A stretch of 64,000 bases of DNA from IMG/VR virus record IMGVR_UViG_3300042890_005556; one strand, written 5' to 3'. Under the pieces are notes generated by a model. The model searched no databases and had not been told where the DNA came from. It was given only the letters and a program-made list of their open reading frames with translations. Shown here one piece after another: positions 1 to 64,000 of the stretch. The position numbers were made by a program, and so were the translations under genes. Origin of the DNA: a virus. The first letter of the stretch is position 1. Each line of letters starts with the position of its first letter.

Positions 1-140
1 TTAAAGATCGTTTCCCATTGATCTTCTTGAATTTCAACGGCAACATTCGGATAGCCAAGCTTAGATAACACGTATTTCTTACACGGGTCACTGTTTAACT
101 TTAAGACAGAAGGTAAGTCTTGAGGCCCTATAATTGCCAT
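1..140 (-). CDS. Head-tail connector/neck protein, T4 gp13-like (5' part only, runs off the window)
   Basis: Manual translation from ATG at 140 (AAGGAG RBS upstream): MAIIGPQDLPSVLKLNSDPCKKYVLSKLGYPNVAVEIQEDQWETIF; the 'YVLxKLGxPxxxVEIxxDQ' pattern resembles gp13-type neck N-termini. Confidence 0.6.
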   Translation of the reverse strand, partial: MAIIGPQDLPSVLKLNSDPCKKYVLSKLGYPNVAVEIQEDQWETIF

Positions 141-208
141 GTTTTTCTCCTTTTTATAATTTGAGTAGACATAATAACAACTATCGGAGAATATATCATT
201 TTGCGTTA

Positions 209-625
209 TTATGTTTTAACGTTTTTGGGTGCTTTACCTTTTCCCTGACCACCACTTCTTTTCCTTTTAGCTGCATTTGCTTTTTCTTTGTCTGTCATAT
301 CTGCGGCTTTTGCTGATGGCACGCATTTTGGATACTTCCTGTCTGGGTTATCAGCGTCTGGCCTCCCACATTCAGGGTGTTTGCCATCTTTCTTTGCGCC
401 GATGTCTACCCATTTTTCATTAAACCATGTGCTTAGATCTTCATTCCAGCTTGCCTGCTTCTTGCCTTTGGAGTCAGGCTGTGTGCCTTTGCATACTTGT
501 ACTGCATAACCATTAGCGTAGGCACTTGGGTATTTCTTGTATTTTCTTTTAGCGGCTTCTTTGCCACGCTTACACAGCTTCGTTTCTTCTATTAGCTTTT
601 CATATTCAAGTGTAAAAGTTTTCAA
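209..625 (-). CDS. Basic conserved phage hypothetical protein (PSAYANG...WFxEKWVD...CGR...YPKC family)
   Basis: ORF track; motif pattern commonly seen in large-phage hypothetical proteins. Confidence 0.55.
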   Translation of the reverse strand: MKTFTLEYEKLIEETKLCKRGKEAAKRKYKKYPSAYANGYAVQVCKGTQPDSKGKKQASWNEDLSTWFNEKWVDIGAKKDGKHPECGRPDADNPDRKYPKCVPSAKAADMTDKEKANAAKRKRSGGQGKGKAPKNVKT

Positions 626-638
626 ATCTCTGACCTTC

Positions 639-1166
639 TTATCTTGGGAAATGAAAACCTCTGTTTCCGAAGATTATGCCGCTGTAATCCAGCCTGTGGA
701 CCTTTGCATTAGCGTATAACGGAAGGTTTGGCGATGCTATGACACTATCAAGCAAGGTCTTCAACGTCTTGACTTCTGCATTTATATAAGACTTTGGAAC
801 ATTAACATGCGGTGCAAATAACGAACCAATGTTACCTTGATTAGCACTGAAGATATTAATATCTTCATTTGTAGCTAAGTTCTCAGATGATGAATGATAG
901 AATCCAGTTATCATCAATTGGGCCGGGTAATCACCGAATTGTGGCTTTATTGCTGATCCAAATGCCATTTGGCTCATTGCAGAGTTATGGAAACCTGTTG
1001 TGCTATCGTATTGTCCACCGCCGGGAGCTGATATATTCAGATCACTTTCTTGGCTTAAGGCATCATAAAATTCGACGGCAAGTTTTTGCAGCGACCTTAT
1101 GTGTACAAACCGCTTGCCTTGGATTGGTGTGACGCTGATATGTGCAGTAAACGGAGTCCACTTCAT
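639..1166 (-). CDS. Hypothetical protein
   Basis: 175 aa ORF, GGAGG upstream, co-oriented with neighbours. Confidence 0.6.
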   Translation of the reverse strand: MKWTPFTAHISVTPIQGKRFVHIRSLQKLAVEFYDALSQESDLNISAPGGGQYDSTTGFHNSAMSQMAFGSAIKPQFGDYPAQLMITGFYHSSSENLATNEDINIFSANQGNIGSLFAPHVNVPKSYINAEVKTLKTLLDSVIASPNLPLYANAKVHRLDYSGIIFGNRGFHFPR

Positions 1167-1190
1167 CTTTCATTTCCTCCGTTTGTATTT

Positions 1191-1559
1191 TTAATCCCAA
1201 GTTATTTCTACTAATTCTTCGGGAATAACCTCTACGACATCCGAAGGCAACTTAAAACCATCAAACTCTACGTGCCAGTCATCTTCTTTCACATAAGCCA
1301 CTGTTCCTGAATCGTTTGCCTTGCACTTATAGCCTATACAGTGCACTATCTGAGGTTCAGCACCTAATTGCATTGCGACTCTGCGTCTATAGAAGACGAT
1401 CTGTCCCGGTTTTAGCTTTATTGTGAGTATTTTCTTAGTGGATGATGCTAATAAAGATATTTCTGTTAGATTATGTCTGCCCATCTTCTCGAATGGGACA
1501 CCACCCATTTGTGTCACGTATTGACCGTCTGCATATCTGGCAAGCCACACTAGTCGCAT
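1191..1559 (-). CDS. Hypothetical protein
   Basis: 122 aa ORF, GAGG upstream. Confidence 0.6.
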   Translation of the reverse strand: MRLVWLARYADGQYVTQMGGVPFEKMGRHNLTEISLLASSTKKILTIKLKPGQIVFYRRRVAMQLGAEPQIVHCIGYKCKANDSGTVAYVKEDDWHVEFDGFKLPSDVVEVIPEELVEITWD

Positions 1560-1612
1560 TATGACCTCTCATAAAATTACCCCGCCATTTCTGGCGGAGC
1601 CATTTGTTCTCG

Positions 1613-1915
1613 TCAATAGGGGTAGAACGTATATTCTTCGAGATAATCGTGGCTGTTTATGGAGTCAAGAGCGCTATCAGCCGCTAATTTGGAAGCGTAT
1701 TCTTCGTCTGTCATCACATCCACAGAACAAACCCAAAGACAATATCCCTGTTTACCATGCCCATCGCAACTATGCACACCTACTGGTGTGTCGAATTCGA
1801 TACCAACTTGCTTCGCAGCACTGCTGGTGAGAACTACGACCGTCGCCTGAACCGGCGTTGGTGTGCCTTGACCAACAAGCCACATCCTATCACCTTTGCG
1901 AATCGTGCGTGCCAT
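1613..1915 (-). CDS. Small SH3/CAP-Gly-like hypothetical protein
   Basis: VGIEFDTPVGVHSCDG...GYCLWV segment; GAGG RBS. Confidence 0.5.
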   Translation of the reverse strand: MARTIRKGDRMWLVGQGTPTPVQATVVVLTSSAAKQVGIEFDTPVGVHSCDGHGKQGYCLWVCSVDVMTDEEYASKLAADSALDSINSHDYLEEYTFYPY

Positions 1916-1932
1916 TGCTAATCCTCAGATTC

Positions 1933-2496
1933 TCAAGTTTCGTCGTAGAGCCACGTGAAGGTTGCAGATCCAGTAGCACCAGGCTGAGCAGTTGATCCAA
2001 CACTCAGCTGATAAACGACATAATTTCCAAACTGTGCTGGTGTAGCCGAACCAAAAGTGATCGATCCCGTTACCGGAAACGATGGCGAGCCACCAACGTT
2101 ATATACAAATGGGTCGGCAGGTGAAGCCAGCAATGCCGTATGATTAACAAGCGTTAATTGAGTACCGCTTGTTCCTACTGTACCCTCAGCTTGGTGATAT
2201 GTTGTAGACTGATTAAAAATAGCGGCCACACCAGTGCCAAAGTTATTGGCTCCGTTCGTGTACCATCGAATATTATTGATAGTACCTGCGGGATTAGTGT
2301 AAGCTATGAGGCGAGTTGAAACCCAGTAGCTGTAATTAGTGCCAGCTGCGGGAATACGAACTGGATTACTACTTGTTGTCGCCACAGAGTAATGGTTATC
2401 GTCAGCGTTAGCCACCGTATTGCCGCCGCTAATCTCAGCTGTAACCTGTGAGACGCCTGTATTCGTGATCCTAACTATACCAATATTCGCGGCCAT
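1933..2496 (-). CDS. Putative virion structural protein (beta-rich, Thr/Gly/Asn-rich)
   Basis: Composition, C-terminal 'FTWLYDET', strong AAGGAGG RBS. Confidence 0.5.
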   Translation of the reverse strand: MAANIGIVRITNTGVSQVTAEISGGNTVANADDNHYSVATTSSNPVRIPAAGTNYSYWVSTRLIAYTNPAGTINNIRWYTNGANNFGTGVAAIFNQSTTYHQAEGTVGTSGTQLTLVNHTALLASPADPFVYNVGGSPSFPVTGSITFGSATPAQFGNYVVYQLSVGSTAQPGATGSATFTWLYDET

Positions 2497-2514
2497 TCAA
2501 TCCTCCTTTAGGCA

Positions 2515-2552
2515 TATCAAAAAAGCAAGAAGGGGCACATTTGTGCCCCTTC
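2515..2552 (-). terminator. Rho-independent terminator
   Basis: Stem GAAGGGGCAC/GTGCCCCTTC (2529-2552) followed on the minus strand by TTGCTTTTTT, just downstream of 2560..2973. Confidence 0.75.
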
Positions 2553-2559
2553 ACTTTGA

Positions 2560-2973
2560 TTAGTCGACGTCAGCGTAGGCAGTCAGAGCTGTCTTGGCAT
2601 CGTTGAACAGATCATTTGCCAGAACGGTGGCAGAAGTGTTCTTGAGGAACCTGTCGCTACCGATTTGGAAAGCGAAGTCTTCACCCGTAATGTTTTCGAT
2701 ACCAGCAGTCAAGCTCAGTTGCTTGAACGTACCGACCACGATTGGAAATCCACGGCTGACACCAGCAGCAGCCTGGCCCATGTATGGGCTGAAATCCTTA
2801 GTAGCTGTGTCGCGCGTCAAGACACCTGCCGTAATTTCCGAGCCAGGTATCACAAGAACCAACGGACGCAGGTTCTTAATGATGGCCGCTACGGAGTCGT
2901 AACGAGAAATGTTACGGCGAGTTCTTAGCGTACGAAAGACCGAAATGCTGGTGTTTAATGGTTGTGCGGACAT
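2560..2973 (-). CDS. Putative virion structural protein
   Basis: 137 aa ORF, GGAGG RBS, own terminator. Confidence 0.5.
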   Translation of the reverse strand: MSAQPLNTSISVFRTLRTRRNISRYDSVAAIIKNLRPLVLVIPGSEITAGVLTRDTATKDFSPYMGQAAAGVSRGFPIVVGTFKQLSLTAGIENITGEDFAFQIGSDRFLKNTSATVLANDLFNDAKTALTAYADVD

Positions 2974-3020
2974 GATAAACCTCCGTTAGTATGTGCCCAA
3001 CAGTCAATTTATTTTTGCAT

Positions 3021-3058
3021 AATAAAAATAAGGCCCAGGTTCCTAAAAACCTGAGCCT
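3021..3058 (-). terminator. Rho-independent terminator
   Basis: AGGCTCAGGTT/AACCTGGGCCT hairpin plus TATTTTTATT on the minus strand after 3088..3384. Confidence 0.65.
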
Positions 3059-3087
3059 AGAACAATCAATATATCAGATATGCTTGC

Positions 3088-3384
3088 TCACTCACAGGAA
3101 GCACAACCGACGTGCACCTTCTTCTTGAACAACCCACCAAGGAGACTTCGCTTAGCCTTATGAGGAACGGCCTCAACGACCTCTTCCTTATAACCAACAA
3201 CAACAGTCTCCTTCACAGTGATTTGCTTTTCACGAACCTCAGTGACAGGAACCCGTTTGATCAAAACAGGCTTCTTAACCACCACGGTCTCCTCGACATA
3301 TGCAACGGAATACTGAGGACAGCAATCACCAGCTACAGCAGTCGAGGAACCAGCCAACAGCAGCAATGCAGCAAAACTCTTCAT
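3088..3384 (-). CDS. Small secreted Cys/Val-rich protein with Sec signal peptide
   Basis: MKSFAALLLLAGSSTAVA|GDCCP...VGCASCE; AGGAG RBS. Confidence 0.65.
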   Translation of the reverse strand: MKSFAALLLLAGSSTAVAGDCCPQYSVAYVEETVVVKKPVLIKRVPVTEVREKQITVKETVVVGYKEEVVEAVPHKAKRSLLGGLFKKKVHVGCASCE

Positions 3385-3456
3385 GGGTATCTCCTAAAAT
3401 GTCGTGAAACATCAATCAACTGGTCTCACTGAAAATATAATACTAGGAAAAAACAC

Positions 3457-4002
3457 ATGAAACTAATACAAATATCTGAAGCTAAAGATGCCCACATAAT
3501 AAAACACCAAAGCGAAGCCATAGGAAAGTTAAAAACCTACATAACGAAATATAAAAACCAAAAAGCGATGAAAGCGATAGAGAAAATATTCAGTGATCCG
3601 GATATCAGCACTTGGAAACAAAACTCCTGGATAGTCACCGACACGATCAATAACCTAGAAAAAGATCAAAAAATAAATCAAACAGAAAAACAGAGTGCCA
3701 TAGCACAGCTTAAAACTGTACTGACAACACCACCAGCAATTATAATATCATCACTTTATAGCATTCCTAAAGAACAATTAAAAGATACTGCTCTCAAAAA
3801 CTTAAATCTAAGCCCCTCCGAAAACAAAAGACTTAAAAAGGGCTTAGGACCTCAAGGATATATCGCAGCGTTATCCTCAGCAGACAATATGCGAAGTAGC
3901 ACCTTAAAGAAAACGCTATTAGACATTTCCAAAAACAGCGACTCAACATCTCAATCAATAAGACAGTCAATACCAGGCGTTAATATCGTCAAAGACTTCT
4001 AA
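3457..4002 (+). CDS. Hypothetical protein
   Basis: 181 aa ORF, AGGA RBS. Confidence 0.6.
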   Translation: MKLIQISEAKDAHIIKHQSEAIGKLKTYITKYKNQKAMKAIEKIFSDPDISTWKQNSWIVTDTINNLEKDQKINQTEKQSAIAQLKTVLTTPPAIIISSLYSIPKEQLKDTALKNLNLSPSENKRLKKGLGPQGYIAALSSADNMRSSTLKKTLLDISKNSDSTSQSIRQSIPGVNIVKDF

Positions 4003-4567
4003 ATATTTCTCTAAGATCATCAATATTAATGCCTTCAAAATCTATATAAGCATGGTTATTGCATTTCATAAACAGAAAAAGCATGTCAACCTCTTGTATC
4101 CTATCAGGCATCCCCACAATATCAAAACCGAGTACCTTGCTGAAATCATGTAACGACTTACGGCGAGCATCATCGAATATCTCATAAATGAAAGATTCTT
4201 CCTCATTCATAAAGCTGCGATAAATGCGGTATAATTTATAAGCACAAACTGGGTCGGGCCTGTTAGTATTAAAACTGCCATGAAATTCATACCTAGATCT
4301 GAATATCTCAAGATTTTTGTATAAATCATAGTCCTCAAGACACACTATCGGCTCGCACTCATATGCGATCGATAATTTTGATCTAAAATCAAAAGTCCTT
4401 CGCGCGATATAAGATTCACAATCATCCGCAAATCGTAGTTTGTCGCCAACAGCCAAAACATCATCGTGTTTTAAAGTGATGAAAAAACTGACGAAATCTT
4501 TGTTCGTCTCTATTGTTATGCAAACACAGCTTTCATTCATACTTGCATCTCCATTTAGTGTTACCAC
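3989..4567 (-). CDS. Hypothetical protein
   Basis: 192 aa ORF; true start may be the internal Met (MNESC). Confidence 0.5.
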   Translation of the reverse strand: MVTLNGDASMNESCVCITIETNKDFVSFFITLKHDDVLAVGDKLRFADDCESYIARRTFDFRSKLSIAYECEPIVCLEDYDLYKNLEIFRSRYEFHGSFNTNRPDPVCAYKLYRIYRSFMNEEESFIYEIFDDARRKSLHDFSKVLGFDIVGMPDRIQEVDMLFLFMKCNNHAYIDFEGINIDDLREIFRSL

Positions 4568-4605
4568 GATATGTAATTAAAATACATCATCAAACGGCGA
4601 GAAAA

Positions 4606-4911
4606 ATGGAAGAAAATCAGACCATAACACTAAAAAGACGAGTCTCGACAGACTTTATAGAGTCACTGCCACAAGATATACTGGACATTAACGTTAAAAT
4701 GTATCTGGTGGTAAAAAGAAAGCCAACCCAAGACTGTGAATATGGCGTAGACGCTAGAATAGATCCATGCGAACTAAACCTCAAAAATAAAACCATTAGC
4801 TTCACCATCAATAAGAAATATAATCCGGGCATAGAGTCTTTTGATGATCTAGAACCAACATTTTTTGAATCAGCACAAGCAGCATTCACAATTTTTTGCT
4901 ATTCATTGTGA
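4606..4911 (+). CDS. Hypothetical protein
   Basis: In-frame ATG at 4606 (MEENQ) of ORF 4513..4911 avoids overlap with the upstream gene. Confidence 0.5.
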   Translation: MEENQTITLKRRVSTDFIESLPQDILDINVKMYLVVKRKPTQDCEYGVDARIDPCELNLKNKTISFTINKKYNPGIESFDDLEPTFFESAQAAFTIFCYSL

Positions 4912-5644
4912 TAACCTTTGGCTTCACATTCAAGAACCTGCTTGGCCTCACCGCATAATCCTCAGATCTACACCAAAAAGCAGTGGTGTAAACAGACACA
5001 GTAAGCTGAGCCAGATAAATACCCAATAACCTTTCTACAAATTTTTCCGTCCACATACCAGTATCTCGCACTTTCATCTTCTCAACCACAAGCAATAGTT
5101 TATAACCCAAAACATCCAACACCTGCCTAGTGCACATAAATTGACAATCGATAATCATCCTGGGCTTGGAATCAAAAGCGTAATTATATGCTTCGGCATC
5201 GTATTTCCGAATCATATCCCAAATGTGGGTATTCACATCAAAAGAATTCTCTGAGTACAGATCAAAATAGCGGAAATCATCAGTCAGCACCAGGTCGTTA
5301 TTAGACTTAAGACATGACGCTATGCCAAGTGACGTGTCCTCATCAATGACCTCCAATAGCCCATCCCAAGTCTCGCTAGCGCTCCTCTGCATCATTGACC
5401 GACCATTCAAAAATGCAACATGGTTGTTTCCTATTAATTGATCAGCATGCTCCCAAACAGTGAGAATAGTGCTCGCGTTGCCTATCACAGAGCTCCATGC
5501 AGAATATGTTGGGTAAAAATCTGACTTGGCTATATAATCAGCATCTACGTTAAAGTCGTCAGATATTTTTATATCTTCTACAGCGTCATGTTGTTCGATC
5601 TCTCGAAACCCTTCCGAATCCGAGAATCTTATTAGTTTTATCAT
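4886..5644 (-). CDS. Hypothetical, possibly degenerate glycosyltransferase-associated protein
   Basis: Last gene of a translationally coupled GT run; 'FMC...ERLLGIY' pattern. Confidence 0.4.
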   Translation of the reverse strand: MIKLIRFSDSEGFREIEQHDAVEDIKISDDFNVDADYIAKSDFYPTYSAWSSVIGNASTILTVWEHADQLIGNNHVAFLNGRSMMQRSASETWDGLLEVIDEDTSLGIASCLKSNNDLVLTDDFRYFDLYSENSFDVNTHIWDMIRKYDAEAYNYAFDSKPRMIIDCQFMCTRQVLDVLGYKLLLVVEKMKVRDTGMWTEKFVERLLGIYLAQLTVSVYTTAFWCRSEDYAVRPSRFLNVKPKVITMNSKKL

Positions 5645-6465
5645 TTTGATATCAGCCCTGAATATTTCACACCCAAAACCTGTACTTCTATCCCATCATC
5701 CGATTTGAGCCTGAATCCAATTTGGCTAGACACCTCTCCAAATAGATTCCAATTCATGTGCGTTGTCAATAGCTCTGGAAATGCGGCGCTCCATTTTGTA
5801 TACAAGTATCTAAGAATCTTCCAATATTTGTTATTCTTTCCCATGCTAGTGGAATACTTACCATAGTGTATAATAGGAATGTCTGCAGAATAAACATTAT
5901 ATCCAGCCTTCCTAGCCTGCAGACTGTAGTCAATACCATAAAAATGAAATCCATCTAAACTCTCATCGAACTTTAATTTTATATCTTTTGATACAGCAAA
6001 AAAGCATTCGTCTATACAGTGTACTGCTGTTGCCTCTTTTACCCCATTCCAATATGGCACTTTGCTCACAAATTCGTCATCATCATTATAAACAGTACCA
6101 ACAGCTAGCTTTTGATTTATTTGTGTCTTGCCACCCCAGCTACCTATATCAAGAGATCCATATTTTAGATCAATCCCAGCTGCACCTATAATTTTAGTAT
6201 CCTTAGTCAATAATTTATCTAATTTTTCTAAGCTCCCTGGCAGCAACGCAATGTCTTGGTGGGCATATATTATGTAGTCTCCTCTAGCCACTTCTCTACC
6301 AGCATTTAAAGCCTGGCTAGCATTGTAAATTCCACTATAATTAAATATTGGAACGTATTCAATGTCTAGTCTTTTTTGCTTCTTTATCGACTTCAGAAGA
6401 CAATCATTAAAAATCTCTTTGTCACTTATACAGCAAACCACCGAATATTTTATGCTCTTCTTCAA
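5641..6465 (-). CDS. GT-A (GT2-like) glycosyltransferase
   Basis: ALNAG...GDYIIYAHQD; CIDECFF; FDESLDGFHFYGIDYSLQA. Confidence 0.75.
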   Translation of the reverse strand: MKKSIKYSVVCCISDKEIFNDCLLKSIKKQKRLDIEYVPIFNYSGIYNASQALNAGREVARGDYIIYAHQDIALLPGSLEKLDKLLTKDTKIIGAAGIDLKYGSLDIGSWGGKTQINQKLAVGTVYNDDDEFVSKVPYWNGVKEATAVHCIDECFFAVSKDIKLKFDESLDGFHFYGIDYSLQARKAGYNVYSADIPIIHYGKYSTSMGKNNKYWKILRYLYTKWSAAFPELLTTHMNWNLFGEVSSQIGFRLKSDDGIEVQVLGVKYSGLISK

Positions 6466-7397
6466 TTGATCATTCCATCAGCTTCTTGATGATACCCAAG
6501 ACCGCGCAATAACGTAGCACACCTGTGGTGATAAGTATGATTATTTAACACTTCTTCCTTTTGTTTTCGAGCAACGTCTTTTGCAAGATCTGGGTTACTC
6601 AAATATCGCCCGACTAAGTTTTTATAATCCTGAGCGTCTCTAGCCACCACCATTGATGGGATCATGGCTTTAATACTAGGAACAGGATCATGTATCGCTA
6701 GGACTCCTGATAAAGCTAACTTGAAAGCTCTCTCAGGTATGTCAAACCCAAATTGTTGAGTGTGTGCTTCCGATATGCATGGACCTATCTTACCGGTATT
6801 CAGAAATTGATTTGACTGATCTTCTGGTAGTCTTTCGACTTCGTGCTTCGAGGGCCATTCTCCCCAACCTTTAATAGAACATTGGTAAGTGTCAAGAACC
6901 GGCATTAGGTACTCGTCTATCGTTTTGGCCTTATACGGCCATCTGCCCCCAAGGTATACTATATCATTATGCCGCAATAAACCAAGATCATAATATTGCA
7001 ATCTATCACCAGCTACAGGCATCGGAACCCAAGGTATACAAAATACCGTTACCCAATACGACCAAATAATCGCGTCATTTTTTGAACCATACCCAAACAC
7101 TAAGTCAGCTTTGTTACTGACCACCCACTCTTTATCAGCATCACTCTCGTTAATATGGCCTATATCAATAGGCCCGTATGGATTAACATGTATGGCTACT
7201 TTCGCCCTTCTAATATTTGGTATAGGCTCTTTATGCCCAGAACAGCCAATATACACATCTGGATCAAAGCTTGACCACTGCGCTAGGTCACCAGTATATC
7301 TCTGTATCTCGTGCCCTTTATCGGCGAACGCACTCATCAGAGAGTCTGTTATATAACCCCATGCACCACCTACTCTTTTATTCATTAAGATCTTCAA
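6462..7397 (-). CDS. GT-B glycosyltransferase (CgeB/YkvP-like)
   Basis: DIVYLGG, ERAFKLALSG, C-terminal VLNNHTYHHR. Confidence 0.75.
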   Translation of the reverse strand: MKILMNKRVGGAWGYITDSLMSAFADKGHEIQRYTGDLAQWSSFDPDVYIGCSGHKEPIPNIRRAKVAIHVNPYGPIDIGHINESDADKEWVVSNKADLVFGYGSKNDAIIWSYWVTVFCIPWVPMPVAGDRLQYYDLGLLRHNDIVYLGGRWPYKAKTIDEYLMPVLDTYQCSIKGWGEWPSKHEVERLPEDQSNQFLNTGKIGPCISEAHTQQFGFDIPERAFKLALSGVLAIHDPVPSIKAMIPSMVVARDAQDYKNLVGRYLSNPDLAKDVARKQKEEVLNNHTYHHRCATLLRGLGYHQEADGMIN

Positions 7398-9313
7398 CAG
7401 TTCACCATTCCTGTTACTTGGGAAATCTGTAACTCAATTCTTTGACGAATTGTAAGCTCTTTTAGTTTATCATGTATGGCTTTGTTTTGATCATGATGCT
7501 GATACCATCCCTCAGATCTACCATGATGAAGATGCAGAAGATTGTACGTTCTATTGTCTAGATATTTTGACCCTCCCGACATTCTTTCATAAAAATCACA
7601 ATCTTCACACCCGTAACCCCAAAAATCCTCGTTAAATCCGCCTACTTTCCAATAAGCATCCTTTGTACATGCCAAAGAGCCTCCCTCATAATATCCAACA
7701 ACACGCTCAAACACAGGATCTGATACTTCTCCAGAACTATTAATGCGATCAGTGCTCGCCTTATCCGTGTACACTACAGTAGACCCCAGATGACAAGACT
7801 CATAATTGTCCAGCACAGCACTTACTTCAGATGCATATCCATTTATAGCAAGCATGTCAGCATCATGTAAGATTATCTTATTGCTTGTAGCTTTGGAAAC
7901 ACCAAGATTAAACGCTTTGGCTTTATTGAAAGAATGTTCCTCTGCAACATTGACTTTATAATATCTTATTGGTTCATATTGCGACACATCTATTTTTTGA
8001 GTCTGGTCTTCTTCTACTAATATTATCTCTATGTCTGGGTATTTTTGGGCTCTTATATTATTCAGTACTGTGTTTAGAGAACCAGTCCGTTCCTGCTCTC
8101 TAAAAGGAACTATAAATGTGACCTTTGGAATACACGAATCTTCAGTGAAATCATGCTTTAATTTTTTTAGACTGTCGTATTTGTCACGAGCAGATTTTAG
8201 ACACTCATTCTTGTCGTCTATTGAAGTACTTTCTTTATGCAATTTAATATATGATTCACTGCTATGGAGATCATAGTAACCTTCTTTCTGCATTTTATTT
8301 GCATAGGCTCTAGAAGACCATTCTATATGTTCTAGACCATAATATCCAAAATCTTCGTTGAATGCTCCAACAGCACGAAAATACTCGTTTGTAAAAGCCA
8401 ACAGTGCACCATGCGGTCTGTCGTTGACTACATTTAACTGCACTCCATTTACAACAGTACTCATCCCTTTATCTGCACCATATATTCCGGCCTGTCTAAA
8501 AACGAGATGGTGCATCATCGATTTTTTTAAACCATCAGCATAAAAATATTCCCAACCAGGCTTCAATATCTCTATATCGTCATTTAACAAAATACCGTAT
8601 TGAAATCTGCTTAAAGCACGTAGTAATCTGTTTGAGTTTCCAGCCACCCCAAGTCTAACATTGTTTTTTATGACCACAATGTTCGATTGTTCACGTAATT
8701 CTTCTAAGTATGCGATTAATTCTGGGTCCGTGCTACAATCGTCACTGACAAATACAGTCGTAGAATTTAAGTTAGTGTTTTTGTTTATACTGTCAATGAG
8801 ACGCTCTAACGAGTCTTTCCTGTTGTAAGATAATATGCCCACTCCTATATTGTTGCTGATTGGATATAGACCCTTACTGTTTTTTATCAAACCAACAGCT
8901 GTTCGTTGTATTTTGATTTTTTCATCTTCCGAAACCTGCTTACCTACGATCTTATCGACTGATTTTTGGGCTTGTACTGGCTGTCGTGTATTCTGCCTGC
9001 TGCCAATAATTGTGCGTCGCTGAGGCTGAGGCTGAGGCTGAGGCTTAGGCTGCCTATGATGCTGCATCAACGGAGTTATTACTGGTTTTGTTGGCGTGTT
9101 GACTGTTTCGACTTTTTCGACTTTTTGGCTTATGATTGGTGTGGACGGTTTTAATGTTTCATTGTTATTCAGATTTATTAAAAATCCTCTCTGCCGGTAA
9201 ATCTCATAATATGCAGGAAGATTCACTATTTGCCTACTCTTGATCTTAACTATTTGTCCTTCTGGACCAGTTATATGCACTGTGTGATGGTGCGGGTTTT
9301 GGTATTCTGGCAT
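7394..9313 (-). CDS. Bifunctional glycosyltransferase with two GT2/GT7C-like domains
   Basis: ILSYNR..VSDDCSTD..LLNDD..GAFNEDFGYYGLEH and VPFRE..FNKAKAFNLG..LHDAD..GGFNEDFWGYGCEDCD; start set at MPEYQ (9313). Confidence 0.85.
   Translation of the reverse strand: MPEYQNPHHHTVHITGPEGQIVKIKSRQIVNLPAYYEIYRQRGFLINLNNNETLKPSTPIISQKVEKVETVNTPTKPVITPLMQHHRQPKPQPQPQPQRRTIIGSRQNTRQPVQAQKSVDKIVGKQVSEDEKIKIQRTAVGLIKNSKGLYPISNNIGVGILSYNRKDSLERLIDSINKNTNLNSTTVFVSDDCSTDPELIAYLEELREQSNIVVIKNNVRLGVAGNSNRLLRALSRFQYGILLNDDIEILKPGWEYFYADGLKKSMMHHLVFRQAGIYGADKGMSTVVNGVQLNVVNDRPHGALLAFTNEYFRAVGAFNEDFGYYGLEHIEWSSRAYANKMQKEGYYDLHSSESYIKLHKESTSIDDKNECLKSARDKYDSLKKLKHDFTEDSCIPKVTFIVPFREQERTGSLNTVLNNIRAQKYPDIEIILVEEDQTQKIDVSQYEPIRYYKVNVAEEHSFNKAKAFNLGVSKATSNKIILHDADMLAINGYASEVSAVLDNYESCHLGSTVVYTDKASTDRINSSGEVSDPVFERVVGYYEGGSLACTKDAYWKVGGFNEDFWGYGCEDCDFYERMSGGSKYLDNRTYNLLHLHHGRSEGWYQHHDQNKAIHDKLKELTIRQRIELQISQVTGMVNC
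9019..9053. repeat. Hexanucleotide tandem repeat (GGCTGA)n encoding PKPQPQPQPQ linker
   Basis: gctgaggctgaggctgaggctgaggcttaggctg seen directly. Confidence 0.8.
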
Positions 9314-9314
9314 A

Positions 9315-9947
9315 CTATCTCCTAATTTCCACGTACAATGGTGCAAAATTTATTGGATCGTCGTCATTCAGTCTGAACCTACTTGGTCTTATTAATAGAT
9401 TCCCCTCATAAGACCCTTGCCCCTGAATGATAGCGTCAATGACTGATGGGTTTAGTATCACTGTATTTTTTGTCTTTAAAGTATTCACGAGCTTTCCAAA
9501 GACATCCTCTATAAGCCCCGGGCTCACACATTTGTTTAAGGATGTCCTCACATCTACTAACGTCAGAATATCACCAGCAATACTAAAATGATATTGTGCT
9601 TGCTCTATCTTTATGACGTTCATTAATCTAACATAGTTGACTAACTCATCCTTCACGAATTTTCTGCTAGTAATTCCAAGCGGTGTCACGTCAGATTCTA
9701 ATTCTATAAGATTACCAGCAGCATCGGAAAAAACAGTGTAGACATCATCCTTCTGGGTGTCTCGATAAATCAGAACAGTGAGATCAACATCGCCAGGGTG
9801 TTTTTGGACATAGCAATATATATGTTCTAATCTTTTTAGTTCTGTGTGGTCGTAGTACTTGGGGTAAGGCAGGACTTTTGGTACTTTAAATGTACCAGAC
9901 TGTGACGTTATGGACGTAGTCGTGTTGGCTGATCGCAAAGACGCCAT
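9315..9947 (-). CDS. Hypothetical protein
   Basis: 210 aa ORF; start uncertain. Confidence 0.55.
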   Translation of the reverse strand: MASLRSANTTTSITSQSGTFKVPKVLPYPKYYDHTELKRLEHIYCYVQKHPGDVDLTVLIYRDTQKDDVYTVFSDAAGNLIELESDVTPLGITSRKFVKDELVNYVRLMNVIKIEQAQYHFSIAGDILTLVDVRTSLNKCVSPGLIEDVFGKLVNTLKTKNTVILNPSVIDAIIQGQGSYEGNLLIRPSRFRLNDDDPINFAPLYVEIRR

Positions 9948-10242
9948 TGGCTGAATTCCTTATCTTATCCAAGTTTAATATCCGCGTGTTTTTCTTCTGC
10001 TCTTTTTCTGTCATTGTGAAAAGCAAAAATGACATTGTCGAGAAAATAATCGATATTCTCTCTTCTTCAGGCAACTTAGCGATCAGAGTGTTACTATCAC
10101 CCATTCGCTCTCCAGGTGCATAATTAGACACAACTCCGCACCAAGTCACGAACCAACCAGTCCATATCACAAAATCACCATACGCTGGGACGTAGTCTGA
10201 TATGTTCTTGTAAACAGCTAGTGAAACCTCTGTTTTAGGCAT
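9886..10242 (-). CDS. Hypothetical protein
   Basis: 118 aa ORF in coupled run. Confidence 0.55.
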   Translation of the reverse strand: MPKTEVSLAVYKNISDYVPAYGDFVIWTGWFVTWCGVVSNYAPGERMGDSNTLIAKLPEEERISIIFSTMSFLLFTMTEKEQKKNTRILNLDKIRNSANGVFAISQHDYVHNVTVWYI

Positions 10243-10663
10243 TATCTTCTCTCTTCAGCTGATGTTCGAAGATATTATAGACATATCTTCCAGATGGAAG
10301 TCTCCATACAATATCAAGCCCTACACGTGTCGCACCGAGAGCATTCTCTATATCATCGTCTATTGAATATCTCAAATTCTCTAGACCAGAAAGCCTAATA
10401 GGGGATACTACTTTGCCATTAATTCTGGTGGTCTCAGGTACTATGCTCTCTGTCTTTAGAAGATCCCTAATGTGCTCCATGCCTGCGAGAATGATCTGCC
10501 TCTGAGACTTAGACTCAGTCCCGACAGACAGTGATACATCCCCGAGCATAGCGTTTACAGTACTCTCTGGATTCTTCTTTAAATCATCTGGCGCAAAATT
10601 CTTTAATAAACCGACTATATCGTTCTTAGAATTGATTTTCGGTTTCTGAATCTGCTGTGTCAT
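10235..10663 (-). CDS. Hypothetical protein
   Basis: 142 aa ORF in coupled run. Confidence 0.55.
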   Translation of the reverse strand: MTQQIQKPKINSKNDIVGLLKNFAPDDLKKNPESTVNAMLGDVSLSVGTESKSQRQIILAGMEHIRDLLKTESIVPETTRINGKVVSPIRLSGLENLRYSIDDDIENALGATRVGLDIVWRLPSGRYVYNIFEHQLKREDNA

Positions 10664-11042
10664 AGGTATCTGCCATGTTGATTTTGCAAGATAAGTTCAC
10701 GTCGTATGTATGTACTCTGCCCCTCCGACAAAATTCGTAAATTATATGGAAAAAATTACTGAACCCATGCAAAGCGAGAATATTCAAAACAATATTATCA
10801 AAATACCGAGCTTCTTCAAAAAAACTGAAGAACATTGATATCCAAACACTGCAGCAATACCCACAAGATGTGACTTTATCGATGAATTTAAATATGCCCA
10901 TAAACTTCTTATCGTGACTATCTTCCGCATATAAATATGATCTGAGTCTATCTCTGAATATCATATCAGAAATAACAGAAGTGGTGATGAGCTCTACAGC
11001 GCGTTCTATAGCAAATGCAGATATCAGAAAATTTAGCATCAT
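10626..11042 (-). CDS. Membrane protein with CxxCxSVW motif (DUF1360-like)
   Basis: SCGYCCSVWIS flanked by hydrophobic helices. Confidence 0.55.
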   Translation of the reverse strand: MMLNFLISAFAIERAVELITTSVISDMIFRDRLRSYLYAEDSHDKKFMGIFKFIDKVTSCGYCCSVWISMFFSFFEEARYFDNIVLNILALHGFSNFFHIIYEFCRRGRVHTYDVNLSCKINMADTYDTADSETENQF

Positions 11043-11254
11043 TTTATTTTTCTACATTCATGATTTGTACACTGCTGCCTCTCCCGCCCGGAAATTATAA
11101 TTACCATCATAACGGACTCACATAAGCTGCAATATGATAACCTTTGCAAGTCGTCTTTAACAGCTTCTTTGTGAGTCCTAATGATCGGCTGTGGTTTATT
11201 CTCCCGATTAGAAGGAGAAGGACCTCTTCCGGCTGGTTTTCCACAACATGACAT
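11039..11254 (-). CDS. Small Cys-rich zinc-ribbon protein
   Basis: MSCCGK...CSLC...CTNHEC. Confidence 0.55.
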   Translation of the reverse strand: MSCCGKPAGRGPSPSNRENKPQPIIRTHKEAVKDDLQRLSYCSLCESVMMVIIISGRERQQCTNHECRKIK

Positions 11255-11415
11255 TATCTCTTGCCTGTTATATTGTACCCATGAATAGGTCTAGTATCTA
11301 GAGCCTGTGTCCGAACAGGCTGTCGCAGGTCTTTGACAATCACACGCTTCGGCGGTTGTTCCGGTCTATTAATTTTCTGTGCAGTGACTTTATTACCATT
11401 ACATCCACACGCCAT
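11254..11415 (-). CDS. Small basic protein (53 aa, not in ORF track)
   Basis: Manual translation MACGCNGNKVTAQKINRPEQPPKRVIVKDLRQPVRTQALDTRPIHGYNITGKR*; GGAGG RBS; TAATG overlap with next gene. Confidence 0.6.
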   Translation of the reverse strand: MACGCNGNKVTAQKINRPEQPPKRVIVKDLRQPVRTQALDTRPIHGYNITGKR

Positions 11416-11416
11416 G

Positions 11417-12034
11417 TTACACCTCCAAGAATAATGATGCCGGTTCTACAAACTCAGCAAAGTCTTTCCATCTAATAAAGCTTACATCAGGAAGTTCTAA
11501 ATCAACCTCGATGTAATTTTTCCTCTTAGTAGTGTGACTGATGTTCATCCGTACTGGATTCATAGTATATTTATACCTAAGCTGCGGTAATATGCCCTTT
11601 AGCCTTATAGACAATTCACCATCTATACTATCAGAAGGTATGACTATCCAATCCTGTGTTGTAGAGAATTTAAAAAACAACATCGGATGAATCTTACGGT
11701 TTAATACTTTTGTGAGAATCTCAGCATCATATGTCGCCTGGTGCCACCAAGTAGAAAACAGGTTTTTAGATGGATTACCAAGAATAGCATCAAAGCTAAA
11801 GCCTTTACCTGACTTAGCTTCGATGCTGAATTTAATATCACCGGTTACTGGTATCACATCTGCTGTGCTCTCACGCTCAACTACACTGAGGTCTCTTCCC
11901 TCTACTCTGCGTCGTCTGAACTGCACACCAGTGAATTCGCCTAACAGCGATGCTACCCGACGTTCGTATGTTTTACCTTTACGGACGTTCGATTTGCCAA
12001 TCTTAGATCTATCTGGCTCTACTTTGTCTACCAT
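11417..12034 (-). CDS. PD-(D/E)XK nuclease, Holliday junction resolvase-like
   Basis: RKGKTYERRVA...TADVI...FSIEAKSG. Confidence 0.75.
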   Translation of the reverse strand: MVDKVEPDRSKIGKSNVRKGKTYERRVASLLGEFTGVQFRRRRVEGRDLSVVERESTADVIPVTGDIKFSIEAKSGKGFSFDAILGNPSKNLFSTWWHQATYDAEILTKVLNRKIHPMLFFKFSTTQDWIVIPSDSIDGELSIRLKGILPQLRYKYTMNPVRMNISHTTKRKNYIEVDLELPDVSFIRWKDFAEFVEPASLFLEV

Positions 12035-12306
12035 TATGTGATCTTATATGTTATGACTATGGATTGATCTAGATGATACAATACATACCCATCATCCGCC
12101 TCTAAACCCAAATATGCCTTCAAATTCGGGTAATTAGCAGAATTAGGAACTGTGTTATCCGGTATGATTAGATGCTCTAGTCTAGTAGATCTCAAAACGT
12201 TCAACGCAGTGGTTGCATCAGTCTTGTCAATTCTAGCACCAGTAGCATCCACCGTGAATGGAGCAACCGTCACATAATGCAATAATGTAGCCATACTGTA
12301 CCTCAT
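12034..12306 (-). CDS. Hypothetical protein
   Basis: 90 aa ORF. Confidence 0.5.
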   Translation of the reverse strand: MRYSMATLLHYVTVAPFTVDATGARIDKTDATTALNVLRSTRLEHLIIPDNTVPNSANYPNLKAYLGLEADDGYVLYHLDQSIVITYKIT

Positions 12307-12332
12307 GCAGATTGGAAAAACTCATAATATAT

Positions 12333-13193
12333 TTATACAAGATTCTTTAATGGGAAAACCAAATCATTAAATTCATTCAGAAAACCATTAATCTTACAAT
12401 CCTGAGCTAATGACAAAATCGTCTGTCTATCAAAAGTTACCTGCTCAGCCAACTTCCTTCTAACATAAATCGTATTATTTAATATCTTCGGACACATGCT
12501 TAAGTCGATTAGCAGAAGATTCCTGTTATAAATGCTTTTATCATTTAGAGCTAAAAATTCAGCCAAAAGCTTATAATCATCAGCTAATTTAACGGCTTTC
12601 TTTGGTCCGATCCCACGATATCCTGGAATATTATCAGATTTATCACCCTGCAAAGCTTTAACCAATACAGGATTACTCACCGGCACCGCTATCTCTTTTT
12701 CTTTTCGTGGTTCAAAAAGTATGTTACTAGAATATCTGTAAGGTATCTGTATCATATCGCTGTCTGTCGAAATCACAACCGTCTTAGTCGGATGTAGAAC
12801 TGATACAGCAGAATAAATTAAATCATCGGCCTCCATAAACTTTCTCTGATATTGTCTAACTCCCATGAATTTAAACATCTCCTCGCAGACAGCAGTTAAC
12901 TTTTTTAAATCGTCAGATATATCCGTTACATAAGGGTTCTTATCTCTGTCTTTATATGTCGTAAGGATCTTCCTACGCCACACATCAGATCTTGGTGCAT
13001 CCCAAAACATATGTATAGACGAAGGACTGTAATTTCTGATCCATAAATTAAGCAAGCGCATGAATATAACAAAAGGGTGGACTGGATGTCCACCCCTCGT
13101 TTCTTCAGCCCTATGAGCATAAACTGCTCTATAAAGCGCATTCCTGACATCGACAAGCAGAGCTGGCCGAACCTGATCAATCATCGTCGTCAT
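12333..13193 (-). CDS. 5'-3' exonuclease / T4 RNase H-like flap nuclease
   Basis: LLVD..N, WRRK..TYK..R, EADD, STDSD, GDKSDNIPGYRGIGPKKA (H3TH). Confidence 0.9.
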   Translation of the reverse strand: MTTMIDQVRPALLVDVRNALYRAVYAHRAEETRGGHPVHPFVIFMRLLNLWIRNYSPSSIHMFWDAPRSDVWRRKILTTYKDRDKNPYVTDISDDLKKLTAVCEEMFKFMGVRQYQRKFMEADDLIYSAVSVLHPTKTVVISTDSDMIQIPYRYSSNILFEPRKEKEIAVPVSNPVLVKALQGDKSDNIPGYRGIGPKKAVKLADDYKLLAEFLALNDKSIYNRNLLLIDLSMCPKILNNTIYVRRKLAEQVTFDRQTILSLAQDCKINGFLNEFNDLVFPLKNLV

Positions 13194-14235
13194 CCAGTTG
13201 GTCGAGCAGGGATTTTACATCGTCGTCATCATCGTCTTCTTCTTCGATGATTGGAGCTGGCTTTGGTTTAGCCTTTTGCTCTTCGACTTTGGCAGCTTTC
13301 TTAGGAGGAGTGACTGGAGTGTCGTCTTCGTCTTCCTCAACAATAGGAGCCTTAGCTGGCTTGGCTGGCTTCCGAACTGGTTCTTCTTCTTCATCACTAT
13401 CGAAGCCAGAAGAATTTGCCATTTGAGGTTTAGTCTCCTCAGCATCATCTCCATAGATTAGAGTGTTGCTGAGTTTTTTGATCTTTTCGCGATCTGGTGA
13501 CTCAAGTCTATCCCAAATATTAATTCTTTGGGATAATAGTTGAGTGATCATTTTAGTATTGGGGGTCCCATCTTCATTTTTAGCGATTGGGACCGGCTTT
13601 TTGTCATTACCGACACTGAACTTGCTGGTCTTATAACCATTCGTCTTACCGTTCATCTGAACTTGTAATTCAAACAGCCATGCGGAATTCTCATCAAAGA
13701 ACACGCCGTACGGTTCCAGCTCTTCATCTGGATCAATCACATCCGGAGCATCACGATTGATACAAGCAGTCCACATATCAAACAGCGTCTTAGGGGCCTT
13801 ATAATACATGATGCGCCCACGTAGCTCTTCCGGATTCGCCTTAACGTTTGGGAAGAAGATATTGACTACATAGCTCGAATTAGGGAGCCAGTCAGTTCTG
13901 ATCTTCTGACGCTCAGTGTCTCCCAAGCTCTTGTCGCGGAGTAGTTTAAGACCAAAATCACATAGAGCGCATTCTGAACCATCATAAACACGTGGGCAAG
14001 CGTGAGGATGGTTCTGAACCCAGTGTTGACCATAGTTCACGAAGAACAGGTCCATTGATTTTTCTACGATACCAGCTTTGAGCTTATCACCTTCCAGAAG
14101 GCCAGGTAGAACGTAGAACCTATATTTCAAGGTTTCTCCTGGCTTTGCTTTGGCTGGTCTGAATTCGTCTGGGTCAGACTTGCTGCCACCGAATTCTTTT
14201 AGTTTCTTCTTAATCGCGTTCAGATCATATGACAT
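13177..14235 (-). CDS. Single-stranded DNA-binding protein, gp32-like
   Basis: HACP..C.LC zinc site, long acidic C-terminal tail, position in replication block. Confidence 0.7.
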   Translation of the reverse strand: MSYDLNAIKKKLKEFGGSKSDPDEFRPAKAKPGETLKYRFYVLPGLLEGDKLKAGIVEKSMDLFFVNYGQHWVQNHPHACPRVYDGSECALCDFGLKLLRDKSLGDTERQKIRTDWLPNSSYVVNIFFPNVKANPEELRGRIMYYKAPKTLFDMWTACINRDAPDVIDPDEELEPYGVFFDENSAWLFELQVQMNGKTNGYKTSKFSVGNDKKPVPIAKNEDGTPNTKMITQLLSQRINIWDRLESPDREKIKKLSNTLIYGDDAEETKPQMANSSGFDSDEEEEPVRKPAKPAKAPIVEEDEDDTPVTPPKKAAKVEEQKAKPKPAPIIEEEDDDDDDVKSLLDQLDDDDD

Positions 14236-14262
14236 TGCGTAGGTCCCTTTGGGAAAAGTGCA

Positions 14263-14817
14263 TTAGCTTCGTTCTTGTTCTTGCCTTTTGAAGCCCGCTA
14301 GACTGCGGGCTAATTCTGCTTTAATTCGGAGCGCCTCTATCGTGTGGTAAATCTTACCACATGTCATCTGCGCCTTCTCATATTTTAACTCCGCATCTCT
14401 TATCTCAGAGTCTGCTTCAGCTATGGCTTTGACCTGCTCAACGGTCAATCTGACCTTGGCAATCGAAGCCTCTGAAGTAATCCTCTCTATCACCCTCCCT
14501 TTTCTAGCCTTTAGCTTCCTCTCGGCAACAGCAACCGCAAGCTTCAATTCAGAGTATATCGCAGCCCAATAGGCATATTGAGCTGGAAGCCTCATCATCT
14601 GGTCTTCAAGCATGTCGTAATCAAGATCTAAATCTGGCAACATATCGACCTCAATAGTCTTATATGTTAACTTGCCAGTTTCTTCACTCTTAGACTCAAC
14701 GACCTGAAGCTGAACCATGAACTTAAACAAAGTAGAATTAGCCAGTTCTGCTGGTAAATTCTCTTCGATCCAGATCGGACGCTTTGATTTATTCTGCTTC
14801 GCCATTATTGTCTCCAC
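14263..14817 (-). CDS. Recombination mediator UvsY-like helical protein
   Basis: Coiled-coil pattern 'LTVEQVKAIAEADSEI', adjacent to SSB. Confidence 0.55.
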   Translation of the reverse strand: METIMAKQNKSKRPIWIEENLPAELANSTLFKFMVQLQVVESKSEETGKLTYKTIEVDMLPDLDLDYDMLEDQMMRLPAQYAYWAAIYSELKLAVAVAERKLKARKGRVIERITSEASIAKVRLTVEQVKAIAEADSEIRDAELKYEKAQMTCGKIYHTIEALRIKAELARSLAGFKRQEQERS

Positions 14818-14847
14818 GTCTTAAATACACAGTTAAAGGATATAACA

Positions 14848-16053
14848 TTATGCGCTATAAAAATCTTTAAAATGGCGATAGGCACGCCATTTCTTACCGA
14901 TAGAAACCTTCACCGGAAAAATGTATTCCTCCTCAAGCACCCCATCAAACGGTCTCAACATAATATCACAGACCTGCCTAATGGTACTATTAACCTCAGC
15001 CTTATCTGGAGGAGAAGCGACCACAATTGAGTCATGAATGTCACATACGATTCTTGAGCCCATCTTCTCCCATATCTTCCTAATAGCTATATGCATCGCG
15101 TGAGCCACAGATCCCTGCATAACACCATTAAACGACGACAACCGATTCTTCTCATCTGTAACAATGAACTTTCTTCCAAGAACAGTACTCATAGAATCCC
15201 TAGCAGAAAGACGCATGATCCAATCACCAAGATCAGGATAAGCTTTATCGAAAACAATGCTGTTGTAATCCAAAGAATTGATGCATCGCAAAAGAATTAG
15301 CTTACATTCATCACGAGAAAAAGTCTGATCCAATTCTTTCTGCTTACTAGCATCATTAAGGATAGACGCGAGCTTGGTGTACGGATCAGAATCGACGAAG
15401 GCAGATGTCAAAGCTTTATCATTAGACAACATAGAAGCCACCCTAATATCAGCACAAATCCAGTCGAAATGAATCAGTACATCATTCTCCGAGCCATAGA
15501 TAGTAGTCACATGATCCTTAGTGGAGAGACCCTGGATATTGAACTCAAGGCTCTTGCTCCTGCCAGTATGTGTTCTCTGACTCCATATAGGCTGGATATG
15601 GGTATAATTATACAGCAACCCGCTATTCTCTAAGTCCGCGTATACTATCGAAGAATTAGCTAGGTATTTCTGGTAAACATTGACTTTATGTTTAGCCATT
15701 TCTTCGAATATCTCTTCGGCATACCTTTCATCAGATCTAACACAATCATCACTGTCTTTCCTGGCCATATGAAAATCGAAAACATTATATTCGCGATAGT
15801 CTATCGGTAAATCGAGTACGGTGATTAGATCTCTAAAATCTTGGCAAACTATCTCGAAATTCTTGTCATTTAATTTTAGGAAACACTCTCTAGCTTTGAG
15901 TGTTTCCTTCTTAATTTGCTTGATAGTTTTTAGTGAGCCTTCTCTATAAAGATCGAATTTATATGTCTTGCCATCTATGAGGAATGATATAAATCTCGGC
16001 AGTTTCTTGTTTTTATCTCTATTGAAGATAACTGCTATATATGCTCTTCGCAC
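14848..16053 (-). CDS. Short family-A DNA polymerase-like protein (degenerate motif B, no exonuclease)
   Basis: TGRSKS..NIQ; motif A HFDWICADIRV; NGVMQGSVA; motif C IHDSIV; FPVKVSIGKKW. Confidence 0.8.
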   Translation of the reverse strand: MRRAYIAVIFNRDKNKKLPRFISFLIDGKTYKFDLYREGSLKTIKQIKKETLKARECFLKLNDKNFEIVCQDFRDLITVLDLPIDYREYNVFDFHMARKDSDDCVRSDERYAEEIFEEMAKHKVNVYQKYLANSSIVYADLENSGLLYNYTHIQPIWSQRTHTGRSKSLEFNIQGLSTKDHVTTIYGSENDVLIHFDWICADIRVASMLSNDKALTSAFVDSDPYTKLASILNDASKQKELDQTFSRDECKLILLRCINSLDYNSIVFDKAYPDLGDWIMRLSARDSMSTVLGRKFIVTDEKNRLSSFNGVMQGSVAHAMHIAIRKIWEKMGSRIVCDIHDSIVVASPPDKAEVNSTIRQVCDIMLRPFDGVLEEEYIFPVKVSIGKKWRAYRHFKDFYSA

Positions 16054-16090
16054 TATCGTACCTCATATTTCCTCTTTCTATAAAACATGA

Positions 16091-16546
16091 TCAGCTTGTT
16101 ATACCCTTATTCACGGCCTGAGCCACATCAGCTTGTGTTACCTTCGGCCCAAAATATTGGGTACGAGGGTCAGTCTTACCTTTCTTAGCTAATGACTCCT
16201 TGATTTGCTGGGTCTCTCCCGGTTGTCTATGCTCTTTGAACGGGTCATTATTCATGAGAGTATAAGTGTGCATATCTCTATGCACACCGTTCTTGTCAAG
16301 CCAACCATATCCACGAACGTATGTTGTAAAATTATGACCATATAGTGTCTTCTCGACATCTGTTGATTTGCATCGAGGGCATACACATGCTGCATCTCTA
16401 TCTCTTTGAGTCGGATTCATAGAATGCGATGTTTCAAATAGAACATATGATTCATAGTTATCATCGGATGATTCTACATCACCAGACTCTACCTGATTCA
16501 TATAAGACTGTGAGCATGGAAGACACTTATAGATATAATTCGGCAT
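16091..16546 (-). CDS. FmdB-like zinc-ribbon protein
   Basis: MPNYIYKCxxC...CPRC. Confidence 0.65.
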   Translation of the reverse strand: MPNYIYKCLPCSQSYMNQVESGDVESSDDNYESYVLFETSHSMNPTQRDRDAACVCPRCKSTDVEKTLYGHNFTTYVRGYGWLDKNGVHRDMHTYTLMNNDPFKEHRQPGETQQIKESLAKKGKTDPRTQYFGPKVTQADVAQAVNKGITS

Positions 16547-16547
16547 T

Positions 16548-16946
16548 TCACACCAGTTCGATTTTGATAGATCTGAGCTTCATCAAGAAATTTCTTTCCG
16601 ACATAAGAATGATACGCTCACCCTTATAAAAACCACCTTCAGTATTAATAATGTGCATATTAGCCCTATCTGGGAATAACACCACATCACCAATTGAAAT
16701 CTGTGTTACGTTAGGCCCAACACCAACGACCACACCTTCATTCTTATACTTATCACGATCGGTCAACATGATAGATGATGCTTCCGCTTCCTGCCAAAGC
16801 GCAACCATCTCATTAAGAGGGTATAACTGTTTGATAGCCCTCTCATCGCCATGCACCGCAGGCATTTCTGCATTAGTATACGCAGATGGTCCACTAACAG
16901 TAGCCACAGTAGATTCAGAAGCAAGCTTATCGGACTTAGGTATCAT
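16548..16946 (-). CDS. Co-chaperonin GroES-like protein
   Basis: LYPLNEMV...EGVVVGVGP...IGDVVLF...IILMSE. Confidence 0.75.
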   Translation of the reverse strand: MIPKSDKLASESTVATVSGPSAYTNAEMPAVHGDERAIKQLYPLNEMVALWQEAEASSIMLTDRDKYKNEGVVVGVGPNVTQISIGDVVLFPDRANMHIINTEGGFYKGERIILMSERNFLMKLRSIKIELV

Positions 16947-16964
16947 AGTATCCTCCTAACCTAA

Positions 16965-18299
16965 TTACACTTCCCTAACGACCATGCAATCATATTGAAT
17001 CTCACAATTAATCGAGACAAGCTTAGGACCATTTCTATTCTTAGCCACATACATAGTAATCCGAGGTGGCTGTGCCTGCCTGTCAGCCTCAGACTGATTT
17101 AAACTGACAACGTAGTCAAGAGAGAATTGCTTTGCGAAACTCTCGGACGCCTTAGTAACATCAATCATACTATCACTACCAGCACCACTACGATTAGTCT
17201 GAGTAGCAGTGAATACCAAAACATTCTCATTTTTAGCCAAACCACGAATCTCGTTAGCAACGTGCTTCTGCTGAGAATAATCATCCTTGTTATAGTTAGC
17301 ATTCCTACTAATCATAAGATCCATATAGTCAAGAATCACTACATCGGGCTTCCAGCCCTCTTGACGTTTTAAACTATCCATCAAAGCATAGACGTGTGCA
17401 ACACTACATTCATCAGGTGGCATCTCGTGGATTAATAACCTCTTGTTATAAGTCTGTTTTGTGCTGGTCATTACTCTACGAACAAGCTCTTGGTGGTGAT
17501 GAATGTCATCTAATCGGACACCAGTAAGCGTCCCCACAGCCCGCAGAGCAGTCTTTAAAACATCCATCTCGAAAGTAATGAATAGGACATCCTGACCCGT
17601 TTTGCCGTTGGATGTGTGTCCTCTTAAAGAACTGATTGCATTGTTGACTAGAAACACAGATTTCCCGACGTTTGTCGGAGCCAGCCAGCACACCACTTCT
17701 TTAGGCGAAGGACCGCCATTGTTCAAAATATGGTCTAACCTTTGAAACCCTGTGGTCCTGTGCTCGATAGCATCAGGCTCGAATAGTAATTCGAAATTCT
17801 CTAAGAACCAGAATCCCTTGTCGCCGACATCAGCAATCCTGTTGGCTTCGTTGACGATTTTCTCGATATACTCAAAGTTTTCGCTGTTATATGCTTCAAT
17901 CGCTTCCTCGCTGTAAAGCATACCGAATGCCCTCACCTTTGCCCACTTAAGAAGCGTATCCTTTATTAAAGGTATGTCTCGCGGATTGCTTTTCTTTTCT
18001 ATGATCGGCAAAATGATGTCAAACGGGTCGCTAGACGTCAGAGTAGATTCAATGACATCTTTTAAAATAGCTCTGGTAGGAACTACATTATATTTCTCAT
18101 ATAAGTTCAAGATCGTGGCAATGACATAACGACATTCCATCCTCTTAAACATGTCAGGTTTTAGAAATCTTATCACCCCGGTGATGAATTCAGGATGATC
18201 TAGTGATAACGCTATTATAGCTTCTTCTTGATACGGGCCAAACGGTTTGCTAGCGTTATCTTCTTGATCTAGATTGCTCAATATATCCAGCGTGCTCAT
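16965..18299 (-). CDS. Replicative DnaB/gp41-like helicase
   Basis: Walker A APTNVGKS, ITFEM, ILDYMDL, TATQTNR, KNRNG; start set at MSTLD (ATGA overlap). Confidence 0.9.
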   Translation of the reverse strand: MSTLDILSNLDQEDNASKPFGPYQEEAIIALSLDHPEFITGVIRFLKPDMFKRMECRYVIATILNLYEKYNVVPTRAILKDVIESTLTSSDPFDIILPIIEKKSNPRDIPLIKDTLLKWAKVRAFGMLYSEEAIEAYNSENFEYIEKIVNEANRIADVGDKGFWFLENFELLFEPDAIEHRTTGFQRLDHILNNGGPSPKEVVCWLAPTNVGKSVFLVNNAISSLRGHTSNGKTGQDVLFITFEMDVLKTALRAVGTLTGVRLDDIHHHQELVRRVMTSTKQTYNKRLLIHEMPPDECSVAHVYALMDSLKRQEGWKPDVVILDYMDLMISRNANYNKDDYSQQKHVANEIRGLAKNENVLVFTATQTNRSGAGSDSMIDVTKASESFAKQFSLDYVVSLNQSEADRQAQPPRITMYVAKNRNGPKLVSINCEIQYDCMVVREV

Positions 18300-18610
18300 G
18301 TGCAATATTTCTGCTTCTTGGTCTGTATAGCAAGTAGAACCGCTTGTGCTCTCATCTCCGCAAGAGTCAACGCCGCGCATTGATCTATCATCTCATCTTC
18401 TGTGAAATACAACACAGCACCATTAATGAGAGATGTCCTGTCGCCATATAGTGATGGGGCCAATGGCTGACTTGCAGACGCTTGAATTGTATAAACCCAA
18501 ACATTATTGATGAACGACATTGACGATACTTTTACTGGCTCTAGGAAACCAAGAGCTGCAGACTCGCGAAGGTAAACGACATCACCTGGATTGTATTTTG
18601 GGCCTGTCAT
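18296..18610 (-). CDS. Hypothetical protein
   Basis: 104 aa ORF coupled to recA and helicase. Confidence 0.6.
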   Translation of the reverse strand: MTGPKYNPGDVVYLRESAALGFLEPVKVSSMSFINNVWVYTIQASASQPLAPSLYGDRTSLINGAVLYFTEDEMIDQCAALTLAEMRAQAVLLAIQTKKQKYCT

Positions 18611-19740
18611 TCTGAACCTCCATCAAGGATTCCATCATCTAAACCATCTTCATCTAATGTTTCTTCGATATTAATAGCGAAGTTTTGACGTTTCTGTATA
18701 TCGCCAAACATCGCTTTATACGTTCGATCTTTAATCTCATTCATAATGGCTTCATTAGAACGGACATTTTGAATAGTATTATTGATGCCATTACCAACGT
18801 GGGTTTCCCCAAAATAGTAGTTGCTTCCACGTTTAGTAAAGACTTTTGCTACCTTCTCTGATATCTCAATCAGGCTAGCTACTTCGTCGATACCGAATAT
18901 CGGTCTAACATCTTTTCCTACGCATATATCGTATTCAGCTTCCAGAAATGGCGCTGCGACCTTGTTTTTTACGACCTTCGATCTAGTCCTAAATGCGATT
19001 ATATCGTCTTTATCTTTAATGGGCGCGACCTTTTTGATTTCCATGCGAATTGAAGCATAGAATTTTAGAGCACGACCTCCAGGCGTATGCTCAGGATTAC
19101 CAAACATTTGACCGACTTTTTCACGCAACTGATTGATGAAGATAATGGTAGTTTTGGTATTATTGCATTTTCCTCTGATCTTTCCGAGACCTTTGCCCAT
19201 CAGCTGAGCTAAGGCACCCATATTAGCGTCACTTATATCACCCTCAAGAATAGATCTCGGCACTAAAGCAGCAACAGAATCGACGACCACTAGATCCACA
19301 AGCCCAGAATCAACGATGCGTTCAATGATTTGGAAGCCTTCTTCGCCACTATCCGGCTGCGAAATTATAAGGTTATCCGTGTTGACACCTATCTTTTTAG
19401 CCCATTGGATATCAAGGGCATGCTCAGCATCTATAAAGGCTACAACGCCGTTTCTTTTTTTATCTTTAAAATAGTAGTTTTGGCATGCTTTCGTAATTTG
19501 TAAGCATGTGGTGGTTTTACCACCTGACTCTGGGCCATATATTTCTATTATTCTACCTAGTGGTAGCCCACCGCATCCTAACGCATAATCTATTGATGCA
19601 ACTTGCGTTGAGAACACTTGTACGTTGACTATTGATCCGTTTCCCTGTGCAATAGAGCCACTTCCAAAGTCTTTTTCAATTGATTGCAGCAAATCATTTA
19701 GATTTGTGCTCTTTATTATCGTCTTCTTTTCCTTGGCCAT
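18607..19740 (-). CDS. recA: Recombinase RecA
   Basis: GGLPLGRIIEIYGPESGGKTT, FIDAEHALD, VDSVAAL, FINQLREK, PGGRALKFYASIR, KNKVAAPF. Confidence 0.95.
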   Translation of the reverse strand: MAKEKKTIIKSTNLNDLLQSIEKDFGSGSIAQGNGSIVNVQVFSTQVASIDYALGCGGLPLGRIIEIYGPESGGKTTTCLQITKACQNYYFKDKKRNGVVAFIDAEHALDIQWAKKIGVNTDNLIISQPDSGEEGFQIIERIVDSGLVDLVVVDSVAALVPRSILEGDISDANMGALAQLMGKGLGKIRGKCNNTKTTIIFINQLREKVGQMFGNPEHTPGGRALKFYASIRMEIKKVAPIKDKDDIIAFRTRSKVVKNKVAAPFLEAEYDICVGKDVRPIFGIDEVASLIEISEKVAKVFTKRGSNYYFGETHVGNGINNTIQNVRSNEAIMNEIKDRTYKAMFGDIQKRQNFAINIEETLDEDGLDDGILDGGSE

Positions 19741-20053
19741 CTCTTAGGTTTCCTAGCATTGAGTATATTTGTGACATAGTTTTGTCATAGTCCAAGACCT
19801 TTAACACATCTTTTGCTGGTAATCGTATTGTTATGGGACCTTTGGTCAATACAAGATCGTGTTCCACAACTCCAGCTACCAGCCAATCACCATCTGTTGT
19901 GGGCTTGTCTATAGGGGATGAAATATAAGATAGGTTCTTAATAGTAAGTAACCTGACTCTATCAAGTCTTCCTATACGTTCTAGTGACTCTTGTGCCATG
20001 GCAAATTTATCTTTAGATGGAGGGTTCAATGCCGATGAGCAGTAAACTGACAA
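19694..20053 (-). CDS. Hypothetical protein
   Basis: ORF; true start probably the internal MAQES. Confidence 0.5.
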   Translation of the reverse strand: MSVYCSSALNPPSKDKFAMAQESLERIGRLDRVRLLTIKNLSYISSPIDKPTTDGDWLVAGVVEHDLVLTKGPITIRLPAKDVLKVLDYDKTMSQIYSMLGNLRDGQGKEDDNKEHKSK

Positions 20054-20577
20054 AGAATGAGAAAATGCTTGTTGAAGCTATCAACAGCATGTTTGATCTG
20101 GACGCGCAAGTAGGTCTCGCCTTCCATGACAAAAAAGATCTCGAACCGCATAATGAAGAACGCGGATACGAATACTTACACAACCAAATAGATGATATGT
20201 TCGCACTCAAAGCAGCAGAGCTCATCCATGCCGATAGCGTGAATCAGGCATTCCACAAAGTACACAGCTACAAATATCTAGATGACCCCACATTTCCAAC
20301 TGCAATGGAAAAAGAATTGGTTGCACAAGCCGTGCCAGCAGAAGAACGAGCCAAAGCAGTAGCCGCCATAACCAGCATCATCAAAGAGCTAAGGAAAGAA
20401 CAAAAAAACTGGGCTGAAAAAGACTACGGTTTCAACCCACACATGGACGAAATCGAAAAAGTATCAAAACCAGAACAACCACTAGATTTTAAAATCCATG
20501 ATAAAGATGGATATAACGAAGCCAACGTAGAATGGGACAAAGAAGACTTTAAACCAGGTCGAACCCCAGACGCATGA
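20017..20577 (+). CDS. Hypothetical protein
   Basis: 186 aa acidic ORF. Confidence 0.6.
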   Translation: MEGSMPMSSKLTKNEKMLVEAINSMFDLDAQVGLAFHDKKDLEPHNEERGYEYLHNQIDDMFALKAAELIHADSVNQAFHKVHSYKYLDDPTFPTAMEKELVAQAVPAEERAKAVAAITSIIKELRKEQKNWAEKDYGFNPHMDEIEKVSKPEQPLDFKIHDKDGYNEANVEWDKEDFKPGRTPDA

Positions 20578-20816
20578 AAATCAGGCAGATATACGAAAAC
20601 CTCCTGAACCAAAAATTGCGAGAACTATCGCAAGATACCGGCTTCTTCCAAAGACCAGCCGTTAACAGCATACCATTATACGATGCCGAACGTGGCTTTG
20701 ATTCCGACTCAAGAGCCACATCCAACACGACCGGCAAAAAAGGGATTCCCACATCTAAACGGCACAGAAAATTCTTCAATATAAGCATCGGGCCAGAAGA
20801 AATGTCTGTTCAGTAA
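20574..20816 (+). CDS. Hypothetical protein
   Basis: 80 aa ORF, ATGA overlap. Confidence 0.55.
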   Translation: MKIRQIYENLLNQKLRELSQDTGFFQRPAVNSIPLYDAERGFDSDSRATSNTTGKKGIPTSKRHRKFFNISIGPEEMSVQ

Positions 20817-21571
20817 ACAGAAATAATACCTGAACCCTGACACTTAGGACAAACAATATCCTGATTCATGTTCCTAATACTGCCAGCTTCATGGCAGAGA
20901 GGACATGATTTCATAGAATCCTTATAACCAGATTTAAAATCTGGACTCTTACCACTAATAGAATCCTCGGCCATACGTTTAAACCGATTCTGCAAATGCT
21001 GATCATTCTCACGCTTCGAAATCTTAATCCTTGTAGTGCCGGTGCCATCTACCCTTCTCTCCGGAATCGCAATCGGAACGCCCTCCCGCCCCTCCATCAT
21101 CGTGATTTTAGCCTGCCCCCTAAGTAGACTAGGGTCAAGCTTATCCTTAGAAGAGCTAGCCTGAAAGCTAGAAAAAGACTCAACCCCGCCACCACCAACA
21201 GACTGCATCATCTTATTATCAATAAAATCAGTCGTAACGATATCATCGCCTTCCATAGGCAAAAAAGCCTGATTCTGAGGAGCATTATATTGTGGTTGAG
21301 GCTGCTGAACCACCGGTGCTGCAGGAGCATGAACTACCGACAAATTATTACCAGGATTTACTGAAATGTTCAATCCCAACAACTTAGCTTGAGCCAAAAA
21401 CTCATCGATCTGCTTCTGTCGGTTAGTATATGCAATACGAGCACTCTTGATAGTCGCATCTTCCGCATGCTCATCACATATAACGACGGTTGTCCTCTCA
21501 CCACCATCTAATGTGATTTGAAGCGTAGTATTTAAATTTTCAGAAGCGCCACAGTAAACACAAGTGCTCAT
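20810..21571 (-). CDS. Zinc-finger-containing hypothetical protein
   Basis: N-terminal CxxC...CxxH, C-terminal CPLC...CPKCQGSG. Confidence 0.6.
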   Translation of the reverse strand: MSTCVYCGASENLNTTLQITLDGGERTTVVICDEHAEDATIKSARIAYTNRQKQIDEFLAQAKLLGLNISVNPGNNLSVVHAPAAPVVQQPQPQYNAPQNQAFLPMEGDDIVTTDFIDNKMMQSVGGGGVESFSSFQASSSKDKLDPSLLRGQAKITMMEGREGVPIAIPERRVDGTGTTRIKISKRENDQHLQNRFKRMAEDSISGKSPDFKSGYKDSMKSCPLCHEAGSIRNMNQDIVCPKCQGSGIISVY

Positions 21572-21585
21572 AGAAGATCCTCATC

Positions 21586-21987
21586 ATGAAAACGCGATTC
21601 ATCGTTATACCCGTCAACCTAGGCATCAATATTGATGATATTATAAGTACAGATCTAACTGATCTGACAACAGAATCGAGATCCGAATTAGATAAAGCAC
21701 TCAACATAGCAAAAGCAGTACAAAGCGTCAAAATAGAAAAAACAAAACAAAAAGAAGAGAAAACCACCAAACTACAACAAAACATAATAGCCCTATACGA
21801 AGCAATTAAAAACGCAAACACAACAGGCGTATCATCAAAAGACGTAAAAACATTACTAAACGACGAATCAGCCAACCTAAGCACACTGACACCAAAACTA
21901 CGAACATACCTGAAAGAACAAGACCCTGAATATGAATTAGAAAAAGTAACAAGAGCAGGAACAGTATACTATCGCTTCTCTAAATAG
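21586..21987 (+). CDS. Hypothetical protein (possible winged helix)
   Basis: 133 aa ORF. Confidence 0.55.
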   Translation: MKTRFIVIPVNLGINIDDIISTDLTDLTTESRSELDKALNIAKAVQSVKIEKTKQKEEKTTKLQQNIIALYEAIKNANTTGVSSKDVKTLLNDESANLSTLTPKLRTYLKEQDPEYELEKVTRAGTVYYRFSK

Positions 21988-22909
21988 GCTTTTTCTCGAC
22001 AAACCCCCGTTGAGCATACTTAATTAGCCTCAAAACGCAACTACTAACATCCATGCAGTGATCCCACTGGGCATAACTCCCAACGCAATGGATACCTAAT
22101 TTTTCGACGATATCGAGAACAGGCATTTCACCCAACACAAGATAATCCTTAATGCTCGTACCATCCAAGATGTCAAAATCCTTCAAAAAGGACATAAAAT
22201 ACTGACCTGGGTAAGGAATTTCCTCATTAAAATAAAACAAATACCTATTTTTCGCAATATTAGAAACCTTAAAAAATGAAAACATCTTATCGACCACCAT
22301 CACCTGATTACTGCCCTCAAAATCCAAGTGCTCAGTATAAACATGCATAAAATGAACAGGTTTAGCCTTAAGACCATGAGAAACACCACAAAGATCAAAA
22401 AGAACATTCAATGGAATAGTGCTAACAATGTTCTCATAGTCCACCCTTTTACCTCCCTCAAAAACTAAAGTCTTATCCTTAATAGCTGCTAGTCTCCCCA
22501 GCTCAGCGCCCTTTGAAATATCAGTGGTTTCCAGGTATTTTGAATACAGCTCATTTACTCTTAAATCGTAGACCTCTAGCTCCATGTTGTGTTTCATATA
22601 AGCACTAATATGAGAAGGCGTGTTTACTCCAAACAAATTACTAGCCCAATCCATGCAGATACCATTATCATGATTTTGATACAGTAATCCTCTGATGGAA
22701 TAAGCCCTGTTATATTGAAACTTCTGGACTTTACCGAATTTATCAGACACAAAGCAATCTACTTCTTTATTAGCCACCATGAAGTTGTCGTCGAGACTTG
22801 GGTTAAAGGAAAAAAACCTGCTCTTATAAAATGGAATTATTGTCCAATCTGGCCCTAAAATATCTCTTGCAAGCATCGCAACGACACCAGATCCTAATAT
22901 GTATTTCAT
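21980..22909 (-). CDS. FAD/NAD(P)-binding oxidoreductase-like protein
   Basis: N-terminal YILGSGVVA Rossmann-like motif, IVSTIPL, C-terminal CVGSYAQWDH. Confidence 0.6.
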   Translation of the reverse strand: MKYILGSGVVAMLARDILGPDWTIIPFYKSRFFSFNPSLDDNFMVANKEVDCFVSDKFGKVQKFQYNRAYSIRGLLYQNHDNGICMDWASNLFGVNTPSHISAYMKHNMELEVYDLRVNELYSKYLETTDISKGAELGRLAAIKDKTLVFEGGKRVDYENIVSTIPLNVLFDLCGVSHGLKAKPVHFMHVYTEHLDFEGSNQVMVVDKMFSFFKVSNIAKNRYLFYFNEEIPYPGQYFMSFLKDFDILDGTSIKDYLVLGEMPVLDIVEKLGIHCVGSYAQWDHCMDVSSCVLRLIKYAQRGFVEKKPI

Positions 22910-23358
22910 TCTTCCACCAAATCCTCATCAAAATTGATACCAAGGTCACTCTTCGGAAGCTTCTTACCAGAACCATAATCTATGAAGTCACCGCCAAACA
23001 CAGCCTTCCTCTTATCAACATCAACCGGCTTATTGAAGCCAACCAAAGGATTAAAAGCATGATCTATAAGATCAGACAAGCTCATAATATTGGCTCTAAT
23101 AGGATCTATAAAAGGAAAAACTGGTTTCGGTCTTAGACTCTCACACTGCTCACAGACACATTCACCAGACATTCTATACTCAATACCAGCACCGCACGCA
23201 GGACAAGTCAAGAGTACTTTAGTCGGTCTTACAAGATCACCAAACGCATCCAAAGACTTTCGGTGATCCACTATATTACCACTAAACTCAAAAGGTCTAG
23301 CATAGACCTTCACTCCATAGATATCGACTTCGACTAAATCGTACGGATTATAACTCAC
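22906..23358 (-). CDS. Zinc-ribbon hypothetical protein
   Basis: CPAC...CEQC. Confidence 0.55.
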   Translation of the reverse strand: MSYNPYDLVEVDIYGVKVYARPFEFSGNIVDHRKSLDAFGDLVRPTKVLLTCPACGAGIEYRMSGECVCEQCESLRPKPVFPFIDPIRANIMSLSDLIDHAFNPLVGFNKPVDVDKRKAVFGGDFIDYGSGKKLPKSDLGINFDEDLVEE

Positions 23359-23897
23359 GATGAACTAGACCAGGATGATTCAACAGGTACGTTTTGCTTA
23401 GAAACCCAGTAATGATATCTATCTTGACAAATACTTATTTCAAGGTCTCTAGAAGATGCTTCGACTGAAGCATTCTTCCTAAAATCGACTCCACCACAAA
23501 CGCACACATTCTTAGAAATGCTATTTTTCCCACATTTTAAGCACACATATGGCTGTTTAGACATATTGACAGAAACTTTTCCGAAGACAGCATAATAATA
23601 AGCATCTGACAACACAAGATCTACACCTGTTAAACCACAAAAATGCTTCACAATGCCAGTCCTATTGTTCATACTAGAAGTATAAACATTAACGACTTCA
23701 TCAGAAACACTTTCATAACATGCAGCACAAAAATCAAATGACTTCTCCGGTTTTTGCTGCAGTATATCTGTTATAGGCGGTCTTCTACCGCCATATTGCT
23801 TTACCTTCATCACATTAACACTATAATAATCAAAGTCTTCCTTATTTGTCGCTTTGCATATATCACATATTATTCCGGTTTGATCTTGTGTTTGCAT
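23355..23897 (-). CDS. Cys-rich hypothetical protein
   Basis: Multiple CxxC pairs. Confidence 0.55.
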   Translation of the reverse strand: MQTQDQTGIICDICKATNKEDFDYYSVNVMKVKQYGGRRPPITDILQQKPEKSFDFCAACYESVSDEVVNVYTSSMNNRTGIVKHFCGLTGVDLVLSDAYYYAVFGKVSVNMSKQPYVCLKCGKNSISKNVCVCGGVDFRKNASVEASSRDLEISICQDRYHYWVSKQNVPVESSWSSSS

Positions 23898-25110
23898 CGG
23901 ACTTTCTCTTAAGTTTCGATATCTTCTGACGTCTACTTACACAAAACATACCCCTAGCATCGAAATCAACAGGTATATGAATTCCAATACCTGGCTCAAA
24001 ACACGCTTCATCCTGCATCATTAATTCCTTCTCCCATACAAACACCATACAATCAGCAATCCCATCAGTACCAAAAATCTTGCCATAAGGTTTACCTGTC
24101 TTAGTCATATCCCTAACGAATTTGCTAGTGTATAAGTGTAGAAAATTGTTTCCCTCCTCCTTAGAAGCGCGATCCTTAGAAGCAGCTATGGTTCCATCAC
24201 CGGTTATCTTATAAGAACCAAGCGGAGAATCAAGGTAATACCCAATATACTCTTGCTGGAAAGCCAATCTTTCTTCTAAAGTAAAATCGTCTAAAGTCAC
24301 TTTATTAATATTTTCTAAAGTGACTTCGATTTTCGGCATCCATTTCGTTATCGCTGGAGGGATTTTATTACGTTTAGGATAGGCGCGGCGATACTCTTGT
24401 TCTTGGCGATCACGCTCCTTGGCAATCGTCTTCTCATCCCATCCTTCTAGAGCCATAAGGTCATTGTGAAGTTGCACTTTCATCTCTCTAATGTCTTTAT
24501 TCACAGAACAGTAAAAATACTGATAATACTTCCACAAAGCACGGCTGTTCTGATGTCCAGGCAATTGCTGGAAAGCATTTAACTTGATAAATCTTTCCAA
24601 AACAGGCTTACTTCTCCGGCCAGAATCTTCACCACCGACAAATTCATCAAGCGATTTATAATCACCCTTTCCAGTAAAAACCAAAGCGGCTGAATCACCA
24701 ATGCCTTTAATACCAATCATGCCCTGATTAATACTGTCGCCAGATACCTTAAATCCACGCTGAAGATTATTTATATCAATAGTACCGAAGTGAACACCCT
24801 CGGCTGGAATGGCTGGTTTATGGCTCCCACTGTATGTGATTACCGACGGCTTCCATTCTTCAGACCTAGCCATGCCCATATATCTAGGCAACTTCTTGGC
24901 ATGGCAGTCACTCATAATAGCAGCCCAAAACTCAGGTGCAAAATGCGCCTTTAACCACAAGCACCTCATAGTCAGCAGGCAATAACTCACACTATGTGAA
25001 TTTTGATGGATCGTCGGGCTATGATCAGTCTGGTAATTGTGATCATCAGATTCCATCTCAGGTGAAAACGTCTGGGAAAAACCGAGAGATCTTATATTGG
25101 TGATTTTCAT
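23863..25110 (-). CDS. dnaE: DNA polymerase III alpha, C-terminal part, preceded by C-intein
   Basis: 37-aa IntC then SHSVSY..WLKAHFAPEFWAA, GMIGIKGIG (HhH), C-terminal OB-like region. Confidence 0.9.
   Translation of the reverse strand: MKITNIRSLGFSQTFSPEMESDDHNYQTDHSPTIHQNSHSVSYCLLTMRCLWLKAHFAPEFWAAIMSDCHAKKLPRYMGMARSEEWKPSVITYSGSHKPAIPAEGVHFGTIDINNLQRGFKVSGDSINQGMIGIKGIGDSAALVFTGKGDYKSLDEFVGGEDSGRRSKPVLERFIKLNAFQQLPGHQNSRALWKYYQYFYCSVNKDIREMKVQLHNDLMALEGWDEKTIAKERDRQEQEYRRAYPKRNKIPPAITKWMPKIEVTLENINKVTLDDFTLEERLAFQQEYIGYYLDSPLGSYKITGDGTIAASKDRASKEEGNNFLHLYTSKFVRDMTKTGKPYGKIFGTDGIADCMVFVWEKELMMQDEACFEPGIGIHIPVDFDARGMFCVSRRQKISKLKRKSDANTRSNRNNM
25000..25110 (-). mobile_element. Split intein, C-terminal half (IntC, 37 aa)
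   Basis: MKITNIRSLG...DHNY...IHQN followed by Ser+1. Confidence 0.85.
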
Positions 25111-25113
25111 GAT

Positions 25114-26622
25114 TTATTTAATACATTTAGACCATTCTAATTTAAAATGTCCAGCATCCCAATATCTGCGATATCCGTTATTAAACATGTTTTGAGCTTC
25201 AGTCAAATCTGAATCAAAGTTTTCTAATAGCTTTTTAAGCTTGTGCTTCTGGAAACTCTGCCTATTAAAATTTCTATTTCCTCTCATGTATCTATAATTC
25301 GGTTTCGTTTTTGATACAAGCATAAAACCGGCAGCTTGATATGAACCGGCATTGGCACTAAATCGGCGATCAGTATATGTAAAGATGTACTTTGGATCTT
25401 GACGTTTTACGAAATATTGTAACAACCGACTTAGTCCTCCGACAACGACATGATTTAATAAAGTGGCAAACCTCGAGATTTCCCATCCTTTATCAAGACT
25501 GATACATGACATCAGCCTATTATTAAGGAATAAACCATAATATACATCGGCTGGCTTTTTACCTTGTATGTGGTTATTTTTAAAAAATTCTGAAGCTGTC
25601 TCATCGTCTACCTCTGATATAGAACAATTCCTCGCATATATCTTCCGACTTTTACCGAGCCTATGCAATATCATTGATTCGATTATTGATCTCTTATTAC
25701 ACCATTCATAGTCGTATACCTGTATCAGATTTAGCCCCTGTGTATTAGCAAAATCGGCTTTTCTCTGATTTTTATATTTTTCAGAAGTAGACTCCGTTCT
25801 GCCATATGAATGCCAGTATAAACCATGATATTCAACAGCAAATTTCGCATCTGGGACATAGATATCTAATTCATAATTAAACGGCAAAACATCTCTTACA
25901 TTTACATCAACGGCGCCTTCATAGTTATCACTAATGAACTTTGCTATCTCAGATTCAGCATTAGATGAAGAAGCCTCAAAGGCACATTTTGGACATCCAT
26001 TTTTGTAGTGTACATGATGTGAAGGGCGTTGCAGAAAAGATCCATGGCTGGTGCATACTATTTCTACTTTAGACCTCATGTCAATTATTTCTACTTTGGA
26101 ATAATCATAAGTGCCGTCATGGATCATATTAGCATTTTCTAAAAATTCTTCTGTCGAAATATGTCTGTCTTCACGGTATGATCTTTTATTCCAATATTCC
26201 TTTCTTGCTTCCCGGATTTTTGATTTATAGTCTTCATCAGTCTTAAACTTATTCTTTAAAGTCTCAGATATCTTGGATTTAAACGCTTGGTCATTTTTCA
26301 ATAGCGATCCCCTCTCTACGGCCTGAAGACGATATTCTTCACGTTCCCAATTCTTCTTACTATTCTCAGAACGATTTTCAAACGAATATTTTTTGGCACC
26401 AACAAGCGAACTTGACCTCATACTTTCAATATAACTTGGCACCTGTCTTAGACAAGAATTACACAATAGTTTGTCAGTATATCTAGCTTGCCTATTGAAT
26501 GTTCTTATAATCTCAATATACTGGCGTTGGCAAACACATTGACATTCTGAACATCTAAAATCCACCTTTTCTTTACTATTTGGCCTTGCACTAACACCTT
26601 GCAGATTTAGTGCTGGTGACAT
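25114..26622 (-). CDS. Free-standing homing-endonuclease-like protein (Zn fingers + Vsr/PD-(D/E)XK-like nuclease + Hef-type C-terminal domain)
   Basis: YDYSKV..C..HG.F...H...GCPKC; ELDIYVP..AVEYHGLYWH; RKIYARNC..NHIQG..EISRF..YTDRRFS..WDAG; start set at MSPAL (AAAGGA RBS). Confidence 0.8.
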   Translation of the reverse strand: MSPALNLQGVSARPNSKEKVDFRCSECQCVCQRQYIEIIRTFNRQARYTDKLLCNSCLRQVPSYIESMRSSSLVGAKKYSFENRSENSKKNWEREEYRLQAVERGSLLKNDQAFKSKISETLKNKFKTDEDYKSKIREARKEYWNKRSYREDRHISTEEFLENANMIHDGTYDYSKVEIIDMRSKVEIVCTSHGSFLQRPSHHVHYKNGCPKCAFEASSSNAESEIAKFISDNYEGAVDVNVRDVLPFNYELDIYVPDAKFAVEYHGLYWHSYGRTESTSEKYKNQRKADFANTQGLNLIQVYDYEWCNKRSIIESMILHRLGKSRKIYARNCSISEVDDETASEFFKNNHIQGKKPADVYYGLFLNNRLMSCISLDKGWEISRFATLLNHVVVGGLSRLLQYFVKRQDPKYIFTYTDRRFSANAGSYQAAGFMLVSKTKPNYRYMRGNRNFNRQSFQKHKLKKLLENFDSDLTEAQNMFNNGYRRYWDAGHFKLEWSKCIK

Positions 26623-28489
26623 CCAATCCTTTGTCGACAATTTCAATGACTGTATGATATTGTCCGTCTGCACATAGGAATTTATGTCTAGCGGTGACTC
26701 GTTCTGTGGTTCCATCTTCGAATGTGACCTCAAATACTTCTTGTATACCGGTGTCGTGAATATCAACGCATTTATCATTAACCATCAGACCATCATGCAA
26801 CGACTTTAACACTGGCTTCTGACTCGATCTATACCAATCCTCAATAGTCTTGGTTATTTCAGTGGACTGACAAGTTAACATTGTATCTTTGTGAAGACAT
26901 TTGTTAAATGCATACCTGCCGAATGTTTCCATCTTCTCCCACCAGTACGCAGCAGCTTCCTCACCAATAGACTTACCAGCACCCTCAAGCCATTTGGTCT
27001 TAATCGGCTTCAATTTGTGTGTCCACTTCTTAGCCACGGCCTTCCGAGCATCCTGTGATTCAGGACTAGTGAAAGCAGCAAGCCTCTGCCATAGTGCCTG
27101 TAACTGCTCTTGGTAAACAATAACTCCATAGGTGGACTCAAGAACAGATAAAAACTCTGGGTGCAACTTCTCTTTCCATTTATTCAGACTATCATCGCGG
27201 TTAGCCATAGCCTCAGGAATAGATTGCATAGGACCTGGGTGGCCCATAGCATTTAAAAGCATTAAGTCTTCGAAAGACTTCACACCATGTTCTAAGATCC
27301 CTTTGCCATTATCTGTATCAAATTGAAATATGCCATCAGTCTTCTTATCGTTCGCAAGCTTCAAAGCTGCTGGATCATCCATATTTATAAAATGTTTCTC
27401 CCCGCTCTGATCGAAATAAAAGCCGATTATCCTTTGCTCTGGGTCATTATAATCCATGCCCTCAAGATTATCACCAAACGAAATCCCGCGATTTTCTTCG
27501 ATAAACTTGCATGCCTCGAATAGGTACTTCACAGTCTTTAAACCGAGTAGATCCCATTTAACATAACCGAATTTGCTCAACTGAGTGGTTCTGCCCTCGG
27601 TCCACATGCTTACCCAAAAACCCTTTTTACCACTTTTCGCCATTGGAACGTTCCCAAACAATGGCCTGTCAGTAATAATCAGAGCTCCTGCATGCATCCC
27701 CTGATTCCTAATCCGGCCAACTAGCTGCTTGGCGTAGTCAACAACATTCGGGTGTATACGATATAATTCAGCAAGCTCTTTTACTTCTGCTAGAAGCTTA
27801 CCAATGGTCGGGGCCTCGGTATCTGTCTGATTACAAAAAGGGCATATTTTCGCATCATGCACCTTACCGCAATCTTGTTCGGCCCCTTCGATGATGATTC
27901 TACTTTTGCAAACGGAAAACCCGCCTTCTCTCAGATCATCGACTTCATCTGGCATCTCAGTGGTGAAACGCTCTGCCTCGTATCGTGTCATAACACCAAG
28001 TGCCGTAGACACGTCTAAAATCGCACTTCTTAACTTGTAGGTCTGCCAGGTCCCAACAGAGCAAACACTGCCATAAACATCATCAACGTTACTGCCATAA
28101 CGCTGAATCGCATATTCCTTCAAAGGATCTCTAGATTCTGGGATACAATCGATATCGATATCTGGCATGTCAGTATCTTTAGTGATATCTTCAGGATAAT
28201 ACCCATACTTGTTCTTATAACTCATAACACTAGAAGCCGCAATTGAATTAAGCATCGGCGTGGTCCGCTCATAGAACGGATCATCATCAGAAACACCCAA
28301 CAGATACGCTATGAGAAGCCTATTTGGGTTTTTAAGCCCCTTTTGATCAGATTCAGCAACACGTATCCAGTATGCTTCTGTACCCTGTTTTTCAATCTCT
28401 GATATTTCAAACATCAATCTATCAACATACGTGCTGCCTAACGCTTCACCTTTTGGTATCAACGTTTCTTTCATATCATTCCAGGTCAT
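26591..28489 (-). CDS. dnaE: DNA polymerase III alpha, catalytic middle part, followed by N-intein
   Basis: MPDIDID, GMHAGAL, VKWDLLGL, GIFQF, YGVIVYQEQ, YAFNK then intein. Confidence 0.92.
   Translation of the reverse strand: MTWNDMKETLIPKGEALGSTYVDRLMFEISEIEKQGTEAYWIRVAESDQKGLKNPNRLLIAYLLGVSDDDPFYERTTPMLNSIAASSVMSYKNKYGYYPEDITKDTDMPDIDIDCIPESRDPLKEYAIQRYGSNVDDVYGSVCSVGTWQTYKLRSAILDVSTALGVMTRYEAERFTTEMPDEVDDLREGGFSVCKSRIIIEGAEQDCGKVHDAKICPFCNQTDTEAPTIGKLLAEVKELAELYRIHPNVVDYAKQLVGRIRNQGMHAGALIITDRPLFGNVPMAKSGKKGFWVSMWTEGRTTQLSKFGYVKWDLLGLKTVKYLFEACKFIEENRGISFGDNLEGMDYNDPEQRIIGFYFDQSGEKHFINMDDPAALKLANDKKTDGIFQFDTDNGKGILEHGVKSFEDLMLLNAMGHPGPMQSIPEAMANRDDSLNKWKEKLHPEFLSVLESTYGVIVYQEQLQALWQRLAAFTSPESQDARKAVAKKWTHKLKPIKTKWLEGAGKSIGEEAAAYWWEKMETFGRYAFNKCLHKDTMLTCQSTEITKTIEDWYRSSQKPVLKSLHDGLMVNDKCVDIHDTGIQEVFEVTFEDGTTERVTARHKFLCADGQYHTVIEIVDKGLDVTSTKSARC
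26594..26899 (-). mobile_element. Split intein, N-terminal half (IntN, 102 aa)
   Basis: Begins CLHKDT (block A) directly after YAFNK; block B VTARHKFL. Confidence 0.88.
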
Positions 28490-29145
28490 ACATCTTCCTT
28501 TATCTGGATCTGATGGGCTGATTTGATGTGGTTTGTTAAACCAAAGCTGCTAATTGTCTTCTTACCACAGATGTGGCAAGCATATACAGTACCGTCAGTA
28601 GAAATTGGCTTAGCTTTGCAAGTCTTAGCATGCAAAGTATAACCAGACATGGAAGACATGATTTTTCCACAATTAGCACATTTCATGCCATCATTGCCTA
28701 TAGCACACCCTATCATTTTCGATAATGGCTTTTCTCTATCCATCTCATAACAAAGATCTGGTGGTCGCCATTCTTTATTCGATGGCCTGCCTGTAACCCA
28801 GCTCTCATGAATAGGAAGGCTCATTGAGTCTAAGTTAGCATCACTATCAGCGTAAAGTACACCATCAACTGCCCTTATTTTAACGTAGTATAATGGCCTT
28901 CCGTCTTTCACACAAGCTTTTAAGACGTCTTTATACGCTTTATCATCTAACTCTATAATTTTCGAAATCGTGGTTTTGTGAAGTACCAAGCCTCTATATT
29001 CTTCATATTTAAAATCGCTTTTTGCCCAGTATGGCCTTAATGATAGTAAAATGAGTATCTCTTTTAGACTCTTTTCTTCTCCATTAACATAGGTCTTATT
29101 GTTTTCTTCAGTGATTTTATAACCTTTGGGGTTCAAGTCTCGCAT
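28486..29145 (-). CDS. Protein with two C-terminal C2H2/C2HC zinc fingers
   Basis: CANCGK......LHAKTC and YACHICGKKTISSFGLTNHIKSAH. Confidence 0.7.
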   Translation of the reverse strand: MRDLNPKGYKITEENNKTYVNGEEKSLKEILILLSLRPYWAKSDFKYEEYRGLVLHKTTISKIIELDDKAYKDVLKACVKDGRPLYYVKIRAVDGVLYADSDANLDSMSLPIHESWVTGRPSNKEWRPPDLCYEMDREKPLSKMIGCAIGNDGMKCANCGKIMSSMSGYTLHAKTCKAKPISTDGTVYACHICGKKTISSFGLTNHIKSAHQIQIKEDV

Positions 29146-29473
29146 TGTATTTGTATTCTTGGTTTAGAGCAGCAGTTTTTGCCATATCTAACATTGAAAT
29201 ACAATCAGCACCCCACGTTATATCTGTTAAATCGATTCTTAAGTCGTTAGGATTATCAACGTTATATCTAATAGTGATATATGCATCTTTGTGCTTTAAA
29301 GCAGATTTAGCTAATTTAAAGCTCTTAAAAATGTAATCTCCAGAGCCTAAACCTGATGTTATTATGCATTCATTCTGGCTCTGGAGATGTTTCATTCTGA
29401 TAGCACAGCCATAAGAAGGTATCTTATCTTCGATGCATGCTATGCAGATCTCGATATCATATAAATGAGCCAT
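29117..29473 (-). CDS. Hypothetical protein
   Basis: 118 aa ORF in coupled run. Confidence 0.5.
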   Translation of the reverse strand: MAHLYDIEICIACIEDKIPSYGCAIRMKHLQSQNECIITSGLGSGDYIFKSFKLAKSALKHKDAYITIRYNVDNPNDLRIDLTDITWGADCISMLDMAKTAALNQEYKYNARLEPQRL

Positions 29474-29981
29474 CGACAGCCACTAGCTTAGGATATTGGG
29501 AGCCTGTTTCAGCCGCGAATGCATCGAGAGTACGAGCCACAGCATGTAAAACATGATTTTTTGCAGCTATCTTATCGCTAGAACTACGCCATTTACCTAT
29601 TTCGACAAGAACATTATCAGCTAGTTGCTTAACATTCGAAGGAAATTCTTTCCCTTCTGATTGATAATTGCTGACATAGCTATCGATGATTCCGGTCACG
29701 TATAATGCAGCTGATTCTGTGATATTGTAAGACAAGTGGCTTATTTCTCTGTCTTTACGCTCTTGATTTGTATCTGTGATAAAGTCAATTAGCTTGAGCA
29801 AATAAGCGCAAAGCTGATCACTGACGCCATTCATTATCACTATGTGCGTTCTGACAGCGTGCTTAAGCTCTTCGACCTGAGCATTGCGCCTGTCGCTATA
29901 ATCTTCTTCAATACCAGTTCTTATATCCGCTGGTGCCAAAGCCGTTGGCATGCTAACAGACTGCATTCTTGGATCGTTCAT
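29457..29981 (-). CDS. Hypothetical protein
   Basis: 174 aa ORF, GGAGG RBS. Confidence 0.6.
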   Translation of the reverse strand: MNDPRMQSVSMPTALAPADIRTGIEEDYSDRRNAQVEELKHAVRTHIVIMNGVSDQLCAYLLKLIDFITDTNQERKDREISHLSYNITESAALYVTGIIDSYVSNYQSEGKEFPSNVKQLADNVLVEIGKWRSSSDKIAAKNHVLHAVARTLDAFAAETGSQYPKLVAVDGSFI

Positions 29982-30020
29982 AGGTACCTCCTGCCATATT
30001 TACTTGCTACCTGCAAAAAA

Positions 30021-31415
30021 TCACTTAAATTCGGGTAGTTTTACATTCAGCAAATAGCCGCCACGACTCGGACTCAAGAATCTGTCGAATGACAAACCCC
30101 ATTTAAGCGGGTCAATGCTAGATATTCCAAGCAGATAGCAAACCAAACTCCCTGGAGCACTGCCACGAGGATAAAACGGAAATCCTAGAGACCTCCCATG
30201 ATCTATTAGGTCATATGTTATTAAAAAATAACTGCTAAAACCTTTCTCGATGAACCGAGTAAGTTCTATTCTGGCTTGCTCTGCATATGTCACAAGCTTG
30301 CCATCAACTGGGAACTTAGTCTTCACCTTATCTAAACCAAGCTCTTTGAGTCTCTTCGTCGCAATACGAATCAATTCTTGGTCTGACTGATCGACAGACG
30401 GAATCTTGGGCGTGGAGTCTACATTTAATTTAGAACATCTATTAGCGATTTCTAGAGTATTATCACAAGCTTTCTGGAAAAACCCATCATCGATACCTTT
30501 GCTGTAGGCATTTTCAGTAAATCTCTCATGTAATTCCTCTCGGGTCTTCATGTACTGCTCATCACTATTAACGTGAAAAAGATCAGGGCTATCAACGGTT
30601 GTCTCCTGTGAAATAGCCATCATGATCTTCTGCAATATAAAATCCTTGCGGTGCATGTAATGACAATCATTCGTGATCACCGACGGTACCTTATAATGAT
30701 CAGCAAGTTCGACCTGCCACCGAAAGACCTTCTCATCATTCTCGACCCCAGGCATTTGTAACTCCATAAAATAATCTTCGCCAAATGCGTCTTTGAATTT
30801 TTTTATATAAGCTGCGGCATCCCTAAAACACTCCTTAGAGCTTCTCTCCCAGACCACATTGTCCTCTTTATCCTTAATACTTCTGAATCTAAGCTCATGA
30901 CTAACTGGTCCGTTTAAGCATCCAGAAAGAATGATTAATCCCTCTTTGTACTCACAAAGCTTTTCAAACCATATCCTATTATACTGTGTAGAGCCGAGTC
31001 CAAACAATCCTGTATCATAAGCCTGAGTAGTGAGCTTTATAAGGTTCTCGACACCAGTCTGATTCTTACATACGACAGTTAAATGCCTGTTCCGGAACAT
31101 CCTTGCAGCGAGCTCTTGATTTTCTTTGCGCCATTCTGGAGACCTATATTTAACACCATCCGCGTGCATTTTCTGTCTTAGCGGCTCATAATCATTATAA
31201 TATATCTCACAACCGACTATACTCTTTAGACCGTATTGTTGAAACGCGATGTACATGTCAGGGACACTACCCATATGACCATGCTCCGTAGCAGCCATAG
31301 CCGGATATCCAAGATTATGACACCTCTCGGCATATTGCTGCGGAGACGATACCCCATCAAGAAAGCTGAAAATAGTATGAGCATGGAGATGGACAAAAGG
31401 AGCGTGCGATTGCAT
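30021..31415 (-). CDS. dnaE: DNA polymerase III alpha, N-terminal part (PHP domain + start of palm)
   Basis: FVHLHAH..FLDG, TEHG, GCEIY, SGCLNG, TNDCHY; RGSAPGSLVCYLLGISSIDP..FDRFL. Confidence 0.92.
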   Translation of the reverse strand: MQSHAPFVHLHAHTIFSFLDGVSSPQQYAERCHNLGYPAMAATEHGHMGSVPDMYIAFQQYGLKSIVGCEIYYNDYEPLRQKMHADGVKYRSPEWRKENQELAARMFRNRHLTVVCKNQTGVENLIKLTTQAYDTGLFGLGSTQYNRIWFEKLCEYKEGLIILSGCLNGPVSHELRFRSIKDKEDNVVWERSSKECFRDAAAYIKKFKDAFGEDYFMELQMPGVENDEKVFRWQVELADHYKVPSVITNDCHYMHRKDFILQKIMMAISQETTVDSPDLFHVNSDEQYMKTREELHERFTENAYSKGIDDGFFQKACDNTLEIANRCSKLNVDSTPKIPSVDQSDQELIRIATKRLKELGLDKVKTKFPVDGKLVTYAEQARIELTRFIEKGFSSYFLITYDLIDHGRSLGFPFYPRGSAPGSLVCYLLGISSIDPLKWGLSFDRFLSPSRGGYLLNVKLPEFK

Positions 31416-31495
31416 AGAAATGATCGTATCCCTAGTATCAATATTTAATGACTATCAGAAAAACACAAGTACGCATAGATGAAATTCACCTATAT

Positions 31496-33196
31496 TCATT
31501 TTTTATCCCCGTCCTGTAAGGCATCCATAAACCATGATGGAAACAGCCTACCACTTCTCTTAATAAACCCGACAAAGCTCCCATCAATGATATAAGTGTC
31601 AGCATAATCCTCAGGGCCACGGATAGACCTACCGTACGATTGAACCAGCTTTAAAGCAGTAAGCCAAGGAATATAAGCCGGATCAAGCTGATTACGCCTG
31701 TTAAGCTGCTTATTATCGAAAAAATTCGGAAAAGGTACCTTGCTAATGATCTGAAAACGACTCAAATCACCATTCAAGTCGACACCCTCATGCATAGCAG
31801 GAGCAACAAGAATACTGCCGGGTCTGCGAGCATGCAGCTCCAGTAACTCCTTCTTATCAGGAAACATCCTCTGAGTGATAAATCTGTGCCTACTTTGGCA
31901 ACCATCGTAGAGAGCATCAAGAATAGCAAAATTGTGTGTATGAATCATACCACGTTCATCCGGATATCGATCACATATCTCATCAACAACATCTATCACC
32001 TTAGGCATCCACTCATTCATGCGGCTCTTACCTCCTGTAAGATTGCCACAATCCTTGAAATAGATCGGACGATTCTCTACAGGGAACCTATTCTTCATCC
32101 TGTATGACGCAATTTGATCCTTCTCAAGACCCAAAGCATTACAAAAGACATTGATATCAAGAATCGTAGCGCTCATAATAAGCACCTTGTCAGCAAACCT
32201 GAAAAGCATCTTATCCGCATAATCCCGAATGAAAACAGGCTTAAATTCGACCGAAAATTCCTTGCTCCTCTCAGCATAAGTAGTCTGACATACCCACTCA
32301 GAATTTTCGAATGTCTCCAAGAACTGGATGACCCGTTTAACAAGCTTACTCAAATCGTCCTCAGTCTTGTGATCCTCTCTGCGTTTAGCATCTTCGATCG
32401 CAAGAGCTATCACTTCAGCGATACGTTCTTCTTTACACCATTCAAAATAATCTCGCGGATCTTCATACTTTGGCAAAATGACACCAAAATCCTTAAATGT
32501 ATCACTCGCAAACACAAACGACACAACGTCGAGCAAAACCTGCTCAATATTATGACCCTCATCGATAATCAAAAGATCTCTCGGCATATCGAACCTACGA
32601 GTCATCATAGTCTGATAAATGAAGCTATTGAAATTCATACAGACGACAGGACCATTAACAGACTTAAAGACCTGCTCGTAATAAGCACATGCACTGTACA
32701 CCTTACCAGCCGGAAGATGATTCAAGTCGCCCTTCGGGACACCCGGAATCTGATCTCTCAAGAAACACCCAGAGCACTTGTGACCGTCTTTGCGTCCTAC
32801 CTTCGATTTGCAATACCCAGCTGCACAATCCGGCTTCTCATCAATCTTCTCATCGAGCCTATCAAGCGGAATAATTTTTGCGAGCTTATCCCTGTTTCTC
32901 TCATAATAGTCGCAGTGATACGCATTCCTACCTTTGAGTTCTACAACCTTATCGCCAAAATCATTCATGAACTGATCTTGAAGAATCTTCGTGATTGTGA
33001 GATAATACGAGCTTTCAGCCATATTAGCCATCGTCATACCAATAGCTGATTTACCAGAGCCGGTAGGGCATTCGAGAATCACGACCTTCTTACCCTCATT
33101 GAACTGCTTACAAGCAAATTCAATAGCCTTCTTTTGGCCATCACGAAATTCAGCCTTCGGGAAACAGTCGTCAATTCTGTCTAGATCATATTGCAT
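31496..33196 (-). CDS. DinG/XPD-family SF2 helicase
   Basis: ECPTGSGKS, LKGRNAYHC, Cys cluster, IIDEGHN, MSAT, EGVD, QSYGRSIR. Confidence 0.9.
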   Translation of the reverse strand: MQYDLDRIDDCFPKAEFRDGQKKAIEFACKQFNEGKKVVILECPTGSGKSAIGMTMANMAESSYYLTITKILQDQFMNDFGDKVVELKGRNAYHCDYYERNRDKLAKIIPLDRLDEKIDEKPDCAAGYCKSKVGRKDGHKCSGCFLRDQIPGVPKGDLNHLPAGKVYSACAYYEQVFKSVNGPVVCMNFNSFIYQTMMTRRFDMPRDLLIIDEGHNIEQVLLDVVSFVFASDTFKDFGVILPKYEDPRDYFEWCKEERIAEVIALAIEDAKRREDHKTEDDLSKLVKRVIQFLETFENSEWVCQTTYAERSKEFSVEFKPVFIRDYADKMLFRFADKVLIMSATILDINVFCNALGLEKDQIASYRMKNRFPVENRPIYFKDCGNLTGGKSRMNEWMPKVIDVVDEICDRYPDERGMIHTHNFAILDALYDGCQSRHRFITQRMFPDKKELLELHARRPGSILVAPAMHEGVDLNGDLSRFQIISKVPFPNFFDNKQLNRRNQLDPAYIPWLTALKLVQSYGRSIRGPEDYADTYIIDGSFVGFIKRSGRLFPSWFMDALQDGDKK

Positions 33197-33289
33197 TATT
33201 GCGCTCTCTTTCTAATTAAACAATACACGATTTATAACGATATTACTTCAGTATTTGAGCATTGAAACCAGACCCCATAGAAAGAACAT

Positions 33290-34378
33290 ATGAGCCAAGT
33301 ACTAATCACAGCAGACATCCACTTTGGCGTACCCGGCAGACTTGACGATATCTTATACTCTTGTAGAGTAATGAGAGAATATTGTCGACTAGCGAACATC
33401 GACACAATACTCGTGCTGGGTGACCTATATCACGACCGCAGATACCTTGAAATAGACGTACTATCAGCATCCTATAAATTCTTCGAAGAATGCTACTCAA
33501 AATATAACCAACGCTGGGTGATATTTCCAGGCAATCATGATATGTTTCTCAGACATAGCTGGAGAATTAACAGCCTAACGCCGTTAGCACAAGTAACCAC
33601 ATTAATAGAGGACGTATGCAAAATAGAAATAGAACGCCAAACATTCTGGATACTGCCATTCATATCATACGAAAAATCATATATGACAGTGCTGAACAAA
33701 ATAAATGAACAAGCAGATAAAAACGACATTCTCTTAACTCACATCGGTGTAAATGGCGCTACCATGAACACATGCTTCATGTTAAAAGACTGGGGCCTCG
33801 TTAATTTTAGCGATACGAAATTCAAGAGAGTCTACACAGGACACTTCCACAGCAAACAATCAATTGGTGATAGAGTATTCTATCCAGGCAGCCCAATACC
33901 ATTTAAACACGACGAAGGCAATGTTCCTCACGGCTTCTACGTCTATAATCTAGAAACAAGCGAACACAAATTCATAAACATCTGGAAGGCCGGAAAGCAA
34001 TTTTTCCCTAACGAAACGCCACCACCACAATTCTGCAGCATACTGGATACAGACCTTGACAATCTAACACCAGAAGATGTAAAACACAACAAAGTCAGAA
34101 TAGCATTATCCGCTGACACCCCAGCAGATAAAAAAAGAGAAATAAAAGAAAGACTCGAAGCATTAGGGGCTGAAAATGTAAGCTGGATGAACCTAAAAGA
34201 AGCAGCCCCAGACATACAAGAAATAAATCACAATATCGAAAAATCAGACTTATTCGAACTGTTCATAGCTAATAACGAAAAAAGCACAAAAGATTTAAAC
34301 ATAGACCTACTAAGAAGACTAAATGCTGAGATAATCCGCGAAGGAGATGAACAATATAGTCTCTCATCAGATAATTGA
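33290..34378 (+). CDS. SbcD/Mre11/gp47-like nuclease
   Basis: ADIHFG, LGDLYH, PGNHD, TGHFH, YPGSP. Confidence 0.88.
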   Translation: MSQVLITADIHFGVPGRLDDILYSCRVMREYCRLANIDTILVLGDLYHDRRYLEIDVLSASYKFFEECYSKYNQRWVIFPGNHDMFLRHSWRINSLTPLAQVTTLIEDVCKIEIERQTFWILPFISYEKSYMTVLNKINEQADKNDILLTHIGVNGATMNTCFMLKDWGLVNFSDTKFKRVYTGHFHSKQSIGDRVFYPGSPIPFKHDEGNVPHGFYVYNLETSEHKFINIWKAGKQFFPNETPPPQFCSILDTDLDNLTPEDVKHNKVRIALSADTPADKKREIKERLEALGAENVSWMNLKEAAPDIQEINHNIEKSDLFELFIANNEKSTKDLNIDLLRRLNAEIIREGDEQYSLSSDN

Positions 34379-34419
34379 GAAAATAACACCGCACTGTCAT
34401 ATTAATTCAGGAGGCAATA

Positions 34420-34830
34420 ATGCTAAACGACCTAAAGACAGAGATGAAGAATGCGTTCTCAATACCAGCACCTGCAATCGGCATTGACGTCGACGGCACA
34501 ATCGACCAAGCACCTGAGTTTTTTGCTACGCTAACACAGAATTGGCCAGGCGAAATTCACATCATCACGATGAGAAGCGACCCGCAGGACATCGCTGATA
34601 CACTTACACATTACGGCCTTAAATGGACACATATCCACCCAGTGTATGGTGTAAAATGCAAGGCCGAAATCATTGCGCGGCACAAGCTTGTCATGTACTT
34701 TGATGATATGCCTGAAGTGTTGCAGACAGTCGAAGAGCCATATAACGTCTGCTTGATCAGAAATCCAGGTAACTTCGATCATGATACCAAGCAATATATT
34801 ATGAGTAATAAAACCGCTTATCTCATATAA
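34420..34830 (+). CDS. HAD-superfamily phosphatase
   Basis: GIDVDGT motif I, ITMR, K, FDD motif IV. Confidence 0.75.
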   Translation: MLNDLKTEMKNAFSIPAPAIGIDVDGTIDQAPEFFATLTQNWPGEIHIITMRSDPQDIADTLTHYGLKWTHIHPVYGVKCKAEIIARHKLVMYFDDMPEVLQTVEEPYNVCLIRNPGNFDHDTKQYIMSNKTAYLI

Positions 34831-36193
34831 GCGGTTCATCCGGAAGTCCCAAAGCTCTTCTATTAGATCGAAGCTTATCTAATTCCCGATCTGGATCATA
34901 ATTTCCAGGCTGATTTGGTCCCAAATCGGGAATTACAACTTCGCCTTTATACATCCCAATATTCGTAGGGGTAGCATCAGTGTGAATAAAGCCAGTATCA
35001 TCATAAAGTTTTCGCAAGATCTTAAGCATATCCATCATATAAGGCTTAAGACTTTCTTGTAGCCTATTATCCTTAATGATATCATCACATATTTTCGATT
35101 GTACTGTTACATCAGAAGGAAAACCATTAAAATCATCATCGTCAATCAGAAGAGTAAGATAGTCACTTGCTTTTTTGTATTGCTTATCGACATTTTGCAT
35201 GTCCACTGCTGGCATCAAAATAGCATAGTAGCCGCCATCCAGCTTCTTAATATCCATAGCCACAGTGTTGGTGTTTTTTTGTTGTTTCGCAAGATACGCA
35301 ACATTAGCCTCTACTCTGTTGTTTGTTATCTTAATCACGAGATTATCGATGAAATACGCCCTCGCTGTACCCCCTTCACGAAAATAAGGCACTTTGCCAG
35401 GGACGAGTTCAACTCCGTGGGATTCAGCCCAGCTAATAAACTCTGGGTCACTAAAATACCGGTCAGAAGCAGCTAATTTGCTTTCTGTAAGTTGAGCCCC
35501 GATATTAAATGTACTTGATATTATATCAGATACCTCTCTGAGCCTGTATTTTAATAACGCTTTTTTGCGTCCCAATTCTAATTTCTTCTCTTTCCCATCA
35601 CCGATAGTGTACTTCCATCTGTCTTGATATTCTTGTTTTTCTCTTGGTTTTATAGACTTATGAGACTCTTTGATATAGAACGGCTCGAATTTAAATTCTG
35701 TTGAATTATATGCAGGATATACAATTGACGTTGGGGGTATACCACGCTTTAAAAGCGTTTGTGCCATCGAATCTAAACTTCTTTTTGAGTCGCCGATTGC
35801 CCATACACATACGAATGGAACACCGTTTATTAGGTCATGATATCCGTCTTCTACATCCACTTTACAAAATGCTTTAAGATCGGTCTCATCGATAGTCAAG
35901 TTTCCGAACCTGCCCCACACTGCTATCTTTTCAATGTTTAACGTAGCATATTCTTCTGCCCAGTCTAAATTGGGTGTCTTCTCTAACTGCTGTTGATGGT
36001 AGTAGAAAAAGTCTTTGTCGTTAAACCAATCTTGATGTGATCTGTTTAAAACCCAGTCTATGAACACCACACCAGTCTGTATGTGGTATGCAAAGTTGTA
36101 AACATGGTCGACTTTTGCTACACCTATTCCCATGGCTTCGTCCATGGTCATGTTTCGGAATATGCTAAGTGTTTGAGACTCGATAGTATCCAT
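34823..36193 (-). CDS. Protein with C-terminal protein-kinase/APH-like domain
   Basis: EGGTARAY..VIKIT..HTDATPTNIG..IPDLG. Confidence 0.65.
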   Translation of the reverse strand: MDTIESQTLSIFRNMTMDEAMGIGVAKVDHVYNFAYHIQTGVVFIDWVLNRSHQDWFNDKDFFYYHQQQLEKTPNLDWAEEYATLNIEKIAVWGRFGNLTIDETDLKAFCKVDVEDGYHDLINGVPFVCVWAIGDSKRSLDSMAQTLLKRGIPPTSIVYPAYNSTEFKFEPFYIKESHKSIKPREKQEYQDRWKYTIGDGKEKKLELGRKKALLKYRLREVSDIISSTFNIGAQLTESKLAASDRYFSDPEFISWAESHGVELVPGKVPYFREGGTARAYFIDNLVIKITNNRVEANVAYLAKQQKNTNTVAMDIKKLDGGYYAILMPAVDMQNVDKQYKKASDYLTLLIDDDDFNGFPSDVTVQSKICDDIIKDNRLQESLKPYMMDMLKILRKLYDDTGFIHTDATPTNIGMYKGEVVIPDLGPNQPGNYDPDRELDKLRSNRRALGLPDEPLI

Positions 36194-36308
36194 TGTGTAT
36201 CCTTATTGTGATTCCAGTTTATTTTTTTATTTAATTATTGAGAACATGACAAAACCGTGCCACAACATATCAGTTCAATGACCCCGAAATCCTACTAAGG
36301 ACCTAGCA

Positions 36309-37613
36309 TTGCAAAACGCAATCGACACGATCAAAGCACTCGAAGCCACCAATAGCCGAAATGAAAAAGAAGCGATCCTAACAGAAGCAATCACACAATA
36401 CCCAGAATTATCACAGATCTTCACAGCAGCACTAGACCCATACATCAACTACTATATCATCCAAATGCCGACCAAAGGCACAGGAACCGGACTACCATTA
36501 AACGAATTTCTAGAAAAAGTCAGCTTCCTGTCGAACAGAACCATCACCGGCAACGACGCCAGAGACCTCGTCAGGACACTTAGCCAACAAGCTACAGAAG
36601 AAGAATGGCACTACATCTACAAACGCATCATCCTTAAAGACCTCAAATGTGGTGCGACTGAAAAGACGATTAACAAAGTCTACAAAGCAGTGACAGGCAA
36701 AGAACTCGTCCAAGTATTCTCATGCCAACTAGCTCACGATAGTGCCGATCACCTCACTAAAATGGTAGGACCAAAAATCATCCAAGCCAAATTAGATGGC
36801 GTCCGAATCGTAGCGATCAGAATTGGCAAAGCATGTACACTGTATAGCCGCACTGGCAAAATCATCTCAAACTTCCCGCAGATCCAGGATGCAATAAGCT
36901 CGCTAGAACTGCCGCAAGGATACGAAGAAGGAATTGTATTTGATGGCGAAATCATGAGTGCATCATTCCAAGACCTTATGAAGCAGCTCAACCGTAAAGA
37001 CAACGTTAACACCAATGATAGCAAATATTACATCTTCGATATGCTTCCATTGAACGAGTTTACTAAGGGGACTAGCACCCTCAGCCAGCTTGAAAGGATG
37101 GAAAAAATAACCGAAGTCATCAAAACCAGCAATAGCAGCGAACTGCTCGACACATTGCTTCATGATATAGTGGACCTCAGCACAGATGAAGGACAATCAC
37201 AATACAAGGAAATCAACAGGAGAGCAATAGAATCAGGTTACGAGGGCATCATGATTAAAGACCCCGCAGCAATCTACCAATGCAAGAGAACGTCAGCATG
37301 GTTAAAAATGAAGCCATTCATCGAAGTGACTGTAGAGATAAAGGGCTATGAAGAAGGCACTGGCAAACACATTGGAATCCTGGGTGGTTTTCAATGTGAT
37401 GGTTATGACAATGGCAAGAATTTTACGGTCAGCGTTGGTGGCGGGTACACCGATGAGCAACGCAAGACATTCTGGGAATCAAGAGAAGATCTGATTGGTC
37501 AACTTATCGAAGTGAGAGCAGATGCTATCACTCAAAATCAGGATGGAACTTACAGTCTGAGGTTCCCTAGATTTCAACGATTTAGAAGCATGGCTGCTGG
37601 TGAGAAGATCTGA
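36309..37613 (+). CDS. ATP-dependent DNA ligase
   Basis: KLDGVR, FDGEI, IFD, EGIMIK, WLKMK, SLRFPRF. Confidence 0.93.
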   Translation: MQNAIDTIKALEATNSRNEKEAILTEAITQYPELSQIFTAALDPYINYYIIQMPTKGTGTGLPLNEFLEKVSFLSNRTITGNDARDLVRTLSQQATEEEWHYIYKRIILKDLKCGATEKTINKVYKAVTGKELVQVFSCQLAHDSADHLTKMVGPKIIQAKLDGVRIVAIRIGKACTLYSRTGKIISNFPQIQDAISSLELPQGYEEGIVFDGEIMSASFQDLMKQLNRKDNVNTNDSKYYIFDMLPLNEFTKGTSTLSQLERMEKITEVIKTSNSSELLDTLLHDIVDLSTDEGQSQYKEINRRAIESGYEGIMIKDPAAIYQCKRTSAWLKMKPFIEVTVEIKGYEEGTGKHIGILGGFQCDGYDNGKNFTVSVGGGYTDEQRKTFWESREDLIGQLIEVRADAITQNQDGTYSLRFPRFQRFRSMAAGEKI

Positions 37614-37617
37614 TTAT

Positions 37618-37668
37618 AGACAGCCAGCAAAACGAGGCATGTAAGTGTTGCTGGCTGTCTTTGTTTCT
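37618..37668 (+). terminator. Rho-independent terminator between convergent genes
   Basis: 13-bp stem AGACAGCCAGCAA/TTGCTGGCTGTCT followed by TTGTTTCT. Confidence 0.7.
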
Positions 37669-37722
37669 ATGAACTATCGCGTACATCCAAGCTTCTCCTT
37701 CTTATTTTCGAAGATCATCTTC

Positions 37723-39924
37723 CTATTGATCATTTTTAACACAGACAACACTAGCACCATTACTTAGATTAGTAATCGAGTTTGTGCATGAAACCTGCTC
37801 CCAATTGTTACCCCCTGCTATTGTCTGAACGGGGGAAGACCTGGCGAGAAGCGTATTATCACCCAGCCGACCACCTGCGCCAAAGGTACCAGGACCATTC
37901 TTGCCCCACATCCATAAAGTCCCATCATATTTAACAGCGCCAGTAAAACCAATACCACATGCTACTTGTTTCCAATCAGTACCGAGAGTTACAGTCTGGA
38001 CAGGTGAAGACATATTAGATCTAGCATTATTACCTAAATCACCATCTGTTCCCCGGCCCCATAACCATAAGGTACCGTCAGTTTTTATAGCAGCACAATG
38101 CATTCCTATCGACACTTGTTTCCAATCAGTACCGCGAGATATAGTCTGAACGGGAGATGATCTACCAACTGTGGTATTATCACCAAGCTGACCATAACTA
38201 TTACCGCCCCACGTCCATAATGTGCCATCAGTCTTAATAGCGGCCATGCTGTATGTCCCACACGACACCTGCTTCCAATTATTACCCCTTGCAATTGTCT
38301 GAACTGGAGAAGACCTGGTAATTCCAGTATTATCGCCAAGCACTCCGACATGGTCGTAAGAATTAAAGCCCCACGTCCATAATGTGCCATCAGTCTTTAT
38401 AGCAGCACAATTATACTTACCGTTGGATACTTGCTTCCAATTATTCCCAGCACATACAGTTTGCACCGGAGAACTTTTATTAACCACAGTATTGTCACCA
38501 AGATTACCGGCGTATAAATAATTTTGGCCCCACACCCATAATGTGCCATCAGTCTTAATAGCAGCAGTGCTAAAACCACCAGCAGATACCTGCTTCCAAT
38601 CGTACCCACCAGATACAGTTTGTACCGGCGAAAATCTGGAAATAGTAGTATTATCACCAAGACAGCCATCAGGATTATTCTTGCCCCACAGCCACAATGT
38701 ACCATCAGTCTTAATACCAGCGGTAAAGCCAAGACCCTGTGACGCTTGCTGCCAATTTATTCCACGAGCAATAGTCTGCACAGGCGAAGACCTGCTTGTA
38801 CCAGTATTATCTCCTAATGCACCTTGGTTATATCCCCAACCCCACAGTGTACCACCAATAGCCGTCACCGTTATAGTGAATACATTCTCATAATACAAAC
38901 CACCCTGATCCGTCGAACGGATTCGAACCGAATAACTGTCCTCGGTCTGATAGTCAAAAGCAGCATCGGCTTTCAGGCTTGATCCATCAATAGTAAACGA
39001 AGCGTTATTCGTATCACCAGTGCCGCTGGCAAGCGAATACGTGAAAGAATCACCAGCATCTGGGTCGACTGTAGAAAACGTTCCAATAACTGCCCCGATC
39101 GCATTATTCTCAGCAACCGAAGCAGCTGAAATCGAGATATCTGTTGGAGCTTGATTCTCTGCTACGTCCGTCACCGTAATGGTGAAAGCCTTCTCCGTAG
39201 TTAACCCACCCTGATCTGTCGAACGTACACGAACCGTATAGCTATTCTTGGACTCAAAGTTGAAAGCCGCATTCGCCTTCAGGCTTGATCCTACTATAGT
39301 AAACGAAGCGTTATTCGTATCCCCAGTACCAGCTACAAATGTGCACGTGAAAGAATTACCAGCATCTGGGTCGACTGTAGAAAATGTACCAATAACAGCC
39401 CCGATTTCATTATTCTCAGCAATCGAAGCAGATGATAACGTGATGTCTGTAGGCGCGAGATTGAGAACTGCGACCTCGCTAACAGAGCTCACAGACTGTA
39501 AAGCATCTGTAATAGCACCGCTAGCCACTGGATCAGCAAGCAAAGCATAAAAATTCGCCTTCCCATCTAAATCATTAAAGCTTCCATTTCTATACTGAAC
39601 ACAATAGTAACCACTAGTCTCATCATCATAAGTAACAATACCACTAATATCCATCCACCAATCAGAAATCGTTTTATCTATAACAGGAGCAGATACAATA
39701 AAATTCAGATACTTCCCATCTGGAGATCCAAGAGTGAGTAGCTCCTGAAGAGAATCAACCACATCAGATTCGTCCGTATAAAGCTGACTAAAATTAATAT
39801 TGCTTTCTGATTCAAATGGGCTAGAGATGACGCCGTTTGAGTAAGTCGTTTCAAATGGACCACTTGTCCCATCTGTGTATGCCGCGACGCCAGAGATTTT
39901 GAACGTGAATGATGTGATAGGCAA
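37723..39924 (-). CDS. Two cadherin-like domains + RCC1/BLIP-II beta-propeller (putative virion adhesin)
   Basis: APTDI.LS...AENN..G..IG..STVDPD..VRSTDQGG twice; about seven AAIKTDGTLW.WG..G.LGDNT..SSPVQT repeats. Confidence 0.85.
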   Translation of the reverse strand: MPITSFTFKISGVAAYTDGTSGPFETTYSNGVISSPFESESNINFSQLYTDESDVVDSLQELLTLGSPDGKYLNFIVSAPVIDKTISDWWMDISGIVTYDDETSGYYCVQYRNGSFNDLDGKANFYALLADPVASGAITDALQSVSSVSEVAVLNLAPTDITLSSASIAENNEIGAVIGTFSTVDPDAGNSFTCTFVAGTGDTNNASFTIVGSSLKANAAFNFESKNSYTVRVRSTDQGGLTTEKAFTITVTDVAENQAPTDISISAASVAENNAIGAVIGTFSTVDPDAGDSFTYSLASGTGDTNNASFTIDGSSLKADAAFDYQTEDSYSVRIRSTDQGGLYYENVFTITVTAIGGTLWGWGYNQGALGDNTGTSRSSPVQTIARGINWQQASQGLGFTAGIKTDGTLWLWGKNNPDGCLGDNTTISRFSPVQTVSGGYDWKQVSAGGFSTAAIKTDGTLWVWGQNYLYAGNLGDNTVVNKSSPVQTVCAGNNWKQVSNGKYNCAAIKTDGTLWTWGFNSYDHVGVLGDNTGITRSSPVQTIARGNNWKQVSCGTYSMAAIKTDGTLWTWGGNSYGQLGDNTTVGRSSPVQTISRGTDWKQVSIGMHCAAIKTDGTLWLWGRGTDGDLGNNARSNMSSPVQTVTLGTDWKQVACGIGFTGAVKYDGTLWMWGKNGPGTFGAGGRLGDNTLLARSSPVQTIAGGNNWEQVSCTNSITNLSNGASVVCVKNDQ

Positions 39925-39966
39925 TTGGTTTGTCCCTTTTAATCGTCTAATTTAATATTTAATTCA

Positions 39967-50100: not shown

Positions 50101-50844
50101 GGATAGATCTTCGCTGTCTTCGATCCAAGTGACAGTCGAATCCCATCCTCGCTCCTTGAATCGCTGAATATACTTAAAATAGCCGTCAGACCAGAGAACG
50201 TAAGAATTCTCTGGTCTATACTTTGATAACGAAGCACAAAAGATCCCAGATCCGACACAAAAGAAATGCTTGACGTTTATTAGAGCTGCAATTGTTTCTC
50301 GTCGAGTGTTAAACCTGTGCAACCCTTCAACTGGTGGCTCCGACTTACTGCACCATAATATCCTTTTATTTTTAAATGCTCTAAGTACCATCATTATGTC
50401 TTGATCTTTTGACCAGCTCTGCCCACTGTTGTACTCGCTCTCTATGGCAAGGTCGAATTTTTCATTTTCAGTGACTTTTAGCTCTGTTTTTGTCGGGATG
50501 AATACAGGTCTTCTATCGGTGATGTGTACTCTCATTATGCTCGATAATTTGTCTGGCACATCTAATAGGGAGAACATACCACTGTTATTTCTAAAATATG
50601 ACCCTTGAGTGGCGTTGAAATACAAATCATATTTTAAGGCTTTGAACATCTTGACACCATCGTTTATACGGTTTATCTGAATAATATTATTGATGAATGG
50701 CAAGTTCAGAAATGCGTCTGCGAATTTTTTGTGTACGGCTACATCGATGGCTGTGCCGTGTTTTTCGGATAGATCTCTAATGAATGGTGTGAGTAGGCAA
50801 CAGTCTCCGAATGATCCGTAGCTTTCTACTCCGATTTTCATCAT
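50059..50844 (-). CDS. GT9 (heptosyltransferase)-like glycosyltransferase
   Basis: SFGDCCLLTPFIRDL..IDVAV..LPFINNI; VGSGI. Confidence 0.6.
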   Translation of the reverse strand: MMKIGVESYGSFGDCCLLTPFIRDLSEKHGTAIDVAVHKKFADAFLNLPFINNIIQINRINDGVKMFKALKYDLYFNATQGSYFRNNSGMFSLLDVPDKLSSIMRVHITDRRPVFIPTKTELKVTENEKFDLAIESEYNSGQSWSKDQDIMMVLRAFKNKRILWCSKSEPPVEGLHRFNTRRETIAALINVKHFFCVGSGIFCASLSKYRPENSYVLWSDGYFKYIQRFKERGWDSTVTWIEDSEDLSSCLNRLRIQGFLN

Positions 50845-50935
50845 CGCACCATTGTGTCTAGGTTAATAATATCTTGTCGTTTATTTATATTTCTTGTAAA
50901 AAAATATTGTGCCTTTTCCTTTAACGGAGGTGTAA

Positions 50936-51817
50936 ATGGGTTTTCATTCGAACGATGATTTTGAACATCATAATATACTGGGCAATAAAGTAAGAAGAAA
51001 TAAGACAACCATTATAATTAATGAGGAAATTACCTCTAATAATTGGGAAAGGTGGTATCTGCTGCGATCAGATGCCCACCATGATAATGGTCATTGTCGA
51101 CGCGATCTTGAAAAAGAGCACTTAGATGAAGCTAAAGCCAAGGATGCGATAATCTGTGACTTTGGTGACCTATTTTGCGTCATGCAGGGGAAATATGACC
51201 CTCGCAAAGATGCAAGAGCATTAACTGAAGAGCAGCATGGCAGAGAGGACTATCTGAATTGCGTCTTAGAAGAGTCATACAAATTTTATAAGCCATACAA
51301 AGATAACTTCTTGATGCTTAGCCCCGGCAATCATGAAACCAACATATTGAAGAGATGCGGGGTCGATCTCACCAAGCTGTTATCAAAAGAACTTGATGCG
51401 TTTAACCAGACGTATACTGGTTGGATAAAATTCATGTTTAAAAGACGTGGCTTTGTCGTGAGTAAGAATCTCTGGTATCACCACGGATATGGTGGCGGCG
51501 GGATGATGAGCTTTGGTACTCTATCAACAAGACGTCAGGCAAGTTACCTTCCAGATGCCGACATTATGGTTTCTGGCCACACGCATGATAGCTATTTTCT
51601 TGAAATGGCTAAAGAAAGACTTGACAAGAATGGCAAGATAGCCAGAAGCATCTTGACATCAATAAGAAGTCCTGGTTACAAAGATGAATCATCCTGTAAA
51701 GAGGGATGGGCAGCTGAAAGAGGCCATCCGCCGAAGCCATTGGGTGCTTGGTGGTTAAGATTTAAATATTCTGAATCTAAAGGGCTCAAATACACAGCTA
51801 TCAAAGCCGGTGAATAA
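50936..51817 (+). CDS. Calcineurin-like metallophosphoesterase
   Basis: SDAHHD, FGDLF, PGNHE, HHG, SGHTH. Confidence 0.8.
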   Translation: MGFHSNDDFEHHNILGNKVRRNKTTIIINEEITSNNWERWYLLRSDAHHDNGHCRRDLEKEHLDEAKAKDAIICDFGDLFCVMQGKYDPRKDARALTEEQHGREDYLNCVLEESYKFYKPYKDNFLMLSPGNHETNILKRCGVDLTKLLSKELDAFNQTYTGWIKFMFKRRGFVVSKNLWYHHGYGGGGMMSFGTLSTRRQASYLPDADIMVSGHTHDSYFLEMAKERLDKNGKIARSILTSIRSPGYKDESSCKEGWAAERGHPPKPLGAWWLRFKYSESKGLKYTAIKAGE

Positions 51818-51854
51818 TTGGGTTCTGCAGTATTATTAACTGCAGGAGACCCAC

Positions 51855-53639
51855 ATGCTAGAAATACAAAATGTAAGCTGGCGTAACTTTATGAGTTACG
51901 GCGAAGAAACATCGAGCCTAGACCTGTCAGAGCTAGGGCAGGTTTTAATAACAGGCGAAATCGAAGACGAAACACAAGACGGTTTAAAGAAAAGCAACGG
52001 ATCGGGAAAATCAACCATCCCAAACGTCATCCTATGGGCATTATTCGGGCGCACAATGCACTCGGCTAATCCAGGGGATGCCGTGATAAACCATTTCATT
52101 GGCAAAGACTGCTGGGTTAAAATAACGTTAAAGAACGGCGATAGTATAACCAGAACACGAGGATTAAAAGGCCACAACGAGCTACTCTATACAAAGAATG
52201 GCGAAGAAAACACGCTCAGCACAAATAAAAACTTACAGCAATTATTAAATAAAGACTTACAGTTAGACTGGGAGTTATTCACAAGCTCAGCGTTCTTCAC
52301 ACAATATAGCAAATCATGGCTAGAAATGGCAGACAATAACAGGAAGAAAGCACTAGAGCGAATCCTGAGGGTCGATAGGTTTACATTCTACGCTACAGCT
52401 GCAAAATCAAGCGCAGAAAAAGTCGACGCTAAGCTGTCAAAAATTAATATCAAAATCGAAAGCGCTAAAGCCAGAATCGCCAAGGCCACCACACAAATCG
52501 AAAGAAACACACAATTAAGAGATAATTTCGAAGGCAGCAAAACCGACAGAATACGATCAATACAAGCATCAGTAGACGTAAACCAGCAGAAAGCTGATGT
52601 TATAAAGATACCAGACTTGGATAAAATAACACAGATTTGGGAGGTCTACACCAGAATTAATGATAAGATAGAAGCGATGAAGAATGACCAGAACGACATT
52701 CTTCGCAAGACAAAGTTAGTTGAATCGACGATAAATGATTTAAAGTCCAAGGCAGCTTCGTGGAAAAACAAGAAAGGCAAGCAGTGCCTGTCTTGCATGC
52801 AAGACATAGATGAAAGCCACATTCAGCAGCACATTGAGCCATTGATTACCCAACAAGCGACAGAAGAAGCCACCTTGAATGGCCTATTAGCGGAAAAAAG
52901 CAAATTAACGCAAAATATATCAGCCACGGAATCTAAACTCGCTGAACGAAAGCCAAAGGTAACACTAAGAGAAGCAAAATCGATAATTGATGAAAAAAAT
53001 CAATTGCTAAAGTTAATAAACAGAGATCTAGAGCACATTACAAAGATAGAAAATGAGCAGAACCCGTACACGTCTAGCTTAGATGACTTAGAAAATTCGA
53101 TAATAGAAGACCAAACCATAATAATTGATTCAACACAAGAGAAAGAGCAACAAGAGTTACTGTATAGGCATTACACATATCTCAGTAAAGCATACTCAGA
53201 AAGAAATAAAATTAAAAGCTATGTTTTTAAAGAGCATATCCCTTTCATTAACCAGAGACTGAACCACTATTTGGACATGCTGAATCTGGATATTAAGGTC
53301 AATTTAACTGAAAATCTGGGTTTAGACAGCAACATGTGGGGTTATGATTTTCAGTCTGGTGGAGAGAGGAAACGCACGGACGTAGCATTTATGCTCGCTG
53401 CCTTTGACTTTCATGAGGCGATGTACGGTAGGCAGTGCAATGTTTTGGTCTTAGATGAGGTAGATGGTCGTATGGATGATGATGGTATAGACGGGCTTAT
53501 CGATATAATTAAGCAAGAATTATCAAGGAAGGCTGAAACGATCTTAATCATATCACATAGAAACCAAATGCATGATGTGTTTGATAAGGAAATTAAAGTG
53601 ACTAAGTCTAATAATTATTCCAAAATAAGGCAGATGTAA
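51855..53639 (+). CDS. SbcC/Rad50/gp46-like ATPase
   Basis: NFMSYG, NGSGKST, CLSC zinc hook, SGGERKR, LVLDEV, IISH. Confidence 0.92.
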   Translation: MLEIQNVSWRNFMSYGEETSSLDLSELGQVLITGEIEDETQDGLKKSNGSGKSTIPNVILWALFGRTMHSANPGDAVINHFIGKDCWVKITLKNGDSITRTRGLKGHNELLYTKNGEENTLSTNKNLQQLLNKDLQLDWELFTSSAFFTQYSKSWLEMADNNRKKALERILRVDRFTFYATAAKSSAEKVDAKLSKINIKIESAKARIAKATTQIERNTQLRDNFEGSKTDRIRSIQASVDVNQQKADVIKIPDLDKITQIWEVYTRINDKIEAMKNDQNDILRKTKLVESTINDLKSKAASWKNKKGKQCLSCMQDIDESHIQQHIEPLITQQATEEATLNGLLAEKSKLTQNISATESKLAERKPKVTLREAKSIIDEKNQLLKLINRDLEHITKIENEQNPYTSSLDDLENSIIEDQTIIIDSTQEKEQQELLYRHYTYLSKAYSERNKIKSYVFKEHIPFINQRLNHYLDMLNLDIKVNLTENLGLDSNMWGYDFQSGGERKRTDVAFMLAAFDFHEAMYGRQCNVLVLDEVDGRMDDDGIDGLIDIIKQELSRKAETILIISHRNQMHDVFDKEIKVTKSNNYSKIRQM

Positions 53640-53664
53640 AAATAAAGTAACTAGTGAGAAAAAT

Positions 53665-54207
53665 ATGGAATCTACAGACTTAGAAAAAATCAGACACGTT
53701 TCCAACACAGATGTTGTTCGTAAACTCCTGATTAGATATTTTATTGACAAAGGGTTTGAGAACAGTTTTGATAGGCAAGTATATCCGTCTAATCTACAAG
53801 ATATGACTGCAGTTATTCCGATATTATCAAGTAAAATAGAGATAGTCCCTCATTGCGTTGATATTGATACAGCATTGGGAAGAGCAGTCCTAGGTTGGAA
53901 CCTATTCGTGTTAGGCGATCACAGAATGTATATCGGTGAGACATATCATAACAATTTACATGATTTGGCAAGACAAATCAAGAACGGTATGCTATCTAAC
54001 ACAGATCAGTTTGAAGGTCAAGCCACTCGGACGACGACTCCAAGAAAAATAATCACTTTTGTTTGTAGGGTCTTCGGTGACCATAAGTCTGGCTACATCG
54101 ACCTTAGTCCAGCTAACAATGTTAAGCAGCCCGGCGACGCTTTTGTCGCTAAGCAAACTATGAATGCTGTGCCAGGCCAGTTCTTTGGGCGTTCTGGGTA
54201 CGGTTAA
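53665..54207 (+). CDS. Hypothetical protein
   Basis: 180 aa ORF. Confidence 0.6.
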   Translation: MESTDLEKIRHVSNTDVVRKLLIRYFIDKGFENSFDRQVYPSNLQDMTAVIPILSSKIEIVPHCVDIDTALGRAVLGWNLFVLGDHRMYIGETYHNNLHDLARQIKNGMLSNTDQFEGQATRTTTPRKIITFVCRVFGDHKSGYIDLSPANNVKQPGDAFVAKQTMNAVPGQFFGRSGYG

Positions 54208-54295
54208 ATATCAAGAACGGATATTTTATCCTATCTTGTATATACCGAATACAAGCCAGCTTCGCAAGTACACCTCGTCATAGAAGATCAAAAAG

Positions 54296-55183
54296 ATGAT
54301 CCATCCCGACACGGGCTATCATTATATCCACGTCATAAGTGACTGCATGTCCTTCGTTGATGTATACAAAAGCTACCAAAACCTCGCTCAAGAAACGCCA
54401 TATATGACCACCATAAGTTTAAGAGATTTTAGAGATAACCACGCTGGTTTACTTAATAACCCGAACAACGTAATCATAATATGGCATGACGATAGACTCA
54501 TCACAAAAGATAGAAAATGCAAAGCGATAATACGCTATTCAGAAATGGTAACAGAAAACGAAAACATAGGTCATCAAAAAGAACTACTAGATGACTATAA
54601 AGCCCATATAGATAACTATGACTACACAATAGTTCATTCAAAATCTGCAGAGAAACACATTAAAAACCTTACAGATAAAGTAGTATACCTGCCAGTTGGG
54701 TATGATCCCCTAGTGTACGGTACACCAGAATTCGACATTCCAAAAAAATTCGACCTCATAACATTTGGCTCGAACCTTGGTAGGAGAATTCAGATAAACG
54801 AAAACCTTAAAAAGCATTTCGGCGACAGGTTTCTAGAAACATCCTGCTGGGATACAGGTAGAAAACAGCTATTGGAACAAAGCAGAATCAACTTAATCAT
54901 ACCATGGTGCAAAAACCCATCCTTTCCGGCATTCAGGATGCTTCAGACACTAGGAACATCAGCAGCCATGTTGACAGAAAAAACGAACTCGCATCCAGCA
55001 AAGCAGAATAAACACATTATTCAAATAACAGACTTTGATAACGAAACGCTTACAAACCAAGAGATAGAAAGCGCCCTAACCAAAGACCTTGTAGCTATTT
55101 CAAAAAAGGCCCACGAAGATCTTAGAACTTCCACCAGAGAAGTAATGGACAAACTCGTTAAATTAACAAAAAAACACCTATGA
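54296..55183 (+). CDS. GT-B glycosyltransferase-like protein
   Basis: YLPVGYDP..FDLITFGS..RR..SRINL..FRM. Confidence 0.6.
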   Translation: MIHPDTGYHYIHVISDCMSFVDVYKSYQNLAQETPYMTTISLRDFRDNHAGLLNNPNNVIIIWHDDRLITKDRKCKAIIRYSEMVTENENIGHQKELLDDYKAHIDNYDYTIVHSKSAEKHIKNLTDKVVYLPVGYDPLVYGTPEFDIPKKFDLITFGSNLGRRIQINENLKKHFGDRFLETSCWDTGRKQLLEQSRINLIIPWCKNPSFPAFRMLQTLGTSAAMLTEKTNSHPAKQNKHIIQITDFDNETLTNQEIESALTKDLVAISKKAHEDLRTSTREVMDKLVKLTKKHL

Positions 55184-55227
55184 CCGGCTCTCCACCAAAC
55201 GGTAACTATAATTAGCGCCTATATTCT

Positions 55228-57093
55228 TTGCATACAAATGGGAATGATATGATAAACATAGAATCAGATCCAATTGACTTGGATACTATCCTCAAAGCTT
55301 TCAAAGAACTAGCCAGTAATATAAACATTAATGATGACAGACAAAAATTAGAAGATGATGTGGTAATATTATGTCAGACTTTCAGAGCTATAAAAGTAAC
55401 TGGTTATGAAGACGGTGTAAGAGAAGCTTATCAAGAAGTATGCGAAAAATTAGCAGACACGATATGTGATAGCCGATTCGATTTTGATAGACATTTCTGC
55501 TTTAAAATGCAAGAGTATGGTAATGTCTTCTCGAATCTCGTAGCATCATGCGACCTAAAAAACACAGACAAGTATATCGAAAGATTAAGAAATGACGATC
55601 AAAAACACAGCATTTACAAAAGACTGTTTCTAACATCGTCTAGAAACAAGCAGGAGTACATTAAAGAGGTAGCTGACCACTACCACACAGATATACCGCT
55701 ATACAACAATTGGGCGTCTAATTTATTCCAAATAATATCATGCGGCCTTCTGAATATGCACGTAAGAGATAATTTAATATTCTTAAGCAATTACATAATT
55801 GCAAACGAGTTCAAATGGGCTGCAGCAATCGGCGACGTGTATAACCATTCAGCATACACAGATAACCCATTAGAAAGACGATTAAAGGAACATATAAACG
55901 ACCAATGCAAAGAACTTTTTCATCCAGACTTTGTACCCATAAACAATAAGACTAAAAGAATAGGCATTTTTACAGAAAATTTTTTTCAAGGTCACAGCAC
56001 CCACAGGACAGTGGCGAAATACATTCATGCTTTGGCTGATAGATACGAATTAATATTGCTGCACGGTGAACGATACAGGGTATTACCGCTGAACGTTAAA
56101 TCCGATGAGAGAATATTCAAGGAAATTCATCAAATAAGCATTTTTGGGACTTACGATCCATTTGAAATGTCCATAGTTGGGCCACAGAATCTAAAGCTGG
56201 ACATATTGATATACCCAGACTGTGCATGCGACGCATTATCACTAATAATGGCAAATATGCGGCTTGCACCAGCGCAGATGGCTATGACAGGAATGCCCAC
56301 TAGCACATTTAATAGCGAAATAGATTACTTTATATCAGGCAGAGACGTAGAATGCCTTGAAAAAATCGATGACAATTATAACGAAAGAGTCGTTTGCTTG
56401 CCGGGTTTAGGGGCGATCCATACGAGACACACACCTATAAAAGAATTCACAAAGCCAGAACCCAAAGACGACATTCTAATTGGCGGCTCATGGGTATGCC
56501 CCAAAACGCACCACTTTATGGCTTCCGCATTAGGTGAAGCGCTTAACAGAGTGAATAAAAAATGCACATTGAGAGTGTTCGCAGGGCTAGCTTGGTTTAC
56601 AGCCAACAGAGTATACGTTCCATATATCGATGAACTTGGAAAATATTTCAACGACAACATCACTCTTAGTATTATTGAAGGTGCAGAAGGGCACAAATAT
56701 AACGACTTGATGGCAGAAGTAGATTTAGCTGTTGACAGTTACCCTTGGGGAGGTTCTAACACGGTCAGCGACTGTATCCAATTAAATAAACCAGTTGTAG
56801 TTTGGCAAGGCGACAAATGGTATAATAGAATCGGTCCAGCTATGTTAAGACGCATAGGTCTAGAGAGTCTAATAGCTAAAAACAGAACAGAATATATTGA
56901 TAAGACTATCAGATTAGTGGAAGATGATGCTTGGAGAATAGAGCTAAGCGAGCTGATTAGCGAGCATAACAAATCGGGACTTGTGGACTCCGAAATCTAC
57001 AATAGTCAGAAAGGTGTAGAAGCATTTTCTACATTTATAGATAACGTGATAAATGGTAACATACAACCAGGAAAAGAGCCGCTTTTATTGTGA
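55228..57093 (+). CDS. GT41-family (O-GlcNAc transferase / HMW1C-like) protein glycosyltransferase
   Basis: HSTHR, LDILIYPD, MRLAPAQMAMTGMPTST, IDYFIS, DLAVDSYPWGGSNT. Confidence 0.8.
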   Translation: MHTNGNDMINIESDPIDLDTILKAFKELASNININDDRQKLEDDVVILCQTFRAIKVTGYEDGVREAYQEVCEKLADTICDSRFDFDRHFCFKMQEYGNVFSNLVASCDLKNTDKYIERLRNDDQKHSIYKRLFLTSSRNKQEYIKEVADHYHTDIPLYNNWASNLFQIISCGLLNMHVRDNLIFLSNYIIANEFKWAAAIGDVYNHSAYTDNPLERRLKEHINDQCKELFHPDFVPINNKTKRIGIFTENFFQGHSTHRTVAKYIHALADRYELILLHGERYRVLPLNVKSDERIFKEIHQISIFGTYDPFEMSIVGPQNLKLDILIYPDCACDALSLIMANMRLAPAQMAMTGMPTSTFNSEIDYFISGRDVECLEKIDDNYNERVVCLPGLGAIHTRHTPIKEFTKPEPKDDILIGGSWVCPKTHHFMASALGEALNRVNKKCTLRVFAGLAWFTANRVYVPYIDELGKYFNDNITLSIIEGAEGHKYNDLMAEVDLAVDSYPWGGSNTVSDCIQLNKPVVVWQGDKWYNRIGPAMLRRIGLESLIAKNRTEYIDKTIRLVEDDAWRIELSELISEHNKSGLVDSEIYNSQKGVEAFSTFIDNVINGNIQPGKEPLLL

Positions 57094-57971
57094 AAATACT
57101 TTTCATCGCAGATCCAATAGAAAGCATAAAGAAATATAGTTTCATAAATGACTATATGAGAGATCTGCTATACCATGGATTATTAGAAACTGAAGATGTG
57201 GAAATAGAATGCACAAAACCAATTATACCAGCTCACAAACAGTATAAAAGCCAAATAAGCCCAGAGTTATTATGGGGAAAAGGATTTACAGCATCATTTC
57301 TTATAGACGACGCGCCAAAAATAGCAGAAGACGTTGAAAATAAAATCAAAGACAAACATTATGATCTCATACTCTATGCTGATTCGAGAACATGTCTAGA
57401 CTACTATAGAATATGTAATGATGTTTATGATAGTGACCGAATTTTTATGGTTGATGGTCGTGATGATAACGAAGTGGCTAGTACCGCTGACAAGCATTTA
57501 TATTTCAAACGGGAGCTGGTTGACGATAGCCGATGTGAACCTATTTCATTTGCGATCCCCGAGTCTAAAATCTTTTCTGATGATGTAATGAAAGCGATGC
57601 ATATTGCTACGATTATACCAGGAGACATGTCAACATACATTTTCGATACTGAGAGCAGTTACTATAATGACTATCAAATGTCTATGTTTGGATTAACCCG
57701 TAAGAAAATGGGCTGGGATTGCATGAGACATTATGAGATAATAGCTAATAGGTGTGTGCCTGTTTTTGCGGATATAGCTGAGTGCCCTAAAAAGACATTA
57801 GTAAACTTTCCTAAAGAGCTGTGTCTTGAAGCTTTGGATTTATATCATAACTTTAAAAATAATGATGCATGTCACGAGAGATATTTTAATATAGAGCTCC
57901 AGTTCATAAATCATTTGATTAAGCATCAAACCACAAAAGCTTTGGCATCTTACGTGTTATCGTTTTCGTAA
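57090..57971 (+). CDS. Glycosyltransferase-like protein
   Basis: YFKREL..PISFAIP..KKMGWDCMRHYEIIAN.CVP. Confidence 0.6.
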   Translation: MKILFIADPIESIKKYSFINDYMRDLLYHGLLETEDVEIECTKPIIPAHKQYKSQISPELLWGKGFTASFLIDDAPKIAEDVENKIKDKHYDLILYADSRTCLDYYRICNDVYDSDRIFMVDGRDDNEVASTADKHLYFKRELVDDSRCEPISFAIPESKIFSDDVMKAMHIATIIPGDMSTYIFDTESSYYNDYQMSMFGLTRKKMGWDCMRHYEIIANRCVPVFADIAECPKKTLVNFPKELCLEALDLYHNFKNNDACHERYFNIELQFINHLIKHQTTKALASYVLSFS

Positions 57972-58717
57972 AATATGGCGTTTTGGGACGTATAGTCTAT
58001 ATCGCTGGCTATGTCGACTAATATTTTTGGTCTTACTATGTCGGATTCTACATTAATATCTTTTAAATATGTTCGGAATATTGTTTCAGGGTGATATATC
58101 CCGCACATTCTGGTGTAGTATCCGAATGTTGGGAAAAGATTGCTATATTTGTCCATCAGTTCAGATGGTCCAAATGCAAACTGGTCGTTAATGCCTCCCA
58201 TCCAATCTCTATAGATCGGCACGTTTATTTTATGAAGATCATATTGGTCTAGCGGGCTCATTACCTTAATTTCTGAGTCATATCGCATACGGATTACGAC
58301 GTCGAATTTCATTGCGTTTTCGTTTTCGTAATATGATTTTAAAGCATTTGCTGCTCTGATTGAGTAGTGCATGCTTATTGGGCCTATGTTTGAGCCTATA
58401 GAGTGTAGGTTAATGTCTTCTACGCTGGTTATCTCTAAGAAATGCGGTAGCAGTTCCATTGTAACTTGATCGTAGTCTTCTATGGCTTGGTATATTGGGT
58501 TATAGAGCTGGGCTATTTGGTGTGTGTTGAGTTCTACGTTGGTCAGGTATTCGTGTTGCTTGTGTTTTGACCAGCTGTCTTCTATCAATCTGAGGGGGTT
58601 AATATTGTATGTGTGTAGGAATATTTTTGGATTGTAGTCTGAAAAATAGTCTTGTATGCTTTTTAGGCTGTTTTGGTAGTATTTTGTTGTGCCTGAGATG
58701 CAGATTGCTATTTGCAT
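57950..58717 (-). CDS. Glycosyltransferase-like protein
   Basis: IAICISG..FDVVIRMRYD..INDQFAFG. Confidence 0.6.
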   Translation of the reverse strand: MQIAICISGTTKYYQNSLKSIQDYFSDYNPKIFLHTYNINPLRLIEDSWSKHKQHEYLTNVELNTHQIAQLYNPIYQAIEDYDQVTMELLPHFLEITSVEDINLHSIGSNIGPISMHYSIRAANALKSYYENENAMKFDVVIRMRYDSEIKVMSPLDQYDLHKINVPIYRDWMGGINDQFAFGPSELMDKYSNLFPTFGYYTRMCGIYHPETIFRTYLKDINVESDIVRPKILVDIASDIDYTSQNAIFYENDNT

Positions 58718-58729
58718 GTTTTGCCCTTT

Positions 58730-58773
58730 ATTATAAGTAAAGAGCCCTTTTGTGTGGGCTCTTTACTTATAAT
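58730..58773. terminator. Perfect 18-bp hairpin, probable terminator or processing signal
   Basis: ATTATAAGTAAAGAGCCC-ttttgtgt-GGGCTCTTTACTTATAAT. Confidence 0.7.
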
Positions 58774-58776
58774 TAT

Positions 58777-60066
58777 TCAGGGAGTGAGACCGTGTGATAG
58801 GCAGACTAGTTTTATTTGGTCTCTAAAGTCATTTACTGATCTTATGGTGATTCCAAAGAATTCGGCCATGTGGTTGATTTTTGGGTCACCAGCTCCAAAT
58901 CTGTCGCTGAATGATTCATATACTTCACCGTTTTGGATCAGTATATCGTAAACTTGTTGACAAAGTCCCTTTGGCAGGGATTTCCGTATGGTAGACAAAG
59001 CATCTTCGGCTTCTATTACTGAAACGTGATCTTCCAAGATCATTTTCTGGCCCTCAACAAAGCGGTGGCCTATCTGGTCTAGAGTAGAACCACCTTCGTC
59101 CTCGGTGACACTTAGTTGATTGTCCAGAACAGTTACGTGTTCTGGGCGAATCACTACTGCTTCAAGCTCATCCTGACAAGAAGACTCATCCGTGATTTGG
59201 ATAGATATCGTATTGTTATCGATACCTAATAATACGCCATGTCTTATTGCTTTTTCTTTGATTTTAGAAAATTCAATAGAGAATTCTGGTGGCGTTTGCA
59301 TTCCTAAAATATGGAACGCATAGTGACTATCTTCCTTGGCACAATTGTAATCAATGTTCATCTGGGAGCATGTACTTGCTAGCTCTTCGGAGATGATGTA
59401 GTCTGGGCGACCGCTGATCAATTGTGGTACCTTTTTATGTTCTTGGCGTTTGTTTTCTTTTAAGTGTTGTCTGAAGTAATTCCAGGCGAATTCACCAAAG
59501 AATTTCTTGAGCTGCTTTGGGTCGTTGACGATTGCTTCTGGGTTCTCATATTTTCTCTCGCCAGGGATTGGCTGTATTGGCGATATGATTTTTGATCCTG
59601 AGTACCCTTCTGCTAGAAGCAAGCGGTAGTCGTCGTAGTCAATGAATGTTTTTTCGGTGGTGAGGTTGCCTTTTTCGGCTATTTTGACTTTATTACAGCT
59701 AGGGCAACATATGAGTTGCTGGTCTATGCTCTTGGCTTTACCTCTTTTTGTCAGATATTGTGTCTGCTGGCAACTTTCGCATTTAAATGTGTAGTCGCGG
59801 TGGTAAAAGAGGTTTATCACTCCGCGCCATATTGCTATCTGATATTCTAGCTCGGCTGCTGTAGAGTCGTCGGCGTAGTCTCCGCCAATTGTCACCCTGA
59901 ATTGTTTCATTATCTCTGCTCTATGTCTTACCATTTCTTTATGATTTGACACATATGTCACCATGTCATGCACTTTTTGTCGTTCGTCTTCTGAGATTTG
60001 CGACATGGTGATGTTTACCAATGAGCCTCTGAGATATAGCTTTGGCATTTGACGAACAATCGGCAT
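58777..60066 (-). CDS. Sigma70-like/HTH transcription factor with zinc-ribbon insertion
   Basis: Region-2-like EYQIAIWRG..FAWNYFRQ; CESC..CCPSC; C-terminal HTH INHMAEFFGITIRSV; GGAGG RBS. Confidence 0.5.
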   Translation of the reverse strand: MPIVRQMPKLYLRGSLVNITMSQISEDERQKVHDMVTYVSNHKEMVRHRAEIMKQFRVTIGGDYADDSTAAELEYQIAIWRGVINLFYHRDYTFKCESCQQTQYLTKRGKAKSIDQQLICCPSCNKVKIAEKGNLTTEKTFIDYDDYRLLLAEGYSGSKIISPIQPIPGERKYENPEAIVNDPKQLKKFFGEFAWNYFRQHLKENKRQEHKKVPQLISGRPDYIISEELASTCSQMNIDYNCAKEDSHYAFHILGMQTPPEFSIEFSKIKEKAIRHGVLLGIDNNTISIQITDESSCQDELEAVVIRPEHVTVLDNQLSVTEDEGGSTLDQIGHRFVEGQKMILEDHVSVIEAEDALSTIRKSLPKGLCQQVYDILIQNGEVYESFSDRFGAGDPKINHMAEFFGITIRSVNDFRDQIKLVCLSHGLTP

Positions 60067-60141
60067 TTGTTACCTCCATGGTTGTGTGATTACCACTGCC
60101 GTATTTTAGAACAGACAATCCTTTTTGGCAGGAGATCCGCC

Positions 60142-60903
60142 ATGGCTCAGTATTGCGACACGAAGAAACTCGAAAAGGTCTGGTTTAACTGGCTTCTATC
60201 CAAATCAGCACCCACGCTGGAGCCATACAGGAAAGCGGGTGTGTTGTGGACTAAAGCCATAGGTCTCGTCGATGTGAAGGGTGAGGTGATTGTCAAAGGT
60301 GGTAAGACCTTTAAAAGTCCTACACATCCTATCAGATCGCACTGTATCTTGTCAAGATATCCGTTCTTCTTTACCACTTTTAATGGTAAGCCACAAGAAC
60401 TTGCGTCCCAAATACATTATAACGAAGATGGTGATTATACGACAACCCCCATTGCACTTTCAGAGATAGAAATAGTAAAAACCAAGCCGGAAATAAAAGA
60501 CATAGAACAAATACTACTAAAAGATGGCTACATCCTAGATGCAGAAACAGGAAAAAGCTGGGAGTCCATGTTAATAGACATCAATAAAATGTGCCTCGGA
60601 ATAGCATCTAAATTCCATCAAAAAACAGCAGAAGAATTGAATGATTTAGCTAACGAAGCATTATTGCAAGTAGCTAACAAATTATCTACGGATAGGCTGG
60701 TATATACTCCCGGAAGGGCACCAGTATTCAATTTATTAACCACCACTATACATCGATGCATGTTTTCAATTATGAATAAAAGGAAAAATCAAAGAGAAGG
60801 GCTTAACAGATTACTGCAGGACGCACAATCTGGGTCATTACCTCAAACTAACAGAAGCCTGAGACTCCAAACATTCACGACGAGAAAACATGAAAATCGT
60901 TAG
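60142..60903 (+). CDS. Late sigma factor, T4 gp55-like
   Basis: MAQYCDTKKL...MCLGIASKF...DLANEALL...PVFNLLTTTIHRCMFSIMNKRK; GGAG RBS. Confidence 0.55.
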   Translation: MAQYCDTKKLEKVWFNWLLSKSAPTLEPYRKAGVLWTKAIGLVDVKGEVIVKGGKTFKSPTHPIRSHCILSRYPFFFTTFNGKPQELASQIHYNEDGDYTTTPIALSEIEIVKTKPEIKDIEQILLKDGYILDAETGKSWESMLIDINKMCLGIASKFHQKTAEELNDLANEALLQVANKLSTDRLVYTPGRAPVFNLLTTTIHRCMFSIMNKRKNQREGLNRLLQDAQSGSLPQTNRSLRLQTFTTRKHENR

Positions 60904-61831
60904 TAACAAACACATTGTGCCAGCAGTAACAAAAAAACCAATAGACAATATTAAAATAGTTGTTAGTCCCCATAATAAAACTATAAGCACACTAAATGCT
61001 TATAATCAATCAGCCCATATGAAAGTAATCCCAGCACAAATAGCACCGCAGATCAAAAACAAAGCAGTCATTGATAAAAGCCTAGTAAAAAGAACTCAAA
61101 ACCCAAATAAACCAAAACCACCAGCATCGGTAACTTACGCTTCCGGCGAAGCACCAATCGAAAGCATACCAAAAATATACGGTATAAAAGACATAGGTAA
61201 AGGTAAGACATTAGTAGTCATAGCAAACGGCCCAAGTATAAACGAAGTTGAATTGGAGAGGCTAAAAGACAAGCCAGGCATCGACACTCTATCAATAAAC
61301 AGACCGGACCCACGGGTCTGGCCAACCACATATTGGTCATTTTACGACCAATCACAGCTTGTGCGACACGAAGACCTGTATAATTATTATGAAGGCATAA
61401 CCTTTCTAAGCACAGCCATCAAGAGAGACAAGGCCAGAAGCATAAAGTTTAAAAATTTTGGCAAAAAGCAATTTAGCAGAGACTTAACAAAGGGATTATG
61501 TATAGGACGCACAAGCTGCTATGCTGCTATGCAACTTGCTTTATGGATGGATTACGATAAGATATTCTTTTTTGGGGTTGATATGCACCCAGATGGTATT
61601 GACGGCAAGCTCCATTTCTACGGGACAAATCCCGACGTAGACCCTGATATTAGGAAAAAACGATTTAACTCAGAAGCAGAATACTTCGAATTTGCCGCAG
61701 ATAACATGGAATACCAAGAGAGAAAGAGATTTCACTTTTGTTCGTCTTACCTGACATGGCCCTTTAAATCGCGTTTCAATTACTTAGATCACAAGACTGC
61801 TATAGACGTGATTTTAGGGTCAATGCTATGA
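60890..61831 (+). CDS. DUF115/MptE-like (sialyltransferase-like) protein
   Basis: VIANGPS..INR..TSCYAAMQLALWMDY..FFGVD..HFY. Confidence 0.7.
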   Translation: MKIVSNKHIVPAVTKKPIDNIKIVVSPHNKTISTLNAYNQSAHMKVIPAQIAPQIKNKAVIDKSLVKRTQNPNKPKPPASVTYASGEAPIESIPKIYGIKDIGKGKTLVVIANGPSINEVELERLKDKPGIDTLSINRPDPRVWPTTYWSFYDQSQLVRHEDLYNYYEGITFLSTAIKRDKARSIKFKNFGKKQFSRDLTKGLCIGRTSCYAAMQLALWMDYDKIFFFGVDMHPDGIDGKLHFYGTNPDVDPDIRKKRFNSEAEYFEFAADNMEYQERKRFHFCSSYLTWPFKSRFNYLDHKTAIDVILGSML

Positions 61832-61840
61832 TTCAACCTA

Positions 61841-62227
61841 ATGTATTATAAAACCATGAGATACTACATAGCATCTAGTTTAGACAATGTTGCCAATGTT
61901 CGTAACGCCATTATGAGGCTGACCGAAGCTGGGTTTAGTGTCACACATGATTGGACAAGACATGGCAGAATCACAGACCCATCACAGTATCAAGCCATTG
62001 GCGAAGCAGAGTACCAAGGCGTGATTGATGCAGATTTCATCGTGTTTTTTATGCCGACTAGGTATGGAAGCCATGTTGAATTCGGTATAGCACTAGCCTC
62101 TAACAAACCGATTTATATGGTCACAAACGGCGTGGAATTTGAAGAAAAAACATTCTATCATCTACCATCCGTACATAGATACAGCGATTTAAATGAACTA
62201 TTGCGCGAATGGGGAATAGACAAATGA
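61841..62227 (+). CDS. Nucleoside 2-deoxyribosyltransferase / deoxynucleotide N-hydrolase family protein
   Basis: YYIAS, GVIDADFIV, GSHVEFGIALASNKPI (catalytic Glu motif). Confidence 0.75.
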   Translation: MYYKTMRYYIASSLDNVANVRNAIMRLTEAGFSVTHDWTRHGRITDPSQYQAIGEAEYQGVIDADFIVFFMPTRYGSHVEFGIALASNKPIYMVTNGVEFEEKTFYHLPSVHRYSDLNELLREWGIDK

Positions 62228-62928
62228 GTGGAAGCGTATCAACTAAGCTCGAATTAGACGTAATGCAAGTCAATGAATTGCTTGAAGCAAGCGAGCTAAT
62301 GTCCCAACATACGCTACCAGCCATGGTCATACATTCTGGCTTGGCCCCAGACGCTTACGCAGCACGGATGAGAGTCAGAGGCAGGTACAAGATAATCATC
62401 CCTATTGATTGGCCAAAAGGCGAAAATTTTTCTAACTTGAAATTCAGGGGACTAAGCAAGCAAGCACTGGAAGCTGATGGGTTCGAGATAATGGTCACGC
62501 CAGGTAAGACCCTTCTAGATACAAAAAATGAGATCAACGTTCTGACTGAATTCATCAGAAACTTCCTGGGGGAATATGTGGAGGTTCGGTTTGTAATAGG
62601 CAATACTATTAAAACCGACGAGGAAATTGAAGTAATATGCAATGCCTTGTTAGGTATGAGAAACCCCACATTGTTGCGTAGCGATACTATCTTGAAAGTA
62701 CAGCAAAATGTCATCAGCGCAGAGTCGCATCTAGCCTTTGTTAATAAGCTACGCGGCTTTGGTCTTCCCACACCTATAAAGCTATCGGGGAACATGAACA
62801 ACCTGAAATCTATCGCTTCAGCGCCAGCAGTTTTCAGGTATGCTGTCAATGTAACACAAGCCAAGAATATTATTCGAGAGATCTTGCAGCAGCCCAGTGA
62901 ATTGAAGGAAATCCTGTCCGACGTTTGA
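62224..62928 (+). CDS. Deoxyribose-phosphate aldolase (DeoC)-like TIM barrel, divergent
   Basis: IPIDWPKG, ADGFEIMV, VRFVIG, LRSDT, PIKLSGN align by eye with DeoC VIGFPLG, ADEIDMV, LKVIIE, VKTST, VKASGG. Confidence 0.5.
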   Translation: MSGSVSTKLELDVMQVNELLEASELMSQHTLPAMVIHSGLAPDAYAARMRVRGRYKIIIPIDWPKGENFSNLKFRGLSKQALEADGFEIMVTPGKTLLDTKNEINVLTEFIRNFLGEYVEVRFVIGNTIKTDEEIEVICNALLGMRNPTLLRSDTILKVQQNVISAESHLAFVNKLRGFGLPTPIKLSGNMNNLKSIASAPAVFRYAVNVTQAKNIIREILQQPSELKEILSDV

Positions 62929-62938
62929 GAATGACAAT

Positions 62939-63328
62939 ATGATACACGATCATCTAATGGAAGCAATCAGGCAAGATGCCGACCTATTGACTAAATCCGA
63001 TGCGTGGCTCGAAGAAGAGAAGAATTACTTCACAGAGCAGATGCGCAAATCCATAGAAGAGCTAAAACCCATCCTCTTAGCTATAGCTATAAAACAAAAA
63101 TTGCAGCAGCAGAACATGGTGCCTAGGCAGAAGTTCATAAGAGGCAGCACAGGCCAGATAGAGAATGTTGTGATTGACTTCTGTAAGCTACCAGAAGCAC
63201 TGAGAGATATGCTCAATAACGGCAGAGATACCTTAGATCAGTTGATAGCAGCTGGCAATATTGCCACATGGCAGATAGACGGGTATGACGTTAATACCTG
63301 CCTCCAAACGGCACCGAAAGGGATATAA
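62939..63328 (+). CDS. Hypothetical protein
   Basis: 129 aa, TAATG overlap with the purZ-like gene. Confidence 0.6.
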   Translation: MIHDHLMEAIRQDADLLTKSDAWLEEEKNYFTEQMRKSIEELKPILLAIAIKQKLQQQNMVPRQKFIRGSTGQIENVVIDFCKLPEALRDMLNNGRDTLDQLIAAGNIATWQIDGYDVNTCLQTAPKGI

Positions 63329-64000
63329 TGCAAAACGGCAAGCTCAATATAGTCACAGACGGACAGCACGGTAGCACAGGCAAGGGTCTAATCAACGCAT
63401 ATCTAGCCGATAAACACCGACCAGAAATACTCAGCACGACCAATATGGCCAACGCTGGCCACACCGCAGTCAACGAAAACGGCGAACCGTTCATAGCAAA
63501 AGCATTACCGTCATCAGCGGTCCTAAACAAATGGCGAGAGGGCTATAAACCGACAGTATTCGTAGGAGCTTCATCTGCTTTTGATCTGCAACAGCTACTA
63601 AAAGAATGGGAAGAATGCGACAAGCCATTCACACTAATCCATCAAAGAGCGGGTGTCATTACACAAGAGCAAAAAGAAAGAGAATCCGGAGCATCAGGCA
63701 CAAAGCACGTTGCTAGCACCATGCAAGGATGTGGAGCATTTCTAGCAGATAAAGTCATGCGAAGAACAGATTTAAAACTCGCTAGAGATTATGAAGAGCT
63801 TCAACAATTCATGGCCATCAAAGAAGCACATACATGGCTAAAGGCACAGCTCGAAAGCTACGGTACAATTCTCCATGAAGGAAGCCAAGGATTCAGCTTG
63901 GATATAAGCCACGGTAGTCACTATCCAGAGTGTACAAGCCGCAGCACCACTGCTATTCAAAACCTTGCTGACCTTGGTCTTAACCACAAGCAAGTTGGTG
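63328..64000 (+). CDS. purZ: PurZ-type adenylosuccinate synthetase homolog (N6-succino-2-amino-dAMP synthase), truncated by the window end
   Basis: Manual translation: MQNGKLNIVTDGQHGSTGKGLINAYLA...NMANAGHT...ASTMQGCG...EGSQGFSLD...HYPECTSR; Ser in GSTGKG in place of the PurA Asp (GDEGKG). Confidence 0.75.
   Translation, partial: MQNGKLNIVTDGQHGSTGKGLINAYLADKHRPEILSTTNMANAGHTAVNENGEPFIAKALPSSAVLNKWREGYKPTVFVGASSAFDLQQLLKEWEECDKPFTLIHQRAGVITQEQKERESGASGTKHVASTMQGCGAFLADKVMRRTDLKLARDYEELQQFMAIKEAHTWLKAQLESYGTILHEGSQGFSLDISHGSHYPECTSRSTTAIQNLADLGLNHKQVG

Follow-up and report, generated by a model that had tools for sequence, protein, structure and literature searches.

An NDT-like and DERA-like gene pair conserved near purZ in giant phages, a possible deoxynucleotide-disposal unit for Z-DNA synthesis

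Genes at the end of the window

The window analysed here is a stretch of viral DNA of 64,000 nucleotides (IMG/VR record IMGVR_UViG_3300042890_005556), the end of which (60890-64000) is filled, according to the ORF calls, by a run of genes on the plus strand. A 313-aa DUF115/MptE-like and WaaZ-like putative glycosyltransferase (60890-61831, plus strand), named after Pfam and NCBIfam matches below the cut-offs, is followed after a gap of 9 nt by an enzyme of the NDT superfamily of 128 aa (61841-62227, plus strand), which its motifs, AF2 model and Foldseek matches predict to be a 2'-deoxynucleoside 5'-monophosphate N-glycosidase and possibly a transferase. The TGA of this gene overlaps the start of the next one as ATGA. 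This next gene (62224-62928, plus strand) encodes a TIM barrel of the DERA fold with a remodelled active site (234 aa from an internal ATG), as assigned by AF2, Foldseek and VIA-align. After a gap of 10 nt there is a gene for a protein of 129 aa without a recognisable family (62939-63328, plus strand), which overlaps purZ as TAATG. The product of purZ (63328-64000, plus strand) is of the 2-aminoadenylosuccinate synthetase type, as judged from its match to phrog_1211, and its N-terminal 224 residues are present, the frame being open at the window end. No terminator-like sites were found on the plus strand between 59800 and 64000. The gene order and the three junctions (ATGA, 10-nt gap, TAATG) listed in an earlier note, made from the sequence alone, match the ORF calls exactly.

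The 129-aa protein had no significant match in Pfam, PHROG or NCBIfam. Its homologues occur in 17 of 23 viral loci and in most metagenome loci, and in the closer relatives it is kept between the barrel gene and purZ. The 313-aa protein matched Pfam PF01973 (E 3.4e-5, below the cut-off) and the NCBIfam WaaZ Kdo transferase (E 2.8e-6, far below the cut-off) and had no match in PHROGs; a GT42/WaaZ-like 'ANGPS' motif is found at its N-terminus. Viral loci have a homologue of it upstream of the NDT-like gene in 22 of 23 and in 31 of 31 cases. It probably represents context outside the nucleotide module, its other candidate home being a glycosyltransferase island. Ahead of the gene are two sigma-like genes that diverge from each other (58777-60066, minus strand, and 60049-60903, plus strand).

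Elsewhere, the window encodes many glycosyltransferases, as well as Pol III alpha (PF07733, two ORFs), a fragment of a family-A polymerase, RecA, DnaB and a ligase. One ORF in the stretch 14851-34375 matches the Mom proteins (PF25680, E 6e-5), which have been linked to the modification of adenine. A blastn search with the region against phages gave no match, and an exact 40-mer from the window was not present in the viral or metagenome contigs searched. One contig that is 98-99% identical to the window (L080) was found by protein search. Beyond the point where the window ends, it carries nothing but the remainder of purZ, a xylose-isomerase-like barrel, a giant ORF and two small ones.

The NDT-like protein

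The NDT-type fold that had been proposed for the product of 61841-62227 is borne out by the AF2 model (pLDDT 92.5) and its Foldseek matches, the top ones being BcmB, CtNDT, MilB and DNPH1 (TM 0.63-0.78). The model predicts the flavodoxin-like alpha/beta fold of NDT, DNPH1 and MilB. By Pfam comparison the protein falls just under the threshold of PF05014 (E 6e-6, 26.8 bits against a cut-off of 28.8), its homologue at locus L001 lies above it (30.6 bits), and the characterised DmtZ of phage Ghobes reaches only 18.3 bits on the same comparison. Neither PHROGs nor a tblastn search of GenBank phages gave a match.

In an alignment of 19 homologues the residues Y9, N16, W38, G42, E57, G60, P72, G76, E80, G82, A84 and F105 are invariant, and among them Tyr9, Glu57 and Glu80, the last as nucleophile, are the predicted catalytic candidates. 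The surroundings of the putative nucleophile read P72-x-R-x-G-S-H-x-E80-x-G-x-A. The best matches of the family profile among PDB sequences were the CMP and hmCMP N-glycosidases BcmB (E 1.1e-7), BlsM (7e-6) and MilB (2e-5), with which the family has the motif P-x-x-x-G-T-H-x-E-x-G-x-A in common, E80 being aligned with the MilB nucleophile E103. The likeness to these enzymes and to DNPH1 (Rcl) thus extends to fold, motif and the best matches in both sequence and structure. Nevertheless, the family lacks the F-(R/K) cytosine-cage motif of the MilB/BcmB/BlsM group, and it is found in phage DNA metabolism, whereas that group belongs to antibiotic biosynthesis.

The substitution of Tyr for Phe17 is known to switch the substrate of MilB from CMP to dCMP, and Ser97 and Gly99 of MilB contact the phosphate (PMC4081090). 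The window family differs from MilB in having an invariant Tyr at the position of Phe17, so that 2'-deoxy rather than ribo substrates are predicted for it, and the positions of Ser97 and Gly99 are occupied by Arg74 and Gly76. Together with the relatedness to NMP glycosidases, these features suggest that the NDT-like protein may act as a deoxynucleoside-5'-monophosphate N-glycosidase, a prediction from sequence that does not extend to the base.

Some relatives of the NDT-like protein carry an N-terminal zinc-ribbon extension of approximately 60-90 aa with a double CxxC, and others have a separate zinc-ribbon ORF of approximately 110-150 aa between the barrel and the homologue of the 129-aa protein (both forms noted over L003:9355-10017, L018:8727-9353 and L019-L022).

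The DERA-like barrel

The AF2 model of the second protein of the pair (pLDDT 88) consists of eight beta/alpha units. The assignment as a DeoC-like barrel, made earlier from the sequence, holds, since structure comparison places DERA (DeoC; EC 4.1.2.4) clearly first: all of the first 47 Foldseek matches in the PDB were DERA or DERA-derived (E values down to 4e-11, TM 0.7-0.78), and in unfiltered VIA-align comparisons six DERAs scored Z 18.6-20.6 over 199-214 aligned residues, while other barrels reached 15.4 at most. DERA, at a Z of about 20, is thus the closest fold by a clear margin. No similarity to DERA was seen, however, at the level of HMMs and profiles: the barrel had no match in Pfam, PHROGs or NCBIfam, none of 22 family members had a Pfam match (PF01791 was not reached), the family profile gave only chance matches among PDB sequences, and hhalign against E. 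coli DeoC returned nothing. Residues were therefore equated with those of DERA from strand position and motif, and not by residue-level superposition.

On this mapping, the motifs DWPKG (beta-3), ADGFEI (beta-4), LLRSDT (beta-6), IKLSGN (beta-7) and RYAV (beta-8) of the barrel correspond to NFPHG, GADEVD, FIKTST, FKPAGG and RFGA of DERA, respectively. The replacement of the Schiff-base lysine by arginine, which had already been suspected, was recovered, Arg152 on beta-6 being at the position of E. coli K167 by strand and motif; Arg122 on beta-5 likewise replaces Lys137 of DERA. Two equivalents of DERA residues are kept, namely Lys186 on beta-7 (K201) and Glu88 on beta-4 (D102). Since the defining lysine is gone, the cleavage of deoxyribose-5-phosphate (dR5P) by the known mechanism is not expected.

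An HMM search of 1.84 billion representatives delineated a discrete family of 244 clusters, of which 214 had E values of 1e-10 or lower; the matches did not run on into true DERAs, and members were seen only in viral or metagenomic DNA. A pattern scan of the bacterial and archaeal genome contigs of 185,579 species genomes found no relatives of the barrel; tblastn against GenBank phages gave no match, BFVD offered only generic TIM barrels for the model (TM 0.58 or less) and the ESM Atlas had no usable match. Fusion forms were looked for and rejected, the longer members carrying merely low-complexity tails. Such Lys/Glu/Pro-rich C-terminal tails, 80-130 aa in length, occur on the homologues P0099, P0159, P0161, P0173, P0181 and P0196.

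Over 189 sequences, with identities reaching down to roughly 25%, some 15 polar positions show 90-100% conservation. Lys73 and an acidic residue (Glu or Asp) at position 88 are present in all 189 members, Arg152 in 182 (Lys in the other seven), Arg122 in 181, Lys186 in 180, Glu10 in 179 and Asp62 in 178. One small subclade (P0148, P0165, P0167, P0174, P0182, P0195; L064:7177-7854) differs at four positions together: 122 has C, I or S in place of R, 152 has K in place of R, 186 has I, V, T or A in place of K, and 154 has E in place of D. Here beta-6 again carries the lysine, as in DERA, so that members of the family have it on beta-7 or else on beta-6. Judging from the alignment, this co-variation is the behaviour of a live rather than a decayed active site, and the nucleophilic lysine may simply have moved. 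The earlier note had left it open whether the barrel is non-catalytic or performs different chemistry; the near-invariant polar core and the co-variation of positions 152 and 186 make the latter the likelier, and the former loses ground.

Conservation of the gene pair

Homologues of the barrel were gathered from IMG/VR and JGI metagenomes, giving 66 non-identical loci, 52 of which have at least 700 nt of upstream sequence. The NDT-like gene ends within 250 nt upstream of the barrel gene on the same strand in 44 of these 52 (43 scored by script plus L002, a scoring artefact in which the genes are adjacent by coordinates) and 366-636 nt upstream in five more, which makes 49 of 52 within about 650 nt. 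Three loci have no local NDT-like gene, although in one of these it is found elsewhere on the contig.

Distant genomes seemed a candidate for the loss of the NDT-like gene, which was ruled out: a second, deeply diverged NDT subfamily of 180-220 aa ('VYLAGPVE ... FTxGTxEE') occupies the same position and overlaps the start of the barrel gene. PF15891 is matched by 9 of 11 of its members and PF05014 by 6 of 11, and hhalign aligns it with the subfamily of the window at 81% probability. The pairing therefore persists down to about 25% identity of the barrel. In two complete genomes (G007 and G008) the pair stays together with purZ about 175 and 187 kb away. Of all the evidence that the NDT-like and barrel proteins work together, this conservation is the strongest.

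All loci with the pair come from one viral lineage, and the phages that carry the relatives are giant (230-410 kb). Of 37 records, 36 contain the barrel, among them all nine that are at least 90% complete, and the pair was not found in 50,697 GenBank phage records.

PurZ and its downstream neighbours

PurZ was identified by phrog_1211 (E 2.9e-39) and PF00709 (E 3e-18), and its full length, seen in the near-identical contig, is 366 aa. It has GSTGKG in place of the GDEGKG of PurA, that is, Ser for PurA Asp13. Its best relatives in GenBank (36-37% identity) are mostly from phages annotated as having PurZ, including phiVC8, ZP6 and S-2L, with vB_BpsS-140 at 36%; the proteins of the PurZ0 actinophages are more distant (28-30%).

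A PurA-like gene with Ser at the position of Asp13 was found in 10 of 10 whole records tested, and PurZ starts within 3 kb downstream of the barrel gene on the same strand in 40 of the 45 loci with enough flank. The co-occurrence with purZ that the earlier note proposed as a check is thus observed, and its view of the two genes as a unit linked to purZ agrees with their adjacency in nearly all 52 informative loci, but since every locus comes from one lineage, the co-occurrence may reflect ancestry and not function.

In the closer relatives a xylose-isomerase/AP-endonuclease-2-like TIM barrel lies directly 3' of purZ (L080:10202-10981; L005:12637-13419), and after it come conserved genes for proteins of some 70 and 140 aa; this TIM barrel is missing from the distant subclade. 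At L004:11726-15364 the PurZ homologue lies inside an open frame of 1212 aa, possibly an intein or a fusion. As regards a conceivable replacement of PurB by the DERA-like barrel, a PurB-like (Lyase_1) protein 490 aa in length is present in one distant relative (L076, G006:186227-190093), whereas four other complete relatives lack it.

Helper genes of Z-DNA synthesis

The Z-DNA phages known so far are small podoviruses and siphoviruses, helped by either DatZ/MazZ or DutZ/DmtZ. No HD, MazG or dUTPase domains were found among the 65 ORFs of at least 90 aa in the window, in agreement with the earlier reading that it has no recognisable datZ or mazZ, and neither gene was found just beyond the window, on the near-identical contig. 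Searches of five whole-record relatives from the subclade of the window, four of them 98-100% complete, extended this result to MazG, DUF550, DUF5664 and YfbR-like proteins, for which there was no match; the absences of DUF550 and DUF5664 are weak, since the controls for these two were positive in no genome. A generic HD domain is present in two of the five. Canonical helpers of the Z cluster were, on the whole, not detectable in the window, the near-identical contig or the complete relatives tested.

One or two genes of the dUTPase family are present in the giant-phage relatives. Among the relatives G001-G005 canonical and divergent paralogues can be told apart (L028-L031 versus L032-L035) by GIIDSDYRGE as against GIIDATYTGP; the divergent form has YTG for YRGE and an N-terminal zinc-ribbon extension with CxxC. 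By analogy, one may speculate that the divergent dUTPase is a DutZ-like dATP/dGTP pyrophosphatase, which could supply dAMP as DutZ does.

Comparison with DmtZ

The DmtZ enzyme of the PurZ0 actinophages hydrolyses dAMP to adenine or transfers dR5P to Z (NAR 2026, PMC12884076), PF05014 is associated with Z-modified contigs, and dA is the preferred donor of NDT-M2, an enzyme found on dZ contigs (Yang et al., bioRxiv 10.1101/2025.10.22.683976). The core of the earlier inference, a glycosidase acting on dAMP, is therefore already published (Poubanne et al.; Yang et al.) and no longer novel. Neither an aldolase-like partner nor giant phages are mentioned in the DmtZ paper or the preprint, save E. 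coli DeoC as an assay reagent, and a search for literature on PurZ with an aldolase or in jumbo phages found nothing relevant. New here are the partner of DERA descent, the closeness with which it is conserved beside the glycosidase, and the occurrence in giant phages that lack DatZ and MazZ.

The comparison with DmtZ was made with gp53 of Gordonia phage Ghobes and the N-terminal domain of gp53 of Arthrobacter phage Wayne. Like DmtZ, the NDT-like protein belongs to the NDT superfamily, is encoded close to purZ in phages without DatZ and has an N-terminal Tyr, a Glu nucleophile and a W-T-x-H-G motif. Its Asp15 (Tyr+6) resembles Asp12 of DmtZ, which contacts N6 of adenine (PMC12884076), although this column varies among the relatives (D/H/Q/F/N/Y/R/L/S/A). 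The differences are that the third residue of the triad is Glu and not Asn, that the gene is neither fused to nor next to a Dut-like gene, and that the barrel partner is absent from DmtZ phages, from which the present phages also differ in their size (230-410 kb) and in a PurZ nearer to the phiVC8/S-2L type. BLAST detected no likeness to DmtZ, and hhalign of the family against DmtZ gave a probability of 24% (E 8e-4, 60 columns). By these sequence comparisons the protein is not a detectable orthologue of DmtZ, and it looks like another independent recruitment from the NDT superfamily.

Possible function of the pair

The NDT-like and barrel proteins probably stand in for the usual adenine-purging helper genes. 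The role proposed for them is the one played by DatZ (HD/YfbR-like), MazZ (MazG, DUF550) and DUF5664, namely, to keep adenine out of the DNA precursor pool. We put forward, tentatively and with a little less than even confidence, that the pair encodes a deoxynucleotide-disposal unit of two translationally coupled enzymes, and that this unit serves the synthesis of Z-DNA in a giant-phage clade without DatZ and MazZ. In such a unit the substrate of the NDT-like protein would be a 2'-deoxynucleoside 5'-monophosphate, dAMP being the most plausible one; Glu80 would attack its C1' and release the base, as the family, the motifs and the published analogue suggest. Deoxyribose-5-phosphate might then be freed by hydrolysis or, as with DmtZ and Z, be transferred to a different base. 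The barrel, to go by its ancestry and conserved adjacency, might bind and transform this product or a closely related phosphosugar; without the classical Schiff-base lysine on beta-6, it would use Lys186 on beta-7 or a non-Schiff-base chemistry around Arg122, Arg152, Lys73 and Glu88. PurZ, encoded two genes downstream of the barrel, would then make the Z precursor from dGMP. The reading is limited by the marginal similarity to DmtZ, the non-conserved Asp15 and the single lineage, and Z in the phage DNA is itself presumed from the genes.

A bolder form of the proposal, which we regard as doubtful, is that the barrel represents a new enzyme family with a moved or replaced catalytic lysine, functionally locked to a dNMP N-glycosidase, and that the pair makes up an undescribed route, independent of DatZ and MazZ, for excluding adenine from the Z-DNA of giant phages. 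The barrel could alternatively perform a missing step of Z metabolism, either a non-aldolase processing of deoxyribose-5-phosphate or an action on the product of PurZ.

Several other explanations were weighed against the disposal unit. The pair might serve general nucleotide recycling, by handling dNMPs from host DNA or by sanitising a nucleotide with a base other than adenine (dUMP, for example, or a modified pyrimidine dNMP), with purZ nearby owing to the clustering of nucleotide genes in this lineage. Pyrimidine nucleotides are indeed substrates of DNPH1, MilB and BcmB, and the variable base-specificity position, the distance of the pair from purZ in the two complete genomes mentioned above and the origin of every locus from one lineage all fit this explanation. 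We nevertheless hold it unlikely, as every contig found to have the pair has PurZ-type genes too, and as the pair is missing from the GenBank phage records, and the barrel from the species genomes, as far as the pattern used can tell. It is quite unlikely that the barrel is a pseudo-enzyme, that is, a subunit of the NDT-like enzyme that has no catalytic role and serves binding or regulation by holding deoxyribose-5-phosphate or the nucleotide. The arginines in place of both the Schiff-base lysine and K137 would be expected of such a subunit, a Toxoplasma DERA-like protein, apparently inactive, is among the structural matches, and the ATGA coupling suggests stoichiometric co-production. The 90-100% conservation of about 15 polar positions speaks against it, as does the joint shift of positions 122, 152 and 186 in one subclade (from R/R/K to C/K/I), which is typical of a working active site.

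The remaining explanations concern the NDT-like protein itself. As a purine 2'-deoxyribosyltransferase acting on nucleosides and not nucleotides, it would swap adenine and Z among deoxynucleosides in the manner of NDT-M2. The good structural matches to CtNDT and other true NDTs and the use of dA as favoured donor by NDT-M2 from dZ contigs (bioRxiv 10.1101/2025.10.22.683976) are in line with this, but the best sequence matches are NMP glycosidases with the P..GTHxE motif, the 5'-OH/phosphate position is taken by Arg or Gly and not Asp, and a phosphorylated sugar product fits the DERA-derived neighbour better, all of which leaves it decidedly unlikely. It would be very improbable for the pair to be a counter-defence device, in which signalling nucleotides, whether derived from NAD or not, are cleaved by a fold of the NDT/TIR/SLOG kind and the resulting sugar-phosphate is processed by the barrel. 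TIR and SARM1 domains do appear lower in the Foldseek list of the NDT-like protein, together with one weak SLOG match in Pfam, yet the Tyr/Glu/Glu triad and the GTHxE motif are features of NDT-family glycosidases, and no defence-related neighbours were seen.

Significance

Both proteins of the pair are small and lend themselves to direct testing in vitro. The barrel offers a clean natural example of a DERA scaffold in which the Schiff-base lysine is replaced and a co-varying lysine lies one strand over, a replacement of interest for the mechanism and engineering of aldolases. A whole clade of phages of 230-410 kb has PurZ with neither set of helpers and a conserved glycosidase-plus-barrel pair instead. 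Should this pair purge dAMP, it would add a third way, assembled independently, of solving the same problem, and would extend the picture of functional convergence drawn in the 2026 DmtZ paper.

Follow-up and report, generated by a model that had tools for sequence, protein, structure and literature searches.

The 64,000-nucleotide stretch of viral DNA analysed here (IMG/VR record IMGVR_UViG_3300042890_005556; hereafter, the window) ends inside an open frame resembling PurZ, and it also encodes a family-C replicase. This raises the question of whether a huge phage might replace adenine in its DNA with 2-aminoadenine (Z). To our knowledge, all natural Z genomes chemically shown so far belong to small phages with DpoZ or PrimPol; those among our matched records measure about 38-83 kb. 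The DNA modifications covered in a 2026 jumbo-phage review are uracil, deazaguanine and acyl-adenine, with Z not among them. Taking the sequence findings below together, we lean somewhat towards virion DNA in which Z would replace at least part of the adenine, via a PurZ-type enzyme.

Recovery of the complete gene

The frame starts with an ATG and is free of stops up to the window end (63328..63999, plus strand; 224 aa). It contains every motif quoted for a 224-codon frame by an earlier, sequence-only reading of the window: DGQHGSTGKG (aa 11-20), NAGHT (42-46), STMQG (130-134), EGSQGFSL (184-191) and YPECTSR (199-205). Its similarity to PurZ/PurA enzymes is far beyond chance, with matches to Pfam Adenylsucc_synt (2.9e-18), to the PurZ structures of phiVC8 (1e-26) and S-2L (1.1e-26) in the PDB and to the NCBIfam PurZ model (7e-48). 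The full gene, whose retrieval that reading had proposed, was obtained from a contig (L076) that is identical to window positions 53328-64000 (100% over 10,673 bases) and extends 5.98 kb beyond them. The encoded 366-aa protein, P0285, has the window ORF exactly as its residues 1-224. Hence, the ORF can be read as the 5' 61% of a PurZ-type gene from an uncultured huge phage, predicted with a little more confidence than doubt to be functional.

The attribution to a jumbo phage in the sequence-only reading also stands, since a contig of 231.7 kb carries a near-identical relative (221/224 residues), and syntenic but more divergent relatives have complete genomes of 354-408 kb. P0285 has 289 relatives among 90% clusters, many of them on viral contigs of 100-436 kb, and by sequence its family is a large clade, uncultured and found on contigs of up to 436 kb. 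The contig of this lineage is contained in the samples SRR27420217 and IMG 3300042894. A megablast search of GenBank phages with the end of the window gave no match, nor did an exact search of IMG/VR with a 49-mer. Tong et al. are said to have predicted "over 2000" PurZ viruses (Nat Microbiol, 2023), and such contigs may already be among them.

Features of the window and of its continuation on contig L076
Feature	Position	Strand	Remarks
purZ-like gene, 5' part	63328..64000	+	First 224 codons of a 366-aa homologue of PurZ-type succino-amino-deoxyadenylate synthase
purZ-like gene, 3' remainder	L076:10674-11101		Completes P0285
Sugar-phosphate isomerase/epimerase-like (xylose-isomerase-like) TIM barrel	Just beyond window end		
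Conserved 129-aa protein, function unassigned	62939..63328	+	Stop overlaps purZ start; same position in 18 related loci
239-aa DERA/DeoC-fold TIM barrel, non-canonical active site	62209..62928	+	Same position in 30 related loci
128-aa NDT-superfamily protein	61841..62227	+	Closest to nucleoside-5'-monophosphate N-glycosidases; adjoins purZ in 23 related loci
Two syntenic genes (284 aa, 313 aa), function unassigned	60049..61831	+	28-29 related loci, fixed distance; lie upstream of the module
DnaE piece 1: PHP and start of Pol III alpha NTPase domain	30021..31415	-	Pfam PHP 2e-34, DNA_pol3_alpha 4.8e-21
DnaE piece 2: Pol III alpha NTPase (palm) and finger	26591..28489	-	Pfam DNA_pol3_finger 1e-27, DNA_pol3_alpha 8.5e-22
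HNH/homing endonuclease gene between DnaE pieces 2 and 3	25114..26778	-	phrog_559 HNH 3.6e-83, phrog_3339 homing endonuclease 1e-82
DnaE piece 3: HHH_6/C-terminal polymerase part	23863..25110	-	Pfam HHH_6 7e-7
401-aa "mini" family-A polymerase-like protein, C-terminal palm/finger motifs only	14848..16053	-	Pfam DNA_pol_A 8.5e-13, profile 268-380 of 381

Position between PurZ and archaeal PurA

The top model for P0285 is the NCBIfam PurZ model NF038379, at 234.2 bits against a cut-off of 300; the reference proteins score 397 (phiVC8), 350 (S-2L), 421 (SH-Ab), 346 (Ghobes) and 364 (Gisselle). The archaeal-type PurA model NF003295 gives 212.5 bits (cut-off 368) and TIGR00184 gives 124 (cut-off 396), while PHROG 1211 matches the PurZ-like protein at 3.6e-61. 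By phmmer, P0285 is as close to Pyrococcus horikoshii PurA (146 bits) as to the solved PurZs (143 bits). Below the curated cut-off and equidistant from archaeal PurA and solved PurZ, P0285 still does not appear to be a clean PurZ member. One possibility suggested by these values is that P0285 represents a PurA of archaeal type, retained as an auxiliary metabolic gene, which would convert IMP to (deoxy)adenylosuccinate and so supply adenine nucleotides to a huge genome rich in A+T (about 60%). The window G+C of 38-44% would fit such a role, as would the C-terminal 90 residues, which align best with archaeal PurA.

The phylogeny of PurA, PurZ and PurZ0 proposed in the sequence-only reading tentatively groups P0285 with PurZ: in FastTree the window family (support 96) falls within a 149-row clade (96) that holds the characterised PurZ, with PurZ0 outside. 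This tree is rooted on E. coli PurA, a single long outgroup, and contains no archaeal PurA, which phmmer finds equally similar. The sister group of the window family (98; 27 rows jointly) is the PurZ-like protein of the cultured Flavobacterium phage MaF61 (PQ858689, 167.8 kb). The two share the Ser of the P-loop (GSSGKG in MaF61), the ATP-type base motif (NFVNY in MaF61, NFANY in P0285) and a large phage genome, but the MaF61 protein is about 35% identical, carries large insertions (447 aa) and scores 145 bits on the PurZ model. Its gene lies among scaffold, terminase and RNR genes, unlike the module of the window.

Active-site residues

The active site was compared by aligning P0285 with PurZ of phiVC8, S-2L and SH-Ab, PurZ0, E. 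coli PurA and P. horikoshii PurA. Ser16 (GSTGKG) occupies the site of the PurA catalytic Asp13, as the sequence-only reading had noted, aligned to phiVC8 S14 and S-2L S23. It is invariant in the family, with Ser wherever this column is covered in the 135 near-full-length sequences examined, drawn from the nearest 150 representatives of clusters at 50% identity; Asp13 is kept in 99% of PurA (PMC12884076). Further along, T281 in the TTVT loop (ELTTVTK) is the counterpart of phiVC8 T262, C202 in YPECTSR is the PurZ state (YPxCTSR) where PurA has Val, and IRVGN is followed by an insertion, as is IRV in S-2L and SH-Ab. In phiVC8, T262, the YPxCT Cys and the IRV Val accommodate the 2-amino group and the deoxyribose of dGMP, while F295, N297 and Y298 bind the adenine of ATP (PMC8342488; bioRxiv 10.1101/2025.10.22.683976). 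Correspondingly, NFANY (313-317, in LNFANY) matches phiVC8 NFCNY, and P0285 has Asn316 at the GTP-binding (T/S)xxD site, which reads TKLD in E. coli, TMLD in P. horikoshii and Gisselle, and SFAD in Ghobes. At the position of phiVC8 F12, P0285 has His and most family members have Trp, the PurA state. As judged from these alignments, P0285 bears the ATP-type PurZ signature, and the C-terminal residues that lay beyond the reach of the sequence-only reading (TTVT, NFANY) are of neither the PurZ0 nor the PurA type.

These residues also bear on the auxiliary PurA alternative, which we regard as very unlikely. The P. horikoshii enzyme (PDB 5K7X/2D7U, NF003295) is of the same length class and very similar over its C-terminal 90 residues; however, it has GDEGKG, YPYVTSK, GTVTGRRRR, TMLD and about 20 residues fewer after PTRVG, and P0285 is in the PurZ state at each. 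The replacements of the catalytic Asp13 by Ser and of the GTP-binding Asp by Asn argue against PurA, as does a score far under the PurA model cut-offs of 368-402 bits. With the PurZ of Vibrio phage phiVC8 (PDB 6FKO/6FM1), cyanophage S-2L (7ODX) and Acinetobacter phage SH-Ab 15497, in turn, P0285 shares the short archaeal-type scaffold, the Ser at the Asp13 site, the TTVT Thr, YPxCTSR, NFxN/QY, the post-IRV insertion and the FastTree clade. It differs from them in its archaeal-PurA-like C terminus, in an identity of only 33-37% and in the residue before the P-loop Ser, which is His/Trp in the window family and Phe/Tyr in theirs. PurZ0 proteins are 26-30% identical and keep (T/S)xxD, in contrast to the ATP-type site of P0285.

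The conserved module around purZ

The genes adjoining purZ form a module that is conserved across the lineage with PurZ at least 50% identical and is confined to it. Among them, the NDT-superfamily protein matches Pfam Nuc_deoxyrib_tr below the cut-off (6e-6), and its family profile finds in the PDB the CMP N-glycosidase BcmB (2.6e-8), then BlsM and MilB, and then NDTs. Its AF2 model (pLDDT 95.3) has Foldseek matches to BcmB, DNPH1, NDT and MilB, and Y9, D65 and E80, all invariant or nearly so, fit the Tyr/Asp(Asn)/Glu triad. This is of interest in the context of DmtZ, an NDT-family enzyme that is a proven Z-pathway dAMP hydrolase/transferase (PMC12884076); NDT domains are also associated with dZ-enriched contigs (bioRxiv 10.1101/2025.10.22.683976). 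Against the DmtZ of Ghobes and of the Wayne type, the window protein gave no phmmer match and an hhalign probability of 1% or less.

The DERA-fold protein has no sequence-level match in Pfam or the PDB, and Ghobes gp49 is unrelated to it. For its AF2 model (pLDDT 86.8, pTM 0.85), the Foldseek PDB matches listed to rank 50 are all deoxyribose-5-phosphate aldolases or similar aldolase entries (TM 0.63-0.77), the best being 6d33 (E 1.5e-11, TM 0.73-0.77). Strand 6 holds the invariant R157 and no invariant Lys (the E. coli DERA residues are K167, K201 and D102), and in the model Arg157 appears to lie at the Schiff-base Lys position, at the end of this strand. In hhalign, PIKLSGN alone aligns to E. 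coli GFKPAGG, so that K191 corresponds to K201. The 129-aa neighbor has no match in Pfam, NCBIfam, PHROG or Atlas, and its family alignment lacks a recognisable catalytic motif; the sole match of the 284-aa/313-aa pair is faint and WaaZ-like.

More distant huge-phage purZ loci share no gene of this module, and hence the synteny may reflect the history of the lineage and not function. The module also invites a different reading, in which P0285 would serve another purine pathway, making or salvaging, jointly with the glycosidase-like, DERA-fold and xylose-isomerase-like proteins, some other non-canonical purine nucleotide (for example an N6-succinyl adduct that is retained, or a product of base exchange) or rewiring host dGMP/dAMP pools with the DNA unchanged. 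Its DERA-fold, isomerase/epimerase-like and 129-aa proteins are without counterpart in known Z clusters, P0285 falls outside the curated PurZ model and none of five complete relatives encodes PurB. However, known Z phages likewise depend on host PurB, the module has no second recognised base-modifying enzyme and P0285 has all the residues known to set the dGMP/ATP specificity of PurZ; we consider this alternative unlikely.

Helper genes of the Z pathway

Small Z phages combine DpoZ or PrimPol with the helpers DatZ, MazZ or DUF550, in contrast to the window, where a huge phage has a DnaE replicase and no such helper adjoining purZ. We searched all window ORFs and 58 loci by phmmer with DatZ (from three phages), MazZ, DUF550-DUF5664, Ghobes gp48-55 and Gisselle gp47/gp49. 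The window yielded no gene of the DatZ, MazZ, DUF550 or dUTPase type, and DatZ, MazZ and DUF550 were also absent within 10 kb of purZ in 57 related loci. Pfam searches of 44 further window ORFs found no HD, MazG, dUTPase, DUF550 or kinase domain. Five complete relatives have YfbR-HD (1/5), MazG (1/5) and DUF550 (0/5); dUTPase-family paralogues are present in four of the five, with at least two matches in three, and their sequences do not distinguish Dut from DutZ. Judged by gene content, the helper set does differ from that of known Z phages, which leaves Z-DNA plausible but chemically unproven.

A parallel might be found in Gordonia phage Ghobes and the Wayne-like phages of Arthrobacter, whose systems combine PurZ0 with DutZ and DmtZ (PMC12884076). 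The helper logic may match, in that an NDT-superfamily gene lies near the synthetase and dUTPase paralogues lie elsewhere in complete relatives; however, the window lineage is without an NDT-Dut fusion, and its NDT-like protein is without sequence kinship to DmtZ.

Replication genes and the possible extent of replacement

The sequence-only reading had also drawn attention to a split family-C polymerase and an odd mini-PolA, and both were recovered. DnaE is divided over at least three genes, the third of which also matches the DNA polymerase family phrog_405 (2.5e-20, profile positions 794-1020 of 1190). A weak match of the intervening endonuclease ORF to Mom is outweighed by its strong HNH/homing-endonuclease matches. 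The mini-PolA also matches PHROG DNA polymerase families; BLASTP finds no similarity to phiVC8 DpoZ, and we do not identify it as DpoZ. The undescribed route of Z incorporation that the same reading had suggested is unnecessary: when E. coli carried nothing but the S-2L Z-cluster (datZ-mazZ-purZ), its own polymerases placed Z in plasmid (12.1%) and chromosome (3.9%) (PMC8342488), indicating that a host DnaE-type replisome tolerates dZTP without a phage polymerase. Its broader interpretation thus survives as to the Ser-type PurZ homologue, the split DnaE and the mini-PolA, but not as to the route, and with a PurZ that misses the curated cut-off.

These findings bear on how far replacement might go. 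A true PurZ could act partially or conditionally and give hybrid A/Z DNA, with Z as a dose-dependent restriction shield and not a fourth base, assuming that the phage has no dedicated dATP triphosphohydrolase and that its family-C replicase is non-selective. The lack of DatZ, MazZ and DUF550 in the window and most complete relatives is in line with this, as is a mini-PolA unlike DpoZ; in E. coli, moreover, an incomplete Z-cluster lowered substitution and the full one gave only 4-23% without phage-specific control (PMC8342488). Conversely, the NDT-fold gene and the dUTPase paralogues could clear dATP/dAMP, like DutZ/DmtZ in PurZ0 phages, and replacement is complete in every natural Z phage analysed to date (PMC12884076). 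We regard hybrid DNA as a minority possibility.

Proposed pathway and implications

Under the favored reading, in which Z enters the virion DNA through a PurZ-type enzyme, P0285 would condense dGMP and aspartate, using ATP (or dATP), into N6-succino-2-amino-dAMP, which host PurB and host kinases would convert to dZTP for insertion opposite T by the split DnaE replicase. The NDT-fold, glycosidase-like protein might split dAMP into base and deoxyribose 5-phosphate, and the DERA-fold protein might handle the released deoxyribose 5-phosphate; together they would form an A-depleting branch analogous to the DmtZ of PurZ0 phages. We offer only as a tentative proposal, rather doubtful in its full form, that phages of 350-430 kb make Z genomes from a self-contained module unlike all described Z clusters, comprising an archaeal-PurA-like ATP-type PurZ, NDT-fold dAMP destruction, DERA-fold and xylose-isomerase-like sugar-phosphate processing, and homing-endonuclease-split family-C replication.

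If true, Z genomes would for the first time extend beyond small sipho- and podoviruses, and, with the lineage widespread in freshwater and other environments, Z-DNA would be far commoner and would occur in genomes of ten times the size. In nature, ZTGC DNA would then be copied by a Pol III alpha of bacterial type, the first natural family-C replicase doing so routinely. The nucleotide glycosidase and sugar-phosphate enzymes would constitute a third helper toolkit beside DatZ/MazZ and DutZ/DmtZ, extending the "functional convergence" picture drawn in PMC12884076. Further, P0285 joins the active-site residues of PurZ to a scaffold resembling archaeal PurA, which is relevant to the route proposed to lead from archaeal PurA to PurZ by way of PurZ0.

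The PurZ-type synthetase and its complete gene

The sequence-only reading had recognized, in a frame left open at the end of the window, five motifs of a PurZ-type synthetase, the enzyme that small phages use toward replacing adenine with 2-aminoadenine (Z). All five are found in the 224-codon ORF, which matches Pfam Adenylsucc_synt (2.9e-18) and, among solved structures, is closest to the PurZs of phiVC8 (1e-26) and S-2L (1.1e-26), followed by P. horikoshii PurA (4e-20) and, far behind, E. coli PurA (6e-7). A protein search recovered 289 relatives, and the two closest clusters yielded P0285, a full-length protein of 366 aa that opens with exactly the 224 residues of the window. One contig carrying it, L076, matches window positions 53328-64000 with 100% identity over 10,673 bases and extends 5.98 kb beyond. 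This supplies the C-terminal residues that formerly lay out of reach, among them ELTTVTKRLRRVF, LNFANY, and GTGPQ.

P0285 was aligned with the PurZs of phiVC8, S-2L, and SH-Ab 15497, the GTP-type PurZ0s of Ghobes and Gisselle, and the PurAs of E. coli and P. horikoshii. It has the PurZ state at each position tied by the literature to specificity; the sole PurA-like state is a His/Trp where VC8 has F12. The serine previously proposed to replace the PurA aspartate is borne out, with Ser16 standing in for Asp13 and equaling VC8 S14, and the remaining specificity residues are likewise PurZ-like. The YPxCTSR motif holds Cys at the site of a Val in PurA, and additional residues follow IRV, where an insertion in S-2L PurZ moves Val towards C2' (PMC8342488; bioRxiv 10.1101/2025.10.22.683976). 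The NFANY motif aligns with VC8 NFCNY, in which the adenine of ATP is stacked by F295 and Y298, and a guanine would be hindered by a clash of its 2-amino group with N297 (PMC8342488; bioRxiv 10.1101/2025.10.22.683976). The GTP-binding Asp is kept in PurA and PurZ0 (TKLD, TMLD, and SFAD). Given these PurZ states and no GTP-binding Asp, the window enzyme is predicted from its residues to be an ATP-type PurZ, neither a PurZ0 nor a PurA.

Family membership and phylogeny

By profile, the PurZ membership of P0285 is not clean. PurZ is its best-scoring NCBIfam model, at 234 bits against a cut-off of 300; the same model gives 346-421 bits for five characterised-type references, and the archaeal-type PurA model gives P0285 212 bits. 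In full-length phmmer comparisons, P. horikoshii PurA scores 146 bits, the S-2L and phiVC8 PurZs 143 each, and the distant 7VF6 71. This equal similarity to archaeal PurA and PurZ arises because the last ~90 residues are archaeal-PurA-like and the active-site residues PurZ-like.

When 1.84 billion representatives were searched exhaustively, 2380 matches emerged. Among the best 150, 135 are close to full length (320-450 aa), and every one of these has Ser at the Asp13 site wherever the column is covered; the Ser-type clade is therefore a very large one, most of it uncultured and uncharacterised. In a FastTree phylogeny of 155 sequences, the window's family is monophyletic (96*) and sister to a group including the cultured Flavobacterium phage MaF61 (168 kb). 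A clade of 149 rows (96*) unites it with the characterised PurZs and excludes PurZ0. This placement is provisional, as a single long outgroup (E. coli PurA) roots the tree and archaeal PurA is absent from it. The MaF61 gene (PQ858689, 167.8 kb; L063:4983-6323) is Ser-type and NFVNY-type with large insertions, and this phage is an isolate at hand in which a large genome could be examined for Z. Many PurZ-like representatives (P0122, P0123, P0127, P0132, P0144, P0147, and others) are 710-810 aa long and probably carry inteins, since the query matches them in two or three stretches. At a related huge-phage locus, an intein/LAGLIDADG-bearing gene lies near purZ (L004:6008-8023).

The conserved neighborhood of purZ

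Clustering of gene neighborhoods over 58 loci revealed a block of constant gene order at all loci in which PurZ identity is 50% or higher: 284 aa, 313 aa, NDT-like, 236 aa, 129 aa, purZ, xylose-isomerase-like TIM barrel, 71 aa, 140 aa, and a giant protein (2988 to >3500 aa in relatives). None of these neighbors is shared by loci with 39-50% identical PurZ; the block is therefore a lineage trait, which by itself argues only weakly that the genes are functionally linked.

The NDT-like protein (predicted fold, pLDDT 95) belongs to a family whose closest profile matches are BcmB, BlsM, and MilB, which are CMP N-glycosidases. By fold, it resembles BcmB, DNPH1, NDTs, and MilB, with Tyr9, Asp65, and Glu80 conserved. 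The same structural neighbors are reported for DmtZ, which in PurZ0 phages hydrolyses dAMP and transfers deoxyribose phosphate (PMC12884076); the two proteins have no sequence kinship. The adjoining 239-aa protein has no match at the sequence level and folds as a deoxyribose-5-phosphate aldolase (DERA) barrel, every listed Foldseek match to rank 50 being a DERA or such aldolase entry. Its K191 aligns with E. coli K201, and an invariant Arg appears to occupy the position of the Schiff-base lysine, making aldolase activity doubtful; binding of deoxyribose 5-phosphate is plausible.

Candidate helper genes

No described Z helper was found within the 64-kb window. Across five complete huge-phage genomes carrying this PurZ family, a YfbR-type HD protein (the DatZ family) and MazG each occur in one, PurB in none, and DUF550 in none, the last a weak negative because the same search came up empty in the control genomes as well. 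NDT-family genes occur in four, adjoining purZ in three, and dUTPase-family genes in four, with at least two matches in three. One relative of 436 kb, its PurZ 42% identical, encodes an HD protein of the YfbR/DatZ family (L058, G005:C1:168856-169341) and no NDT gene, and another encodes a MazG-family protein (L059, G004:C1:76823-77041). The candidate helpers paired with purZ differ between huge-phage lineages.

Replication genes and the nature of the phage

Features of the window and the adjoining contig
Feature	Coordinates	Strand	Remarks
Glycosyltransferases, several (GT2, GT7-like, GT41-like)	4886-9346	-	
Glycosyltransferases, further genes of this group	55228-57093	+	
DnaE, HHH_6/C-terminal part	23863-25110		
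HNH/homing endonuclease	25114-26778	-	554 aa; phrog_559, 3.6e-83; between DnaE finger and C-terminal pieces
DnaE, NTPase and fingers	26591-28489		
Three small ORFs	28486-29981	-	219, 118, 174 aa; no family match; between DnaE PHP and palm/finger pieces
DnaE, PHP and start of NTPase domain	30021-31415		
RCC1-like beta-propeller repeat protein, large	37723-39924	-	E 1e-62
RCC1-like beta-propeller repeat protein, large, adjacent	39967-41856	-	E 1e-79
Volactin-like actin-fold protein	47069-48508	+	Pfam Volactin, 3.1e-37
NDT-like protein	61841-62227		
DERA-fold protein	62209-62928		239 aa; pLDDT 86.8
purZ-type ORF, first 224 codons	63328..63999	+	ATG start; open at window end
Sugar-phosphate isomerase/epimerase-like TIM barrel			first gene past window end
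Giant ORF	L076:12548-16654		>1369 aa; no Pfam match; past window end, after purZ module

The split family-C polymerase and mini-PolA of the sequence-only reading are both present, as DnaE in at least three genes and a 401-aa PolA-like protein, which shows no relation in sequence comparison to DpoZ, the family-A polymerase of small Z phages. With an endonuclease gene between two DnaE pieces, at least one split is associated with a mobile endonuclease; this protein also gives a weak match of the Mom-like kind. The window further encodes RecA, DnaB, an ATP-dependent ligase, a 5'-3' exonuclease, UvsY, and an SbcC-like ATPase with a metallophosphoesterase, possibly, as a guess from Pfam Metallophos, its SbcD/Mre11-type partner. 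Proteins of 948 and 441 aa just before the volactin-like gene have no family match. The RCC1-repeat proteins, one also with cadherin domains, unusual among phage proteins, are possibly adhesins or fibres. No tRNA gene was detected in the 64 kb by ARAGORN, and coding strand and GC skew both flip near 42-44 kb.

A relative with 221/224 identical residues lies on a 231.7-kb contig, and others, more distant but alike in gene order, are rated complete by CheckV at 354-408 kb; these sizes point to a huge phage, in keeping with the jumbo phage originally surmised. We found no description of PurZ in jumbo or huge phages in the accessible literature, and Z is absent from the modifications in a 2026 jumbo-phage review.

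A possible route to Z

We infer which substrates are used, that Z enters the DNA, and what the neighbors do, as follows. PurZ would most likely convert dGMP, aspartate, and ATP to dSMP, and the remaining steps to dZTP would fall to host PurB and host kinases, as they do in all known Z phages. The glycosidase-like NDT enzyme would remove dAMP or exchange its base, with the sugar-phosphate enzymes handling the product. As there is no clear dATPase, adenine replacement could be partial. The phage DnaE would insert Z opposite T. An undescribed route of incorporation had been envisaged, but nothing new would be needed, since in E. coli expressing only datZ-mazZ-purZ, Z took the place of 12.1% of plasmid and 3.9% of chromosomal adenine (PMC8342488).
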